Under the pieces are notes generated by a model. That model was not told where the DNA came from. It saw only the letters and a list, made by a program, of their open reading frames with translations, and made no database searches. From IMG/VR virus record IMGVR_UViG_3300021399_000006, positions 14,128 to 78,127 of that record: 64,000 bases of DNA; one strand, written 5' to 3'. This DNA comes from a virus. Positions 1 to 64,000 of the stretch are shown here, piece by piece (position 1 is the stretch's first letter; every line of letters begins with the position of its first letter). A program made the position numbers and the translations under genes.

Positions 1-1327
1 TGGATTTTTTAACTTGCCAAGACCATTCTAATTTAATATTATCTATAGACCATGAAAAACCGGTAGAGATATATTTATAATTAGCACCGTATTTTTTTGC
101 TATGGTTGCCGCATTTTTAAGTTTAGAGATAGCTTTCTTTGCCGCAGAAACACTCTACATTTCTTTATAATCTGAAATAAAAACATTTTTAACTTTAAAT
201 GTTTTACAAATTTGTTCTAATCCATCTATATGGTCTCCATGACCATGAGATAAAAAGATAGCATCAATTTTTGGAAGTTTTAATTCTTTTAATCGTTGAA
301 GAGTGTCTCCTTTTGCTGGACCAGTATCTATTAAAACACAGTTTTTAATTGTTATATTGTCATCTTCATATTCTGTAATTAAATAACTATCTCCGTATAA
401 ACTCTAATGAGTTTCAGAAACCCAAATTTGATATATTCTTATTCTATTATTACTTTCTTTTTTTTTATTCTATGTTAATAATTCATTTACCTTTTTCTGG
501 ATTTGTTCTGGATTATATCCACAAAAGGTTAACAGTAATTTTCTTATAGCTTCTTTTTCAAAAGTACCTGCTATAACCTATTGGGCGGCCGCCTATACAG
601 TTTTACCTTTTAGAGCATATATTTCATTAATATGAGTTTGAACTTTACTGGCCCATGAAGATAAACGTTTTGCTCGATAGTTATTTTTACCCATATATCC
701 TGCGATTGTAGCAATAGCAAGAGCATGAATGGTATTAGATTGATTTAAAACAATCTAATTTACTTTATTCTGTATTGCTTTTGCATTCTATGTACCAAAC
801 ACAGCAAGCATAGTAGTTCTATTAGTACCAGATCCATAAGTACCAAGAATCACTTCGGTTGCACATATAATTATTTGAAGATTATTCATGGCGGGCATGG
901 TATTATATTTAGGTCTAGCATAACCTAAAATAGACCTATTTTTATATGTTCTCCTGCTACAGCCGCCGTTATAATTTCCTGATATAGTTCTATTATATCC
1001 TATACAAAATTCTGTATGGTTAGGATTCTTTTTGTTATCACAATAGATAAGAATATCTCCAGGGCGGACACCCGATATTCCAGTATGCCAAACTCCTAAT
1101 TTCTTTGCTTTTGATACTATTGCGGAAGCGGATGCCGCATATCCAATAGTATCTATTCCATTTGCATCATATAATGCTGCCATAACTGTCTATGAGCACC
1201 ATTCATCAGTCATTTTTGTATGATGACCATGTTTATTTAATGTATTAACGACATCCTGATGAGCAGTTTTACTTCCATCATATTTGTTATATGCGGTTAA
1301 TACATCCCAAAAAGTGCATTTTCCCAT
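1..1327 (-). CDS. Cell-wall hydrolase-like protein: N-terminal CHAP/NlpC-P60-like peptidase fused to a metallo-beta-lactamase-fold domain (HGHGDH motif). TAG-recoded. The 3' end runs off the window.
   Basis: Minus-strand frame from ATG ~1327 (RBS AGGAGG 7 nt upstream) stays open to position 1 if TAG is read as sense (at least 4 in-frame TAG). Contains track ORF 788..1183. Motifs GISGVRPGDILIY and LSHGHGDHIDGL. Confidence 0.55.
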
Positions 1328-1339
1328 TTATTGTCCTCC

Positions 1340-2095
1340 TTATAAATTAACATCTCCTGAAATATAATATCCTGTCATTTTATACGTTTTACAGAATTTT
1401 TGAATACGAGATTTAAGGTTTGCGGAAGTTGTATATTCTAATAAAAAGGCTTGCATTTTATGGCGGAGAATTCGTTTCATATGACTTTTATACCATGAAT
1501 GCATATCTTTTTTCTGCTAACCGAATTTACCTTTCCCGCTATAGTTTTTAATTAAACTATAAACTTCCTCTTGTGTGACACCATCTATATATGTAATTGT
1601 TTTATGAGAAGAATCTTTGTCCATAAGTTTGTCTAAGAACTAACTTCCGCCATTTATCATTATATATTTAGTTTTATCTATTGCTCGTATTCTTTTCAAG
1701 AGAGTAATAATACCATTATACATTTCTGTACTTTTGTGGTATTCGTATACATCTAGATTATCTAGCCACCAACCTTGGAATCCGCGGTTTTTTAATTCTT
1801 TTGCTTTATTTACAATAAAATCTCTAACTGCGGGCTTCCTTAAATCGAGATAATACTAATGGGGCCAGTCCTATAATTTACTAAGCCGATAGGGTTTTAA
1901 TGTTTTATAATAACTTCTCTAATCAGAAATAGAGCCGGCAGATAAATACCCTAAAAGGGTATAACCCGCGGCTCTTAAATCCGAAATCTATTTATTTGTA
2001 TAATCCTATGGCTAAATGACTAAAATAGTTTTAGTTTTTGCTTTTCCTAATTTTTTAGGGGTAGCTTTTGTTGTTAACATAACAATATAATTCAT
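1340..2095 (-). CDS. Glycoside hydrolase, GH114-like TIM barrel (WWLDNLDVY motif). TAG-recoded. Probable lysis-module enzyme.
   Basis: 252-codon minus frame with about 9 in-frame TAG and no TAA/TGA. Adjacent to the peptidase and to a membrane protein. Confidence 0.5.
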
Positions 2096-2100
2096 TTTTG

Positions 2101-2550
2101 TTACCATTGCCAATCTATTTGACCATAAGGGTAATATGGCATTCCTTCTTCTGTTCGCCATCGGCCTTTTCGTTTAATTTGCCGAAGATGAAGTTTTGTA
2201 TTATATCTTTGAGTTTTATGAGTCCCAGTGATATAAATATAACGAATTGAGCCATTTCTATGGCGAATGTCTAAATAGTGGCTATCCTTTCTTTGCATTT
2301 TACCGTTGTGTTTAAAATAATAGAATTTACCATTAATTACTTTAATACAGTCTTTTGCGAGTTCTCCACGTTTGTGAAGTGCGGATGTAGATTGATAGCG
2401 GTAATACCAGTCGCCTCCAGATTTAAAAAGACCATATTTATTTGATGCCTTTGCATTAACTTTTAAAGCAAAAATTATACATATAAAACCTATTATTAAT
2501 AGACTAATCAAGGTCATTAATATAAATTTAGTTTCTTTTGAATCTTTCAT
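2101..2550 (-). CDS. Membrane-anchored protein with putative cell-wall-binding repeats (GDWYY / NGKFYYFKHNGKM), lysis-associated. Standard code.
   Basis: Track ORF, 149 aa, N-terminal hydrophobic helix. Confidence 0.5.
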   Translation of the reverse strand: MKDSKETKFILMTLISLLIIGFICIIFALKVNAKASNKYGLFKSGGDWYYRYQSTSALHKRGELAKDCIKVINGKFYYFKHNGKMQRKDSHYLDIRHRNGSIRYIYITGTHKTQRYNTKLHLRQIKRKGRWRTEEGMPYYPYGQIDWQW

Positions 2551-2593
2551 TTTATATTCTCCTTTATGATATTATAAAAAAAGACATATCAAA

Positions 2594-2905
2594 TTAAGGA
2601 AAGATGTCCTTACTTTCTTTCCAAAATTTTTCATATTCTTTTCGTTCAATAGAGGCATTTTGTTTACGAATAAAATCTATCCGTCTAGAATGTATTTTTT
2701 CAATAGCGGGCATTAAATAATTTTCATCTATAATTTTGGGGTCAGAACGAGAGAAAATTTCTTTAGGAATAGACACTTCTTCTGTAATTCTGCCTTTTGA
2801 TATAGGTGAAAAATCTGTTAATTTAATGTGAATATTTCCGTCAGAGAATAAATTAAATTCCATACTAAGATTTTGGCTAAGATATTTAAATAAAATGGTA
2901 TTCAT
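2594..2905 (-). CDS. hypothetical protein
   Basis: Track ORF of 103 aa, co-directional with neighbours. Confidence 0.45.
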   Translation of the reverse strand: MNTILFKYLSQNLSMEFNLFSDGNIHIKLTDFSPISKGRITEEVSIPKEIFSRSDPKIIDENYLMPAIEKIHSRRIDFIRKQNASIERKEYEKFWKESKDIFP

Positions 2906-2920
2906 TTTAATCCTTTCTTT

Positions 2921-3415
2921 TTACCAGTTCTGAGTTACTGTAAGATGACCACCGCATTTACATCTATATCTGTTAGGATACTTTACAACATTACCTGCTC
3001 TATGATAACGACCAACAATTTCTCCGCAAGAGGAACAAGTAACAATGTATTTATATGTGTCAGGGGTATAAGCGGCAACCTTGGTCTGTGTTGTATCAAA
3101 TGTACAATCAATACGTTTGCACATTTCTTTAAAGACTTTATCGTGTCCATGATTTTCATGGGTTTCTACGATAACGAGATAGTGCGCGCATTCGTGTTTG
3201 ATTACATCATCTATTGTTGCGGGGTCTCCTACTTCGAGAAGTTTGTAGCTAAACTCCATACTTTCGGGGGTAGTGTATCCACTGCAAGAGAAGAAAAGGA
3301 CTCTACCAAGTGTTCTGGTAAGTCTTTTGTTAATTTTTACAGGGATTGTAAAATCATAACCTGCGGATTTACAAATTTCTGTACAACGAGCGGTAAGGTC
3401 CTTTTCTGTCATCAT
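2921..3415 (-). CDS. SprT-like zinc metalloprotease (HECAHY) with C-terminal Cys4 zinc ribbon
   Basis: Track ORF of 164 aa. HExxH motif plus CSSCG...CKCGG. Confidence 0.6.
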   Translation of the reverse strand: MMTEKDLTARCTEICKSAGYDFTIPVKINKRLTRTLGRVLFFSCSGYTTPESMEFSYKLLEVGDPATIDDVIKHECAHYLVIVETHENHGHDKVFKEMCKRIDCTFDTTQTKVAAYTPDTYKYIVTCSSCGEIVGRYHRAGNVVKYPNRYRCKCGGHLTVTQNW

Positions 3416-3521
3416 AATGATTTTTCCTTTCTTATTTTTTTCTTTTGATAATTATATTATATCAAAATTTTTTAATAAAATAAACAGGTTGCTCAATAAA
3501 GAACAGCCTGTTGAAAGGGAA

Positions 3522-4070
3522 TTATTCGTTAATAACTTCAATGCAACAAGATTTCATTACTTCAAGAGCAGCTTTATGATTTTCGGGGGTGGTTCCCGCA
3601 CAGCAAGATGCATCTACAATAATTTGAGTTTCAGGAAACAATGCTCTAAGAATAAGAACATTAGAAATAACGCAAATGTCTGTACATACTCCTGCTATTT
3701 CAATAGTAGTAGGTGGAAATCTTTTATAAGATATATCGGGGTCTATAAAAAATGTTTTCCAATTAAAATAACCAAAAGTTCCTTTTTCTATTGTTTTGCC
3801 AGCAAAAGGAAAGAGTTCATCAACAATGCACCATCCTGGAGTGCCTTTAATACAGTGGAGTGGAACTTTATTCATTTCAATTTTTTCTACTGGATTATCC
3901 CAATTCCATAAATAATGACTATCTTGCGTAAAAATAATTCTATCTGTCGATTGATTATATTCTTCTTTAATTTTAGCTTTTATTTTAGGTACAATTGCGC
4001 GGGCTTCAGGTGTTCCGAGAGGGCCAGTTACAAAATCATTCTGCATATCAATTACAATAAGTGCTTTCAT
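3522..4070 (-). CDS. Isochorismatase-family cysteine hydrolase (nicotinamidase-like)
   Basis: Track ORF of 182 aa. MKALIVIDMQNDF and GVCTDICV catalytic-Cys motif. Confidence 0.7.
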   Translation of the reverse strand: MKALIVIDMQNDFVTGPLGTPEARAIVPKIKAKIKEEYNQSTDRIIFTQDSHYLWNWDNPVEKIEMNKVPLHCIKGTPGWCIVDELFPFAGKTIEKGTFGYFNWKTFFIDPDISYKRFPPTTIEIAGVCTDICVISNVLILRALFPETQIIVDASCCAGTTPENHKAALEVMKSCCIEVINE

Positions 4071-4086
4071 TTAAATTCCTTTCTTA

Positions 4087-4977
4087 TTACATTATTTGAA
4101 CGATATTATCATATAGAAGATGGTGCTGTCCGCCAGGGAATACTTTATTGTTATGATAATGTCCAAAAAACCAATGTTTAAATGTTACTTTATCTTCTAT
4201 CTCTTGTAGAAATTTATTAATTGGAGCTTTATCATACCAATCATAACCCATAAAAGTCTGTATAGAAGAAGAGCAGTCGTGAGTAAAGATATAATCTACT
4301 TTATAATTGACTTTTTTAAGGTCATTCCAAACCTTTTCTTCTATTTCTTTTGTAGGTTCTTCTTGTTCCCACCATGAAACTCCTTTTACCCGAAACATTA
4401 GATGAGAAAAGCGTTTTTTATTATAGGCTTTTTTAAATTCATCATTGTTATTAAAATCTGCGGGATTAAGGATACCATCTGAAATATCGTGACTTGGTGC
4501 TCCATTATAAACAAGGATTTTTTTGTTATCAATAGTAAAGATACCAGATTCAAGAACTAAAACTGAAGGGCGGAGGACCCTTACGAAACCGCCATTCCAT
4601 TCTTTTTGAGGGTATCCTTTTTTAAACTTTTCTTTTTCTTCGGGGGGCATTTTTTCAAAAAGCCAACTATTTAGAAGTTTTTCGTCTTTAATACCCATTA
4701 TCCTGTCATAATTTTCATGATTACCAAGAACAACAAGAGTAGTAAAAGACTTGGATTCAAGCCAATCTAATGCCCATTTTTCCGCGGGCGACTCCTTAAA
4801 TGCGGAAAGGTCTGTATCCCAAATCCCGCCAAAATCTCCGCATATGATGACATAATCTTCTTTTGTTAATTCTTTTTGAATAGGAAAATTAGATGTATTG
4901 AACCGAGGAATAAAGCCATCTGTGGTTGAATGTCCAATCCGTGCGCCATGAGTGTCGCCTGTTACAAAAATTGACAT
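4087..4977 (-). CDS. Calcineurin-like metallophosphoesterase
   Basis: Track ORF of 296 aa. GDTHG, GDFGG and GNHE motifs. Confidence 0.7.
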   Translation of the reverse strand: MSIFVTGDTHGARIGHSTTDGFIPRFNTSNFPIQKELTKEDYVIICGDFGGIWDTDLSAFKESPAEKWALDWLESKSFTTLVVLGNHENYDRIMGIKDEKLLNSWLFEKMPPEEKEKFKKGYPQKEWNGGFVRVLRPSVLVLESGIFTIDNKKILVYNGAPSHDISDGILNPADFNNNDEFKKAYNKKRFSHLMFRVKGVSWWEQEEPTKEIEEKVWNDLKKVNYKVDYIFTHDCSSSIQTFMGYDWYDKAPINKFLQEIEDKVTFKHWFFGHYHNNKVFPGGQHHLLYDNIVQIM

Positions 4978-4993
4978 ATCTACTCCTTTCTTG

Positions 4994-5032
4994 CGGGGAT
5001 TAGGTTATGTTAGGACTGAAGGTGCTTCCCGC
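4994..5032 (-). ncRNA. Conserved intercistronic/5'-UTR stem-loop (copy 1) immediately upstream of the RBS of the 4087..4977 gene
   Basis: GCGGG..(28-nt loop CACCUUCAGUCCUAACAUAACCUA)..CCCCGC. Near-identical copy at 5504-5542. Confidence 0.4.
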
Positions 5033-5033
5033 A

Positions 5034-5486
5034 TTAATTATCAAACCAATAAAGAATATATACATCAGAAGGGTAATAATATTCATATCCAGCAAATTTA
5101 ATATAATATTCTATTTGTTCGATAAAAAATTTAATGGGGTTAGTTGTTTCAACTATTTCATCACCGCAGTTATCATAATCAGTAATAGTAGGATTACACA
5201 TTAAATAATTTTTTAAATCTGCAAAATTAACTTCTTTAAAATTGAAATACCCCATGGTATTTTGTATTTCTTGAATTTCTTTAGCAAAAGAAGGCTCAAG
5301 AAAAGTAGTGTGTAATTGATTCCAGGGAATATCATTTTCTAAAAGTTCAAATAATTCGTGATTACGTATATTATAAGGATTAATAGAAACGTATTTATCT
5401 TTTTTCTTGTTAAAAATTTCTATTTTATCGTAATATCCTGTTTCAGTATTTCTTATAGCAATAGCTGTGTGAATATCTTTTCCCAT
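5034..5486 (-). CDS. hypothetical protein
   Basis: Track ORF of 150 aa. Confidence 0.5.
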   Translation of the reverse strand: MGKDIHTAIAIRNTETGYYDKIEIFNKKKDKYVSINPYNIRNHELFELLENDIPWNQLHTTFLEPSFAKEIQEIQNTMGYFNFKEVNFADLKNYLMCNPTITDYDNCGDEIVETTNPIKFFIEQIEYYIKFAGYEYYYPSDVYILYWFDN

Positions 5487-5503
5487 TGTATTTCCTTTCT
5501 ATG

Positions 5504-5542
5504 CGGGGGGCTAGGTTATGTCAGGATTGAAGGTGCCGCCGC
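5504..5542 (-). ncRNA. Conserved intercistronic/5'-UTR stem-loop (copy 2) upstream of the RBS of the 5034..5486 gene
   Basis: Paralogous to 4994-5032, with stem-compensating changes. Confidence 0.4.
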
Positions 5543-5562
5543 AGTTTTATTAGTTTATAAAT

Positions 5563-5793
5563 TTAATGAGAGAAAATGCGCATACAAAATTCTCGAATAT
5601 CAGAATCCGAAATTGAGAAATATGCGATAGGATTTACAATAGTAAGAGAAGCTAATTCCATAGCAGAAATGCTTGGAAATTTGTTATCCCAATAGAGAAT
5701 TCGATTTTCAAGAGAAAAAGAATCCTGGGAAGCATTGCGGGCTTCCAAGTAATTTGATACTAAATTAAATGCGTAAGTCTGCTTAAAATCCAT
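5563..5793 (-). CDS. hypothetical protein
   Basis: Track ORF of 76 aa. Confidence 0.4.
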   Translation of the reverse strand: MDFKQTYAFNLVSNYLEARNASQDSFSLENRILYWDNKFPSISAMELASLTIVNPIAYFSISDSDIREFCMRIFSH

Positions 5794-5854
5794 ATTATTA
5801 CTTTCCTTTCTATTGTTTCATTTTCTAAATATATTATATAATAATTTTTTTAAA

Positions 5855-5890
5855 TTGGCAACTTGATTTTATAGAGATTTTTTGTTATAA
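5855..5890 (+). promoter_or_regulatory. sigma70-like promoter (TTGATT-16-tgTTATAAT) heading the plus-strand early block
   Basis: Hexamers read directly. Followed by RBS AAGGAG and the structured region. Confidence 0.45.
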
Positions 5891-5939
5891 TATAATAAGA
5901 AAATAAAAGGAGATAAGGTATGAATGTAGTATTATTTAT

Positions 5940-6045
5940 TATTTGTGTTATACTTGCGGGATCGGCAATGCTTCGCATTGCCGAGTTGAGCGATAATTCA
6001 GGCAAGTTTGCACTACGTGCAAACTTGCTAAATTCCGCTCAACCA
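5940..6045 (+). ncRNA. Structured RNA element: two perfect hairpins closed by UNCG tetraloops (UUCG, UACG) inside a long-range stem. It overlaps a doubtful 46-codon ORF (5921..6061).
   Basis: UCGGCAAUGC-UUCG-GCAUUGCCGA. GUUGAGCG ... [GCAAGUUUGCAC-UACG-GUGCAAACUUGC] ... CGCUCAAC. Confidence 0.4.
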
Positions 6046-6237
6046 ATTATTATATAGGATAAAAATAGGGGGTAGTAGTATGACAATAGTATGTGATTGT
6101 ACAGCTTGTCCTTATAACAGAAGCCGCTTTTGTAGAAATAGATTAGTTAAAATTACTAAATAGGGTTTTTGTAAAAGATTAAGTATGCGGAATTGGCGGG
6201 AGCCAGTTTAGGAAAAGTTTATGGAGGGTTATAGAAA

Positions 6238-6708
6238 GTGTTAGTAGGAATCACAGGACACAGACCAGAAAGATTAGGACCTAATTGGCCTGTAGTAGAA
6301 AGATGGATAGCAGGAAAGTTAGAAGAATATAAAGCAAGAGGAGAAAGAGTCAGTTTAATTACTGGAATGGCGCGAGGTGTTGACCAGATTGCGGCAACCA
6401 CTGCTATTGATGAAGGGGTAGGTGTAAGATGTTATTTCCCTTTCCCGCGCAAGTTTAGTAATTTAGAAGATTATGTTATATTAAATGCGGAAGTCACTAG
6501 ATTCGAGCAGAATTCATATACTCCCGATGTGTACTTAAGGAGGGACCGCCGCATTGTTGATGATTGTGATGTGTTGTTAGTTGTATGGGATGGTGTTAAA
6601 AGCGGGGGTACTTATTATACTTATAAGTATGCTCTTGCAAAGGGTAAGAAGGTTGAAGTTTTTAATATACCTGCGCAAGGTACGGATTTAAATAGGAGAC
6701 CTATATGA
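6238..6708 (+). CDS. SLOG-superfamily (DprA/LOG/YpsA-like) Rossmann-fold protein. GTG start.
   Basis: Track ORF of 156 aa. GITGHRP and GMARGVD motifs. Confidence 0.55.
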   Translation: MLVGITGHRPERLGPNWPVVERWIAGKLEEYKARGERVSLITGMARGVDQIAATTAIDEGVGVRCYFPFPRKFSNLEDYVILNAEVTRFEQNSYTPDVYLRRDRRIVDDCDVLLVVWDGVKSGGTYYTYKYALAKGKKVEVFNIPAQGTDLNRRPI

Positions 6709-6742
6709 TGTAGATTCAATCTGGAAAAGGAGGGGCTGCCGC

Positions 6743-6994
6743 ATGATTGTTGGAGTTTGGTTTAAAGATAGGGATTGGTGTGAAAAATGGTTTGCAGATT
6801 TTTTAAGTAAGATTAATTATGATGCAGTAGATAAGGTTATTAGGTCTAAGGTGTATCCGCCTGTAGTAGTAATGAAGAATCATAATTATATTAAAGGTAT
6901 TCCCGCAACAGATAATTCCCGGGGGCATAGGATGGATGTGGCTTATTTAGAACCAGGAATAAGAGATTCAGATATTTTTGATTATGTAATTTAG
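6743..6994 (+). CDS. hypothetical protein (may extend about 33 codons to TGA ~7094 if the terminal TAG is read through)
   Basis: Track ORF of 83 aa. Confidence 0.4.
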   Translation: MIVGVWFKDRDWCEKWFADFLSKINYDAVDKVIRSKVYPPVVVMKNHNYIKGIPATDNSRGHRMDVAYLEPGIRDSDIFDYVI

Positions 6995-7187
6995 CCTACT
7001 GTTGTTACTTTTGATTTTAGAGATAACAGATATAAAAAAGGGGAGATTTATGAAGGTCTTTATGGGGGGTAGGTTAAATTGGACTAGGTTCCTTGAAATT
7101 GGGGGTAGAGTAATGAGTGATTAAGGTGCGGATCCCGCACAGGGGAACCTTTTTGCATTTTTTGCTTATGAAATTTGTTTGATTGAT

Positions 7188-7255
7188 GTAAAAATGCTAT
7201 CCCAAAATTCACCTTCTATTATTATAATATGTGAATTTTCGGATAGCATTTTTAC
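7188..7255. promoter_or_regulatory. 25-bp inverted repeat (one mismatch) flanking an 18-bp spacer that contains TATAAT. Candidate operator/promoter upstream of the 7353 gene.
   Basis: gtaaaaatgctatcccaaaattcac / gtgaattttcggatagcatttttac. Confidence 0.5.
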
Positions 7256-7352
7256 TTAAAATATTATTTTTAAGGTCAAAAATAGAAAAGTGAAATGAAA
7301 TAAAAGTTATATAAATATGGAAGTATTAATTTTATATAAGGAGGAAAAAGAA

Positions 7353-8030
7353 ATGTTAGAATTAAATGTTCCATATACATCAAAAGATCTTGCTTAGCAA
7401 TTATTTAAAGTAAGTCCTAAGACTTTTACAAGTCAAAAGAAAAAGTATTTAGAGTATTTAAAATAGTTTTATGATTTTGATACTCAAGGAAGGAAAATTA
7501 TATTAAGAAGAGAATTAAAACCATTTGAGACAAGAATGGCAAATAGAAAACAAACAGTGGAGAGGAATACTTCTACTTATAGAGATATAACACATAAGAT
7601 TATAAGTTATAAGCCTTTAAATAGTGGTGCTAATATTGCAAGAGAGATATATGATAATCCATTAAAACCACCATTTAATCATGAAGAAAGTACTATTGCA
7701 AAATATGTTAGAGGAATTTTAAAGGAGGATTTTGAAATTATGGATAAACAATGGTGTAGAATTAATTATGATACAAATACTTATTAGCCTTTGAGTTTTG
7801 AAGAGAAGTGTTTTTTGATAGAGTTGTTTAAGGAAAGTGATTTAAGCAAGAAGATTATGGATATTACTGCTGATTTTAAGTGTGGAAATATTTCGAGAAA
7901 AGAGTTCCAAGAGCAGGTTGGTTTTGTTGCTTAGAGTAAGTATAATAGAGTGATGGATGCTTTTAAAGGAAAATTTGGTTTTAGACCTTATAAAGTTCCT
8001 AATTGGCGGGAGAAGCAAGGAGTAATGTGA
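7353..8030 (+). CDS. Hypothetical protein of 225 aa that requires TAG read-through (4 in-frame TAG) within the otherwise standard-code early region
   Basis: Strong RBS AAGGAGGA 8 nt before ATG 7353. 678-nt frame without TAA/TGA. Contains track ORF 7536..7787. Ends TGA overlapping the next ATG. Confidence 0.5.
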
Positions 8031-8374
8031 TGGAAGAAGAATTATTTTTAATGGAAAGAAATTATATTGATAAGAATTTTGTTTTGGTGAGAGATGGTGA
8101 GGACTTTTGTATACTTTTTGGAGATAAGGTGTATACAAAAATGGTGAATTGTAAAGATGTAAGTGAAGATTTTATAAAATATTATTATGAAAGTTTAAAA
8201 GAGATAGTGTTGGATGATGGTATCCAGATTTTTGATAGTGAGCCAGATGTGGAAGATATGAGAGAATTGGTTGATGAATGGGTGAGAGAAGAATTGTGGG
8301 ATTGGCGGAAGGAAGTTAAGGAATATAAAGGACATGATGATTTGCTTATGGCTTTAAGTGTGAAAGAAAGTTAA
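8030..8374 (+). CDS. hypothetical acidic protein
   Basis: Track ORF 8003..8374. ATG 8030 has RBS AAGGAG. Confidence 0.5.
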   Translation: MEEELFLMERNYIDKNFVLVRDGEDFCILFGDKVYTKMVNCKDVSEDFIKYYYESLKEIVLDDGIQIFDSEPDVEDMRELVDEWVREELWDWRKEVKEYKGHDDLLMALSVKES

Positions 8375-8581
8375 GTTAGTGTGATTATATAAATTATGTA
8401 AAATTAATGTAAATTGAAGTAAATTGTGGAGGTGTGGTGGCCGACCTACCTACCTCCTATATCACATCCAAAATACATTTACCGAATATTAACGTTCGGG
8501 AAAATTTTTTTTATAAAAAAAATTTTCCCCCATTATAATTATAATAAAAAATTTATAAGAAATCAAATCCATAAAACATTA

Positions 8582-8612
8582 AACGAGGCTCCCAACGGGA
8601 GCCTTTTTTTTA
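8582..8612 (+). terminator. Rho-independent terminator ending the plus-strand early block
   Basis: GAGGCUCCC-AAC-GGGAGCC followed by U8. Confidence 0.6.
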
Positions 8613-8930
8613 TATTATATCATAATATTTTAATAAAGTCAAGTGCGGTCTCGGCGGCAAGGCCATATGCCTCGGTCTGAACCTAAGGGCCCTATGATGC
8701 GAGAAGCAGGTGAGACTGCACATAGGTCCATCTCCGCCTGACGGATTCACATAGGTGAATTCAGTTATGTGGATAGGTTCACCTTTGTGGATTGTGCAAA
8801 ATGCACAAAAATTTCGGGAATTTTGGCGAAAAATTTGTGCAATTTTTTTTGAAAAAAATATTGACATTGAGAGAATTTTGTGGTATAATCGGCGCGAACC
8901 ATGGTTCGCGCCCCGATGGTTTTAGATATG

Positions 8931-8960
8931 GATATAAAAAAACAGGCGTTACCGCCTGTT
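8931..8960 (-). terminator. Rho-independent terminator (AACAGGCG-UUAC-CGCCUGUU + U6 on minus)
   Basis: Hairpin plus A6 on plus, which is U6 on minus. Confidence 0.5.
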
Positions 8961-9099
8961 TAAATCTATTAAAGAAAAATCAAAACCCATAATGAAAGCA
9001 AGAATTGCATCTGCTATAAGAATGAGAGGCCAAAGGGGTGTAGGTTCACGAAAGTAGAAGGTAGAGACCGCACATAAAACAAAGAACCATACAACGCAT

Positions 9100-9282
9100 T
9101 TAATCATAGAAAGAAACATCTTCAATTCTCCATGCAAAAGGTTGGCGATAATAATCAAGAGTAATTGCATCACAATAGCTCCCAAAAGGACACTCATCAC
9201 ATTTGTTTATATCTTTATAGGCTTTTTTACAACCTTTTTTAATGAGTTTCATTCCTTCAATAATTTCATTTTTCCAATTCAT
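9100..9282 (-). CDS. small Cys-rich protein (CDECPFGSYC)
   Basis: Track ORF of 60 aa. RBS AGGAGAAG. Confidence 0.5.
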   Translation of the reverse strand: MNWKNEIIEGMKLIKKGCKKAYKDINKCDECPFGSYCDAITLDYYRQPFAWRIEDVSFYD

Positions 9283-9283
9283 T

Positions 9284-9472
9284 TTATTCTTCTCCTATCT
9301 CAATACGATAACAAATATCACTAATAATATTATGAAGATTAAAATTAAAAGTATCTTCAATATCTTCTAAATCAAATTCATCTTTATAACAATGAATAAG
9401 ATTTTTAAAGGCTTCACCATATCTTTCCGCCAGTTCAGGAAAAAGAGTTTTTGAAATATCTGAATTAATCAT
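9284..9472 (-). CDS. hypothetical small acidic protein
   Basis: Track ORF of 62 aa. Confidence 0.45.
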   Translation of the reverse strand: MINSDISKTLFPELAERYGEAFKNLIHCYKDEFDLEDIEDTFNFNLHNIISDICYRIEIGEE

Positions 9473-9717
9473 CTGCTTTTCTCCCTTGCAATATCGCTAA
9501 ATTTGTACCACACGCCTTCATCATTTTCATCTCCCCAAGTATGAGTTCCTTCCCAATAGTCATAAAGTTCATCATAAGGAATAAACTTTTGTGCAAACAT
9601 GATAACACCAAAAGCCTGAGCACGACAATTCTTAACCATGTCAGCAGAAGAACATTCTTTTGCATCAGCAAGTCTTTTTTCAACAAATTCTTTAACATCA
9701 TCCATTGTGATAGTCAT
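9469..9717 (-). CDS. hypothetical protein
   Basis: Track ORF of 82 aa. RBS AAGGAAA. Confidence 0.55.
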   Translation of the reverse strand: MTITMDDVKEFVEKRLADAKECSSADMVKNCRAQAFGVIMFAQKFIPYDELYDYWEGTHTWGDENDEGVWYKFSDIAREKSR

Positions 9718-9897
9718 AGCTTATTTCCTTTCTGTTGCTTTCCTCTTGACAATTATTATTATATCAGATTATCGGGAAAATACAATATGTAATGTTGCAC
9801 AAAAATGTAGATGAAATTTTGGTAAGGTTGACTATTGACATATTTTGGGCGCTGTCTCAATGGACAGCGCCCCGGGCTTCCGCCTGGGACGACTGTT

Positions 9898-10116
9898 TTA
9901 ATATTCAAGAGCTGATAACCAATTATAGTTATTAATATAAATATCTTTCCAGAATACTCTTTTTACTTTATGTTCAGAACAATTTAACGTTTTAGCAACA
10001 TTCCAGAAAACAATGTCTCCATCTAACCACCAGTCAAAATATTCTTGTTTCATAATAAAAAGAAAAAGTAATGCTTTGATTTGTTTATCTCGTTCAATCT
10101 TTTTCTGTCGAGTCAT
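9898..10116 (-). CDS. hypothetical protein
   Basis: Track ORF of 72 aa. Confidence 0.45.
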   Translation of the reverse strand: MTRQKKIERDKQIKALLFLFIMKQEYFDWWLDGDIVFWNVAKTLNCSEHKVKRVFWKDIYINNYNWLSALEY

Positions 10117-10119
10117 AAG

Positions 10120-10380
10120 TTAATCCTCAAGCAATCTTTCTGCTACACGTCTCCTCACAAATTTTATTGTATTATCAATCTCTTTTTCATTATAATAAAA
10201 GAAATCGTCAGCCTCATCGAGTCCATCAAAACAATCGCAGATAGCACTGTTGCAATCTTCTGTAATAACTCCAAGAACTTCATCAACGATTTCATTAATG
10301 TCAATATTAACATTAATAGAACTAATTACAAATGCCATTTTATACCTCCTTAAAACTCCTTGAAAACTTCCTTCTGACAA
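10120..10380 (-). CDS. hypothetical acidic protein
   Basis: Track ORF of 86 aa. Confidence 0.5.
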   Translation of the reverse strand: MSEGSFQGVLRRYKMAFVISSINVNIDINEIVDEVLGVITEDCNSAICDCFDGLDEADDFFYYNEKEIDNTIKFVRRRVAERLLED

Positions 10381-10559
10381 TCAGGACACAGACCAGAGAT
10401 AAAACGCTCGCGGTCAGTAGGCGACATGTGTGGAAAAGCATCCTGCACAAGTTCGCCAGACAGATAATTAAGATACTGTTCTAACTCAACAGTAAGAGTA
10501 TGATAAGTATTGCACATAGGACAAACAAAACCCATAGTAATAGGAACGAAAAATTTCAT
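10350..10559 (-). CDS. small Cys4 zinc-binding protein (CPMC...CPDC)
   Basis: Track ORF 10350..10604. Internal ATG ~10559 has an RBS GGGGG. Confidence 0.45.
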   Translation of the reverse strand: MKFFVPITMGFVCPMCNTYHTLTVELEQYLNYLSGELVQDAFPHMSPTDRERFISGLCPDCQKEVFKEF

Positions 10560-10572
10560 ATTTACCCCCTTT

Positions 10573-10752
10573 TTAGAAAAACATAAAATAGCAGATACAA
10601 ACAATGCCTACTTTAATTGCAAGAGACTGAAAAATTTTAGCAAATGCTTCATACCAGTCAAAAGCAGAATCAAGAATAAAAAATGCTTTACTGATAAAAG
10701 ACACTCCCATAGCAACCGAAAAAATAATAAACATAACCATTCGCATATCCAT
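10573..10752 (-). CDS. small membrane protein (59 aa)
   Basis: Manual ORF, two hydrophobic helices. Confidence 0.35.
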   Translation of the reverse strand: MDMRMVMFIIFSVAMGVSFISKAFFILDSAFDWYEAFAKIFQSLAIKVGIVCICYFMFF

Positions 10753-11096
10753 TTTGTTTTCTCCTTTCTTGTTGATAATATAAGTATATCAGATTACAGG
10801 AAAAATACAATAGATAGATTGCACAAAAAATCAAATGAAAATTTGTTAATTATGTCTATTGACTTGAATTTTGGCGCGCGTGGTTTGTACGCGCGCCAGC
10901 CGTAGATTAAATCTGGTACAGGCTGACGCATTTTTTTACCTATTATTCCAAATCAAAGTACATGCTACGAAAACCATACAAAAAATTACAAGTGTTCCAA
11001 TATGAGGTTGTGAGCCAGGAAGAGTATAATACATTTTTTTATTTCCTTTCTTTTGATAATATCATTTTATCAAATTTTTTATTTTTTGTCAATACT

Positions 11097-11390
11097 TTAT
11101 TCTGAAGTATCGACTCCGCAAAGCCTCATAGTCATAGCGATACAAGTAAAAGCGAAAACTCCCATATCATCAGGAATAGCGTTATAAACATTAGGATAGA
11201 GTCTTTTAATACCAGTAAGAAACATTCCACCCCAATTTCCGCCACATGCAGAACAATGGTCAAGAAAAGCCTTTGTGTTTCCATTAAAAGGATTGACAGT
11301 GAAAGCGGCTTCAATAACTTTTTTGCCATCTTCTCCCCAATTTTCAACAAGATAGTTCTGTGCTTCAATAATCATATCGTATGTAATCAT
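11097..11390 (-). CDS. hypothetical protein
   Basis: Track ORF of 97 aa. Confidence 0.5.
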   Translation of the reverse strand: MITYDMIIEAQNYLVENWGEDGKKVIEAAFTVNPFNGNTKAFLDHCSACGGNWGGMFLTGIKRLYPNVYNAIPDDMGVFAFTCIAMTMRLCGVDTSE

Positions 11391-11737
11391 GCTTTATTCT
11401 CCTGTTCGTTAATAGCATCTGACAAATGATAACAAGATTCATAGGGATTAGTTTCAATAGCTTTTATCATAGAATCCATATCCCACTCAATTGAAATAAT
11501 ATTTTGAAGAGGATACATAATTCCTGCATCGTCTTTTATGTAACCATTCTTTTTAATAAAAAGCATAAGATATTCAGGAATAGAACAAGTAATACTATCG
11601 GGATTTATATGAGAAAAATAAGAATATTTATGCTTTTCATTATCAATAGTAGTAAAAGATACAGTATAATGAATAGCTGTTACAATATTTTTTTCTCCAT
11701 AAATCTTTTTGTATAACCATTTATTAATATTAAACAT
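11387..11737 (-). CDS. hypothetical protein
   Basis: Track ORF of 116 aa. Confidence 0.5.
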   Translation of the reverse strand: MFNINKWLYKKIYGEKNIVTAIHYTVSFTTIDNEKHKYSYFSHINPDSITCSIPEYLMLFIKKNGYIKDDAGIMYPLQNIISIEWDMDSMIKAIETNPYESCYHLSDAINEQENKA

Positions 11738-11919
11738 TTTTTATCTCCTTTCCTCTTGACAATTATTATTATATCAGATTATAGGAATAAAACAATAGGC
11801 AAAATATACAAAAAATGGATGAAAAATTTGTTAAAAGTGATGTATTGACAAAAAAATGGCGCGCGTGGGTTGTACGCGCGCCAAAAAGGCTACCACCTTT
11901 TACAGTGGTAGCCTGTGGG

Positions 11920-12321
11920 TTACTCTGCTTCACCGTCCGTAGGTTCAGCATCAGGGGCAACGAACTCGACCCCCTTGACAGCGTACAGAGTGCGCTTCTT
12001 ATAGACGTGTCTCTGTGCCTTGTCAGCCTTAATCAGCTGACCCAGGAGAGCACCCATCTTCTGCGGAGACAGGTCTGCCAGACGCTCATCTGCCATAATG
12101 TCAGCCATAGGGATGAACTCCTCTGCTTCCGTAAGAATCTCAAGGATGATACCCTTAAGGGTCTCATTCTGCTTCTGTGTCTTAGTCATACCGCTCTTAG
12201 AGCCACGCTTGTTCAGCTGTGCAATCAGAGCGTTCAGGCGTTCGATTGCTTCGGGATTAGTCTCGCCCAGAGCCTTGATACCATGGTTGATAGCTTCTAC
12301 GTAAGTCATAGTCTTAGTCAT
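11920..12321 (-). CDS. Family-A paralog 1 (133 aa, GC-rich), unknown function
   Basis: Track ORF. Paralogous to 15319..15723 and 17488..17853 (M..MTY.EAI.....A.G..N/H.EA.ERL.AL.AQL.KR...G.TKTQK). Confidence 0.6.
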   Translation of the reverse strand: MTKTMTYVEAINHGIKALGETNPEAIERLNALIAQLNKRGSKSGMTKTQKQNETLKGIILEILTEAEEFIPMADIMADERLADLSPQKMGALLGQLIKADKAQRHVYKKRTLYAVKGVEFVAPDAEPTDGEAE

Positions 12322-12878
12322 GTTTTTCTCCTTTACTGATGAATTGTTTTCTTTATCTTATGTATTTATTATATCAAAGTTTTTTTTGTTTGTCAATAGT
12401 TTTTTTTGTTTTTTTCGGGGAATAAGAAGCGGTGACGTCAATCCGCTTCCGTTTACCCCTGCCCATATTTATGTCATTGCGGATGGGCTTCCGCTTAGCT
12501 ACAAAATCGCATACACTTAATATCCTTTCCTGACCTGTTTCCTAAAGATATTGTAGCATAAATGTTGTTCCGTGTCAAGCCTTTTTTAGTAATTTTTTAA
12601 GGTTTCTCTTTGCGGTCGTTCCATGGCACTAACGGCAAAGGTACTTTTTGGGGCTGTGCTGACCGTCTTGACTGTCGGCCCTCTCCCTCTCTCATTTTGT
12701 AATTAAATTATATCAGAAATTTTTTAATTTTGCAAGTACGAATATCGGGAAATTTTTTATCGTAAATTTGTTTAAAAAAATGCTTGACAAAATGGCTCGG
12801 AGTATGGTATAATGGAATTTTGGCGCGCATCGATCGATGCGCGCCCGACCAGTTTTTTATACCAATCGGGCGTATTTT

Positions 12879-13067
12879 TTATCGTTTTATCATATTTAAA
12901 AGCTGATTAAATAAAGCGATATAGTCATCGTTATCTATAAATCTAATGGCTGTTTCTCCAAAAAATTTTTCAATAGTTTCGTCAATAGCGTCGGAAACAT
13001 CTTCCGCAAGAGTTTCCATATTAAAGTCAATTGAAAAAGTACATTTTTCTGCATCATAATTAAACAT
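12879..13067 (-). CDS. small acidic protein
   Basis: Track ORF of 62 aa. Three-gene acidic operon. Confidence 0.45.
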   Translation of the reverse strand: MFNYDAEKCTFSIDFNMETLAEDVSDAIDETIEKFFGETAIRFIDNDDYIALFNQLLNMIKR

Positions 13068-13070
13068 TTT

Positions 13071-13268
13071 TTATTCTCCTTTTTTAATTTTAGCTTCTTC
13101 AAGAACAGTATTAAGGAAAAAAGGGTAATCTTTATCAGAAATGCAGATTTCAGAATTTCCTATCCATCTATCAACAGCATCAATTACTTCATCTACAACC
13201 TGTTGAATATCAAAAACTTCAACAGTAGTAACTTTCATAAGACCATTATCTTTACAAAATTCAATCAT
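13071..13268 (-). CDS. small acidic protein
   Basis: Track ORF of 65 aa. Confidence 0.45.
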   Translation of the reverse strand: MIEFCKDNGLMKVTTVEVFDIQQVVDEVIDAVDRWIGNSEICISDKDYPFFLNTVLEEAKIKKGE

Positions 13269-13494
13269 TTTTTCTTTCTCCTTCTTCTGCTAAAGTTAAT
13301 ACATAATCGGCAACATCTATAATAAGATTATTATGATTTTCAATTATAGTAGAATGGTCTGCAATATCTAATTCATTAATACCCAATTCTTGATAAATCT
13401 CTTCTTCAATAAGATTAAGAATACGTTCTGCAATTACTTGAATGTCAATAGCAGATTTTTTAACAACAGTAACAGGAACAACTCTTGATTTCAT
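13261..13494 (-). CDS. small acidic protein
   Basis: Track ORF of 77 aa. Confidence 0.45.
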   Translation of the reverse strand: MKSRVVPVTVVKKSAIDIQVIAERILNLIEEEIYQELGINELDIADHSTIIENHNNLIIDVADYVLTLAEEGERKND

Positions 13495-13743
13495 TATCTA
13501 TCTCCTTTCTTTTGATAAGTCTATTATATCAGATTCCAAAAGAAAGTCAATACTTTTTAGGAAAAATATTTTTTATTTTTTCTTGCGGAAATTGCTTGAC
13601 AAAAAGCCTTACCTGTGATATACTTAAAAATTCGGCGCGCGCTGGAGTGGGACACGCAAGCGCGCGCCGTTCATAAATCTGAATTTCAAATTTATGTATA
13701 AAAAAATCCAGAAAGCTGAAATTCAGTTTTCTGGATAGTGGTT

Positions 13744-14133
13744 TTACTTTTTCGGGGGACGATGCTTGACAAGTTTCACAGTGTATGAATTACCGTTAAA
13801 AGTGAAACTAAATTCCGCTTCATTCTTTACACTGGACACGACACCGCCGAACACTTCAACCGCTGTTTTAATGGCAGTCAGCAGACCGCCTTTTTCAGCA
13901 TCGACCTTGCGTTCTCTTACGACCTTTTTGCGTTCCTTATCCGACTTTTCGTAGCGTCTACCGACCTCTTTAGCTTTTTTGGTCATGGCTTCCGCTTCCT
14001 CATTGTCTGTGTAATCATGGTCATCCAGCCAAACATCAATAGCTTCCTCTTTCGGAATGTCAAGGCTTGCCATAAGTTTTTTAATATCTCCATCGGGAAT
14101 ATTGATTTCTTTGCCATTGAAATTATATTTCAT
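13744..14133 (-). CDS. hypothetical Lys/Glu-rich protein
   Basis: Track ORF of 129 aa. Confidence 0.5.
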   Translation of the reverse strand: MKYNFNGKEINIPDGDIKKLMASLDIPKEEAIDVWLDDHDYTDNEEAEAMTKKAKEVGRRYEKSDKERKKVVRERKVDAEKGGLLTAIKTAVEVFGGVVSSVKNEAEFSFTFNGNSYTVKLVKHRPPKK

Positions 14134-14188
14134 AACGTACCCCTTTCTTTATTTTCTAAAAAAATTTTATCATAAAATTTTTTATTTG

Positions 14189-14884
14189 TCAAGTAGTAAA
14201 AAGCCGATATTCCATTTTTTTGTGCTGTCTAAAACAATGTGCCATGATTTTAGTCTCAATCAAAACATCCTCAAGCCCTGTGTGGGCTTCATCAAATGTG
14301 TTATTGCCTGAAATGTATCTGTAAAGAATTTCAGCAGTAAGACGAACACGAGGATTTTTGTGTTTTGTCATGTATTCATTTTTAATACACCATCTTTCAT
14401 AACTTTTCTGTTTTCCGATTGTCTGTCTTGCCATTTTCAAAGTATCCCAAATTTCCATTTTATAAGGGAAAAAGAAACGCTTTTTTGATTTATAGACCCA
14501 TCGGATAGTATTAGTCAGTGCTTTCCAATCAAAATGTGCGTTATGTGCGAAAATTGCCTTTACGCCAAATTCTTTTAAATCTTTCCAAAAGACATTATAC
14601 ATAGTCTGGAATCTAACAAGTTTCCGCTGTCCGCTTTTAACCTGTTCCCAATACATGGGAATTTTTTCAGCGTAATAGGCGGACGCCATAACGTCTTTCA
14701 TAGCTACAAAAACTTCATAAATCAGAAATGAACGAGTTTTATAAATCCGTCCCTGTTTGTCAGTGATAACCCAACCAATATCGTATACAAGAGACTGTGA
14801 TAAATCCAGTTTATCACCATCAAGCATAATGCCGTTACAAGTTTCAGTATCAAGCCCCATAAGGTATTTAATTCTTTTATCCAT
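14189..14884 (-). CDS. DEDDh 3'-5' exonuclease (DnaQ/RNase T-like)
   Basis: Track ORF 14189..14956. Start ATG 14884 (MDKRIKY) has RBS AAAGGAGA. Exo motifs GLDTETC, FAHNAHFDW, HTGLEDV. Confidence 0.7.
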   Translation of the reverse strand: MDKRIKYLMGLDTETCNGIMLDGDKLDLSQSLVYDIGWVITDKQGRIYKTRSFLIYEVFVAMKDVMASAYYAEKIPMYWEQVKSGQRKLVRFQTMYNVFWKDLKEFGVKAIFAHNAHFDWKALTNTIRWVYKSKKRFFFPYKMEIWDTLKMARQTIGKQKSYERWCIKNEYMTKHKNPRVRLTAEILYRYISGNNTFDEAHTGLEDVLIETKIMAHCFRQHKKMEYRLFTT

Positions 14885-15159
14885 TCTATCTCCTTTTGTG
14901 TGCTGTTCTTTGTTCCTTACAAGTATTATTATAAGGGATAGCAAGCGGAAAAGCAAGCAAAATTTTTAAAAAATTTGCACAAATTTCGGGATTTTATTTA
15001 ATTAAAATTTGTGCAGATTTTCACTTGACAAAAAGGTTGGCGGTATGGTATAATGGATTTTCCCCGCGGCCCGGAGGACCGCGGGGCGAGCAAAAAAAAT
15101 AGGGCCTGGAATATTCCAGGCCCACACACAGAAAGGAGGACAAATAAAAGTCAGTCAAG

Positions 15160-15232
15160 TGTGCCCGAAGGGACTTGAACCCTCGACCCTTTGATTAAAA
15201 GTCAAATGCTCTACCAACTGAGCTACGGGCAC
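15160..15232 (-). tRNA. tRNA-Lys (anticodon UUU), 73 nt, CCA not encoded
   Basis: Cloverleaf read by hand: acceptor GUGCCCG/CGGGCAC, D-arm GCUC-AGUUGGUA-GAGC, anticodon arm UUUGA-CUUUUAA-UCAAA, T-arm GAGGG-UUCAAGU-CCCUU. Confidence 0.75.
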
Positions 15233-15318
15233 ATAGACCCCACGTGGTACGCTATTAAGCGTGTGGGGTGCTGATATATGGCGGTTTTGATAAGGGAGAC
15301 CGCAAACTCCCCGATAGG

Positions 15319-15723
15319 TTAGGCGTCCTCGTCCTCTGCTACCTCGGCATCAGGAGCAACAAACTCCGTGCCTGCGATAGCGTACAGGGTGCGCTTTTTA
15401 TAGACCTTACGGACAACCTTTTCAGCCTTTACAAGCTGACCGAGCAGAGCACCCATTTTCTGGGTGGACATACCCTCGGGCAGGCGGTCATCTGCAAGCA
15501 GGTCTGCCATAGGGACGAAGTCCTCTACCTCTGCCAGAATATCAAGGATAACTGCCTTGATTTCCTCGTTGGCTTTCTGGGTCTTAGTCATACCACCCTT
15601 AGAGCTACGCTTTGCAAGCTGTGCAGTGAGAGCGTTCAGTCTCTCAACCGCTTCGGGATTGGTATCACCGAGAGCCTTGATTGCGAAATCGATTGCAGTT
15701 GCATAAGTCATAACGTTTGCCAT
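15319..15723 (-). CDS. Family-A paralog 2 (134 aa, GC-rich)
   Basis: Track ORF. Confidence 0.6.
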   Translation of the reverse strand: MANVMTYATAIDFAIKALGDTNPEAVERLNALTAQLAKRSSKGGMTKTQKANEEIKAVILDILAEVEDFVPMADLLADDRLPEGMSTQKMGALLGQLVKAEKVVRKVYKKRTLYAIAGTEFVAPDAEVAEDEDA

Positions 15724-16097
15724 AATGTTTTTCTCCTTTTTGATGAATGATTTTGTTTTCTTTATTTTATGTATTTATTATACTATAAGTTTTTTTATTT
15801 GTCAAGAACTTTTTTTATTTTTTATTTCTTGACTTTACAAGGAACACATGTTAGCAAGCCTTTGCATTTTTGCGTATTGGGATTGAGTCGGCTTTTGTTT
15901 TCCTCTTTCCCTTACCTTGTAAATATATTTTATCAAAAATTTTTAAAAAACGCAATATCGGAATATTGCACAAATTTCGGGATCTGTATTGATGTAAGTT
16001 TGTGCAGATTTTCACTTGACAAAATCTCAAGGATATGATATAATGGAATTTTCGCCGCGGCCCTGTGGACCGCGGCCCGCACAAAAAAAGGAGAGCC

Positions 16098-16277
16098 TTA
16101 CAGCTCTCCCCAGTTAGCGGAATTTTTAACAATACGTCTATCCTGTCTCCGTGCGGAGCGTTTAAACTGTTTACACAGTTTACGATATTCCGCACGAGTA
16201 TAAAGAAGTCCAACTTCTTTAACACCCAGCCCCCAGATAGACCAATTTTTAGCAGTACCCTTTTTAAAATAATCCAT
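16098..16277 (-). CDS. small basic protein (59 aa)
   Basis: Manual ORF with RBS GGAGAAAAAT. Confidence 0.4.
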   Translation of the reverse strand: MDYFKKGTAKNWSIWGLGVKEVGLLYTRAEYRKLCKQFKRSARRQDRRIVKNSANWGEL

Positions 16278-16288
16278 ATTTTTCTCCT

Positions 16289-16738
16289 TTAAGCAATCAG
16301 ACCAGACAGAAACGGGATAATATTCTGATTTGCGTCAATAGCGTCTCCGAGTGTCCAATCTTTTCTCACACGGTCATCATCATCAATCAAAATCTGAAAA
16401 CCACCGAGGTTTTTTGTACAGGTCTCTTTAACAGTTCCATATTCTACGATATGAAGTTCGTCATAAGGGAAATCATATTTCCGAAGCCAGTCAACTTTTG
16501 CCTGTTTGACTTTCGCATCATAGTTAGGAGTAGAATCTTTAGCAAGCCACGATGTAACGACAATTCGCCAACCGTCATTTTTAAGCACCCACAGGATAGC
16601 GGTCAGAAGCACCATATCATAAAGGGGTTTAGCTTTAATGTACGGTGTAGGGTCTTCCGCCCTAAGCATTTTCAGCCATCCTTTTACATTATAAGTATCA
16701 GCAAGAGTACCATCCATATCAAATACAAGAGTTTTCAT
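16289..16738 (-). CDS. HAD-superfamily hydrolase (5'(3')-deoxyribonucleotidase-like; FDMDGTL motif I)
   Basis: Track ORF of 149 aa. Confidence 0.6.
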   Translation of the reverse strand: MKTLVFDMDGTLADTYNVKGWLKMLRAEDPTPYIKAKPLYDMVLLTAILWVLKNDGWRIVVTSWLAKDSTPNYDAKVKQAKVDWLRKYDFPYDELHIVEYGTVKETCTKNLGGFQILIDDDDRVRKDWTLGDAIDANQNIIPFLSGLIA

Positions 16739-17060
16739 TTTTTGTTCTCCTTTCCTTTTGTTGATTATATATTATCATACATTGGAGAGATTGTCAAGGA
16801 TATTTTTTAAAGTAATCCACATAATTTTGCAATTATAGGGCTTATTACATAAAAAATTAAAAATAAGAAAAAAATCCAATTAAAATTAATTTCATCTTTT
16901 TTCGGTTTATGATAGACACTATAAACACCGATAATAAATATACTAATAAGATAAAATATAAAAATAATTTTTCCTGTCATTTTTTATTTTTCCTTTTCCT
17001 TTTGTTGATTATATATTATCACACATTGGAGAGATTGTCAATACTTTTTAAAAAATTTTT

Positions 17061-17243
17061 TTAAATTTCAAAAGTATCATTGCCGAACATTTCAACCATC
17101 TCATAAAATTCTTCTACAGAAGAACAATCAAAGGAAGCACCATTGATTTCTGCTACCTTTTCGCCGTAGGCTTCAAAGAAAATAGCGTTTTCAGTTTCAG
17201 CAAGAACAGTAAAAAATCTTTTAATATATTCTCTATGTGTCAT
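17061..17243 (-). CDS. small acidic protein
   Basis: Track ORF of 60 aa. Confidence 0.5.
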   Translation of the reverse strand: MTHREYIKRFFTVLAETENAIFFEAYGEKVAEINGASFDCSSVEEFYEMVEMFGNDTFEI

Positions 17244-17487
17244 GTTATTTCCTTTCTATTGCTTTCCTCTTGACAATTATTATTATAAGCGATAGCCTTA
17301 AAAAACACAATAGGTAAATTATACAAATTTCGGGATCAAATTTTGTTTATTTTTATTGTAGATTTCACTTGACAAAAAGCTGGCAGATGTGATATAATTG
17401 AATTTTGGCCCGCGCCGGAGCACTACGCGCAGGCGCGGGCCAAGCACAAAAAAGCGACTTTTAAGGGGAAGTCGCCACCCCATAAAA

Positions 17488-17853
17488 TTATTCCTCTGCT
17501 ACCAGAGAGTAGACAACGTGCTTGTCAGCCTTGCCCTTTTCAACGATGCCATCCTTGACCATCTGACCAAGGAGTGCGCCCATCTTCTGGACAGACAGAC
17601 CATCAGGCAGGCGAGGGTCAGCAATCAGCTTCACCATGCCGACAGGCTCTTCGGCTTCGCCGAGGATTTCAGCAATCATTTTCTTGATTGCTACGTTTGC
17701 TTTCTGAGTCTTAGTCAGACCCTTAGAGCCAGAGTTGCGCTTCGCAAGCTGTGCCTGGAGTGCCTTGAGGCGGTCAACGGCTTCGGTATGGTCTGCGCCC
17801 ATAGCCTCGATAGCGATATTGATAGCTTCTGCATAAGTCATAACATTTGCCAT
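17488..17853 (-). CDS. Family-A paralog 3 (121 aa, GC-rich)
   Basis: Track ORF. RBS AAAGGAG. Confidence 0.6.
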   Translation of the reverse strand: MANVMTYAEAINIAIEAMGADHTEAVDRLKALQAQLAKRNSGSKGLTKTQKANVAIKKMIAEILGEAEEPVGMVKLIADPRLPDGLSVQKMGALLGQMVKDGIVEKGKADKHVVYSLVAEE

Positions 17854-18212
17854 AATTTTTCTCCTTTACTGATGAAAATCTTTTGTTTTCTTTTGATGAT
17901 GTTATTATATCAGGTTTTTTGTTTCTTGTCAAGGCTTTTTTTGAAAGTTTTTTAATTTTTTTCAAGTGATTGACCAGAGCCTTACCCCGTAGCCGTAACC
18001 ACCTGACTGCCTTTCCCTTACCTTGTAAATATATTATACTAAAAATTTTTTAGTTTTTCAAGATGGAATATTGCACAAATTTTGGGATCGTGAGAGATGA
18101 AAGTTTGTACAAAATGCCGATTGACTTTTTTCTGGCGGTGTGGTATAATGGAAATTTCGCCACGCGCTGGAAAGGGACGCACCAGCGCGTGGCGAGCAAA
18201 AAAACAGAGGGT

Positions 18213-18395
18213 TTACACCCTCTGCCCACCCTGACGGATGAAACAGCCAGAGCACTCATAAGAGCCATCTCCGACAGCCTTGACCCCAGTCAGGTCAAGG
18301 ATATAGAGGCCTGTAGCCTCGATTGCCTTGCGGATGACTGCGACCTTGTTAGAGGAAGCGTTAACAGTGACGATGTAAGATGCGAAATTCATCAT
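18213..18395 (-). CDS. small protein (60 aa) preceded by a ~220-nt GC-rich structured leader (18396-18620)
   Basis: Track ORF. RBS AAAAGGAG. Upstream consensus minus promoter at ~18620-18650. Confidence 0.5.
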   Translation of the reverse strand: MMNFASYIVTVNASSNKVAVIRKAIEATGLYILDLTGVKAVGDGSYECSGCFIRQGGQRV

Positions 18396-19106
18396 AGTGA
18401 TATTCTCCTTTTCTGATGGTGATTATTAATTGAAATGCGTCCATCCTACCAGCCTAGGGGTTCCAGACGCTCCCCGTATGTTGCCTGCACATTTATATAC
18501 CGCAAAGTAGGACTTCGGCTTGCGGTGGTGGGTCTTTGTTAGGAAGACTTACTGCGACAACTTGGCGTCTTGGGTTCTTTCCCTTGCTTCCATCCCTCAC
18601 CTTATGTATTTATTATAGCACCTTTAGGTGGCTATGTCAATACCTTTTTTAAAAAATTTTTCAATCTTTGTGGTCCTGACCCGTGAGGTAGATTGAAAAC
18701 CCAGAGCGGTTTGTGTCGTGTCCTCGTCGCCATAGCACGGCTTTTTGTTTATTGAGGAGTTTGCTCTCCTCATTTGATGATTATATTCTATCATCTTTTT
18801 TATTATTTGTCAAGAGGAAATTTAAATTTTTTTAAATTCTTGCTTCGCTACCGTGTATCCACAAGCAGAAGACCCGAGGTCGGGAACATCTCCTGTCCTC
18901 TTGACAATTATTATTATAAGCGAAAACGGGCGGAAATGCAATAGGTAATATTATACAAATTTCGGGATCAAAAAAGATTGTTATTTGTATAATTTTCCTC
19001 TTGACAAAAAGCTGACGGGTGTGATATAATGATTTTTCCGCGCGCCCCGATGGTGCGCGCGGCAAGCAAAAAAAATAAGGGGATAGTAAACCCTATCCCC
19101 TTATTC

Positions 19107-19310
19107 TTAGCAATCATAGGTGTAGCATCCCTCGTAAGGGTCGAATCCGCATTCATCTACATCGGGTTCATCGTCCCAGTCATACTCCTCATCCTCGTAC
19201 TCTTCCTCATACTCAGATTCATCAACAGAACAGTAGGTTGCACAAGTGCATCCATATTCTGCCTCGTAGGGGCAATTTCCAAAGTCACAAGGGGTTTCCG
19301 CTCTCAGCAT
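19107..19310 (-). CDS. highly acidic Cys-containing small protein (67 aa; candidate DNA mimic/anti-defence)
   Basis: Track ORF. More than 35% D/E. Followed by a strong terminator. Confidence 0.5.
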   Translation of the reverse strand: MLRAETPCDFGNCPYEAEYGCTCATYCSVDESEYEEEYEDEEYDWDDEPDVDECGFDPYEGCYTYDC

Positions 19311-19337
19311 ATCTTTATCTCCTTTCCTATTGTTGGA

Positions 19338-19526
19338 TTAAATTGCTTTAGGACGTTTCCGAGGATGTACACGACCTGTTTTAATAGCTTCCGCCATGAA
19401 CTTTTCCTTGGCTTCGACTTCATCAGGGGGAGCGATTGTAACCAAAGTTACAAATCTTTCAGGTGCATACAGATTTTCAATATCCTTGTAAGTAAAAAGA
19501 CCGCCACCATAAACAACTTTTCTCAT
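19338..19526 (-). CDS. hypothetical protein
   Basis: Track ORF of 62 aa. Confidence 0.45.
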   Translation of the reverse strand: MRKVVYGGGLFTYKDIENLYAPERFVTLVTIAPPDEVEAKEKFMAEAIKTGRVHPRKRPKAI

Positions 19527-19592
19527 AGTATTTTCTCCTTTTGTGTAATGTTTTCTCTTGATGATTATATTATATCATAGTTTAGGAAAAAG

Positions 19593-19775
19593 TCAATACA
19601 TAATGTAAAGTTTTTTTCCATCTTTTGATTTCCACATTTCCAGACCCTTGCTGTTAAAGCCGAGGAAAATAACAGGGACGTTTAAAACATAAATAGGCTC
19701 AACCTTAATGTCAGGATTAAGACCAAATTTTTCGATGACAGTTCTCAATTCTTTATCAGACATAAGTTTTCTCAT
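19593..19775 (-). CDS. small protein (60 aa) with tandem structured leader (19780-19960)
   Basis: Part of track ORF 19593..19907. ATG at ~19775. Confidence 0.4.
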   Translation of the reverse strand: MRKLMSDKELRTVIEKFGLNPDIKVEPIYVLNVPVIFLGFNSKGLEMWKSKDGKKLYIMY

Positions 19776-20150
19776 TTTTATCACCTCGTTTTGTATTATT
19801 TTGTCGTATAGGGGATACCGCTGGTTCGTGTAGGCGGCAGATACCAAATCCCCTATAATAGAGAGCCACAGGTCTGTATGTGGATACCGCATCTCTATGG
19901 GGAGCACCGCTGGTTCGTATAGGCGGCAGATACCTGAACCTCATCTTGGTTCGCTCCCCCTTGACAATTATTATTATAAGCGATAGACCAAAAAAATGCA
20001 ATAGATAAAATGCACAAATTTCAGGATGGATCTTTGTGCATTTTTTTTGAAAAAATGCTTGACAAAAAGGTGGCAGGTATGGTATAATGGAACTTCGGCC
20101 CGCGGCGATGAGAAGCAAACCGCCGCGGGCCGGCCAAAAGATGAGGAGTT

Positions 20151-20342
20151 TTACTCCTCATCCTCATCATCCCATCCGTCATCTCTAAGAGCAAGTTCTT
20201 TCAGGCCGGCAAGCTGTTCATCAGTCATCTGGGGATTGAGTTCAACCTCAATGCAGAACCAGATTGTAATCTTATCTTCAAAACCAAGGGTTCTCATAAC
20301 TTCATCCATTGCTTCGTTATTTCTTTTGGTGTAATTTGTCAT
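20151..20342 (-). CDS. small acidic protein (63 aa; C-terminal DDGWDDEDEE)
   Basis: Track ORF. Confidence 0.5.
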   Translation of the reverse strand: MTNYTKRNNEAMDEVMRTLGFEDKITIWFCIEVELNPQMTDEQLAGLKELALRDDGWDDEDEE

Positions 20343-20823
20343 TTTTTTATCCCCTTTCTTTTGATGATTATATTATATCAAAATTTTTCTTTTTTGTCAA
20401 CCGTCAGAAATCAATTTTTTTATATTTCTGACGGTTGTAATCCTTTTTGGATTTGTGTGTGCGGATTCCTGTATTGAAGGGGACAAGCACACGTTTCTGT
20501 GCGTTTTTTGCTTTCCGCACTTTTTTATTTTCGTTTGTCATTTTATCACCCCCTTTTTTTTCTTTTTTAACTATAAATTCTACAAAATAATCCTTCTTGA
20601 TTAAACTCAAAACTAATGTTTTCTCCAGACATAGGATTTTCATATTCTAAATTATATTCATCCTCGTAAACAAGTTGCTGTCCTGTAATTTCCATCATAT
20701 TTTTAATTTGTTCTTTTGTCATATTTTTTATTTTCCTTCCATTCGATTGATTATTTGTTTTCCTTTAACTGTATTTATTATATCAAAGGGTTTGGCTTTT
20801 GTCAAGCCCTTTTTTCATTTTTT

Positions 20824-21123
20824 TTAAATTTTATTATATCCTGCTCTCATGTGCTCAATAGCAAGATTGATAATGTCCTGCGGAGCTTCGTTTTCTGCGT
20901 AGTACCGTCTAATCTGATTCGGTCTTGCGATAAGAATGGTAATCATAATACCTGTCCGCTTGTTGTAGATTACTACCAATCCGGTTGTAGTAATCTTATG
21001 GACTTCGGGTCCATTCTTATGACCACGGTCTACAGTGACTTCCTTTACAACCTGCCCCATTCCGATCTGGGCGATAATCTGGCTACGTCTCTGGCGGTCG
21101 GCTCTCCAATGCTTGCTGTTCAT
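20824..21123 (-). CDS. hypothetical basic protein
   Basis: Track ORF of 99 aa. Confidence 0.5.
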   Translation of the reverse strand: MNSKHWRADRQRRSQIIAQIGMGQVVKEVTVDRGHKNGPEVHKITTTGLVVIYNKRTGIMITILIARPNQIRRYYAENEAPQDIINLAIEHMRAGYNKI

Positions 21124-21333
21124 GTCGTATCTCCTTTCCTTTATCTTATGTATACATTATACCCCATGAGAGCGGCCATGTCAAGTAAAATATTGCACAA
21201 AATTTCAGGAATTTTGTGCCTGATCTTTGTGCACTTTTCCGATATTGATTTTTTCTAGCGGTTGTGGTATAATGATTCCCGGCCCGGCCTGGCAAGGGAC
21301 GGCCAGCCGCGCGCCGCGCAAAAAGGACGAGGA

Positions 21334-21438
21334 TTAATCCTCGTCCTCGCCATTGAACTCTTCAAGAGTTACACCACACTCTGCAAGCAGTTCCTCAAGA
21401 GTTGCACCATAGTTCATCATTTCGTTAAGAGTAGTCAT
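21334..21438 (-). CDS. tiny acidic peptide (34 aa)
   Basis: Manual ORF with its own TTGACA-17-TATAAT promoter and RBS. Confidence 0.3.
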   Translation of the reverse strand: MTTLNEMMNYGATLEELLAECGVTLEEFNGEDED

Positions 21439-21539
21439 TTTGTACCACCTTTCTTTTGTATGTTTGTTTTCCTTTAACTATATTTATTATATCTTAAAGG
21501 GGTTGTTTTGTCAACCCCTTTTTTTATTTTATTTTTTGA

Positions 21540-21700
21540 GGAGATTTCCACTCCTCTCTCTTGGATGGCTTTGATTGTAGCGTAAGCACTTTGGGGAACT
21601 TAATCTCCAGTTACCTCACCCCGAAACTCGGACCATCAGAGTTTAAAACCGAGCGCTTGGTAGCTAAGGAATCGAACCTTAGTAGAACCGTTCTACCTTT
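21540..21700 (-). ncRNA. ORF-free cassette slot, candidate small RNA carrying a tRNA-like T-arm (GGUUCGAUUCC)
   Basis: Bounded by standard cassette promoter/terminator motifs. No ORF of 30 aa or more even with TAG read as sense. Confidence 0.3.
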
Positions 21701-21757
21701 CCTTTGATGATTATATATTATCATATTTGTTGACTTTTGTCAACCCCTTTTTTTATT

Positions 21758-21919
21758 TTATTTTTCAAGCCATTTGTAAAAGTTCTTTTTCCAGTTCTCA
21801 ATGATTTTTACAGTGTAAAAATCATCTTTACAAATTTCTTCAACCCTTGCATCGTCCATGTGATAACCGTTCTGAATCATTTCGTTGAAGATTGCTTTCT
21901 TGATTTCGTAGTTTGTCAT
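21758..21919 (-). CDS. small protein (53 aa)
   Basis: Manual ORF, own promoter. Confidence 0.35.
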   Translation of the reverse strand: MTNYEIKKAIFNEMIQNGYHMDDARVEEICKDDFYTVKIIENWKKNFYKWLEK

Positions 21920-22012
21920 TTTGTACCACCTTTCTTTGATCGGTTTGTTTCATTTCTTGATTATATTATATCAAAGGGGTTGAGGTTTGTCAACCCCTTT
22001 TTTAAAATTTTT

Positions 22013-22168
22013 TTAATCCCAAAAACCAGACCAAACAGAAAACCCTTGTTCATTTACTATTACGTGATCGAAATAGCCATTATCATATTTTTCCATATAA
22101 TCCAGGCAGTCGGCATAAGACCCCTCAAAAACAATTAATTCATCTTCGTTGCGTTCAACTCGATACAT
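22013..22168 (-). CDS. small acidic protein (51 aa)
   Basis: Manual ORF. Confidence 0.35.
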   Translation of the reverse strand: MYRVERNEDELIVFEGSYADCLDYMEKYDNGYFDHVIVNEQGFSVWSGFWD

Positions 22169-22266
22169 TTTAAATCTCCTTTTCATTTGATTGGGTTTTG
22201 TTTTCCTTTAACTGTATTTATTATATCAAAGGACTTGGCTTTTGTCAAGCCCTTTTTTAAAATTTT

Positions 22267-22446
22267 TTAGCACTCCCACGGTCCATCAGGGAAAAATGTT
22301 ACACAATTAAGGTCGTCATCCCATCCGCAAGAAAGAACATAGTTCTGCCACTGTCCAGACATAGCATCAATTTCTTTTTCCATTTTATCCATCATGTCTG
22401 CATCAATAGTAACGACTGCATCTAAAAACCATACATAACCTTTCAT
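22267..22446 (-). CDS. small acidic protein (59 aa)
   Basis: Manual ORF. Confidence 0.35.
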   Translation of the reverse strand: MKGYVWFLDAVVTIDADMMDKMEKEIDAMSGQWQNYVLSCGWDDDLNCVTFFPDGPWEC

Positions 22447-23022
22447 TTTATACCACCTTTCTTTTGTGCTTTTGTTTTCCTTTGATGATTATATTATATC
22501 AAAGGGCTTGGCTTTTGTCAAGCCCTTTTTTGATTTTTTTAAAATCTTTCTTTTAAAGCAAAACCCTTTTCATTACGAATAGCAATGTAGTCATAAGGAA
22601 ATTTTTTACAGGCTTTTTCAAAAACTTTTTCCGCTTCTTTCATAGTTGCTACTTTAAAACCGTAACGGAGAAAACCTACTGTGATGTGGAACATTTTGTA
22701 CCCCTTTCTTTGGATCGATTATTGTTTTCCTTTGATGATATAAGTATATCACACTATAGAAAAAAGTCAATAGATTTTTAAATAAAATATTGTACAAAAA
22801 AAGGATTAAAATAAAATAAATAATTATGCACTTTTCCCTCTTGACAACTGGCTGTCACATGTGATATAATGTTTCGGCCTGCAGCGGCCGCTTCCGCAGG
22901 CTTTGGAAAGAATGTTAAATTATTAACAATCGATCTTCTTTTGTACGATCGATTGTTAATAATACGCTTTGTTATAATATAATAAAAGCCTTATTAGTTT
23001 TATACTAATAAGGCTTTTATTT

Positions 23023-23265
23023 TTATTTAACGTCAACACCTTGACTTTTCAAATATGCAATTCTTGAAGGAACATATTCGTTATATCTTTTTTCAAGCTG
23101 TTCTTTTGAGTATCTCATAACATAGCTTCTATCAGCTTCTTTGTAGATACCAAGTTCAACCATTCTGTTAACCATAGCTTTCTTTGTCATTTTAAACCCC
23201 TTTCTCGATCGGTTCTTTGCTTCATTTGATAAATCAATTATAACGCTAAAAGACATATCTGTCAA
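23023..23265 (-). CDS. hypothetical basic protein
   Basis: Track ORF of 80 aa. Confidence 0.45.
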   Translation of the reverse strand: MTDMSFSVIIDLSNEAKNRSRKGFKMTKKAMVNRMVELGIYKEADRSYVMRYSKEQLEKRYNEYVPSRIAYLKSQGVDVK

Positions 23266-23614
23266 TACTTTTTTTAATTTTCAGACTATTTTTTTAATTT
23301 TCAGATAACTTTAAAATCTTCGTTTTTAAAGGGTTTACTTTGATCTTTTAACGTGTTAAAGTGTGTTATTTTTTTAACAAACAATAGCATTTTAGGAATG
23401 AAAAAATTTTTTAAAATTTTTTCATTTTTCCTCTTGACAAACTGGTTCTATGTGTGGTATAATTGTTCGGCCTGCAACGGCCGCTGGTGCTGACTAACAC
23501 AATAGAGTTTGTTTGTTAATTAACAAACAAACTCTATTACTTTAACGTATTAAAGAACATTGTTAAAACCTTAACAATCAATCTACTATGTTAGATTGAT
23601 AATAGTTTAACAAT

Positions 23615-23690
<76 letters not shown>

Positions 23691-24413
23691 TTGACTTAGT
23701 TTGATTATTTATCTTATTTTGATTAGTTTGACCTAACTCAGCAAAGCCACTTTTACACATTAGCGTACTAAAGTGTTATTTTTTTAACAAGTAAAAGACT
23801 AAATCTTTAAATTTTAAAATAAGTGTTAAAAATTTAACAAGCCCGCTAATGAGCAAAAGTAAGAGTTTAGTGTGTTAAAAACTTAACAAAGGCAAGACTG
23901 TATCACTTTACCATGTTAAAGTGTTAACGTGTTACTAATGAGCAAAAGTAAGAGTTTAGTATGTTAAAAATTTAACGCTTATCAGGAAAGGTGTGAGTTT
24001 AGTGTGTTAAAAATTTAACGCTTATCAGGAAAGGTCTGACTTTTATTGATTACAGATTTATGGATTCAGAAATCTGGATACGTGTTATTGCATTAAAATT
24101 CGGCGCGCATTGGCCTGCGCGCGCCGAGCAAAACTATTAAATACAAAAAAAGACCGCCCTAAATAAAATCATACGATTTTTTAGGGCGGTCCATTCTACG
24201 CAGCGTTTATATTTAGTTTTTTGTCTCTACACAGCATTCCCAAAACTTTTCTCTCGGTATTAACGGGGGGGGTGGGTTTTTGGGAAAAAATTTTTTTGAT
24301 TTTTAAAATTGATTATGGTCTCGCCATTCCCCGTACCAAAAGTTTTTAAGTTTTCAAACAACGTACCAAAAGTTTTTAAAAATCTAAATAACGGTTCCTC
24401 GCACCAAAAATTT

Positions 24414-24890
24414 TTAAGTTTTCAAATATAATATATTATAATAATCTAAAGCATCTACTTCTTCCATAAAAAAATGAATCCCAGGAGCACATATAAACAG
24501 TCTATTATCACAAAAATCTTTTACAGAAACTTCTTCTCCAACCTTATAAACAAAAGTAGAGTCATATATAGAATGAGCCTCTTTCAACTCTCCAGTAAAA
24601 TTTCTTATTTCTAATACTTTAGCTTTATCACATCTACATTTCTTACTATCTAATCCGCTAGTTCTTTTTGCATCTTCAGGAATTTCTAATTTTATTAAAG
24701 CATAATGATTTGATTCATCAACAGCACATTTCCAACCTATAAAACTCCCAGTTGCGGGACAGGCTAAAGGCGGAAATGGAATTTCTGCTTCTTCTTCCTT
24801 TTTCTTAAAAAAAGGATATAAAGCGGCAGTTATACATGCACTAAAAAAAATAAAACTAACAATCACTATTATAAAACTAAGAATTTTCAT
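24414..24890 (-). CDS. secreted/membrane-anchored Cys-rich protein
   Basis: Track ORF of 158 aa. N-terminal hydrophobic segment. Confidence 0.5.
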   Translation of the reverse strand: MKILSFIIVIVSFIFFSACITAALYPFFKKKEEEAEIPFPPLACPATGSFIGWKCAVDESNHYALIKLEIPEDAKRTSGLDSKKCRCDKAKVLEIRNFTGELKEAHSIYDSTFVYKVGEEVSVKDFCDNRLFICAPGIHFFMEEVDALDYYNILYLKT

Positions 24891-24917
24891 TATTTTTTAC
24901 ACCATTACCAAAAGTTT

Positions 24918-25193
24918 TTAAAAATTAATCTTTCCCGCAGGCAAAAACCTACTCAATCTTTCTACCATCCATCCTGGGGCTTCTTCCGCATGAACCTCTT
25001 CAATTTCCATTCCAGAAGGAACTGAAATTGTTAACACCCCTTCTTTAAAGGTATAAAATAAAACAGGAGCAGGAGATGTATTTTCAATACTTTTTACAAC
25101 CATATCTCTATAATCATAAACATCTCCTGTCTCACAATCTTGAGGTCTTGGAAGAAAAAATAAAACTCTCTCTTTACTAATATAATCTTGCAA
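24918..25193 (-). CDS. hypothetical protein
   Basis: Track ORF of 91 aa. Confidence 0.45.
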   Translation of the reverse strand: MQDYISKERVLFFLPRPQDCETGDVYDYRDMVVKSIENTSPAPVLFYTFKEGVLTISVPSGMEIEEVHAEEAPGWMVERLSRFLPAGKINF

Positions 25194-26129
25194 TTATTCC
25201 TTATCCCTCATGTCAACAATAGGAGTCGCGCCACCTGTAATTTGTGGCATTGCGCCATTCCAAGTCTTATAATAAATATACTCATTATATTCATCAGTCA
25301 GCGCGCCAGAAATCACCTTAATAGCTTCAGCCTCCGCTCTAGATTCAGTCTCCCTTGCGGCGGCAGCACCTTCCGCCTTAATCTTAGCCTTTTCTGCTTC
25401 AATTGCGGCAGCTTCCTTCTCTTTTTCCGCATTAATAAGCGCAACCGCCTTATCACGTTCCGCGTTCACCTTATCGGTTTCCGCAGTCACCTTCGCTGTT
25501 TCAAGTTCCTCTTGCGCCTTAATCTTTTTCTTAATAGCCTTATCGGTATCTTCATCAGGGCGGACATCAGTCAAAGAAACGCTATCAATAATAATACCAT
25601 ATTTATCAAATCTTTTCTGCATTTCTTCAGAGATGGCGGTATTCACGGTTCCTCTCTCTTTACTAACAATTTCAATCATACCATAGCGAGGAGTAATTTC
25701 CTTTATCCAACCTTGCATATTTGGTTTAATGAAACTATCAAGAATCTCTTTACCATCCTGTCCTCTAAATCTACTAAATGTTTCAGGCAAACGATTAATA
25801 TCAAAAGTATAACCGAAAGCAACATCTACTTCGAGAGATGCGCCTTCCTTAGTGGGAACCTCAAAACTTTCATCATCTTCAGAGTCTCCACGCGAATCCT
25901 TTGACATGTATGACTGTTCTCTTGCAATAGTATATTTAGTTACAGTTTTAGTGGGTGAAAGGAATTTCCAACCTTGCGTCAATACCTTCTCTTCAAGGCC
26001 ACCATTCATATTATAAACAATACCTGCGTAACCTGCGGGAATCTTGGTCGAAAATAATATAAAACCAAAGACTATCAATACCAAAACAACACCAATAGCA
26101 ACTCCGCCAACTTTTCCATTTTTTCTCAT
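25194..26129 (-). CDS. SPFH/band-7 (stomatin/prohibitin/HflK-C-like) membrane protein with Ala/Glu/Lys-rich coiled-coil tail
   Basis: Track ORF of 311 aa. N-terminal TM helix, SPFH core, EAEKAKIKAEGAAAARE repeats. Confidence 0.65.
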   Translation of the reverse strand: MRKNGKVGGVAIGVVLVLIVFGFILFSTKIPAGYAGIVYNMNGGLEEKVLTQGWKFLSPTKTVTKYTIAREQSYMSKDSRGDSEDDESFEVPTKEGASLEVDVAFGYTFDINRLPETFSRFRGQDGKEILDSFIKPNMQGWIKEITPRYGMIEIVSKERGTVNTAISEEMQKRFDKYGIIIDSVSLTDVRPDEDTDKAIKKKIKAQEELETAKVTAETDKVNAERDKAVALINAEKEKEAAAIEAEKAKIKAEGAAAARETESRAEAEAIKVISGALTDEYNEYIYYKTWNGAMPQITGGATPIVDMRDKE

Positions 26130-26137
26130 AAAATTTT

Positions 26138-26293
26138 TTACTCCTCTTCTTCTTTATTTAAACTTCTTTCTATATCTTCCTTCATATCATTTATAACGCT
26201 GCCAATAAAAGGGAAGAAAATATTAAGCGCACACCATAATAGAAATGCGCAAATAATAACGATAACTATAAATAATGGGTTTAATACTGCCAT
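26138..26293 (-). CDS. small membrane protein (51 aa)
   Basis: Manual ORF. RBS GGAG. Confidence 0.35.
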   Translation of the reverse strand: MAVLNPLFIVIVIICAFLLWCALNIFFPFIGSVINDMKEDIERSLNKEEEE

Positions 26294-26481
26294 TTTATCT
26301 TACTCCTTTCTTTATATTTTTATAGCTTGAGCTATTGATATAACCATTATAATTATAAAAATTATAATATTATATATACACATATCATCATCATAATCTT
26401 CATAATTAAAAATAGAAGTTCTTTCTATAATATTAAAAAATATAGACATCATACACATTCCCGCAATAAAGGCATTCCAAT

Positions 26482-26631
26482 TCATTTAACCTTTTCTCCA
26501 TAAATTTCTTCTATAATACGGTCATCAATCCTTTTCATAGTTGCCATGCCCTCTTTGTAGCCAAGAAAGAAGCCGAAGGCGAAAATAATCACTATACAGA
26601 TAAAATAAATAATTCCTAATATAATATCCAT
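26482..26631 (-). CDS. small membrane protein (49 aa)
   Basis: Manual ORF. Confidence 0.35.
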   Translation of the reverse strand: MDIILGIIYFICIVIIFAFGFFLGYKEGMATMKRIDDRIIEEIYGEKVK

Positions 26632-26942
26632 CCTGCTCACTCCTCTTTATCAAATGCTGAAAAATCACCATTCAGAAGATGCTCTATAATAGTATATTCA
26701 TTATTTGTGAGATATATCTTGCCCTGTCGCTCAAGACGAAAAATTAACTTTGCAAAAAATATGATTGCGTTCTTTATTGCCTTGTTATCCACGCTCTCAC
26801 TCCTCTCATTTTTTATGTTTTGCAAAATCCTCTAATGCCATAAAGAATAACCATATCGGGAACATAAATATAGCAACCAATATAAAGGTTTCTACAATAA
26901 AAAGAACCACAACAAAGATTGTATATAATATTTGCAGTATAC

Positions 26943-27266
26943 TCATGTTTCTTTTCTTTTCCCTTCACTGCAAAAATCATCGTGATTTACTTTTTTCACT
27001 CCGCTTGTAAGGTTGCACCACCATCTACCAGATTCCGCGTCGAATAAATGGTAATTGCAATCCTTACACCTGACCACAGGTACAACATCAGCAGGTGACA
27101 TCTGCTCAACCACTATTGCCATTGCTCTTGCTCCTTGCGCATATGGAATACCGCCATTTTGTTCTAAATCATCCGCATTTGCGTTTATTTCATTGACCAC
27201 ATCTTGCTTGCGGATATATTTATCTGTCATCCTCTGCCTCCTCAAACTCATCACAGTCATCCTCAT
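26943..27266 (-). CDS. Cys-rich hypothetical protein
   Basis: Track ORF of 107 aa. Confidence 0.45.
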   Translation of the reverse strand: MRMTVMSLRRQRMTDKYIRKQDVVNEINANADDLEQNGGIPYAQGARAMAIVVEQMSPADVVPVVRCKDCNYHLFDAESGRWWCNLTSGVKKVNHDDFCSEGKRKET

Positions 27267-27394
27267 CTAAATCTTTTTGGCACCCATCCACAAACCACTG
27301 TCTCTTGCGTGTGCTGTAATAGGTATCATATCCCCATATTGCATATTTGCATTTTGTACAGTCAGGCATTAGAGTCCTCCGCTCTCTTTTTTCA

Positions 27395-27670
27395 TCATCT
27401 ACTTTCAATAATCGTTACTGTACCTTCAAACACTCCCCATTCCGTATCAGCTTTGAATGTATGTGTTTCCGGCTTTTCATCGTCACGCATCGGTCTTGTC
27501 AGATACCACAGAGCAGAATCATCTTTCCATGTGATTTCTTCTAACTTCTGTCCTTTGGGTAATTCTAAGGTCATACTTCCACCGTAATTTCTAGTAGCTG
27601 CATGACAGCCAGTTAACATAGCTATTATCATTAATATTACAATACTCTTTTTAATCATCTTATTTCTCAC
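27395..27670 (-). CDS. lipoprotein (signal peptide + LTGC lipobox)
   Basis: Track ORF of 91 aa. Confidence 0.55.
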   Translation of the reverse strand: MRNKMIKKSIVILMIIAMLTGCHAATRNYGGSMTLELPKGQKLEEITWKDDSALWYLTRPMRDDEKPETHTFKADTEWGVFEGTVTIIESR

Positions 27671-27694
27671 CTCTTATAAGAACTTCTTTATCAA

Positions 27695-27967
27695 TCATGC
27701 TTTATCCTCTATATAAGGTTCAGGAAGCGGCATCCATGCAACGATACATTTAGTATTATAAACATCTTTTCCAATTGCCCAGCCTGGAGTATCACGATAA
27801 ATACCATCTGAAGATAATAATTTTTCACAATATGTTGCCGTTTCAACTATATACCACTTTTCTCCATTTGGATAATAGCTTTTTCTTGTTACGAGTATAG
27901 GATCAGACCATAATTCATAATCTGTTTCTGGTAATCTTTCCTTTACTGGAATCCATTCATAATTCAT
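27695..27967 (-). CDS. hypothetical protein
   Basis: Track ORF of 90 aa. Confidence 0.45.
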   Translation of the reverse strand: MNYEWIPVKERLPETDYELWSDPILVTRKSYYPNGEKWYIVETATYCEKLLSSDGIYRDTPGWAIGKDVYNTKCIVAWMPLPEPYIEDKA

Positions 27968-28236
27968 ACTTCTTCCTCCTCAAAATACTTATTCCACCAT
28001 TTAATAGCCTTTTTCAAACTATTAAAGCGGTGTTCCTCTAAATCTCTATATTCATCTTCAAGGCATTCACCGATATTAATTTGATACCATGCATTATCAC
28101 GGGCGGGTTCCGCACAGAAACTCAAATTAATTTCCATATCTTTTCCTTCTCTTGTAAATTCCTCAAAAGAAAGAAGAATTTCTCTAACTCCAAGTTCACT
28201 AAAATCTTCAACTGTCAATTTTTTCATTTTATTCAC
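27964..28236 (-). CDS. hypothetical acidic protein
   Basis: Track ORF of 90 aa. Confidence 0.45.
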   Translation of the reverse strand: MNKMKKLTVEDFSELGVREILLSFEEFTREGKDMEINLSFCAEPARDNAWYQINIGECLEDEYRDLEEHRFNSLKKAIKWWNKYFEEEEV

Positions 28237-28819
28237 CTATATCAGTTATTAAATGTTTTCCTGCTTCCATGTTTGACTTATCAAGGCGGATTACTTGGTT
28301 TGCAGTAATATCACCAGTTACATCACCAAAAATTACAACAACAGATTTTCCTCCATTGGCGGAAATGTCTCCCGTATGATTACCGTAAATAACAACATTA
28401 TCACCAGTTATATCACCTACTCTATCATTATTTACTTTAATTGTAGTAGATTTTTTATCGGAATCCTCTTCAGCATTTCCCCATATTTTCCACCACATAG
28501 ATTCAGGTGGAGGGGTAGACCCGTTCAGTCTACCAGCGTCGCATACATAAATAAGACCTTTATATTTTACTTTATCATATTTAGTATAAAGTGTATCTTC
28601 CTTCCATTCTTCTACTATTTCTTCTGCATTTCTTGTTAATTGCTTCCAAGCAGATTTATAAATAGGAATAATAGAATTTTGAGGATGAAGAGACATAAAA
28701 ATATCTCCATTAAATTCAACGAGGTCTCCTTCTGCATATGTTTTAAAAGAATTATAAGAATCTACAGGAATACCATGCCATGTCAATATATAATCGTTAC
28801 AATCGTTACATTTAATCAT
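28229..28819 (-). CDS. hypothetical protein with bactofilin-like beta-helix repeats (GDITGD.VVIYG..TGDI)
   Basis: Track ORF of 196 aa. First gene of the leftward early transcript. Confidence 0.45.
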   Translation of the reverse strand: MIKCNDCNDYILTWHGIPVDSYNSFKTYAEGDLVEFNGDIFMSLHPQNSIIPIYKSAWKQLTRNAEEIVEEWKEDTLYTKYDKVKYKGLIYVCDAGRLNGSTPPPESMWWKIWGNAEEDSDKKSTTIKVNNDRVGDITGDNVVIYGNHTGDISANGGKSVVVIFGDVTGDITANQVIRLDKSNMEAGKHLITDIGE

Positions 28820-28834
28820 TTTTCTTCCTTTCTC

Positions 28835-28960
28835 TTGTCTTTCATTTTCTAAAAATATTATATCAAAAAAAATTCAAAAAAACAAGTCAATTTGCTATTT
28901 AAGCTACTTTGACTTGTACAAAAAATTTTGATATACTAAAAATATAAGGTCAAGAAAGGA
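28835..28960. promoter_or_regulatory. Divergent promoter pair at the early/late boundary: a leftward one (TTGACT-18-TGATATAAT) and a rightward one (TTGACT-17-TATACT) for the late operon
   Basis: Hexamers read on both strands. Confidence 0.55.
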
Positions 28961-28971
28961 GAATCTTATAA

Positions 28972-30084
28972 ATGGAAGATTCAAAAAATTTAAAGTTAGA
29001 TTATACTATTTAGTCTCCATAGGCGCGAACTGCTTTAGTGCAAGAAATAATAGATTCTCTACCTCCTGAAAAAATAACAAAAAAATATTTAGAAGTTATG
29101 TCAGATTATATTATATTTGCTATGACAAAACAAGAGAGAAAAAATAAATTAATAAATACCAGCAATAGAATGATAACAGTAAATAAAAGAGAAAAATCTT
29201 TTTAGGGGCTAGTGAGTAAATTTTAGAACGGTGAAGATGGAATATATAATTTAATAACAAATGATAAAAATATTATTTTTACGCCTAAAATTTCTATTAC
29301 GGCAGAAGATGTAAAAACAATTCCTGGTCTTAAACAGCTACAGGAAGCCATAGCGGAAACTGAAGCCCGCTAGAAAAAAGCTAAAGGTAGAAAACGTTTT
29401 ATATTAAAACAACAATTAATCCAATTACGTCAAGACCAATACGTTTTAAAAAACTCTTATAAACAACCTATAAATTGTTTAAATGGTATTAAAAATTTTT
29501 ATTCTCTTAATTTTGATGATAATATAACAATAAAGAATGGAAAAATAGAAGATAAAAGTTTAATATCTTTTATGAATCCTAAACACATTTCTGCTCTTTT
29601 GTGCAATTATTCTCGATTAAAAGAAAGTTGTTATGGTAAATTTTATACAGATGGTTATTTCCTTATGGAAGCATTAGATAAAATAGTAGATCAAACCCTT
29701 GAAAAGGATTTTCCTCTTTACTATAGTCTCTTGATTTATAAAATAGATGGAAAGACTAATCTTTAGATTCAATCTCTTTTGTAGCAATAGCATGATGTTC
29801 ATTATTCTATATAGTATATATCTTCTCTTTGGCGGAATAAAATTCCTAAAATGATTGCGGAAACCGCAACGAAAAATTATCTTTTATGGTATTACACTAA
29901 TAAAGAAAAAGGCGAATGGAAACGCTGTTCGAGATGTGGATAGGTTAAATTAGCTCATAATATCTTTTATTCTAAAAATACTTCCAGTAAAGATGGTTTT
30001 TATTCTATATGTAAAGATTGTCGTAATAAAAAGAAGAATAAAGTAGTAAAAATAGTAAAAAGAATACCGTATAAAGGAGATTAA
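28972..30084 (+). CDS. First late gene, hypothetical protein (about 370 aa; TAG-recoded) with a C-terminal zinc-ribbon module paralogous to the next two genes
   Basis: RBS AAAGGAG. Frame open to TAA 30082-84 with about 12 in-frame TAG. Contains track ORF 29572..29766. Confidence 0.45.
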
Positions 30085-30085
30085 T

Positions 30086-30490
30086 ATGATTAAAAGAACA
30101 TGCCCAAAATGCGGACGTACATTAGAAGAAATTAAATTTTTTTCTTATAGAAATGATAGAAAAAAGAAATATCCCATTTGTAAAGATTGCATTAAAATGA
30201 ATATAGATGACTATAATCCAGATACTTTTGTAAAATATATAAAAGAATTTAATGACCCTTGGTCACCTACTTTATGGAATAAGATATTAGAAAAAGAAGA
30301 AATTCGAAGAAAAGAACAAAAAAATTTTTATAAATATTTAACAAATACTCCGTCTATTATAGGAAAATATTTAGCTTATGTAAGATTAAAAGGCTTTCAA
30401 GCTTTTACATGGGAAAGAAGTGATTAGTTTGAAAAAGGACAGTCACATTTACTTCATTTAAGCAATCTTTCTTCTAAAGAGGAGGGATAA
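30086..30490 (+). CDS. zinc-ribbon protein, paralog 1
   Basis: Track ORF 30086..30427 extended through one TAG to TAA. Confidence 0.5.
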
Positions 30491-30492
30491 AA

Positions 30493-30843
30493 TATGGCAA
30501 AAATAACATGTTAGAAATGCGGTCGTACTATGTAGGAAGTTAAATTCTTTTCTTATCGAAACGGTGATAAATTTTAGATATGTAAAGAATGTATAACTCT
30601 ACACGTTGATAATTTTGATGAAGATACTTATTTATGGATAGTAAAAAAGGCAGATGCTCCTTGGGTGCCTCTTCAATGGAATAAAATTAGAGATAGAGAA
30701 TATGCAAAGCATGGAGGAAAACTAAAAGGTACTTCTGTCGTTGGTAAATATTTATCTTGGACAAAATTAAAACAAAATAAAGATTATTCGTGGGAGACAA
30801 GTTAGGAATTATGTAAAAAAGTTTCTCAAAAAGAAAATGTTGA
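30493..30843 (+). CDS. zinc-ribbon protein, paralog 2 (TAG-recoded)
   Basis: RBS GAGGAGGG. CQKCG...CKEC. Extended similarity to paralog 1. Confidence 0.45.
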
Positions 30844-31696
30844 TAAAGAAGCATAGGAAGCCCGTCAGGAACAATTAAAGGGTCAACTTGAAAAGGGTGA
30901 AATTAGTTAGGCACAATATAGAACATTAGTAAGTTCTGAATTTCAAAAACAAAATGAATATATAATGATGCCTAAGATTCCATAGCAAGATGCTATCGGT
31001 AAAGATAATGCTTTTAATGAAAATGACTTTTTCCCATAGGAAGAATTACCTGATTTGGCGGCCGACCTTACGTTAGAAGATAAGAAATATCTCGTTATGA
31101 AGTGGGGCCGCACTTATAAAATGAATCAATTAATTGAACTTTAGAAAAAATATGTTTAGATGACGAATTCGTTTGATATACAAGACGCAGATAGTAAAAA
31201 TTCTTTGATTCTTATTTGTAAGACTTATTTAAAAATGAATTAGGCTTTAGACTGCGGAGATGTAGAAGGATATGGTAAATACAGTAGAACCTATGATATG
31301 TTAAGGAAGTCCGCAAAGTTTACAGCAGCGCAGAATAAAGATGAAAAAGGAGACGTCGTTGATTCAGTTGGTGAATTAGTTGCCTTTTGTTAGAAACATG
31401 AGGGAAGAATACCTAGATTTTAGATAAAACAACCTGATGCTATTGATAAAATTATTGATGACTTAAAAGCATATAATAGAAGCCTTATTTATGAAGATGC
31501 TGCTCTTGCAAGGCAGGTTTAGGATTATTTGAAACAAGCAAGAGCGCAACAGATGAAAAAAGAAGATACTAAAATAGCTAAAGAACAAGGTTTTGATGTA
31601 CCTCAATTAACAGAAGAAGATACGTTAGCTTATAAAGAATTTTTAAGACAATAGGCTGATGAAACTGAAAAGATTACAGGAGGACATTAGGAATGA
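30836..31696 (+). CDS. putative terminase small subunit / DNA-packaging protein (286 aa; TAG-recoded)
   Basis: Position immediately upstream of TerL with a stop-start overlap (ATGA). No TAA/TGA over 860 nt. Confidence 0.4.
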
Positions 31697-33432
31697 GTTT
31701 ACAAACATTATTAGATAGTTCTCTTGCTTATGAAGGTAAAAAACAAGGTATATCAGAATAGAGATTACTTTAGAAAATAGATGATATAAGAGATAAAATT
31801 GCTTTCTTTAGATAGTACCCTGATTTATTTATTGATTTTATACAAGGTCCAGAAGGAACTTTTAAGTTTTTATATTATCAGCGGATTTTTTTACGGATCG
31901 TTATGCGGCATCGGTATGTTTATGCAACGTTCCCGCGTGCGTACTCAAAATCATTTTTATCAATGATGGCGTTGATGATTAGATGCGTTCTTTATCCTGG
32001 TGCCGATTTATTTGTAACTACGGGTGGTAAGGAACAGGCAGCATCTATTACGGTAGCGAAAATAGAAGAAATTTGCCGTTTAATTCCCGCGCTTGCAAAT
32101 TAGATAAACTGGGATAGAGGTAAAACTAAAAAGTCAAGAGATGATGTAAACTATGTATTTAAAAACGGTTCAAGAATAAGTATTCTTGCCGCAAAAGAAT
32201 CTTCAAGAGGACAAAGAAGAACAGGCGGAATTATGGAAGAATGTGTTCTTATTGACCAAACTATGTTAAATGAAGTTATTATTCCAACCACTAATGTTAA
32301 TAGGCAATTAGCAGATGGTACTCGTGATAGTAAAGAAGTGGTTAATAAGTCACAAATATATATCACTACCGCAGGATGGAAAAATTCGTTCGCTTACGAT
32401 AAACTCATTTAGCTATTGATACGTAGTTTGATTTAGCCAGATGAAGTTATGATAATGGGTGGAACTTATGAAACACCTATATTAGAAGGATTGTTAGATG
32501 AAGATTTTGTATAGCAATTAAAATTATCTGGTACTTTTAATGAGGATTCTTTTGATAGATAGTATCGTAGCCTTTGGAGCGGAGACGCTTAGAACGCTTT
32601 CTTCTCATCTTAGGTTTTTGATAAACATAGAGTATTGCGGCAGCCGGAAGGAGAATATAGCGGCAGGTCTAGTAGATCAGCATATTATGTTTTAGGAGTT
32701 GACGTTGGTCGTATAGGATGTACGTCAGAGGTTGCTGTTTTTAAGTGCACCCCACAGCCGCAAGGAGCAGCAATAAAATCATTAGTTAATCTTTATACTT
32801 TTGAAGCATAGCATTTTGAGCAACAAGCAATTCATATAAAGAAAATTTATTATAAATATAAAGCACGAAAGATAGCTTTGGATGCAAACGGCCTTGGAGT
32901 AGGTCTCTTAGACTTTATGGTACTGGCGCAAGAAACGGATGATGGAGACTATCTTCCACCTTTTGGTGTTTAGAATGATGAAGAAGGTATTTATAAAAAA
33001 ATTTTTAAAGGAATATCTTAGTATTAGAAAGATGCTATATTCCAAATAAAAGCTAATGCTCCAATTAATACTTAGGCTTATTCTTATGCTCAAACTCAAA
33101 TGTCAAGCGGAAAAATTAAATTTTTAATTGATTAGGCTTAGGCGAAAGCAAAATTGATGTAGACAAGAACGGGTCAGAATATGACTCCCGATAAAAGAAA
33201 TGAATATCTTCGTCCTTTTGTTTTAACTACAGTATTAAGATAGCAAATGTTAAATTTAGTATAGGATAATGAAGGTGTAAATATTATTTTAAAGCAGGAT
33301 AGTCGTGGAATTAAAAAGGATAAGTTTTCTGCTTTTGTTTATGGATTATATTTTATTAAGCAGGAAGAGTAGCGAAGCCGTAAAAGAAAAAAGAGAGATT
33401 TAAGTAAAATGTGTTTGTTTACACCTTATTAA
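31693..33432 (+). CDS. terL: terminase large subunit (579 aa; TAG-recoded)
   Basis: Contains track ORF 31903..32103. Deviant Walker A (PRAYSKS), nuclease-domain GVDVGR, about 17 in-frame TAG. Confidence 0.75.
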
Positions 33433-33519
33433 TTTTTTAATAAATAATGGACAAATTTTAACAAAAAGATTTTTTTATTTTTAATATATAATAGTTAAAG
33501 AAAGGAGAATATATTTTAT

Positions 33520-33879
33520 ATGAAATCTTCTCGTGCAGAAATAAAAATATGTTAGATTTTATAGCAAGCAGGTCTAGTTTTTCAGGAAGAATATAGTTTT
33601 CCCGATTTAATAGGTCGTGGCGGTCATGCTTTACGTTTTGATTTTGCTGTTTTTGATGATGATGGTGAGTTATGGTTTTTAATTTAGTATCAAGGTATTC
33701 AACATTATAAAGCAAAAAGTATTTTTGGAGGAATGTCTGGATTAAATCAACAACAGTATTATGATATGCAGAAACGTTAGTATTGTAAAAAGCATGGTAT
33801 AAAACTTGTAATAATCCCGTATTGGGATGAATATCAGATAAGTTATGATTATATTATGAACTTAGCTGATGTCTATTGA
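33520..33879 (+). CDS. small nuclease-like protein (PD-(D/E)XK-like?), TAG-recoded
   Basis: RBS AAAGGAGA. 119 aa. Confidence 0.35.
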
Positions 33880-35566
33880 AGGCGGTGATTTTTTGGTAAA
33901 TAGAAAAGAAGAGATAAAGAAAAAAGGTTTTAGAATGAGACCTTCTTTACAAGATACCAATGAAACATACTCTCCCGCATTAGACTTTTCAAAAATAAAA
34001 GTAGGTGTAAAAACTCTTCAAGATGCTGTTGTATCTTTAGGAGAATTTAAAAGAATTAATCCTAGACTTGGTGACAAGCAATAGGTACTTAAAGCTATCA
34101 ATAATGGGAATAAAGCTATGATGATAGAAATATCTAATTTCTTTTATCGTACTAGCGGTATTTATGCAAGATTATGTAGATACATGGCGTATCTATATAA
34201 ATATGATTGGTTTATTACTCCTTTTGTAAAAGGATGTTAGGGTTTATTAGACCCTGATAGCGGATTAGGTAGTATATAGACAAGTGAATAGGATAAAGAG
34301 AAAAAGAAACAATTTCAGAATTTCTTTAAAGTATTAAAGTTCTTTTAGGCTTTTGAAGTAAAACGCTTTTGCGGCGAGGTTGCTCTAAAAGTAATAAGAA
34401 ACGGTAGTTATTATGGGTATTTATTACCTCAAGGAAATAAAGTAGTTGTACAATAGTTACCAGTAAAATATTGTAGATCTAGGTTTAAGATTTCAAATCG
34501 TCCAGTAGTAGAATTTAATATGAAATATTTTAGAGATGCGTATCCTGATGAAACACAGCGTTATCGCATATTAAAACTTTTTCCTAAAGATTTCCAAAAA
34601 GGCTACAGATTATATATTGGCGGAAAGCTAAAACCTGATTTCCCTGGAGACGAGTCAGGATGGTATGTATTAGATCCAAAAAGTACCGTAAAATTTAATA
34701 TTAATGAAGAAGATTTCCCTCCTTTTATTTCTGTTATCCCCGCTATAATCGACCTAGATGCCGCACAATAGTTAGATAGAAAAAAGATGGCACAGAAACT
34801 TTTAAAAATCATTATTCAAAAGATGCCATTAGACAAGAATGGTGATTTAATTTTTGATGTTGATGAAGCACAAGAATTGCATAATAATGCTGTTCAAATG
34901 GTTAGTCGTGCTATTGGTGTTGATATTTTAACTACTTTTGCGGATGTTTAGGTTGCGGATATGTCCGATAGAGGAACAACAACTACTATTGATGATTTAT
35001 AGAAAGTATAGAGAACAGTTTATAATGAAGCGGGTGTTTCACAATTACAATTTAACAGTGATGGTAATATAGCATTAAATAATTCCATTGCTAACGATGA
35101 AGCATCTATGTATAATTTATTAACACAGTTCGAATCTTTCTTAAATTTATTGTTAGAACCTTTTAACAAGTCACCTAAAAGATGTTATTATCAAGCACAA
35201 TTCTTGCCTACAACTATTTATAATTATAAGGATTTGGCTAAATTATATAAAGAACATGCGCAAATGGGTTATACGAAAATGCTTCCTCCCGTTGCGTTAG
35301 GCCAAACACAAAGTTCAGTATTAGCAAATGCGTTCTTTGAAAATGATATTCTTGATCTTGTTAGAGTCTTTGTTCCTCCGCTTACTTCTAATGTTATGAA
35401 CGCAGAAGCTTTACAACAAAGATCTGCGGTAAACAGAGGCGGTGAAAATGGACAATCTGGTGGTGGAAAAGAATCTTCTGGTAATAAATCGGAAGGCGCT
35501 GGCCGCCCAGAAAAGCAGGATAATGAAAAAACAGAGAAAACAATAATGAATAAATAGAGTATGTAA
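33869..35566 (+). CDS. portal protein (565 aa; TAG-recoded)
   Basis: Track ORFs 33869..34084, 34520..34771 and 35108..35557 lie in one frame joined by TAG. Position after TerL. Confidence 0.6.
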
Positions 35567-35577
35567 GGAGAAAAATA

Positions 35578-36924
35578 ATGGCATTAGCACATCAAAGTAT
35601 TGCTACTATTAAATCTCCTGAATTTATAAACTTACAAACCTTAGATATAAATCCTCTAATGTCCTCTTGTGAGATTAAAGTTTTTTATTTAGGAGAAAAT
35701 CGTAACGGTAGTTTTATATCAAAATAGGTTGCTACGGAAATGGCTAAAACTTTACGTGGCGCGCCTATTGTTGGATATTATAAAAAAGATAAAGAAGATT
35801 TCGCAGACCATGGCGATCAAGTCATCTTAGACGATGAAGGTTTTCATTTTAATTGTTTAACTAAACCATATGGTTTTGTGTCTCCTGATGCAAAAGTGTG
35901 GTTTCAAGATTTTGAAGATACAGATGAGTTTAATAATAATGTTATTAGAACTTATTTAATGACAACAGGCTATCTATGGACAGGACAATTTGAATAGGCT
36001 AAACAAGTCTTTGATGACGGCGGAAAGCCTCAGTCTATGGAATTAGATGAAAAAAGTTTACAAGGTCATTGGGCAAAAAATTCAAAAAATAATATGGAAT
36101 TTTTTATTATAAATGACGCAATATTTTCAAAGTTATGTATTCTAGGAGATAATGTGTAGCCTTGTTTTGAGGGTGCATCCGTAACTTCTAGTACATTTAA
36201 ATTAGATAAAGATTTTTCAAATACTTTATTTAGTATGATGAAAGATCTAAAATATGCCTTAGAAAAAGGAGGACAACCAGAAATGGCAAAACTTGAAAAT
36301 CAAGCTCCTGAAGAAGTAAAGGACACTTTTGTTGAAACTTCTTTTGAGAAAAAAGAAGAAGAAAAGAAAGAAGAAAAATCTGATTCTCAAGGAGAAGGTG
36401 CAACAGAAGATAAAGAAGAAGAAGATAAGAAAAAGAAAGAATATACCGCAAAAGACGATAAAGAAAAGAAGGATTAGGAAAAAGAAGATTCTTCTGACGA
36501 TAAAGAGGATTCTGCGGAAGAAGAAAAAGAAGATGAAGATAAGAAGAAAAAGTTTACAGCTTTACAGGCTGATTACGAAATCTTATCTCAAAAATATTCT
36601 GATTTAGAAAAAGAAATTGCTTCTTTAAGAGAATTTAAACAAAACATTGAAGATAAAGAAAAGGATGCCTTAATTAATCAATTTTTTATGTTAACAGATG
36701 AAGATAAGAAGGATGTTATTTAGAATAAGTCTAAGTATACTCTTGAAGAAATCAAATCAAAATTAGCAGTAATTTGTTTTGATAAAAAGGTCAATTTTAA
36801 TTTAGAAGAAGATTCTGAAAATGAAAAAGATTAGAAGGGTATTATTACTTTCAATGTTGTAGAAACAGAAGATCCAGACCCCGAGTGGGTAAAGGCTGTT
36901 AAAGCCAATATGGTTAATTTTTAA
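35578..36924 (+). CDS. scaffolding protein (448 aa, acidic/Lys-rich coiled coil; TAG-recoded)
   Basis: Track ORFs 35740..35997 and 36235..36477 are in the same frame. Lies between portal and capsid. Confidence 0.55.
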
Positions 36925-36941
36925 TTAGGAGGAATGTTAAT

Positions 36942-37535
36942 ATGGCTGTTGAAAAAACAAGAAAAGGCTTCGGACAAGTTGAACCGAACCATCTTTCAGC
37001 TAGATATACTGGACAAATTTACGCTCAGTTACCTGCAAAACATTCAAACGGCAATGCTATTGAACAGCTTGAAAATGGTCAATTTCTAAAATATGACTAT
37101 GCAGCAGGCTGTGCTAGCGATAATAATGCTTCTGCAGGGGAGTGGATGTTAGTATTTAATGAGGAAAAACTATATGATGAGCGTTATCAGAATCACAGAT
37201 ATTTTGCTCTGAAAAATACAGATTTTACTGATAAACTTATTTATCCTCGTCTTTTAAAGACAAATATTGGTGATATTTTCACAACTAATACTTTTAAATC
37301 AACTGATGAAACACCTAAAACAGTAACTACTGGAGATTAGGTTATTAATTTACCTACTCTTGCAGTTGGTGCTACTGTTGTAGTTGGTGATGATGGTTGG
37401 TTAAAAGCAGGAACTCCTAGCGCAGGACAAATGGCTTTTAAGGTAGTTCCGCATTTCACACAAATTGGAACAACTGGTGTTGATTATACTCTTGGAGATA
37501 TGCAGTACGCTGTAAAACTCCAGAGAGTGCAATAA
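36942..37535 (+). CDS. head protein (197 aa; one TAG)
   Basis: Track ORF 36942..37340 extended. Confidence 0.45.
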
Positions 37536-37555
37536 TAAGATAGGAGGATATAGAT

Positions 37556-38659
37556 ATGGCTTTAGATAGAAAAGAATTACAAGCATTAGCTAAGGCTACT
37601 GCTAAGGCTTCATTAAATCCTTCTACTACTTTTGCTTTTAATAATACAAATTTAACTTTTGAAGCATTAAATGAAACCTTTAGAGATGAAATGAATAAAC
37701 TTGCGGGTACTTATGCTGAGTATCGTGAGAATAAGAATCTTATTTTCAATTTAATCGAAATCGGTTTAGACGAGATTCTTCCTGCAAAGGTTATGCAGAA
37801 TTATGGTCAGTTTGCTGACGTTAAAACTTATGCACAGGGTGACAAACCTGTATTCCGTGTAAGAATTAGTGAGGCTTCTAAAAAGCGTGCTAAGAGTTTC
37901 GTAACAAGAGTTGGTCTTGCTGGTAGATATGAAGTCTTCAAGCTAGATGGCTACACACTGGAAGTTCCTACAGCAGCATACGGCGGAGCAGCTTCTATTG
38001 GATTCGAAGAGTTCCTTGATGGACATATCACAATGAGTGATGTTTATGATTTAGTTCTTGAAGGACTTGATGAAGCTGTTTATCGTGAGATTGCTAAGGC
38101 TCTTGTTGCTATGGCACAAGACGGTGATTTTAATCCTTATAACAAAGCTAATGTTGCAGGATTTGACGAAGCTGAATTTGATCGTCTGATTGCAACCGCG
38201 GATGCTTATGGTCAGAGTACAATTTATTGTACATTTGATTTTGCGGCTACTATGCTTCCTTCTCAGAATATGTGGTCAGATAGTATGAAGGAAGATATTT
38301 GGAACAATGGTTACTTTGCTACATATAAGAGACACAGAGTAATCGTTCTTCCTCAGAGTTTTGAAGATGCTACAAACTCAACAAAGGTTCTTGATCCTCG
38401 TTATGCTTATATTATTCCTACAGGAGCAGAGAAACCTGTTAAGGTTGCTTTTGAAGGACAAACTGCTGTAAGAGAGCATGAGAACGCAGATTGGTCAAGA
38501 GAGATTCAGACTTATAAGAAACTAGGTATTGCAGTTTACAATGTAAATCCTGGTATTTGTGTCTATAAGAATTCTGCTCTTTCAAAGAGTAACGCTTCTA
38601 GATCAACTGGAACTCCTACTATTAGTAAGGATATGACCATTGTAGTGACTAATAATTAA
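37556..38659 (+). CDS. major capsid protein (HK97-fold-like), no TAG
   Basis: Track ORF of 367 aa. Position after the scaffold. Strong terminator follows. Confidence 0.6.
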   Translation: MALDRKELQALAKATAKASLNPSTTFAFNNTNLTFEALNETFRDEMNKLAGTYAEYRENKNLIFNLIEIGLDEILPAKVMQNYGQFADVKTYAQGDKPVFRVRISEASKKRAKSFVTRVGLAGRYEVFKLDGYTLEVPTAAYGGAASIGFEEFLDGHITMSDVYDLVLEGLDEAVYREIAKALVAMAQDGDFNPYNKANVAGFDEAEFDRLIATADAYGQSTIYCTFDFAATMLPSQNMWSDSMKEDIWNNGYFATYKRHRVIVLPQSFEDATNSTKVLDPRYAYIIPTGAEKPVKVAFEGQTAVREHENADWSREIQTYKKLGIAVYNVNPGICVYKNSALSKSNASRSTGTPTISKDMTIVVTNN

Positions 38660-38661
38660 AT

Positions 38662-38697
38662 ATATGGGGAAGAACGTTATTTCTTCCCCATTATTTT
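38662..38697 (+). terminator. Rho-independent terminator after the capsid gene
   Basis: GGGGAAGAA-CGUUAUU-UCUUCCCC + UUAUUUUU. Confidence 0.65.
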
Positions 38698-38725
38698 TAT
38701 ATAAAGGGAGATACAAGGAGAAGAT

Positions 38726-39274
38726 ATGGAAAAGACTACATTAATTAGAGTTTTAAATAGAGATAATGGTTCTGTTGTTTATTCTATTCCTGAAATGAAT
38801 GGATTAAGACGTGTTTTTCAATCTGGTGAAACAAAAGAAGTTACTTTTGAAGAACTTGAAAAATTATCTTATATCCCTGGCGGAATGGCCCTTTTAGAAG
38901 ATAGTTTAGTTATTTTAAATAATGCATAGGCAGTACGTTTAATATTAGGAGATGTAGAACCTGAGTACTCTTATTCAAGAGAAGATATTATTAAATTAAT
39001 GAAAACAGGTTCTTTAGATGAATTTTTAGATTGTTTAGATTTTGCTCCTGAAGGAGTTAAAGATTTAATTAAAAATTTATCAGTAGAGCTACCTTTAAAT
39101 GATGTTGCTAAAAGAGAAGCTATTTTTAATAAATTAGGTTTTAATGTAGATAATGCAATTAGAATTAAACGTGAATCTTCTGAACCAACTGAAGAAAAAC
39201 CCGTTGTAAAAAGAAGAGTTCAAAAGAATTAGGAAAATAAATCTACTATTCCTACTCGTCGTGTTGTAAAATAA
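38726..39274 (+). CDS. hypothetical head-completion protein (182 aa; TAG-recoded)
   Basis: Track ORFs 38726..38929 and 38999..39232 in the same frame. Confidence 0.45.
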
Positions 39275-39291
39275 AGAAAGGAGGTGTAATA

Positions 39292-39834
39292 ATGCCAGAG
39301 AACTATACACCCTTTTCAGATGTTTATAATAGTTTTTTATCTAAAATTACGGATGATATGTATATGGAACTTACCGTAGAAGATACTTATAAAATACTGT
39401 ATGAGTTAGTGGTTGCCGCACTTCCTAAATTTTAGTTTCCTCGACAAGATTTATCTTATCAACAAATTTTTGTTGAAGGATAGGATGAAGATGATGAAGG
39501 AGATTTAATTTGGGCTTTTGTAAATAAATTAACTCCATAGTAGATAAATATAATTTCTACTTATATGATTGTAGAATGGGTTGGACAACAGTTAGCTTCT
39601 GTTGAAAATACTCGTATGAAATATAGCGGAAGTGATTTTAAATTTACATCACAGGCTAATCATATGCAAAAATTATTACAATTAAAAAAGGATTACGAGC
39701 GGGAAGGTTTTCATTTACAGCGTTTATATAAAAGAAGAAAAAAAGATGATACTGGAGTATATAGATCTACTTTTGGGACAATAATGCAGAATCATCCAGA
39801 AGGAGGGGCATCGGTATGGCACAATTATTTTTAA
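39292..39834 (+). CDS. head-tail connector candidate (180 aa; TAG-recoded)
   Basis: Track ORF 39565..39834 extended upstream through 4 TAG. Confidence 0.4.
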
Positions 39835-40148
39835 AATACGGTGTCTCTATAGATAAAGAAAGTTTTTCTACAAATATAAAAAGAATTATAAATCAATTAT
39901 ATAAAATACTTCCTATGAGGGAAGAAGGAAAAGACTGGCAAAAACCGTTAGAGACTTTAATTGAATAGTTATGTGGAATGAAAAGATTAATATCTAATCA
40001 AGATAGTCTTTTTTTCACTATAATATGTAAAATGGAGGGACTATTTGATTTAACAGATGACGAAAGAGATATGCCGTTATATAGGCGGACAATTTTCGAA
40101 TGTCTTAGTTTATTAAATAGTTTAAATTATAATGATTTTGAATCTTGA
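39816..40148 (+). CDS. hypothetical protein (110 aa)
   Basis: Manual ORF. Confidence 0.35.
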
Positions 40149-41433
40149 TAGTTTAAGAAACAGAGCTACGTTTAAAGATGATAATGAGCATTTCCTTTAG
40201 GAAAAAAACTTTGGTCTTAATACTTTACAATCAAGATTAAATATAAGAGGTGGACATGACCAATGGACAAGAATGAGATAGGATAAATTAAGAAGTTTAT
40301 ATAGTGCTTTATTCTCATCTTATCAACGAGCGATTGTTCAAAAATATGATGTAAAAAAAGATAGTTTAGCAAAAAATATTATTTCAATAATTACTCTTTT
40401 ACAAGATAAAGTTTAGTTATCTGATTCTTAGATACAATTTTTAGATAAGCTAGAAGAATAGTATAATTTTTTAAATGCGGAAAGAGATACGGTACAGTAT
40501 ATTAAACAATTATAGCGTATTGTAGATTCTTTGGTTGATAGTGAACCTTTATTTAGATGTTTAATTAATCATGATAAATTAAAGGTAGATTATTAGGATA
40601 AAATTATATCTATTCCGTTTATGTAGCCTCCTATTGGAGAAGATGAATCTATTGAAACTGATTTTCATAATGGAACTGTTTTTAAATGGGTACATGGGAA
40701 TAAATAGGAATGGACTCCTGATACATATTGGATTGTATATATGCAATACTCAGAAGAAACAGCTTACTTTAGAGCAGAGATTCGAAAAGCAGATGAAGAA
40801 ATTGAAATTATAACAATAGATGATGAAGGTAATGAAAATACAGTTACTTATCACGGTTGGATGACAGGACCTAATGAAACAACAGCTTTATGGAATACTA
40901 AAAAAGGTGTTGTTTGGAATGATATGAATTATACTAAACTATTATATATAACAAAAGATGAAGATACATTAGCGTTTTTTCAGCGTTTTGATAGAATTAT
41001 AATTAATGGAAAACCTTGGTAGGTGCAAGCATATAATGAAAGTTATAGCACTAATAAGCGCGGAGATGCGGAAACCGGTATAATTAGAGTGGCACTAAAA
41101 GAAACCTATACGAATACTTCTCAATTTGTAAAGGAAACGATATAGGATTTAGATAAACAACAAGCTGATAAATAGGTTTATGACGCTACTCATACATAGG
41201 GATATATTGATGGACCTGCAGTTGCCGCACCTTATGATAGGTTGGTTTATACTGCAAAGAACCTGGATCCCGCAGAATGGTCTATATCAGATTCTACTCT
41301 TGCTAAAATAGTTTCAATATCTGAAGATGGAAAAACTGTTAAAGTAGATATATTAACGGGATTTTCAAATAAAGAAGGTTTTGAAATTAGTTATGGTGAT
41401 TTAAAACTGAAAGTTCCTATTGTATCATTATGA
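40132..41433 (+). CDS. tail-completion / neck protein candidate (433 aa; about 13 TAG)
   Basis: Track ORFs 40741..41022 and 41242..41433 in the same frame. Confidence 0.45.
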
Positions 41434-41452
41434 GGAAAAAGGAGAGTATTGC

Positions 41453-42085
41453 ATGAGAAAAGATTTAATATCTTTAAAACCTATTTATTCAACGTTTTTA
41501 TCATGCGATAAAGATATATAGAAGATTTTAAAAGTACTTTTTGTTTAGAGTCGCCCACATAGTGATATGCTTAAAAGACTTTTGATTATAAATTCAAAAG
41601 ATTGTTTAGAAAATAATGCGGAATATCAACGTGTTATTGATAATTTTTCTTTAAAGGATTTAATTGATAAAGGTTATATTAGATTAAATCCTAAAATTTC
41701 GAGGGGCACTCATTAGGAAGTAAAAAGTTATATTCTTATTTCTTTAGATAATTTTTCTCCTAATTTTAGGAATCCATAGTATCGAGATTATATAATTAAT
41801 TTTGACATAGTATGTTATAATGATACTTGGGTATTAAATAATTATAAAATTAGACCTTTAGCAATTTGTGGTTATATAGAAGGAATATTACGAAGTTTAA
41901 CTTCTTCTACATCAAAAGATAAAAAATCTTATGATGCAGATATAAAATTAACAGGTATTGGAAAATATGAATTAATAGGCTGTAAACAAGTAGTTTTAAA
42001 TGAAGATTTATCTATGTATACATTATCTTTTAGAGGAATGCATTTTACGGAAGATATAGGACAAATAAAGATAAATGGAGAATGA
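41453..42085 (+). CDS. hypothetical structural protein (210 aa; TAG-recoded)
   Basis: Manual ORF. Confidence 0.35.
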
Positions 42086-42818
42086 ACTTTTATATTTATC
42101 AGGAAATGATATTCCTTTTGAATAGGCAAGATTAATTTTACATCAACCTACTATAAAAGAAATTGCTTACATAGGAGAAAAGAACTTTTTTACAGGATGT
42201 TAGTTTTTAATATTTTCAAAAGAAAAAAATTTATAGGATAAGGACAAAATTCTTTTAGAAGATTCTAATGATTTTAAAATATTAATGACAATGATAAGAC
42301 AAGATAATGTAATAGCTAAGAATTATAAAATTTGTATGCATATGGTTCTAACATTAATATTTCCTTAGTATAAAATAGATTTTTTACCTTTAAGTATTAG
42401 ATTACTAAAAGATAAAGAATCTTTTTTTATAGATGAAAATAACTTTGATAAATTTAAAAAGATTATTCAAAGGATGTTTTGTTTAGGAGCAGGTTAGAGT
42501 TCGTCAAGATATAATCCTGGCGGACCACAGGCTGCCGCACTTGTTAAAAAATTTCAAGAGCGAGCAAGGAAATTAGCTAAATTAAAAGGTCAATCGGAAG
42601 ATTAGATAAATATTTTTTCTTAGTATATTTCTATTTTGGCGGTTGGCCAACAAAAGAATATGAATTAGTTATTACAATATACCGTTTATCAATTATAGAA
42701 TGAAATGCGCCGTTTTAGAATGAAAATGGGATATGATATATATATTCAAGCTAAAATGGCAGGCGCACAAAATTTATAGGAAGTTAAAAATTGGATGGAA
42801 AAAATTTCTACCGATTAA
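42075..42818 (+). CDS. hypothetical structural protein (247 aa; TAG-recoded)
   Basis: Manual ORF. Confidence 0.35.
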
Positions 42819-42838
42819 ATTTTTAAGGAGGAAAAAAC

Positions 42839-43906
42839 ATGAAGTTTGGTGTACGCGAATGTGCAAATATTGTTTTCCGTGCAAAACAAGAGACTGTTAT
42901 TGGAACTTCAAGATTCCATGTTGGTCAACCAGTACTTTATATTGATACAGCAACTACATCTGCAATGGAACAAGCTAGTTCAACTGTGTATGCACAGGGT
43001 GGTCCTGGTAATTCTAGATTAATTGCTTGGGAAGGTGATAAAACTCTTACATTTACTGTTACTGATGCGCTTATCTCTCCTGTTTCTCTTGCTATGTTAT
43101 CAGGAGCGGGTCTTATTAAAGAAGCAGGTAAAAGAGTTCATGTGCATGCAACAACTGCTGCTACAATGACTGTAACTGGTTCTGGTGGTAACTATACAGG
43201 TGTTATTGATTTAACCGATGCTTTAACAGAATTTGGTACAATTAGTCCTGTTATTTCAGGCGAAGGTATCAAAGGAGTTACTGTTGATGCAGGAACAGAT
43301 GCACCTTTATTTATTATTAAAACAGAAGACGATGGTTCTATTACAGGAGATATTGTAACTTCTGGAACAGATATTACTTATACAGTGCAGACAACTGGAT
43401 CAGGTTCAACAGCTAAAGTAACAAAAGCTATTTTAACTATTACAAATCCTTTATGGAATAATGATAGTGCTAAAGCTATTACTTCATCTGTAAATGTATT
43501 AGTTGATTATTATGTTGTTAAGAATGCAGAAAATGTATCTGAAATTCAGATTACACCTGCGGACTTTGCTGGTTACTACTATGTTGAAGCTGATACTCTA
43601 TTCAGAGCACAGGCTACTGGTATTGATATGCCTGCTAACTTAACATTCCCTAATGTTAAAGTTCAGTCTGGATTTACAATCACTATGGCAGGTACAGGTG
43701 ATCCTTCTACATTTGATTTTACAATGGATGCTTTCCCTGGATACACTTATTTTGATAAGTCTAAACAGGTTCTTTGTGTAATTCAAGTTGTTGAAGATAG
43801 CTTAGCTGCTACTTCTGTTGGACATAGCGTAATGCTTGAAAACGATGCTAGAGAGCATAGTAATATTTTAATTGGCGATAGTGATTTATCAGAGCCTCAA
43901 GGCTGA
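42839..43906 (+). CDS. major tail protein with Ig-like domain, no TAG
   Basis: Track ORF of 355 aa. Thr/Gly-rich beta-sandwich-like sequence. Terminator follows. Confidence 0.55.
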   Translation: MKFGVRECANIVFRAKQETVIGTSRFHVGQPVLYIDTATTSAMEQASSTVYAQGGPGNSRLIAWEGDKTLTFTVTDALISPVSLAMLSGAGLIKEAGKRVHVHATTAATMTVTGSGGNYTGVIDLTDALTEFGTISPVISGEGIKGVTVDAGTDAPLFIIKTEDDGSITGDIVTSGTDITYTVQTTGSGSTAKVTKAILTITNPLWNNDSAKAITSSVNVLVDYYVVKNAENVSEIQITPADFAGYYYVEADTLFRAQATGIDMPANLTFPNVKVQSGFTITMAGTGDPSTFDFTMDAFPGYTYFDKSKQVLCVIQVVEDSLAATSVGHSVMLENDAREHSNILIGDSDLSEPQG

Positions 43907-43920
43907 TGATTAATTAATTA

Positions 43921-43958
43921 TGGGAAAGGATATTTTATATCCTTTCCCATTTTTTTTA
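43921..43958 (+). terminator. Rho-independent terminator after the major tail gene
   Basis: GGGAAAGGAUAU-UUUA-UAUCCUUUCCC + U8. Confidence 0.7.
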
Positions 43959-43984
43959 TATAATATAATAGGAGTTTTAATTTC

Positions 43985-45154
43985 ATGGCTAATGATATGT
44001 CTTTTATAGATTCAATATTATGTTCATCAATATTAGAAAAAAATATTTCTTAGATAGATGAAACAGGGAAAAGAACAAAAGAAAATATATCAGCATTAAT
44101 AAATTAGTTACAAACTATTAGAGATTCTTTAAGAAAAGAAAAATTATATATTTAGGATGTAAGTGGAGAAAGGAAAAATGTTACTAGATGGAGAGATATT
44201 TTAGATAATCAAACTTATACCATTGATTATGGAAAAATACGGCAAAATAAAAATTTATAGCAAAATTTTATTGAAAAAATGTTACGAGCATATGAATTAT
44301 CTACTTTAATTTTATCAGAATTAGAATTAATACATTCTGTTTCTACGGTTGTAACATGTATAGGAAGAGGATATTCTTATTCACGTCTTCCAAATTTTGC
44401 TTTTGAAGCCAAATATGTTTTTTTAAATAAGCAATCTAGTTAGAAATCTGGGGGTAGATAGATTTTTGGATTACGATTAAATCAAAAGCAGATAAAACAA
44501 AATATTATTAATAAACAAAAACAAAAAACTTAGGCTTAGATTGCTTTATCTAATCATTTTAAATTTTTTATTGCACCTTTTGTTGAATATGAAATTCATG
44601 CTAAAAGTACAACAAAATGGAAACCAAATAAAGGAGTTTTAGGAGAAACTTTTGAAAGACATTTAGAGAATGTTCCTCATAATGACATTCAATCTTTATT
44701 AGATAATAGTATATAGCATTTAGGTTCATATGGAGAGCGTTGGATTTTATATAAAATGAGTTCTGGTTCAGATCCTTTTTTCACTGGACCTGATACGTAG
44801 CTTAGCCAAGTAAAAAATATTAATGCTTCAATAGTTTCAAATATATAGACTTTAATAAATACTATATAGGGAATTTTAAAAATAGTAAATAGTGATGGAA
44901 CTTTAAATAAAACAAAAGAAGAATTATCTAGTATATTTAACCAAGCAGAAACTAGTTTTAGTATGGGACAATAGATATATGAAGATTTGTTAGCAAATGC
45001 CCCTAATCAATTAAAAGATATTTTACAAAGTGTATTAAACACAGGAGAAACAAAAATTACTTTAACTGTTAAAGAGCCTGGTAAAAAGGGAAGAACTAAA
45101 AAGAAGTATCAAATAAATAAAGAAACTCTTACCTTAGAAATGACCTCTGATTGA
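43985..45154 (+). CDS. hypothetical tail-assembly protein (389 aa; TAG-recoded)
   Basis: Manual ORF. Confidence 0.35.
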
Positions 45155-45223
45155 CATTTTTAAAATTTTTTGTTATACTTTAAAAAGTAAATAATTTTAA
45201 TTTTAAAAGAAGGAGATAAAAGG

Positions 45224-45772
45224 ATGAATTATAAAGATTTAAATTTACATACTGATAATGATATGTATTATATCGAAGTATAGGGAAAGAAAATTAATAT
45301 AAAAAAATATCTTCCTATCAATGATAAAAAGGATTTAGTTGAGATTACTCTACAAAAAGCGGAATAGGCGGACGGTACATATAATGAAATTTTAATTGAT
45401 GTATATTTTAATTTATATCTTGTTTATCTTTATACCGATATAGTTTTTACTGATGAAGATAGAGAAGATGAAATGAAGCTTTATGACGAATTAGAAAGCA
45501 GTGGAATACTTGAAAGAATTCTTGATAAGATTCCTGAAGAAGAGTATAATGTTTTGATGGATTATCTAAAAGCAATGCGGAAAGAAATTAGTTCTTATAA
45601 ACATAGTGCGGCAGCCATGGTACAGAAATTGATTGTAGATCTGCCGAAGAATGCAGAAGCCGCCGCAAAGATTGTATAGAATTTTAATCAAGAAAAATAT
45701 AAAGAAGTTATTGATTTTGCTCAACATGCAAATGGTGATAGACCAATTCCTTTTAAACAAAATTAGGGCTAA
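45224..45772 (+). CDS. tail assembly chaperone candidate (182 aa; TAG-recoded)
   Basis: Track ORF 45473..45679 extended. Position before the tape measure. Terminator 45785-45828 follows. Confidence 0.45.
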
Positions 45773-45860
45773 ATAATTTAATTTTAATCGCTCTCTTTGT
45801 ATATTATTACAAAGAGAGCGATTTTTTTATTTTATTTGAAAACAAAGGAGGAGATAATTA

Positions 45861-48800
45861 ATGGCTCAACAAGGAGGAAGAATAGATTTTTAGGTAGGTT
45901 TTAAAGCCGATAAATCTGGAATCAATGATATTAAAAAGAGTCTGCAAGATTTACAAAGAATAAAAATAGCAAATTTTGACGGGCCACAAGAAGATTTAAA
46001 AAGAATAAAAAATACTGCAAAATAGGTACAAAGTGCGTTAACGAAGGCTTTTAATCCAAATTTAAATACTATAAACTTAAAAACTTTCAATAGTTCATTA
46101 AAAGAATCTGATTTAACAATAAATAAAATATATTCAGATTTTTCTCAGGCTGGAGCACAGGGGCAGGTAGCATTTAATAAAATGGCAACCTCTGTGTTAA
46201 CAACAAATCAGTCTTTAAAACAAACAGAAAATATTGTTACTAAATTAGGATAGACTTTTGTTAATACTATAAAATGGAATATTGCTTCTAGTGCTATTAA
46301 TACTTTTACAAGCGGAGTTCAAAATGCTTTTACTTACGTTTAGCATTTATAGAAATCTTTAACTAATATTAGAATTGTTACTGGCGATTCTCAGCAAAAA
46401 ATGGAAGAGTTTGCGGCATCTGCTAATCGTGCTGCTCAAGAATTAGGACGTAGCACTATGGATTATACCAAAGCCGCCCTTACTTTCTATCAACAGGGTT
46501 TAAATGATGAAGATGTTCAAGCTAGAACTGAAGCCGTTTTAAAAGCACAAAATATTACTGGCGCTGGTTCATAGATGGCAGATTATTTAACTTCTGTATG
46601 GAATGGTTATAAAGTTGCTAATGAATAGGCGTAGGTTTATGTTGATAAACTTGCCGCAGTTGCAGATACTAGTGCATCTGATATGAGTTAGTTAGCTATT
46701 GGTATGTCTAAAGTTGCATCTACCGCTAATACAATGGGTGTGGATATAGACCAATTAAATGCTCAATTAGCTACTGTTATTGCTACAACAAGGCAAGCTC
46801 CAGAAGCTGTCGGTACTGCATTTAAAACCATATACACTCGTATGAATGATATTAAAACTGGATCAGATGAAGCTGAAATCAGTTTAGGAAATTATTCTGG
46901 TAAAATGGCAGAGTTAGGTTTTAATGTTCTTGATGCTACAGGCCATTTAAGAGACACAGGATAGGTTATGTAGGAGATAGGTAGCCGCTGGGAAGATTTA
47001 ACAAGAGAACAACAAGTTTATTTGGCTACTACGATGGGTGGTCAAAGACAGGTTAACCAGTTAATGGCTCTATTTGACAACTGGACTACATATAGTGAAT
47101 TATTAAATACATCCCTTGAATCTGAAGGTACTCTTGCACAGAAAAATTCTGTTTATCTTGAATCTCTTGGGGCTAAGATGGAGCAATTAGGTGCCGCAGG
47201 AGAAAAAGTAAAAGATAACTTAGTTGACAGTTAGAGTTTTGGTAAATTTATAGATATATTAACAAAAGGGACAGATTTATTAGGAACTTTTGTTGAATCT
47301 ATTGATGGTGGCGGTTCAGCTCTACTTGGATTAGGTGGTATTGCAACACAGGTCTTTAGCGGTACAATCGCTAAGGAAATTAATAAAATAGTTGTTAATT
47401 TTCAAAATATGAAATTTAATATGGATCAAGTAAATTAGCAACTAAGATTAATTGAAGATTTTGGTAATTCTCAAGGTTATCAGCAAGGCGCCATTGATGA
47501 AATGTTAAATGTAAAACGTCAGATGATAGATTATAGCGCTGTAATGACGGAATAGGATAATAGAGAATATAATGCTATTGTTAAAAAAATTGGTGCTGAA
47601 CAACAATATATATTATAGTTACAAGATAAAATTGAAAAAGGTAAAGAATATAATGAAATAATTCAACAAGCTGTTTTAGAAAATCAGAAAAATGGAATAG
47701 AAACTTCTTTCAATGATGTTCAAATGGAATTACAACAAAGTATTGAAGATATAACAAAATCTTTATCTGATTTTCGTGGTGCAATGGCATCTGGTTTAGA
47801 AAAAGATAATTTTACAACAGGTCTTATTACAGAATTTGAAATTGTAAATAGTTATTTAAATAATAAATTACCAGAAGGTTTTAATAAAACTTACGAAGAA
47901 TTAACAAAAGAGCGTGATAGATTATTAAAAGAATCAGAGAATATTATAACAGAAGATGTTTCTCGTATAAACCAAAGAATTATCAATCTAATAAAAACTG
48001 CTGTAGGTAGTATTTCGGAAAATTTTAATTTTAGTTTAGATGTAAAAACAAATACAGCAGAAATTGAATTAGCAAGAGATAGAATACAAGAATTAAAGGG
48101 GGATGCTCTTCAATTATAGCAATCTTTAAAACAAGCATTATCTATAAAAGGCGGAGTAGAGGTTGTAGGTGCCTTAGGATCTATGTCTTCTGCAATTTTA
48201 TCTATGCAAAAAGGATTAAGTAGTCTTACTGATGAAAATCTTTCTCCTTTAGAAAAAATGCAAAAAGTATTGATGAGCATAGGATATTCTCTTCCTATGC
48301 TAATAACTAGCTATCAAAAATTATCAACCTGGACTAAGACTTTTACAGGTGCTATAACAAAAGCTATGACTATTCAATAGCAAAAAATGGCTATTGAAAA
48401 AGCAGAAGAAGCATTAAATAAAGCTAAAATAGCAAGAGAGTAGGCAGAAATTGCTTTAAAAAATAAAAATAATGCTTTATTAGTGGTAGAAAATAATTTA
48501 CAATAGAAAGATGTTTCAAGTGCAATGAAATTAGCTGGGGCTAAGCTAAAAGTAAAATAGGCTACAGAGGCGGCGGCCACAGCAAAAGAAAAATAGGCTT
48601 TAGCTACTAAAGAGTTAGAAAGTGCACAGACAAAGTTAAATTTATCTACTAATCTTTTTTCTAAAATAGGTATTGTAGCAGCTATCGTTGCAGTTGTATT
48701 AGTTGCTAAAAAATTATATGAAGTATATAATCAAGATGCAATCGCCGCTTAGAGGGCGGCAAAAGCTGCACAAGAAACAAAGAAGACTTATGATGATTTA

Positions 48801-51800
48801 AAAACTTCTTTGGAAGATACAAAAAAGGCTTTAGAAGATTTACGTTCTTCAGAAAGTGCTTTATAGGGATTATCTCGCGGTACAGAAGAATGGAAAAATG
48901 CATTATAGGATTGTAATAATAAAGTTCTTGAATTAATTTCTAACTATCCACAATTAGCTAAATATGTAGAAAATACTAATGGACAATTAACTATATCTCA
49001 AGAAGGCCAAGAAGCATATTTAAATCAATTAGAGCAAGGGGTAAAAAACGCTCAAAATGCAAGTTATATTGCAAATAGTAATGCTAATTAGCAACAAATA
49101 TATTCAGATGCTGCTGCTATTGGGCATAGAAGTATATACACTTATGAAGATAGACAATCTAACGGTAAAATGGAAGAAGAAAGTGCTTCCGCCACAAGAC
49201 AAGAAGTAATTTAGATTGTTTAGGCTATTGATAAAATTATAGATTCTGGTGGAGATTTATCATAGGGATTAAATGGACTTAAAGATCAAATTGTTAATAA
49301 AACAGGTTTAAATGAAGCTTTAGTTGATGCCGTTTTATCTAATGAGTAGGCGGTCTTAGCTTTAAGAGACCAAATGCAAGAAAATGCTTTAGCCGATAAA
49401 GTTATGTATCAAGGTATGGCTGAAAATAACTTAATGAATAATTCTACTTATAGTGGAGCAGATGATTTAGGTAAACAAGTTATATCAGCTATAGGCGGAG
49501 CAGATTTATAGGCAGCAGTAAAAGATGCTTAGGAAGAATGGCTTAAAAAAATGGAAGGCTCTCAAATGAGCCGTTTTGACAATGCTGCTAGTGCTAATGT
49601 TCAAGAAATTTTAAAAGCATTAAATGATGCTCAAAACACAAATTGGAGTTTAGACTCTAATGCTGTTAGAGGCGGAGATAATGAAAGAACGATTGCTTTT
49701 CTTGATGAACAACATTAGGTTCAAATTTTAACAAAAGAACAAATTGCTTCTACTATTGCTGCAAAACAGGCTTTATAGGAATTAGGCATATCCGCGGAAA
49801 ATGCCGCGAAGATGTTAACTGAGATAGATAGTCTCCAAATTATGGATTCCGCAAAATCTGCAATTAAACAGTGGGTAGCGGGTCAGGATATGACAAATAT
49901 TAATCAAGCTGGGTTAGATAATATCCAAGGTAAAACTCTTAATGAAATATTTGGTGGAGATGAAGAACAGTTACAACAAGCAGCTAAAGCGCGTGGTATT
50001 GAAATTGAAGGTAATGAAGATTGGCAAAGTCAATTAGAGAAGGACTGGAGTGATTCTTGTAATTATTTAAGCACTGCTTTTGATGAAGTTGCAAAAGATG
50101 CAACTGATAACGTAAAAAATGCTTGGGAAACATTAAAAAAAGATAATGACATAAAAGAAGCTACTTTAGGAACTCAACAACAGTTAGTAGAAGATATGAG
50201 ATAGGCTTTTACTAAAGGCGGAGAAGAGGGATTAAAGACTTTAACAGATTTCTTTAGTAAAACTGAAGATTTAGATTCTTTAAAAGAATTGTCTGAAGGA
50301 TTAGATTTTAATACACTTTCAGTTGAAAATTTTAAAACAGCTCTTGAAGAAGCAGGTATAAGTACTTCTGCTACAAACGAAGAAATACAAAGATATATTG
50401 AAACTCAAAAATAGCTATCTGAGGTTTTATCTCCTGAATAGAATTATAAAAATGTTCATGATATTACAGATGGATTAAAAAGAGGAGATACTATAGATGC
50501 TGAGCAAGCAGAAACATTAAAAACGGCGGGGATTAATGTTGATGCATTCTTTTCTCATATGGCAGATGGGTCTTTAAAATTAAAAGTTAATGCAGAAGAT
50601 TTTCAATCTTATATTAATCAAATAACTTTAGAACCATTTAAGAATAAAATTGATGAGTTACAAAATAAAATTAACGGAATACAATCATTCCAACAAACTG
50701 ATTATGCCGCGGGGAATGATAAGGGAAATACTTTTGAAGATTTTTCAAGTATGGTAAGTCCCTATGAACAAGGTTCTTATGATATTGATAAGATAGAAGC
50801 ACAATTATAGTTTTTAAGAGCAATAGGTGAAGAAGATTAGCATATTACTCAAGTAGAAACTGATTTACAAAATTCACGAGTTTCTTCATACGAAAGTTTA
50901 AAAGCTATTTCTGATTTAGTTAAAGAGCATGCCAATGATTATAATGATTTAAATGGTAAAGTAGATTAGTATAAACAAAATATTTAGATTTTAAATGAAC
51001 AAATGCAAAATGCTAATTAGTTACCTTTAGATGCAGATGTTGATACAGATAAATGGGAAAGTTTAACTGAGCATATTCAAGAATATGCTTAGGCAAATGA
51101 CGAGTTAGCAGATTCATTAGCAACTGATATTGATACAGCGTAGGATGTAGCTTAGGCAATTTTACGTTTTGACAGTGCTATTGGATAGGTTAAAGATCAT
51201 TATGAAGAATGGTTAGAAGCATTATCTTCTGATTCTATTGAAGATCAAGTTCAAGCATTAGATGAATTAGAAAATGCTTATTCTGATATTTTGGATTTAC
51301 CTTTTGATAATGTTTTAAGTGATAGTTTTTTACGAAGTGCTGAAAATTTAAATTTATTGCGAGAAGCTGCTAATGGTAGTGAATAGGCTTATAATCAATT
51401 AGCTTAGGCGGCAGCAAAAGATATATTAATAAATTGTGGAATTGATACTTCTCAATTTGACATAGATAAAAGTTATATTGAAAGTTTTATTTTTGACGAA
51501 GGGGCTTTCCCGGATCTTGAAATTGGGGCTAGCTTAGATAGTGAACCGTTTCTAAATGGTTTAACTGATATGATTAATGCCGCTCATATGACACAAGAGC
51601 AAGCAACTGACTATTTAGCAAATATGGGTGTTGACGCTTAGATTATTTAGGCAGATAGCGAGGCAACAGAAACAAAAGAGCAGACAGGATTTCATGGATA
51701 GCCAGTTCCAACACCTTTACCTTATGAAGTTCCTATTGCTAATGGTATGTCAGTAAGTACAGTTGCTTCCACAGGTTTAGTGACTGGAGTAAATTGGGTT

Positions 51801-54800
51801 CCTGATGAAAATTTAATTCAAGATAAAAAAGAAAATAAAGCCTTTTCTTTAAAAGTTGTTTCTGCAAAAAAATCTTCAGGTGGTGGTTTTAAATTTAGAA
51901 ATTCTTCCGCTGGAAATAAAGGTAAAGGCGGCGGCGGCGGAGGAGGTAGAGGTAAGAAAGGTAGAGGAGGAAAAGGTAAGAAGGGATCTTCTAAAACTCC
52001 AAAAACCTAGAAACCTATAACCGATAAACCCGATCGTTATCATGATGTTAATCTTAAATTAAAAGATATTGATAATGATTTAAGTAAGATTCAAAAATAG
52101 CAAGATAAATTAACAGGTAAAGATTTATTAAACAATCTTAATAAACAATTAAAACTTCTTGAAAAACAAGTAGCTACTTATAAAGAAAAACTTGAGTTAG
52201 AAAGACAATAGGCTAATTAGATTCGTAGTCGTTTAAAGAAATAGGGTGCTACCTTTGATCCGAATGGAAATATTTCTAATTATAGCAAACTTCTTACAAA
52301 AGCATTAAATGAATATAATGATGCAGTTGCTAGATATAATAAGATGAGTGCGGAAGAGCAATAGAAAAATAAAGATTTGCTTGAAAACGCTAAATTAAAA
52401 TATGAAAATCTTAAAAAAGATATATAGCGTTACGATAAAATTATATCGGAAGAAATTCCTGGATTAGAGAAATCTATTCAAGAAGCTATCGACAAACAAA
52501 CTGAAATTAATATTCAAAAATTTAAAATTAAAGTTGATTTAGAAATGGATATGTCGGAAGCATAGCGGGAGTTTAATGAATTTGCAAGAAAAGTTAAAAA
52601 ACAATTAAGAGACGATGATATTCTTGGAAATGCTAAATCTTATTTAAAAGATTATTCTTCTTATTATAAAGGTGGATATGACGTTATTCAAGGCCTAACA
52701 GATCAAGTTTTTAATACTTTAGCGGAAATTAATAATATTAACAAACAGGGTATTTCTTCAATATACGGTACCGATAAGGCTGCCGCATTAAAAGATTTAC
52801 AAGAATATACATAGGCATTAATGAGCAATCTTGAAGATATAGAAGATGTAGTTGCTAATATTAAAGATTCTATTTTTGATGCTATTGATAAGGCACAAGA
52901 TGCTTTTGATGAACAAAAGAAAGAATATGAATATATTGCTGATTTAATTGAACATAATCAAAAGGTTGTTGAATTACTATATGGAGAAGATGCTTATAAA
53001 TAGTTATAGAAATATTATGAATTACAAGAGAAAAATAATAAAGACCAATTAGACTTTTTAAGACAGCAAAAAGAAATGTGGTATTCTCGTATGGAAGAAG
53101 AGCGGGTAAGGATGAATAATCTTACTGAAGGTACAAATGCCTGGAAAGAAGCTAACGACCGCTTTGAAGAATATAAAAGACATTGGATGGATGCTGTTGA
53201 TGATATAAATAGCCAGATTGAAGATTCTCTTGATAATTTAATTGATAAATATACTAATGCTGTTGATAAAATCTTTTTAGTCTTTGAAAATAATATTACT
53301 AATGGAAAAGGTTTAGATAATATTGCGGAAGAGTGGTAGCTAATTGGTAAACAAGCGGATCAATACTTAGATAAAGTAAATTCTATGTATGAAATTGATA
53401 AACTTGAAAATGCTTATAGAGATGCTATTGATGATAATGATGGTAATTTAAAAGCCCAACAATCTTTAAATAATTTAATGAATGAACAATTAAAATATTT
53501 AAAAGATAAAGATAAATTAACTCAATATGATGTTGATAGGGCAAATGCTTTGCTACAAATTGAAATTAAACGATTAGCTTTAGAGCAGGCTCGTCAAAGC
53601 AAGACTAAGTTACGTTTAAGAAGAGATGCACAAGGCAATTATACTTATCAGTATACAGCAGATTAGGATGCAACAAGACAAGCTCAACAAGAATTGGCGG
53701 ATGCTTAGAACAGTTTATATAATTTAACAAAGTAGGCATATAAAAATAATTTAGATGATTATTATGATACTACTGAAGAAATGAATGAAAAAATAAGGGA
53801 CGTTTATAAAGATACAACTTTGTCTGCGGAAGAGCAAAATCAAAAAATTGCTATGATTTATGAATATTACGGTGATATTATAAATAATTTAACATAGCAA
53901 AATGAAGATTTAAAGAAATTTATGATGGAAGATACATTTAACGAAATGGCAAAAATGTATAATACCAACGTATAGAATTTTAAGAATATGACAGATGAAG
54001 AAAAAGATATTCTTATGAATGATATGGTCCCTTATTGGAAATCAAGTATTCAAGATATGGCTGATACTTTTGCGGGAGCAGGTGGTTTCGGACCTATAAC
54101 TTAGGATCTGTTTAATGATTTAATAGATAATTCTAAAGATTATCAAGATTCATTAGATGAAATAGGTAAAATTGCAGGTGTAAGTTTAGAAGATATTAAA
54201 AATGCTACTGATGTAAATATTCAAAGAGCAGAAACTTTATTAGAAAAAAATGATGAATTAATAGATTCTTATAATGAAGAAATGTCAAAAGTACAATAGG
54301 TTATTAATGAAGTTGAAAGATTAGTACAAACTTATCAGAGAGCCAAAGATGCCGCTATTCAAGCAACAGAGGCGGCTTATGAATATACTCAAAGAGAAAG
54401 TGCTAATACTGCGAATCAATTAATTGATAATAAAAATACTGCTGGCAAGTCTTAGTATACAAAGGCGGCCGCCTTTGATACAGGTGGATATACTGGAGAT
54501 TGGGGAGATGTAGGTAAAACTGCAATTCTACATGAAAAAGAAATAGTTTTAAATGCTTAGGATACTATTAATCTTTTATCGGCAGTAAAAATCACAAGAA
54601 CGTTAAGTGATATAATTTCTAATTTTAATATGGAACCTATTGGATTAGGAAGAGTAGTTAATAATACTAATAATTCTTCTAATAGTACCTCTCAAAATAT
54701 TACTATACATGCGGATTTCCCTAACGTTACCGAAAAATCTGAAATCGAAGCCGCATTTAATAATCTTGTTAATAAAGCAAGTCAATATGCTTTTAGAAAA

Positions 54801-54803
54801 TAA
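45861..54803 (+). CDS. tail tape measure protein, 2,980 aa, TAG-recoded (about 100 in-frame TAG)
   Basis: Ten track ORFs (46704 to 53666) all share frame 0 with ATG 45861 (RBS AGGAGGAG). No TAA/TGA until 54801-03. TP901-type core motifs. GGGGGGGRGKKGRGGKGKKG segment. Confidence 0.8.
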
Positions 54804-54809
54804 TTAGAT

Positions 54810-54846
54810 AACAGGTAGATATTTATATCTACCTGTTACTTTTTTA
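54810..54846 (+). terminator. Rho-independent terminator after the tape measure
   Basis: ACAGGUAGAUAU-UUAU-AUCUACCUGU + UACUUUUUU. Confidence 0.65.
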
Positions 54847-54928
54847 TAGGGCAATTAATTATAATATACATTATATTTTTTTTATAAAAAAATAGAAATT
54901 CAAAGAGAAAAAAGGAGGTCTTATAAAT

Positions 54929-57900
54929 ATGAGTGGTGAACAATATTCTGATGCTCTTTTATAGGCAATGTCTGTTATTGCAGATCGTACAGTTTCAAAT
55001 GCGAAATATAATAAAACCATTCAAGCTACTGTAGTAGAATGTATAGACTCTACTATAGGAGAATATAAAATAAAATATCAAAATGGGTATTGGACTGCAT
55101 ATAGTTAGAATGTTAATACTACTTATATGCCTGGAGCGAGTGTTTATATAAATATTCCAAATGGAGATATGTCTTCTATAAAAACTATTGTCGGCACAAC
55201 TCAAAAACTTGGAATAAATTATATTAACGTAATTCCAGAATAGGGACAATATGAAGATAATGGTAATAATATTTTAACAAATAATCAAGGATATAGTTTA
55301 TCTTCATATAAAACGGAAAATTTAATTATTTTTGAAGAAGGTAACGATAATTTTTACGATGCGGATGCCGCAAACATATATATAAAAAGTTCTTCTCATT
55401 TACAGTTTGCTTTTGATATTCAAACAGATTTAAATTATGAACAGAGATATAATGGTAATTATGGAATTAAGTTTTATTTAAAATTTAAAGATAATACTTT
55501 TGAAGAGACAGTAACGAGAGTTTATACTTTTGATATTTATAAGATGGAAGGTAATCCATATTCTTTCTTTAATAAAACGAATCAGAAAGCTGTTTTTGAA
55601 ATAGACGGTGCTAATTTTATAGGAATCGAAAAAATAGAATTATTTACATAGCGTTTTCCAAATCAAGATGAAAATGCGAAAGATGATATTTTTATTTCTA
55701 ATTTATCTATTAAAGGTATGAATCAATTATCTCAAGAAGAAATGGATTCTGTATCACTTTCTTTTGTTGCAAGAAGAGGATATATTTTTAATGATAATTC
55801 TGATGACAACGATACACGTCCAATTTAGGCTGTTGTAAGAGTTTTAGGAAAAGTTGTAAATGAAGTAAGCCAAAATTTAAAATTTTATTGGTTTGTTCAA
55901 AATGTAAGTATCACTGAAAGTAATCCTTTTTATTTAAAATACGGTGGATATGGATGGAAATGTTTAAATAATTATAATGTTTTATCTTCAGATGAAAATG
56001 GAAATCCTTCAACTATAGAATACATTCCCTCTAAACCTACTTTTTCTATAGCAAAAAAAGATGTAAAAATAAAATAGCAAAAATATAAATGTGTAGTATT
56101 ATACGGAGATAGTTCTTTTTCAAAAGAATTCGTTATAATAAATGAAGATGCTTCTTATAAAATGATTATTGTTTCTGATGCTGGAACTTAGTTTATTGCG
56201 GATGCAGGCTCCCCCACTTTAACATGTTATGTTATGGATAGAAATTAGGAAGAAGTTGATTCTATTATTTATCGTTGGGGAGTTATTAATAATCAAGGTA
56301 TTTATAGTTATTTACCTGAAGGTAATATTAATATAGACGAAAATATAGAATATGGTTATCCAGAAGCATTAGAAGAATATAATCAATTAAAAGAAGGAAT
56401 TGAAAATCATTCGATTTTGCAATATGAAAAAAATGAAAAAGATAAAGACTTATCTAATATTAAAAGATTAGAATGGCTAGAAGATAGAATAAATACTTTT
56501 AAACAACAACAAACAGTTTATCAAAACAAAATATTTTTTGTCGATATAAAAAGAATTGATAATTTTAGTACATATATATGTACGGTAATGGATGAAAATA
56601 ATAATGTTTTGGGAACGCAAGAAATTACTTTAATTAATAAAAAGACTTCTAATGGTGGATATTCTCTTGTTATAAACAACGGAACGCAAGTTTTTAATTA
56701 TAATGAAGAAGGTATTAGTCCTTGTGAGGATTAGAATATTAAATATGTAATTCCTGAATTAACTTTTACTCTATATAATGAAAAAGGGGAAGAGGTTAAT
56801 CAGGATTATATTAATGTTAATAATATTAAATGGTTTTTCCCTAATAAAGAAAATAGTTTATTAACACATAATTATGATAATACTCCTTTAGATTTTTATA
56901 ATCAAAAAACTTTTTCTTATGGTATTAGTAAAAAATATTTTTCTAATAAACAATAGAACGATATAAAATTAGAAGTAACTTATAATGGGTATACATTAAA
57001 AGCTAAAACAAATTTAACTTTTACTAAAGAAGGTTTTTTAGGAACAAATGGTACAGGCTTAGTTTTAAAAATAGTTCCTGAGGGATTAACAGGAACTAGT
57101 CCTTGTTTAAAAATATCTCCTTCAAAAGCAAATCAAAAAAAATTAATTGGAAAATTTAATTTTGATAGTTTAAAAGCATAGTTATGGGATGGAGAACAGC
57201 AAATAGAAAAGGCAGATTCTTATTTTTGGTAGATATTAATACCAGTAAAAAAAACGGAAACTTTTTTAAAAATAAAAACTTCATCAACATTAACAACAAC
57301 ATCTTCTTTTATTAAATTAGAAGTAAATAATAGTAATATTAAAAAAACATTAACAGATAACCCTTATAACATTATAAAATTGACAGTAACTTATAACGGT
57401 AAAAAAATATATACAACATTACCTATTTGTATTTATAAAGTTACAGTAGACTCACAATATGATATTGAATTAAAAGAAAATTCAGGTTTTAAATATGTTT
57501 TTTATGCTTAGGACGGAACTCGTCCTAATTATAATGATAAAACACCTTTTACAATTACCGTAAAACAAAAAATTGGTAATATAGATTTTGAAGAAATTAA
57601 TACTGTTGCTTCAAAAGATTTATAGTTTTCTTATGTAGCTAATGGTAATTTTAAAAATACTTCTCAAAAAGATAAAACAATTCAAACTTTTGCACCAATA
57701 CCTTTATCTTATTTTAATGGATAGACTTTAGATAATTATGTTTATTGTTTAATTACAAAAAATAATAGCCAAGATGGAACTATTACAATCGGTTAGGCTT
57801 TAATTCCAATTCATATGATGCTTAATCGTTATGGACATGCCGCTTTAAATGATTGGGATGGTAATTCTATTGATATAGGAAATACTTCTCATGATACTAT

Positions 57901-59488
57901 TTTAGCCCCACAAGTTGGAGCAGGATAGAAAAATAAGAATGGTGAATTTTCAGGAATATTGATGGGCAGTGTAAAAATTCCTAATAAAACTTAGAATGGT
58001 TTATTTGGTTATTCTAAAGGTGCCCGTACTATATTTTTAGATGCAGAAACAGGAAATGCTAATTTTGGTATTGCAGGAAATGGTCAAATTCAAATTAATG
58101 CTGAACAAAGTATTATTACTGGTGGAGGTTATAATATAAATAATTATAACTCTGATATAAAAAAAGATACAAATAAAGAAGGTATGTTAATTCACCTTCA
58201 AGCACCAGAAATTAGATTTGGTTCTAAAAAATTTTATGTTACTTCTGAAGGTTAGCTATATGCACAAGGTGGTGGCCAAATTGCAGGATGGAATATTAGG
58301 GATACTAGTTTAAGTAAAAGTATTTTTAATAAAAAAGGTGAAGAAATTAGTAGTACTGGTATGAGTTCTGATAATAGTGATAAAACTAATTTAGCTTTTT
58401 GGGCAGGAAACCAGTTTAATGTAGATTTTAATGGACATGTAAATGCAACCTCTATTGATATAGGTGGAGATAATAAAAATCACCAAGATGTCCATATTAC
58501 AAAAGGAACAATTTATAGTGGTAAACATAAACCTTTTAACAGTACAGAGGATGGATTCTTTTTAAATTATGCAGGTTTATCTATTGGGGCAGATTTTAGA
58601 GTAACTTCTTCAGGATATTTAACAGCAAAACAAGGAACTTTTGGAAATGCTACTAAGAATTTTACGATAGGAATTTTTGAGGATAAGGATGGAATTACTT
58701 ATACATCTCTTAAAGGAAATAATGTATATTTAGGAACTGATAAAATATCGTTAGGTTCTAATTTTTCTGTAGATAATACGGGTAACTTAACAGCTTCTTC
58801 TGGTAAAATTGCAAGTTGGTATTTTACAGATGGTGCTTTTTATAATCAAACTGCTAAAGATGCTGCTGATAAAGACAATGAAGTTGGATATGGAAAATGG
58901 AACGATAAAACGAAAAAATATGATAGCATTTATGAAAAAGGTATGTATTTTGGAAACGGTGGAATAAGATTTGGTGCTAATTTTCATGTAGGTAGTAATG
59001 GTAATATGTTTGCTATCGCTGGTACTATAGGTGGATGGAGTATTGGTTCTAGTTCTTTAACTGGAGGTAGTTTAAAATTAAATAGTGATGGTTCTTTATC
59101 AGGACCTGGTTGGAGCATTGCTTCTAACGGAGAAGCTACTTTTAGTAATGTAAAAAGTGCTAATATAAAAGGTGGGACTATATCAGGAGGAAGTAGAACA
59201 GGTGGTAGTATTGATCCAAGTAAAGTTAAGGCTCCCTATGGCAGTGGTCCTTCTGGCAGTGGCTTTAATGGAGGCACTTTAAATCAATGGTGTAAAAATA
59301 TTGTTACTACAAGTATTACTGCGGATTATATTACAAGTAAATTGAATTAGTCAGACTGGTCTATAACTAAAGACCTTTCAATTTGGGGGGATGCTTTTTA
59401 TAAAGGTTCTGAAATTGCTACTCGAGATTGGGTAAATACTCAATTAACACACTATGCAAAAAAGGGTGAGACACCTTCTTCAGGGTAA
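54929..59488 (+). CDS. large tail / host-recognition protein, 1,519 aa, TAG-recoded, with beta-helix-like Gly-rich repeats
   Basis: RBS AAAGGAGG. Track ORFs 56417..56734 and 58361..59350 in the same frame. Confidence 0.6.
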
Positions 59489-59534
59489 TTATTAATGGAG
59501 TTAAATATTCATTAGATTAATAAGGAGATAAAAG

Positions 59535-59735
59535 GATGGAAAATATTAACTTAAAAATGGCGGAAGTAGATGCCGCATTGACATATTACCTACAGCAATT
59601 ACCAGTTGGTGTAGCTTATTATATATTAAAAGATAAAGTAAGATAGCTTGAATTATTATATTATAATCAAGCAAGACAAGAGCAAGAAAATATAAAATCT
59701 TCTGAAGAAGAAGCAAAGGAGTCAACAGATGAGTA
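59535..59735 (+). CDS. small protein (66 aa; one TAG)
   Basis: RBS AAGGAGA. Confidence 0.35.
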
Positions 59736-59848
59736 AAACAGTAGTTACAAAAGTATTTAAAAAGAATAGTAACGGATAGTTTTCATCAGCAGTTCCTATT
59801 GGAACCTCTTCTGAATATGTATCTGTTTCTAAGAATGGAAACCAAGTG

Positions 59849-61546
59849 ATGAGTTTAAATACTTTAATTGGTGATCCTTCTGTTTTTACAGAAACTTCAT
59901 TATCAGATAAAGTAATAGAAATAGAAGAAAAAACAGGAATTGCAGATGCTTCCGCTACTCAAAAAGGATTAATGTCATCTGCGGATTTTAAAAAAATAAA
60001 TCCTCAAATTATACAAAACGATGGAGATTTAAATAATATAACAAATATAGGTTGGTACAAAATTGTTTATAATCCTTCTGCTGATAAAAAAATAGCAAGT
60101 AATGTTCCTGAAGGAATTTTAGCTTCTTGTTGGATGTAGGTTCAACAATTATCTAATTCTAGCTTCTTTCAAAAAATTAGGACTCCTTCAGGAATTTATT
60201 TTGAAAGACAATTTACTAATAATCTTTGGTCAGATTGGAGTAGATTAGATAAAACTATGACTGCGGCAACCGATAGCACAGACGGTACGTTAGGAACAGT
60301 ACCAGCTCCAGGAAGAGGACAACAAAATAATTTTTTAAGAGGAGACGGAACGTGGGCGCCAGTTGAAAATACATGGGTAGAAAATACCGTTAATACAAAT
60401 GGATATGTTCTTGCTCCTTCTTCAAGTAATTCAAATAAAGTTTGGAAAACAGATATAAACGGTAACCCTGGATGGAGAGACGAAGAAAAAACTTCTTATA
60501 ATGTATTAGGGGCAAGTGGTGATAGCACTACAAACGGTGTACTTGTTCCTCTACCTGCTTCAAGTCAACAAAATAATAATAGTTTTTTAAGAGGAAATGG
60601 AACTTGGAGTGGTTTAAATGGAAGGTTATTAACAGAAACGGAATATAATAGATTAAACGCTCAAGGACTTTTCTTTGGAGCAAAAATTGAATTTAATCCT
60701 CCTTCAGAAGCAACGTATGGAGGTTTTATTGATTTCCATCATAAAAATGGAACGAGTGACGATTATAGCGCAAGAATTATAGAATGGACACCAGGAACTC
60801 TTACTCTTTATCATAATATAGATGTTTTAAACAAAACTACTACAAAAACTTTAGAAGTAGCTAATACTGTTAATGTAGGAGGAAATTCTAATATAGAAGG
60901 AAATTTAACAGTTAGGTCTGATTTTGGTGTTACTGGAGGCGCTATCGTAAGAGGGACTTTTAGAGTTGATAATGGTCTTTATGCATCAGGTGGAGCTACA
61001 ATTTCAGGAAAAACTGAAATAAAAGGAATTTTGAAAACTCAAAGGGCTGATAACGGTGAAAACGGTCATACTATAGTAGTAAGTTCTCTTGCTGAAACGG
61101 GTGGAGTTTTTATGTTAAATAGTTATACAGGAAAAACTTTACAGGTGCTTGGAAACTGGGGAACAAAAGGTAAAACAAGTTCACAATATATTGCTGTAAG
61201 TTCTTCAGATATACGATTAAAAGAGAATATAAAAGAAAGTCATGTAAGCGGTTTATAGTTAATAAATAAAATTCCATTATATGAATTTGATTGGAAAAGA
61301 GATAAACAGCATCAGAAAATTGGTTTTATAGCAGATTAGTTAGAAAAAATAGATTCTAATTTAAGTCTTGGTAGTTAGAAACCATATGATGAAAATGGAA
61401 ATCCTATTTATAAGAGTGTAAATACTTTTTATTTACAAGGTTTTGAAATTAAAGCTATTCAAGAGTTATCTCAACAAAACCAAGAACTTAAAAAAGAAAT
61501 TGATTCTTTAAAGAAAGAAATTAAAGAATTAAAGAAAAAGGTATAA
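59849..61546 (+). CDS. tail fiber protein with C-terminal intramolecular chaperone/auto-proteolytic domain (peptidase S74-like, SSDIRLKENI). TAG-recoded.
   Basis: Track ORFs 59846..60139 and 60257..61258 in the same frame. The start is uncertain: an upstream ATG at 59728 sits in another frame. Confidence 0.6.
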
Positions 61547-61552
61547 AAAAAA

Positions 61553-61592
61553 GGGAAACGATAAAATAAATCGTTTCCCTTTTTTCTTTTTA
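61553..61592. terminator. bidirectional Rho-independent terminator between convergent late genes
   Basis: AAAAAAAAGGGAAACGAU-AAAAUAA-AUCGUUUCCCUUUUUUCUUUUU. Confidence 0.7.
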
Positions 61593-62072
61593 AAAAGCAC
61601 TTTTATGCTATTTAATATAAGCTATTCCTAAACATATGGCATCGCTTATATCATCATTAACATCTATATTATAAATCATTTTAACTAAACGCTTACTATT
61701 AGCTTTTAAAGTATCTCGTCTTATCCCTGGTCCAGTTTGTATTCCACATAATCTTCGCCAATGCCCAGATACATATAAATCTACTTTATAATTTAAAATA
61801 CCTAATTTTGTAACAGTTTCTCCTTGAAGATATATTAATGCTTTATATACTGCTTGGTTTTGTTTAACATCCTATGGTAAAATTTCTTCCATTACAATAT
61901 TTGTAGGCTTATATTTTTTACATATTTCTACAATTCTATTACTCATACTTTCGATTCTTTTATATACGTTTCGATCATTCTATATTAAACATTCATAATG
62001 TATTAATTTGCCCTACTAAAATATTGCAATTCCGCTAGATTTAGTAGAGGCATCTATCGCTAAAGTTTTCAT
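61593..62072 (-). CDS. ruvC: RuvC-like Holliday junction resolvase (159 aa; TAG-recoded)
   Basis: MKTLAIDASTKSSGIAIF start. RBS GGAGG. Three in-frame TAG. Confidence 0.6.
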
Positions 62073-62175
62073 CGTTGAATCTACCTCCTTTAATCTAACT
62101 TGAGTATATCAAAAAATTTTAAAAAAGTCAAATAAAAAATGGGAATAGGTAAAACCTATTCCCATTTAATTTATA

Positions 62176-62622
62176 TTATTTACTTCCACTACTTCCAAAC
62201 CCGCCTTCCCCTCGTGCAGTTTCATCTAATTCTGTAACTTCTTCAAAAGTTAAATTAAATTTAGGAAGTAATGCAAATTGAGCAATTCTTTCATGCGGCT
62301 CTATTTTTTTCATACTATCTCGATCATTATGAACTGCTACTTTAATCTATCCTCTATAATCGGAATCAATAACACCAACACAATTTGCTAAGCGGAGGCC
62401 CTTCTTTGTAGCGATGCCGCTTCTTGGGAAAAGTCCACCCCAATAATCTTTAGGGATTTCCATAGCAAGTCCTGTTCCAATTAATTCTGTTTTATGCGGC
62501 CATATATATGTATTTGTTTCCGTATTAGCATATAAATCCCACATAGCGGCATCCTAGCTTCCGCAATATGGAAGTTTAGCATTTTCATCAAGTCTCTTAA
62601 CTTTAATATTTATATTATTCAT
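62176..62622 (-). CDS. dut: dUTPase (148 aa; two in-frame TAG)
   Basis: Track ORF 62347..62544 extended. Motifs GLFPRSG and GVIDSDYRG-[TAG]-IKV. Confidence 0.75.
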
Positions 62623-62878
62623 CAGCTACATCTTCCTCCGCGCAATAAATAGGCATTAACTCACAATCAGGTTCTTTCTCTTGACAAAATTCTTTAGTAA
62701 TAATAACTCGTCTCCATTCATCAATAATTTCACCTTTTTGCTTTTGTGTTTTAATTTCATTGCTAGTTTTTATGACAGTATATTGAGGATTTGTTTTAGC
62801 CTATTGAATAAGTTTTGTTGCTTCTGACTATGAATCACAACGGTACTGCTAAGTAACTTTAATTAAATATCTGCTCAT
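62615..62878 (-). CDS. hypothetical protein (87 aa; TAG-recoded)
   Basis: Manual ORF. RBS AAAGGAGA. Stop overlaps the dut start. Confidence 0.4.
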
Positions 62879-62888
62879 TTTATCTCCT

Positions 62889-63152
62889 TTAAATTTGTGA
62901 ATATATAAAAGTTATATCATTTTTATTATTTAATAATATCTGTTTTTCTTTTGTTTGTTTTTCTATTCTCTATAAAAGATTTTTTGGGCCGCCGCTTAAA
63001 TAAACTTTCTTTAAAGTTTTATCTTTTGCAAAAAATTCAGGAAGATAAGACATTGGAATCTATTGAGTTTTTGACGGAGAAAAGAATCCATTTTTAATAC
63101 AAACAGTTTGTTTCCAATCTCCTATTCTTATCTTACAATACGCTGTTTTCAT
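62889..63152 (-). CDS. hypothetical protein (87 aa; TAG-recoded)
   Basis: Manual ORF. RBS GGAGGAAAT. Confidence 0.35.
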
Positions 63153-63162
63153 TATTTCCTCC

Positions 63163-63546
63163 TTAACATTCTATAACGGCATTATCATATGGAAATAAAT
63201 AATAAGCAAAAGGTTCATCATCAATTCTTAACCAAATTTCAAAATTACCATCAGGTTGCTCTTCAATAGAAAGTACGTCTCCTCTATTAGTGCAACATCC
63301 TAAACATTCTTTTGCAGCTATTGCGGGAGGATTTGGATTTTGATTTTCATACATGTGAAAAATAGTAAAATCGCTTCTATCTTTACAATATAACATCCCA
63401 TATGAATCACACTTCATATTAAAAAAATTTTCAATCTTATTTTGCGCGCTTGCTAATTCAAGATGATTCATAGGTTTAAACAACTATTTATTTGACATTA
63501 ATTGTTTATTAGCGGTATATAGTGTTCCCATATTAAGTTCTGCCAT
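63163..63546 (-). CDS. Cys-rich hypothetical protein (127 aa; one TAG)
   Basis: Track ORF 63163..63483 extended upstream to an ATG with RBS AAGGAGATAA. Confidence 0.45.
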
Positions 63547-63557
63547 TAATTATCTCC

Positions 63558-63743
63558 TTATATCTCTACTTTTTTGTATAATCCACAATGACATTCTCCT
63601 AAACCTTGCTCCATAAATTCTTTACAAATACATTTAGTATCTTCATTTTTTATAGTTTTACATGGGCAATACCCGTTATTAGCTTTGAGCATTGCCCGTA
63701 TCTAATTAGCAAGTTCTTTGTCATCAGTTACCTTTATCGTCAT
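63558..63743 (-). CDS. small Cys-rich protein (61 aa; CPC..CIC..CHCG)
   Basis: Manual ORF. Confidence 0.35.
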
Positions 63744-64000
63744 AATATCAACCTTTCTGCATATTGATTATCACTAGCAAGATATACTCCTAATACCTCA
63801 TCATAATGTTTTTCTTGATTAGGAATAAATCTACCATACTTTATAATTATATTATCAAAATTTTTAAAAAAAGTCAAAAACCATTTAATTTCATCTTTAT
63901 TATATCCAGTATATATGATTATATCATCATTAGATACTTCTCGAAATTTCTTAATAAAGTCAAGAATTTGATAAAAAGAATCAAACGGTTCTAAGCCTTG
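63740..64000 (-). CDS. anaerobic ribonucleotide reductase activase-like (NrdG-like) C-terminal fragment. The 5' part lies beyond the window.
   Basis: IIIYTGYNKDEI resembles the NrdG IWVWTGY motif. Ends with TGA overlapping the next ATG. Confidence 0.4.
   Translation of the reverse strand, partial: QGLEPFDSFYQILDFIKKFREVSNDDIIIYTGYNKDEIKWFLTFFKNFDNIIIKYGRFIPNQEKHYDEVLGVYLASDNQYAERLIL

Follow-up and report, generated by a model that had tools for sequence, protein, structure and literature searches.

The phage from which the analysed DNA derives very probably reads TAG, reassigned from a stop codon, as glutamate, judging from the codons that its relatives carry at the same positions. This DNA, hereafter the window, is 64,000 nucleotides long and comes from an SPbeta-like siphovirus with a genome of roughly 142-145 kb that was recovered from gut metagenomes.

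In-frame TAG codons in the late, lysis and DNA-metabolism genes

The following features of the window are needed below:

2..1327, minus strand: CW_7 plus metallo-beta-lactamase (Apyc1-like) protein, a partial lysin (C-terminal 442 of 580 aa); 8 TAG in the window part
1340..2161, minus strand: GH114 glycoside hydrolase of the lysis region; 8 TAG
2594..28819: early/middle region with 18 ORFs picked on the minus strand, each 90 aa or longer, with TAA or TGA as stops
28972..61546, plus strand: late block, 22 genes in one direction; 218 in-frame TAG versus 610 GAA and 99 GAG
28972..30084, plus strand: first late-block gene, sigma-factor-like (phrog_5767); 10 TAG
31693..33432, plus strand: terminase large subunit, TerL (phrog_2 and two half-length PHROGs of "unknown function"); 21 TAG
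33869..35566, plus strand: portal protein (phrog_2739); 11 TAG
37556..38659, plus strand: major capsid protein, YonB family; 0 TAG
42839..43906, plus strand: tail tube protein, YomU_Tube; 0 TAG
45861..54803, plus strand: tail tape measure gene (PF10145 PhageMin_Tail), 2,980 codons, stop TAA; 71 in-frame TAG
54929..59488, plus strand: large tail protein, 1,519 aa; 20 TAG
59729..61546, plus strand: tail fibre carrying a chaperone domain (Peptidase_S74); 5 TAG
61590..62072, minus strand: RuvC-like resolvase (weak Pfam RuvC match, E = 0.0023); 5 TAG
62176..62631, minus strand: dUTPase (Pfam dUTPase, E = 1e-25); 3 TAG

The tape measure gene provides the clearest view of the reading frame. It starts with an ATG preceded by AAAGGAGGAG and extends over 8,943 nt, a multiple of three, to a TAA without any TGA or internal TAA, while the other two frames of the same span contain 140 TAA plus 25 TGA and 213 TAA plus 182 TGA, respectively. 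Given this off-frame frequency, a run of 2,980 codons lacking both TAA and TGA has a probability of about 1e-128. Under the standard code the span breaks up into 13 ORFs of at least 60 aa, and all ten of those on the plus strand share the frame of position 45861, as the initial annotation had described for its ten ORF fragments. Its single uninterrupted frame also stands, but its figures of roughly 100 TAG codons for this gene and about 17 for terL were off, the counts being 71 and 21. The designation as tape measure protein, here of an SPbeta-like siphovirus, agrees with PF10145, which is a precomputed record for an identical gene call.

The same pattern had been proposed for further genes and is found there, with 11 TAG in the portal gene, six in the YonD-like scaffold gene, five in the RuvC-like gene (where the motif IF-TAG-TAG-GK is seen in the translated gene), three in the dUTPase, and eight each in the GH114 gene and the partial lysin, which runs past the left edge of the window. 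With TAG taken as a sense codon, the late block is tiled by 22 genes. Over its whole length, TAG accounts for 218 of 10,629 codons and, if counted as Glu, for about 24% of the Glu positions. TAA and TGA have kept their function as terminators, as previously noted: 15 of the 22 late genes end with TAA, which never occurs in frame within them, and seven with TGA. None of the predicted genes is closed by TAG; a TAA or TGA stands directly at every gene end. The 18 minus-strand ORFs picked from the early/middle region contain only three in-frame TAG in 2,711 codons, two of them in the weakly supported ORF 12896-13180 and one as a near-start codon in 9284-9511. The early genes fit the standard code while the late and lysis genes are recoded, the timing of the genes being deduced from their content.

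It is exceedingly unlikely that the TAG codons are true stops, be it in fragmented or pseudogenised genes, with rare read-through, or as assembly or sequencing artefacts. The window itself does not contain a tRNA with the anticodon CUA, and calling ORFs with the standard code yields only fragments, as such a reading would expect. However, 218 in-frame TAG face not a single in-frame TAA or TGA in the 22 late genes, the probability for the tape measure gene alone being near 1e-128, and a tRNA(CUA) is encoded on the same contig. Protein homology continues through the TAG positions. The TAG sites are conserved within the clade, and identical TAGs are present in independent ENA, JGI, Logan, and IMG/VR assemblies. 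The frame statistics and the conservation across assemblies practically refute the true-stop reading, and the claim of a sense meaning for TAG in the late, the lysis, and some DNA-metabolism genes holds.

The amino acid assigned to TAG

To identify the amino acid, the codons of relatives aligned to the TAGs of the window (1,665 aligned codons from 29 IMG/VR contigs) were compared with the profiles of the window's own codons. The aligned codons encode Glu in 929 cases (56%), Asp in 12%, Gln in 103 cases (6%), and Lys in 5%. This profile matches that of the window's own Glu codons in the same alignments (E.64, D.09, K.05, Q.04), while its Gln codons face Q at.58, K at.10, and E at.08. The log-likelihoods over all relatives are -2889 for E, -4512 for D, and -4738 for Q. 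Counted per site, the most frequent residue is Glu at 80 of 133 TAG sites and Gln at seven. In TerL, Glu ranks first at 17 of 21 sites, and amino acids 137, 461, and 481 are Glu in every aligned outgroup (four or five out of five, with Enterococcus phage EF1 among them in each case). In the sigma-factor-like gene, Glu ranks first at nine of ten sites.

Relatives with the standard code lead to the same result. At the TAGs of the window, the two IMG/VR contigs L040 and L041 together have 82 E, 17 D, 11 K, and 10 Q (n=160), which favours E over Q by 127 log-likelihood units. The cultured phage EF1 has 32 E and seven Q (-250.5 for E, -271.5 for Q), and three standard-code references pooled give -570 for E versus -703 for Q. 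Amino acid composition provides another line of support. In the columns aligned to L041, the window has 6.6% E and 2.0% TAG while L041 has 8.4% E, and Gln amounts to 4.0% in the window versus 4.5% in L041. In the columns aligned to EF1, the window is short of 108 Glu and contains 102 TAG. The Glu shortfall therefore about equals the number of TAGs, which supports Glu as their meaning. In the tape measure gene, the TAGs of the window are aligned to 15 TAG, 14 E, five K, three D, and two Q of the relative L051; in the reverse direction, L051 TAGs are opposite E of the window at 27 positions, and at 10 of 15 positions in the large tail protein.

The initial annotation had regarded Gln (code 15) as the most plausible meaning, with Glu as an alternative that could not be dismissed. 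The comparison reverses this order, and a true Gln meaning is now quite improbable. Gln is what current gene callers assign, it is the meaning in crAss-like phages, Lak phages, and phAss-1, the nearest named phage, whose annotation has TAG as Gln, and it is the only experimentally validated meaning of TAG in phages (PMC9523058). Public collections already carry Q at the TAG positions of these proteins. However, Gln makes up 6% of the codons aligned to TAG but 58% of those aligned to true Gln codons, and the log-likelihood of E exceeds that of Q by about 1,850 over the full set of relatives, by 127 with L040 and L041, and by 133 when the three standard-code references are pooled. If TAG were read as Gln, the Gln content would climb to 6.0%, compared to 4.5% in the standard-code orthologues, and Glu would stay about 2% short. 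As a positive control, the same method gives Gln for phAss-1 and for L042/L043, so it is not blind to Gln, and it gives Glu for 20 of 20 clade members tested. Table 15 is thus not supported for this phage by the shares of Gln (6%) and Glu (56%) or by the pooled references (-570 for E, -703 for Q).

The dUTPase had served as guide to Gln because E. coli Dut has Q after its YQG motif. A TAG indeed follows GVIDSDYRG, but in the five best solved structures the position is occupied by T, T, E, E, and E (E in three of five, T in two of five). The Q of E. coli Dut is the minority state at this position. The TAG in GS-x-DAA is opposite E in the two best solved structures. In the GH114 protein, TAGs fall on the E of "DWPGE" of Ega3 and of "NRGFE" and "VVLEP" of PelA, all from solved structures, the alignments being weak.

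Pyrrolysine as the meaning of TAG has hardly any probability. ARAGORN calls the tRNA "tRNA-Pyl", but this is its label for any CUA anticodon. The tRNA has a canonical cloverleaf structure (D-loop containing GG, T-loop TTCGAAT, anticodon stem of 5 bp, variable loop of 4 nt) and scores 56 bits against the Rfam tRNA model, with two inserted D-loop bases. Furthermore, a check of roughly 80 kb turned up no pyl genes, and the positions facing TAG are occupied by Glu and Asp rather than by Lys-like residues.

The suppressor tRNA and a possible decoding mechanism

A search for a tRNA with the anticodon CUA beyond the window, as had been suggested, found one copy at 15377-15449 of contig L014, whose positions 1-4353 are identical (100%) to positions 4353-1 of the window. 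It thus belongs to the contig of the window and lies 11 kb off its left end, in an array of roughly 30 tRNA genes; inside the window only a tRNA-Lys(UUU) was found (15159-15232). Its anticodon is one base off the Glu anticodon CUC and likewise one base off the Gln anticodon CUG, which would suit Gln as well. The first pair is C1-G72 as in the phage's own tRNA-Glu, and the D-loop comprises 9 nt, while the phage tRNA-Gln has A1-U72 and a 7-8-nt D-loop. In the acceptor stem, 12 of 17 positions agree with tRNA-Glu(CUC) of the phage (compared by eye), and nine at most with those other tRNAs of the array that were scored automatically. When whole sequences are compared, however, the resemblance of the tRNA(CUA) to other tRNAs of the phage does not point to Glu in particular. 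GluRS normally reads anticodon position 36, which counts against its charging a CUA anticodon. A tRNA(CUA) is also present in the clade relatives L010, L011, L013, and L052. That of L010, and of IMGVR_UViG_3300037400_003528, is very different although at the same position in the array, and has G1·U72 and A73. Therefore, the C1-G72 and D-loop features are not uniform across the clade.

The host GluRS might charge the tRNA(CUA) with Glu. C1-G72 and two extra D-loop bases are the features by which bacterial GatCAB refuses tRNA-Glu (PMC2811023). By this recognition rule GatCAB would also refuse the tRNA(CUA), and its Glu would not be amidated to Gln. These features speak against mixed decoding, in which the tRNA(CUA) would be charged partly with Glu and partly with Gln through mischarging by GlnRS or incomplete amidation by GatCAB. 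Amber suppressors made from tRNA-Glu in E. coli are partly mischarged with Gln, the tRNA(CUA) sequence varies among clade members, and Gln and Lys are each found at 5-6% of the TAG-aligned sites. However, the profile at the TAG sites is indistinguishable from that of ordinary Glu codons including the share of Gln (.06 versus.04), and we consider mixed decoding unlikely. The about 6% Gln at TAG-aligned positions leave room for a minor Gln fraction or for mixed charging.

If TAG is decoded as Glu by this tRNA, the TAG-free early genes could be translated under the standard code of the host, and the TAG-bearing late genes might be completed only after the suppressor tRNA has built up, an order read from where the TAGs lie. 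The most heavily translated virion genes seem to avoid TAG, presumably because its decoding competes with RF1: the major capsid gene has zero to one TAG in all 31 aligned relatives, and the tail tube gene has zero to two in relatives.

Relation to other recoded phages and implications

Assignment to the SPbeta-like siphoviruses follows from the Yon/Yom module, the long tape measure gene, and contigs of 124.8-144.9 kb. Precomputed Pfam records on identical genes comprise the SPbeta-type virion families YonG_N, YonD_N, YonB, YomW, YomV_2nd, YomU_Tube, and YomO. The virion module is homologous to that of Bacillus phage SPbeta and Enterococcus phage EF1, whose proteins are 36-40% identical to those of the window in the case of EF1. 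Both use the standard code and have no in-frame TAG (EF1 none in 4,526 aligned codons).

TAG-recoded phages such as the crAss-like, Lak, and Jade/Sapphire/Agate phages (Borges et al. 2022; Peters et al. 2022, PMC9523058) share with this phage the TAGs in late and lysis genes, the early genes in standard code, a phage-encoded tRNA(CUA), TAA and TGA as stops, and probably also the role of recoding in delaying late-gene translation. Unlike the crAss-like and Lak phages, which use Gln, this SPbeta-like siphovirus with a probable Bacillota host appears to use Glu. The human gut phage phAss-1 of the proposed Phassvirus (Babkin et al. 2023, PMC10607447; OQ749652) belongs to the same broad SPbeta/EF1-like assemblage. 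It resembles the phage in its genome size of 125-145 kb, the great length of the tape measure protein, the large number of tRNA genes in an array, and the recoding of the genes for TerL, portal, and tail. The capsid proteins of phAss-1 and the window are 52% identical but the core proteins only about 44%, and in the same test the TAGs of phAss-1 behave as Gln while those of the window behave as Glu. Three genes for tRNA(CUA) are found in phAss-1, and in each the first pair is weak (A-U, U-A or U·C) as in tRNA-Gln; the 80 kb examined here contain a single one, with C1-G72. Members of the proposed genus share 80-86% nucleotide identity and synteny. When 8 kb from the late block were compared by megablast with 50,697 phage records, no match was obtained, and together with the core protein identity of about 44% this places the phage outside Phassvirus, at most in a wider monophyletic group.

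Within the clade, TAG sites are common to the window and its relatives at 66 positions (3.0 expected), while only two are shared with phAss-1 (1.4 expected), which corresponds to no sharing. The standard-code lineage of L040/L041 is closer to the clade than phAss-1. Because standard-code and TAG-to-Gln lineages adjoin the clade and TAG sites are not shared between them, the recoded lineages appear to have captured TAG separately and to have given it different meanings. It is thus fairly probable from these comparisons that a clade of SPbeta-like gut and rumen phages, comprising at least 27 IMG/VR contigs and several ENA, JGI, and Logan assemblies, uses TAG as glutamate, and that one family includes independent captures with differing meanings.

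We found no earlier report of TAG as glutamate in any virus or prokaryote in the literature. To our knowledge, TAG has this meaning in just one established natural code, the nuclear code of peritrich ciliates (NCBI table 30), where TAA stands for Glu as well. The phage has the TAG half in common with it, but table 30 is a eukaryotic nuclear code, whereas the genes of this phage end mainly with TAA and only the virus carries the change, the host presumably using the standard code. Gene callers and databases assume glutamine at TAG, and public protein collections hold the proteins of these phages with Gln at these positions. If the assignment to glutamate is true, a blanket application of table 15 would mistranslate about 2% of the residues in these proteomes, and the amino acid given to TAG would be set by the tRNA that a phage has recruited.

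TAG codons in the late genes

Positions 45861-54803 of the window form one reading frame of 8,943 nt, the tape measure gene, which starts with an ATG behind AAAGGAGGAG and ends with a TAA. The frame contains 71 in-frame TAG codons, fewer than the roughly 100 estimated in the initial annotation, no TGA, and no other TAA. In the other two frames of the same span TAA and TGA together occur 165 and 395 times, and at this off-frame rate the probability of 2,980 codons without TAA or TGA is near 1e-128. The possibility that the TAG codons are true stops within a series of fragmented genes is therefore rejected. An assembly artefact as the source of the in-frame TAG codons was considered and rejected as well. 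With standard-code stops, ten plus-strand ORFs of 60 or more residues are found in the span, all in the same frame as described earlier, besides three short ones on the minus strand. Over the window, the ORFs of at least 100 residues add up to 19,599 residues if only TAA and TGA are stops versus 8,254 otherwise (raw six-frame sums, in which overlapping ORFs are included). With TAG as sense codon, 22 head-to-tail genes tile 28972-61546 on the plus strand, 15 of them ending with TAA and seven with TGA, and TAG does not close any predicted gene. Thus, the single-frame statistics, the tiling, and the TAA and TGA stops confirm the proposed recoding of TAG in the late genes. The motifs around TAG in dUTPase and RuvC, which had been part of that proposal, are both present. 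For the base that follows TAG, the context does not stand out from that of other sense codons.

In-frame TAG codons per gene
TerL (31693-33432, plus strand): 21
Portal: 11
YonD-like scaffold: 6
RuvC: 5
dUTPase: 3
GH114: 8
Partial lysin: 8

The early genes have essentially no TAG. The capsid (37556-38659) and tail tube (42839-43906) genes are also free of TAG in the window and contain only 0-1 and 0-2 TAG, respectively, across the relatives, irrespective of whether these belong to the lineages scored as Glu or as Gln (see below). The most abundant virion proteins thus seem to avoid the recoded codon.

Pfam searches gave no match for TerL, portal, capsid, and tube, which were identified via PHROGs and precomputed Pfam matches; the PHROGs matches comprise TerL, the portal, a virion protein, and a sigma-like factor. 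In addition, two PHROGs of 'unknown function' match TerL, phrog_15503 (residues 22-232) and phrog_24618 (residues 351-576), and these look like the halves of recoded TerLs that standard-code gene calling had split. PHROGs therefore probably holds fragment families from recoded phages. The capsid protein was found on three ENA contigs of 124.8-144.9 kb, on which the gene calls already extend across TAG, and one of these, NODE_124 (ERZ12302851), is 99.98-100% identical to the window. Further ENA assemblies with the phage are, for example, ERZ12302818 and ERZ28612969, and NODE_135 (144,946 bp) is a complete genome. Based on the stored Pfam matches of these contigs (YonG, YonD, YonB, YomW, YomV, YomU_Tube, YomO, and PhageMin_Tail) we assign this set to the virion module of an SPbeta-like siphovirus. 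By capsid, the nearest named relative is phAss-1 (52% identity), which is labelled 'Caudoviricetes code 15 clade'; Enterococcus phages with the standard code, among them EF1 (37%), come next. For phAss-1, TAG to Gln recoding, three tRNA-Sup(CTA) genes, and 41 recoded ORFs have been described (Babkin et al. 2023, PMC10607447). When 8 kb of the late block were compared by megablast with 50,697 phage records, no match was obtained, nor did an exact-sequence scan of IMG/VR with the start of the capsid gene give one, and an IMG/VR search with the N-terminus of a tail protein returned a near-identical contig only. Two short contigs with capsid homologues (L047 and L048, 70% and 81% identical) have been binned into rumen MAGs named 'uncultured Erysipelotrichaceae', a weak hint at the host, and the only one, on which we do not rely.

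The region 9176-26415 (17.2 kb) is absent from NODE_124, both ends of which fall exactly there, and is rearranged or more divergent (85-96% identity, with indels) in NODE_135 and SHIW14-1 scaffold_144. Either this early region is variable, or it is difficult to assemble. The metallo-beta-lactamase domain of the lysis-region protein listed below carries the stored Pfam label Anti-Pycsar_Apyc1 (PF23023), and this protein may thus combine wall-binding repeats with an anti-defence domain that degrades cyclic nucleotides.

Further proteins of the window
2-1327 (-): part of a 580-residue lysis-region protein with CW_7 cell-wall-binding repeats and a metallo-beta-lactamase domain (full gene at 3027-4769 of L014, the leftward continuation of the contig)
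6238-6708 (+): DprA/SLOG-like, early region
24414-24890 (-): DUF5758, early region
25194-26129 (-): SPFH/Band-7, early region

The amino acid at TAG

The late proteins of the window were aligned, with TAG masked as X, to 29 related IMG/VR loci whose capsids are 51-93% identical, and the codon of the subject was read opposite each window TAG. Reading codons avoids the circularity of database proteins that have already been translated with table 15.

Residues opposite window TAG (n = 1,665, subject stops left out)
Glu: 929, 56% (GAA 784, GAG 145)
Asp: 208, 12%
Gln: 103, 6%
Lys: 85, 5%

In the same alignments, the residues opposite window Glu codons are E (.64), D (.09), K (.05), and Q (.04), and those opposite window Gln codons Q (.58), K (.10), and E (.08). 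Calibrated on these profiles, the log-likelihoods of the TAG meaning are -2889 for Glu, -4512 for Asp, and -4738 for Gln. The plurality residue over 133 TAG sites is Glu at 80, Asp at 15, and Gln and Lys at seven each. Both the tally and the likelihoods speak against Gln, which the initial annotation had regarded as the most plausible meaning, and code 15 is therefore not supported either. If counted as Glu, TAG accounts for 218 of the 927 Glu positions of the late block and exceeds GAG (99).

The same preference is found with relatives that use the standard code. TAG is present in none of the 5,051 aligned codons of locus L041, once in locus L040, and in none of the 4,526 codons of the cultured phage EF1. 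Opposite window TAG, L040 and L041 together have 82 E, 17 D, 11 K, and 10 Q, and EF1 has 32 E, 11 S, 10 K, 10 D, and 7 Q (log-likelihood -250.5 for Glu versus -271.5 for Gln). In the columns aligned to L041, Glu (6.6%) and TAG (2.0%) of the window compare with 8.4% Glu in L041, and Gln amounts to 4.0% versus 4.5%. Compared to EF1, the window lacks 108 Glu and contains 102 TAG.

At single sites, TerL residues 137, 461, and 481 are Glu in every outgroup aligned there (L041, the TAG-recoded locus L042, phAss-1, EF1, and, where aligned, L040) and only Glu or TAG in the members of the clade. In dUTPase, the TAG after DSDYRG corresponds to T, T, E, E, and E in the five best solved structures, and the TAG in GS-x-DAA to E in the two best. 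In GH114, TAGs fall, in weak alignments, on the Glu of 'DWPGE' in Ega3 and of 'NRGFE' in PelA. RuvC gave no match to solved structures. In the tape measure gene, the related locus L051 has TAG 15 times, E 14, K 5, D 3, and Q 2 times opposite window TAGs, while its own TAGs stand opposite window Glu 27 times and Gln 6 times.

The likelihood test was also run genome by genome against the three standard-code references (L040, L041, and EF1). The window and each of the 20 clade members included were scored as Glu, whereas phAss-1 (Q -223.8, E -248.5) and L042 with a further locus, L043 (Q -315.1, E -355.1), were scored as Gln. Because phAss-1 was scored as Gln, the method reproduces the published assignment and has no bias toward Glu. 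Several comparative lines, partly independent of one another, and one positive control thus strongly favour Glu as the meaning of TAG in this clade. In the public collection, all 21 TAG sites of this TerL stand as Gln, and a version with Glu is not present.

The suppressor tRNA

The window does not contain a tRNA(CUA); the only tRNA found is a tRNA-Lys(UUU) at 15159-15232 (-), which stands alone between early genes, at a distance from the main tRNA array, and differs in sequence from the tRNA-Lys(UUU) of the array. Further left, the same contig carries a tRNA array of some 30 genes, only one of which is a tRNA(CUA) (L014 15377-15449; 56 bits, Rfam tRNA model). L014 1-4353 equals window 4353-1 without mismatches, which places the tRNA(CUA) about 11.0 kb beyond the left edge of the window. 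Clade relatives also have a tRNA(CUA) at this place in the array, between tRNA-Val and tRNA-Ser(GCU). An exact-sequence scan of IMG/VR with the core of the window phage's tRNA(CUA) gave no match.

In structure, the tRNA(CUA) is a normal class I cloverleaf and not a tRNA-Pyl, and pyrrolysine as the meaning of TAG is therefore rejected. Its anticodon is one base away from CUC (Glu) and equally from CUG (Gln), and whole-sequence identity to 96 phage tRNAs did not single out any isotype. It shares C1-G72, G2·U71, U8-C9, and a 3-bp D-stem with the phage's own tRNA-Glu(CUC), and 12 of 17 acceptor and 8-9 positions match by eye, the automatic acceptor-stem finder having misplaced the register of tRNA-Glu; those other tRNAs of the array that were scored automatically reach at most nine. 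It also has two inserted D-loop bases. The tRNA-Gln genes of the phage have A1-U72 and shorter D-loops, and the three suppressor tRNAs of phAss-1 differ from the tRNA(CUA) in their weak first pairs. Bacterial GatCAB accepts tRNA-Gln via U1-A72 and rejects tRNA-Glu via G1-C72 and the extra D-loop base U20B (PMC2811023). By this rule, given C1-G72 and the extra D-loop bases, a Glu-charged tRNA(CUA) should be left unamidated and stay Glu in a host with the indirect pathway. In one relative from the clade, the tRNA(CUA) (L010 16861-16933) differs strongly and has G1·U72 and A73; this genome also scores as Glu.

By analogy with code-15 phages, the host code would first serve the early genes, and the tRNA array including the tRNA(CUA) would then be expressed. 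The structural, packaging, and lysis genes containing TAG would be completed only thereafter. Competition of suppression with RF1 would be the reason why TAG is avoided in the genes with the heaviest translation. A Pfam search of ten early window proteins revealed no release factor, aminoacyl-tRNA synthetase, or other translation factor.

The array also contains a full-length ROOL RNA (RF03087; L014 12342-12936; 276.7 bits, E = 5e-63). In addition, two tRNA-like genes have 8-nt anticodon loops. The first, with the loop UUUUUGAC, is conserved in three contigs (L014 8474-8545, some 4.1 kb beyond the left edge of the window; L013 8332-8403; L005 16671-16742), its acceptor-stem bases varying between them. 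ARAGORN predicts a four-base anticodon 'tttg' (Gln or Lys-like; 50.8 bits, Rfam tRNA). Possible explanations are a decayed tRNA-Gln, a tRNA that reads quadruplets, or one resembling a frameshift suppressor. An exact-sequence scan of IMG/VR with this gene gave no match. The second, with the loop UUGCAUAC (ARAGORN 'gcat'), is found at L014 19355-19430, L013 19013-19088, and L010 19278-19353 and is conserved between the window phage and an 83%-identical relative.

Related lineages and other codes

The relatives L040-L043, L001, and L046 belong to one assemblage that comprises standard-code (L040/L041, EF1), TAG-to-Gln (phAss-1, L042/L043), and TAG-to-Glu lineages.

Scored meaning of TAG and identity to the Glu clade (TerL, portal, YonD, capsid, and tube)
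Within the Glu clade: Glu; at least 63%
L040/L041: standard code; 53-59%
L042: Gln; 52-56%
phAss-1: Gln; 41-44%
EF1: standard code; 36-40%

Clade members have 66 TAG sites in common versus 3.0 expected in one comparison, and 30 versus 2.4 in another. The Glu clade and the Gln lineages have two in common versus 1.3 and 1.4 expected. TAG sites are thus not common to the Glu and Gln lineages, and this pattern points to separate captures of TAG with different meanings.

TAG recoding of late genes together with a phage tRNA(CUA) is already well known from code-15 phages, and the new part would be Glu as inserted residue. The accepted phage stop recodings in the literature searched are TAG to Gln and TGA to Trp, while Trp, Ile, and Tyr for phage TAG are tRNA-isotype predictions only (PMC10879173). 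A report of Glu as the meaning of phage TAG was not found in this literature. The only other TAG-to-Glu code that we know of is the nuclear code of peritrich ciliates (table 30). The peritrich code recodes TAA as well.

Gene callers put any TAG-recoded phage in table 15. If TAG is Glu, about 2% of the late-protein residues of the clade are wrong in databases, with a neutral residue in place of a charged one, and these include invariant or possibly catalytic glutamates. The error would affect structure prediction, profile building, and proteomic searches, in which peptides spanning TAG would be missed by 0.98 Da. The phage tRNA would, if true, be an amber suppressor from nature that inserts Glu and functions in a Bacillota host with the standard code, and would as such be of interest to genetic-code engineers. 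The clade would add a natural genetic code, and two related lineages that read one stop codon with two meanings would imply that the meaning of a recaptured stop codon is set by circumstance and not by a fixed rule.
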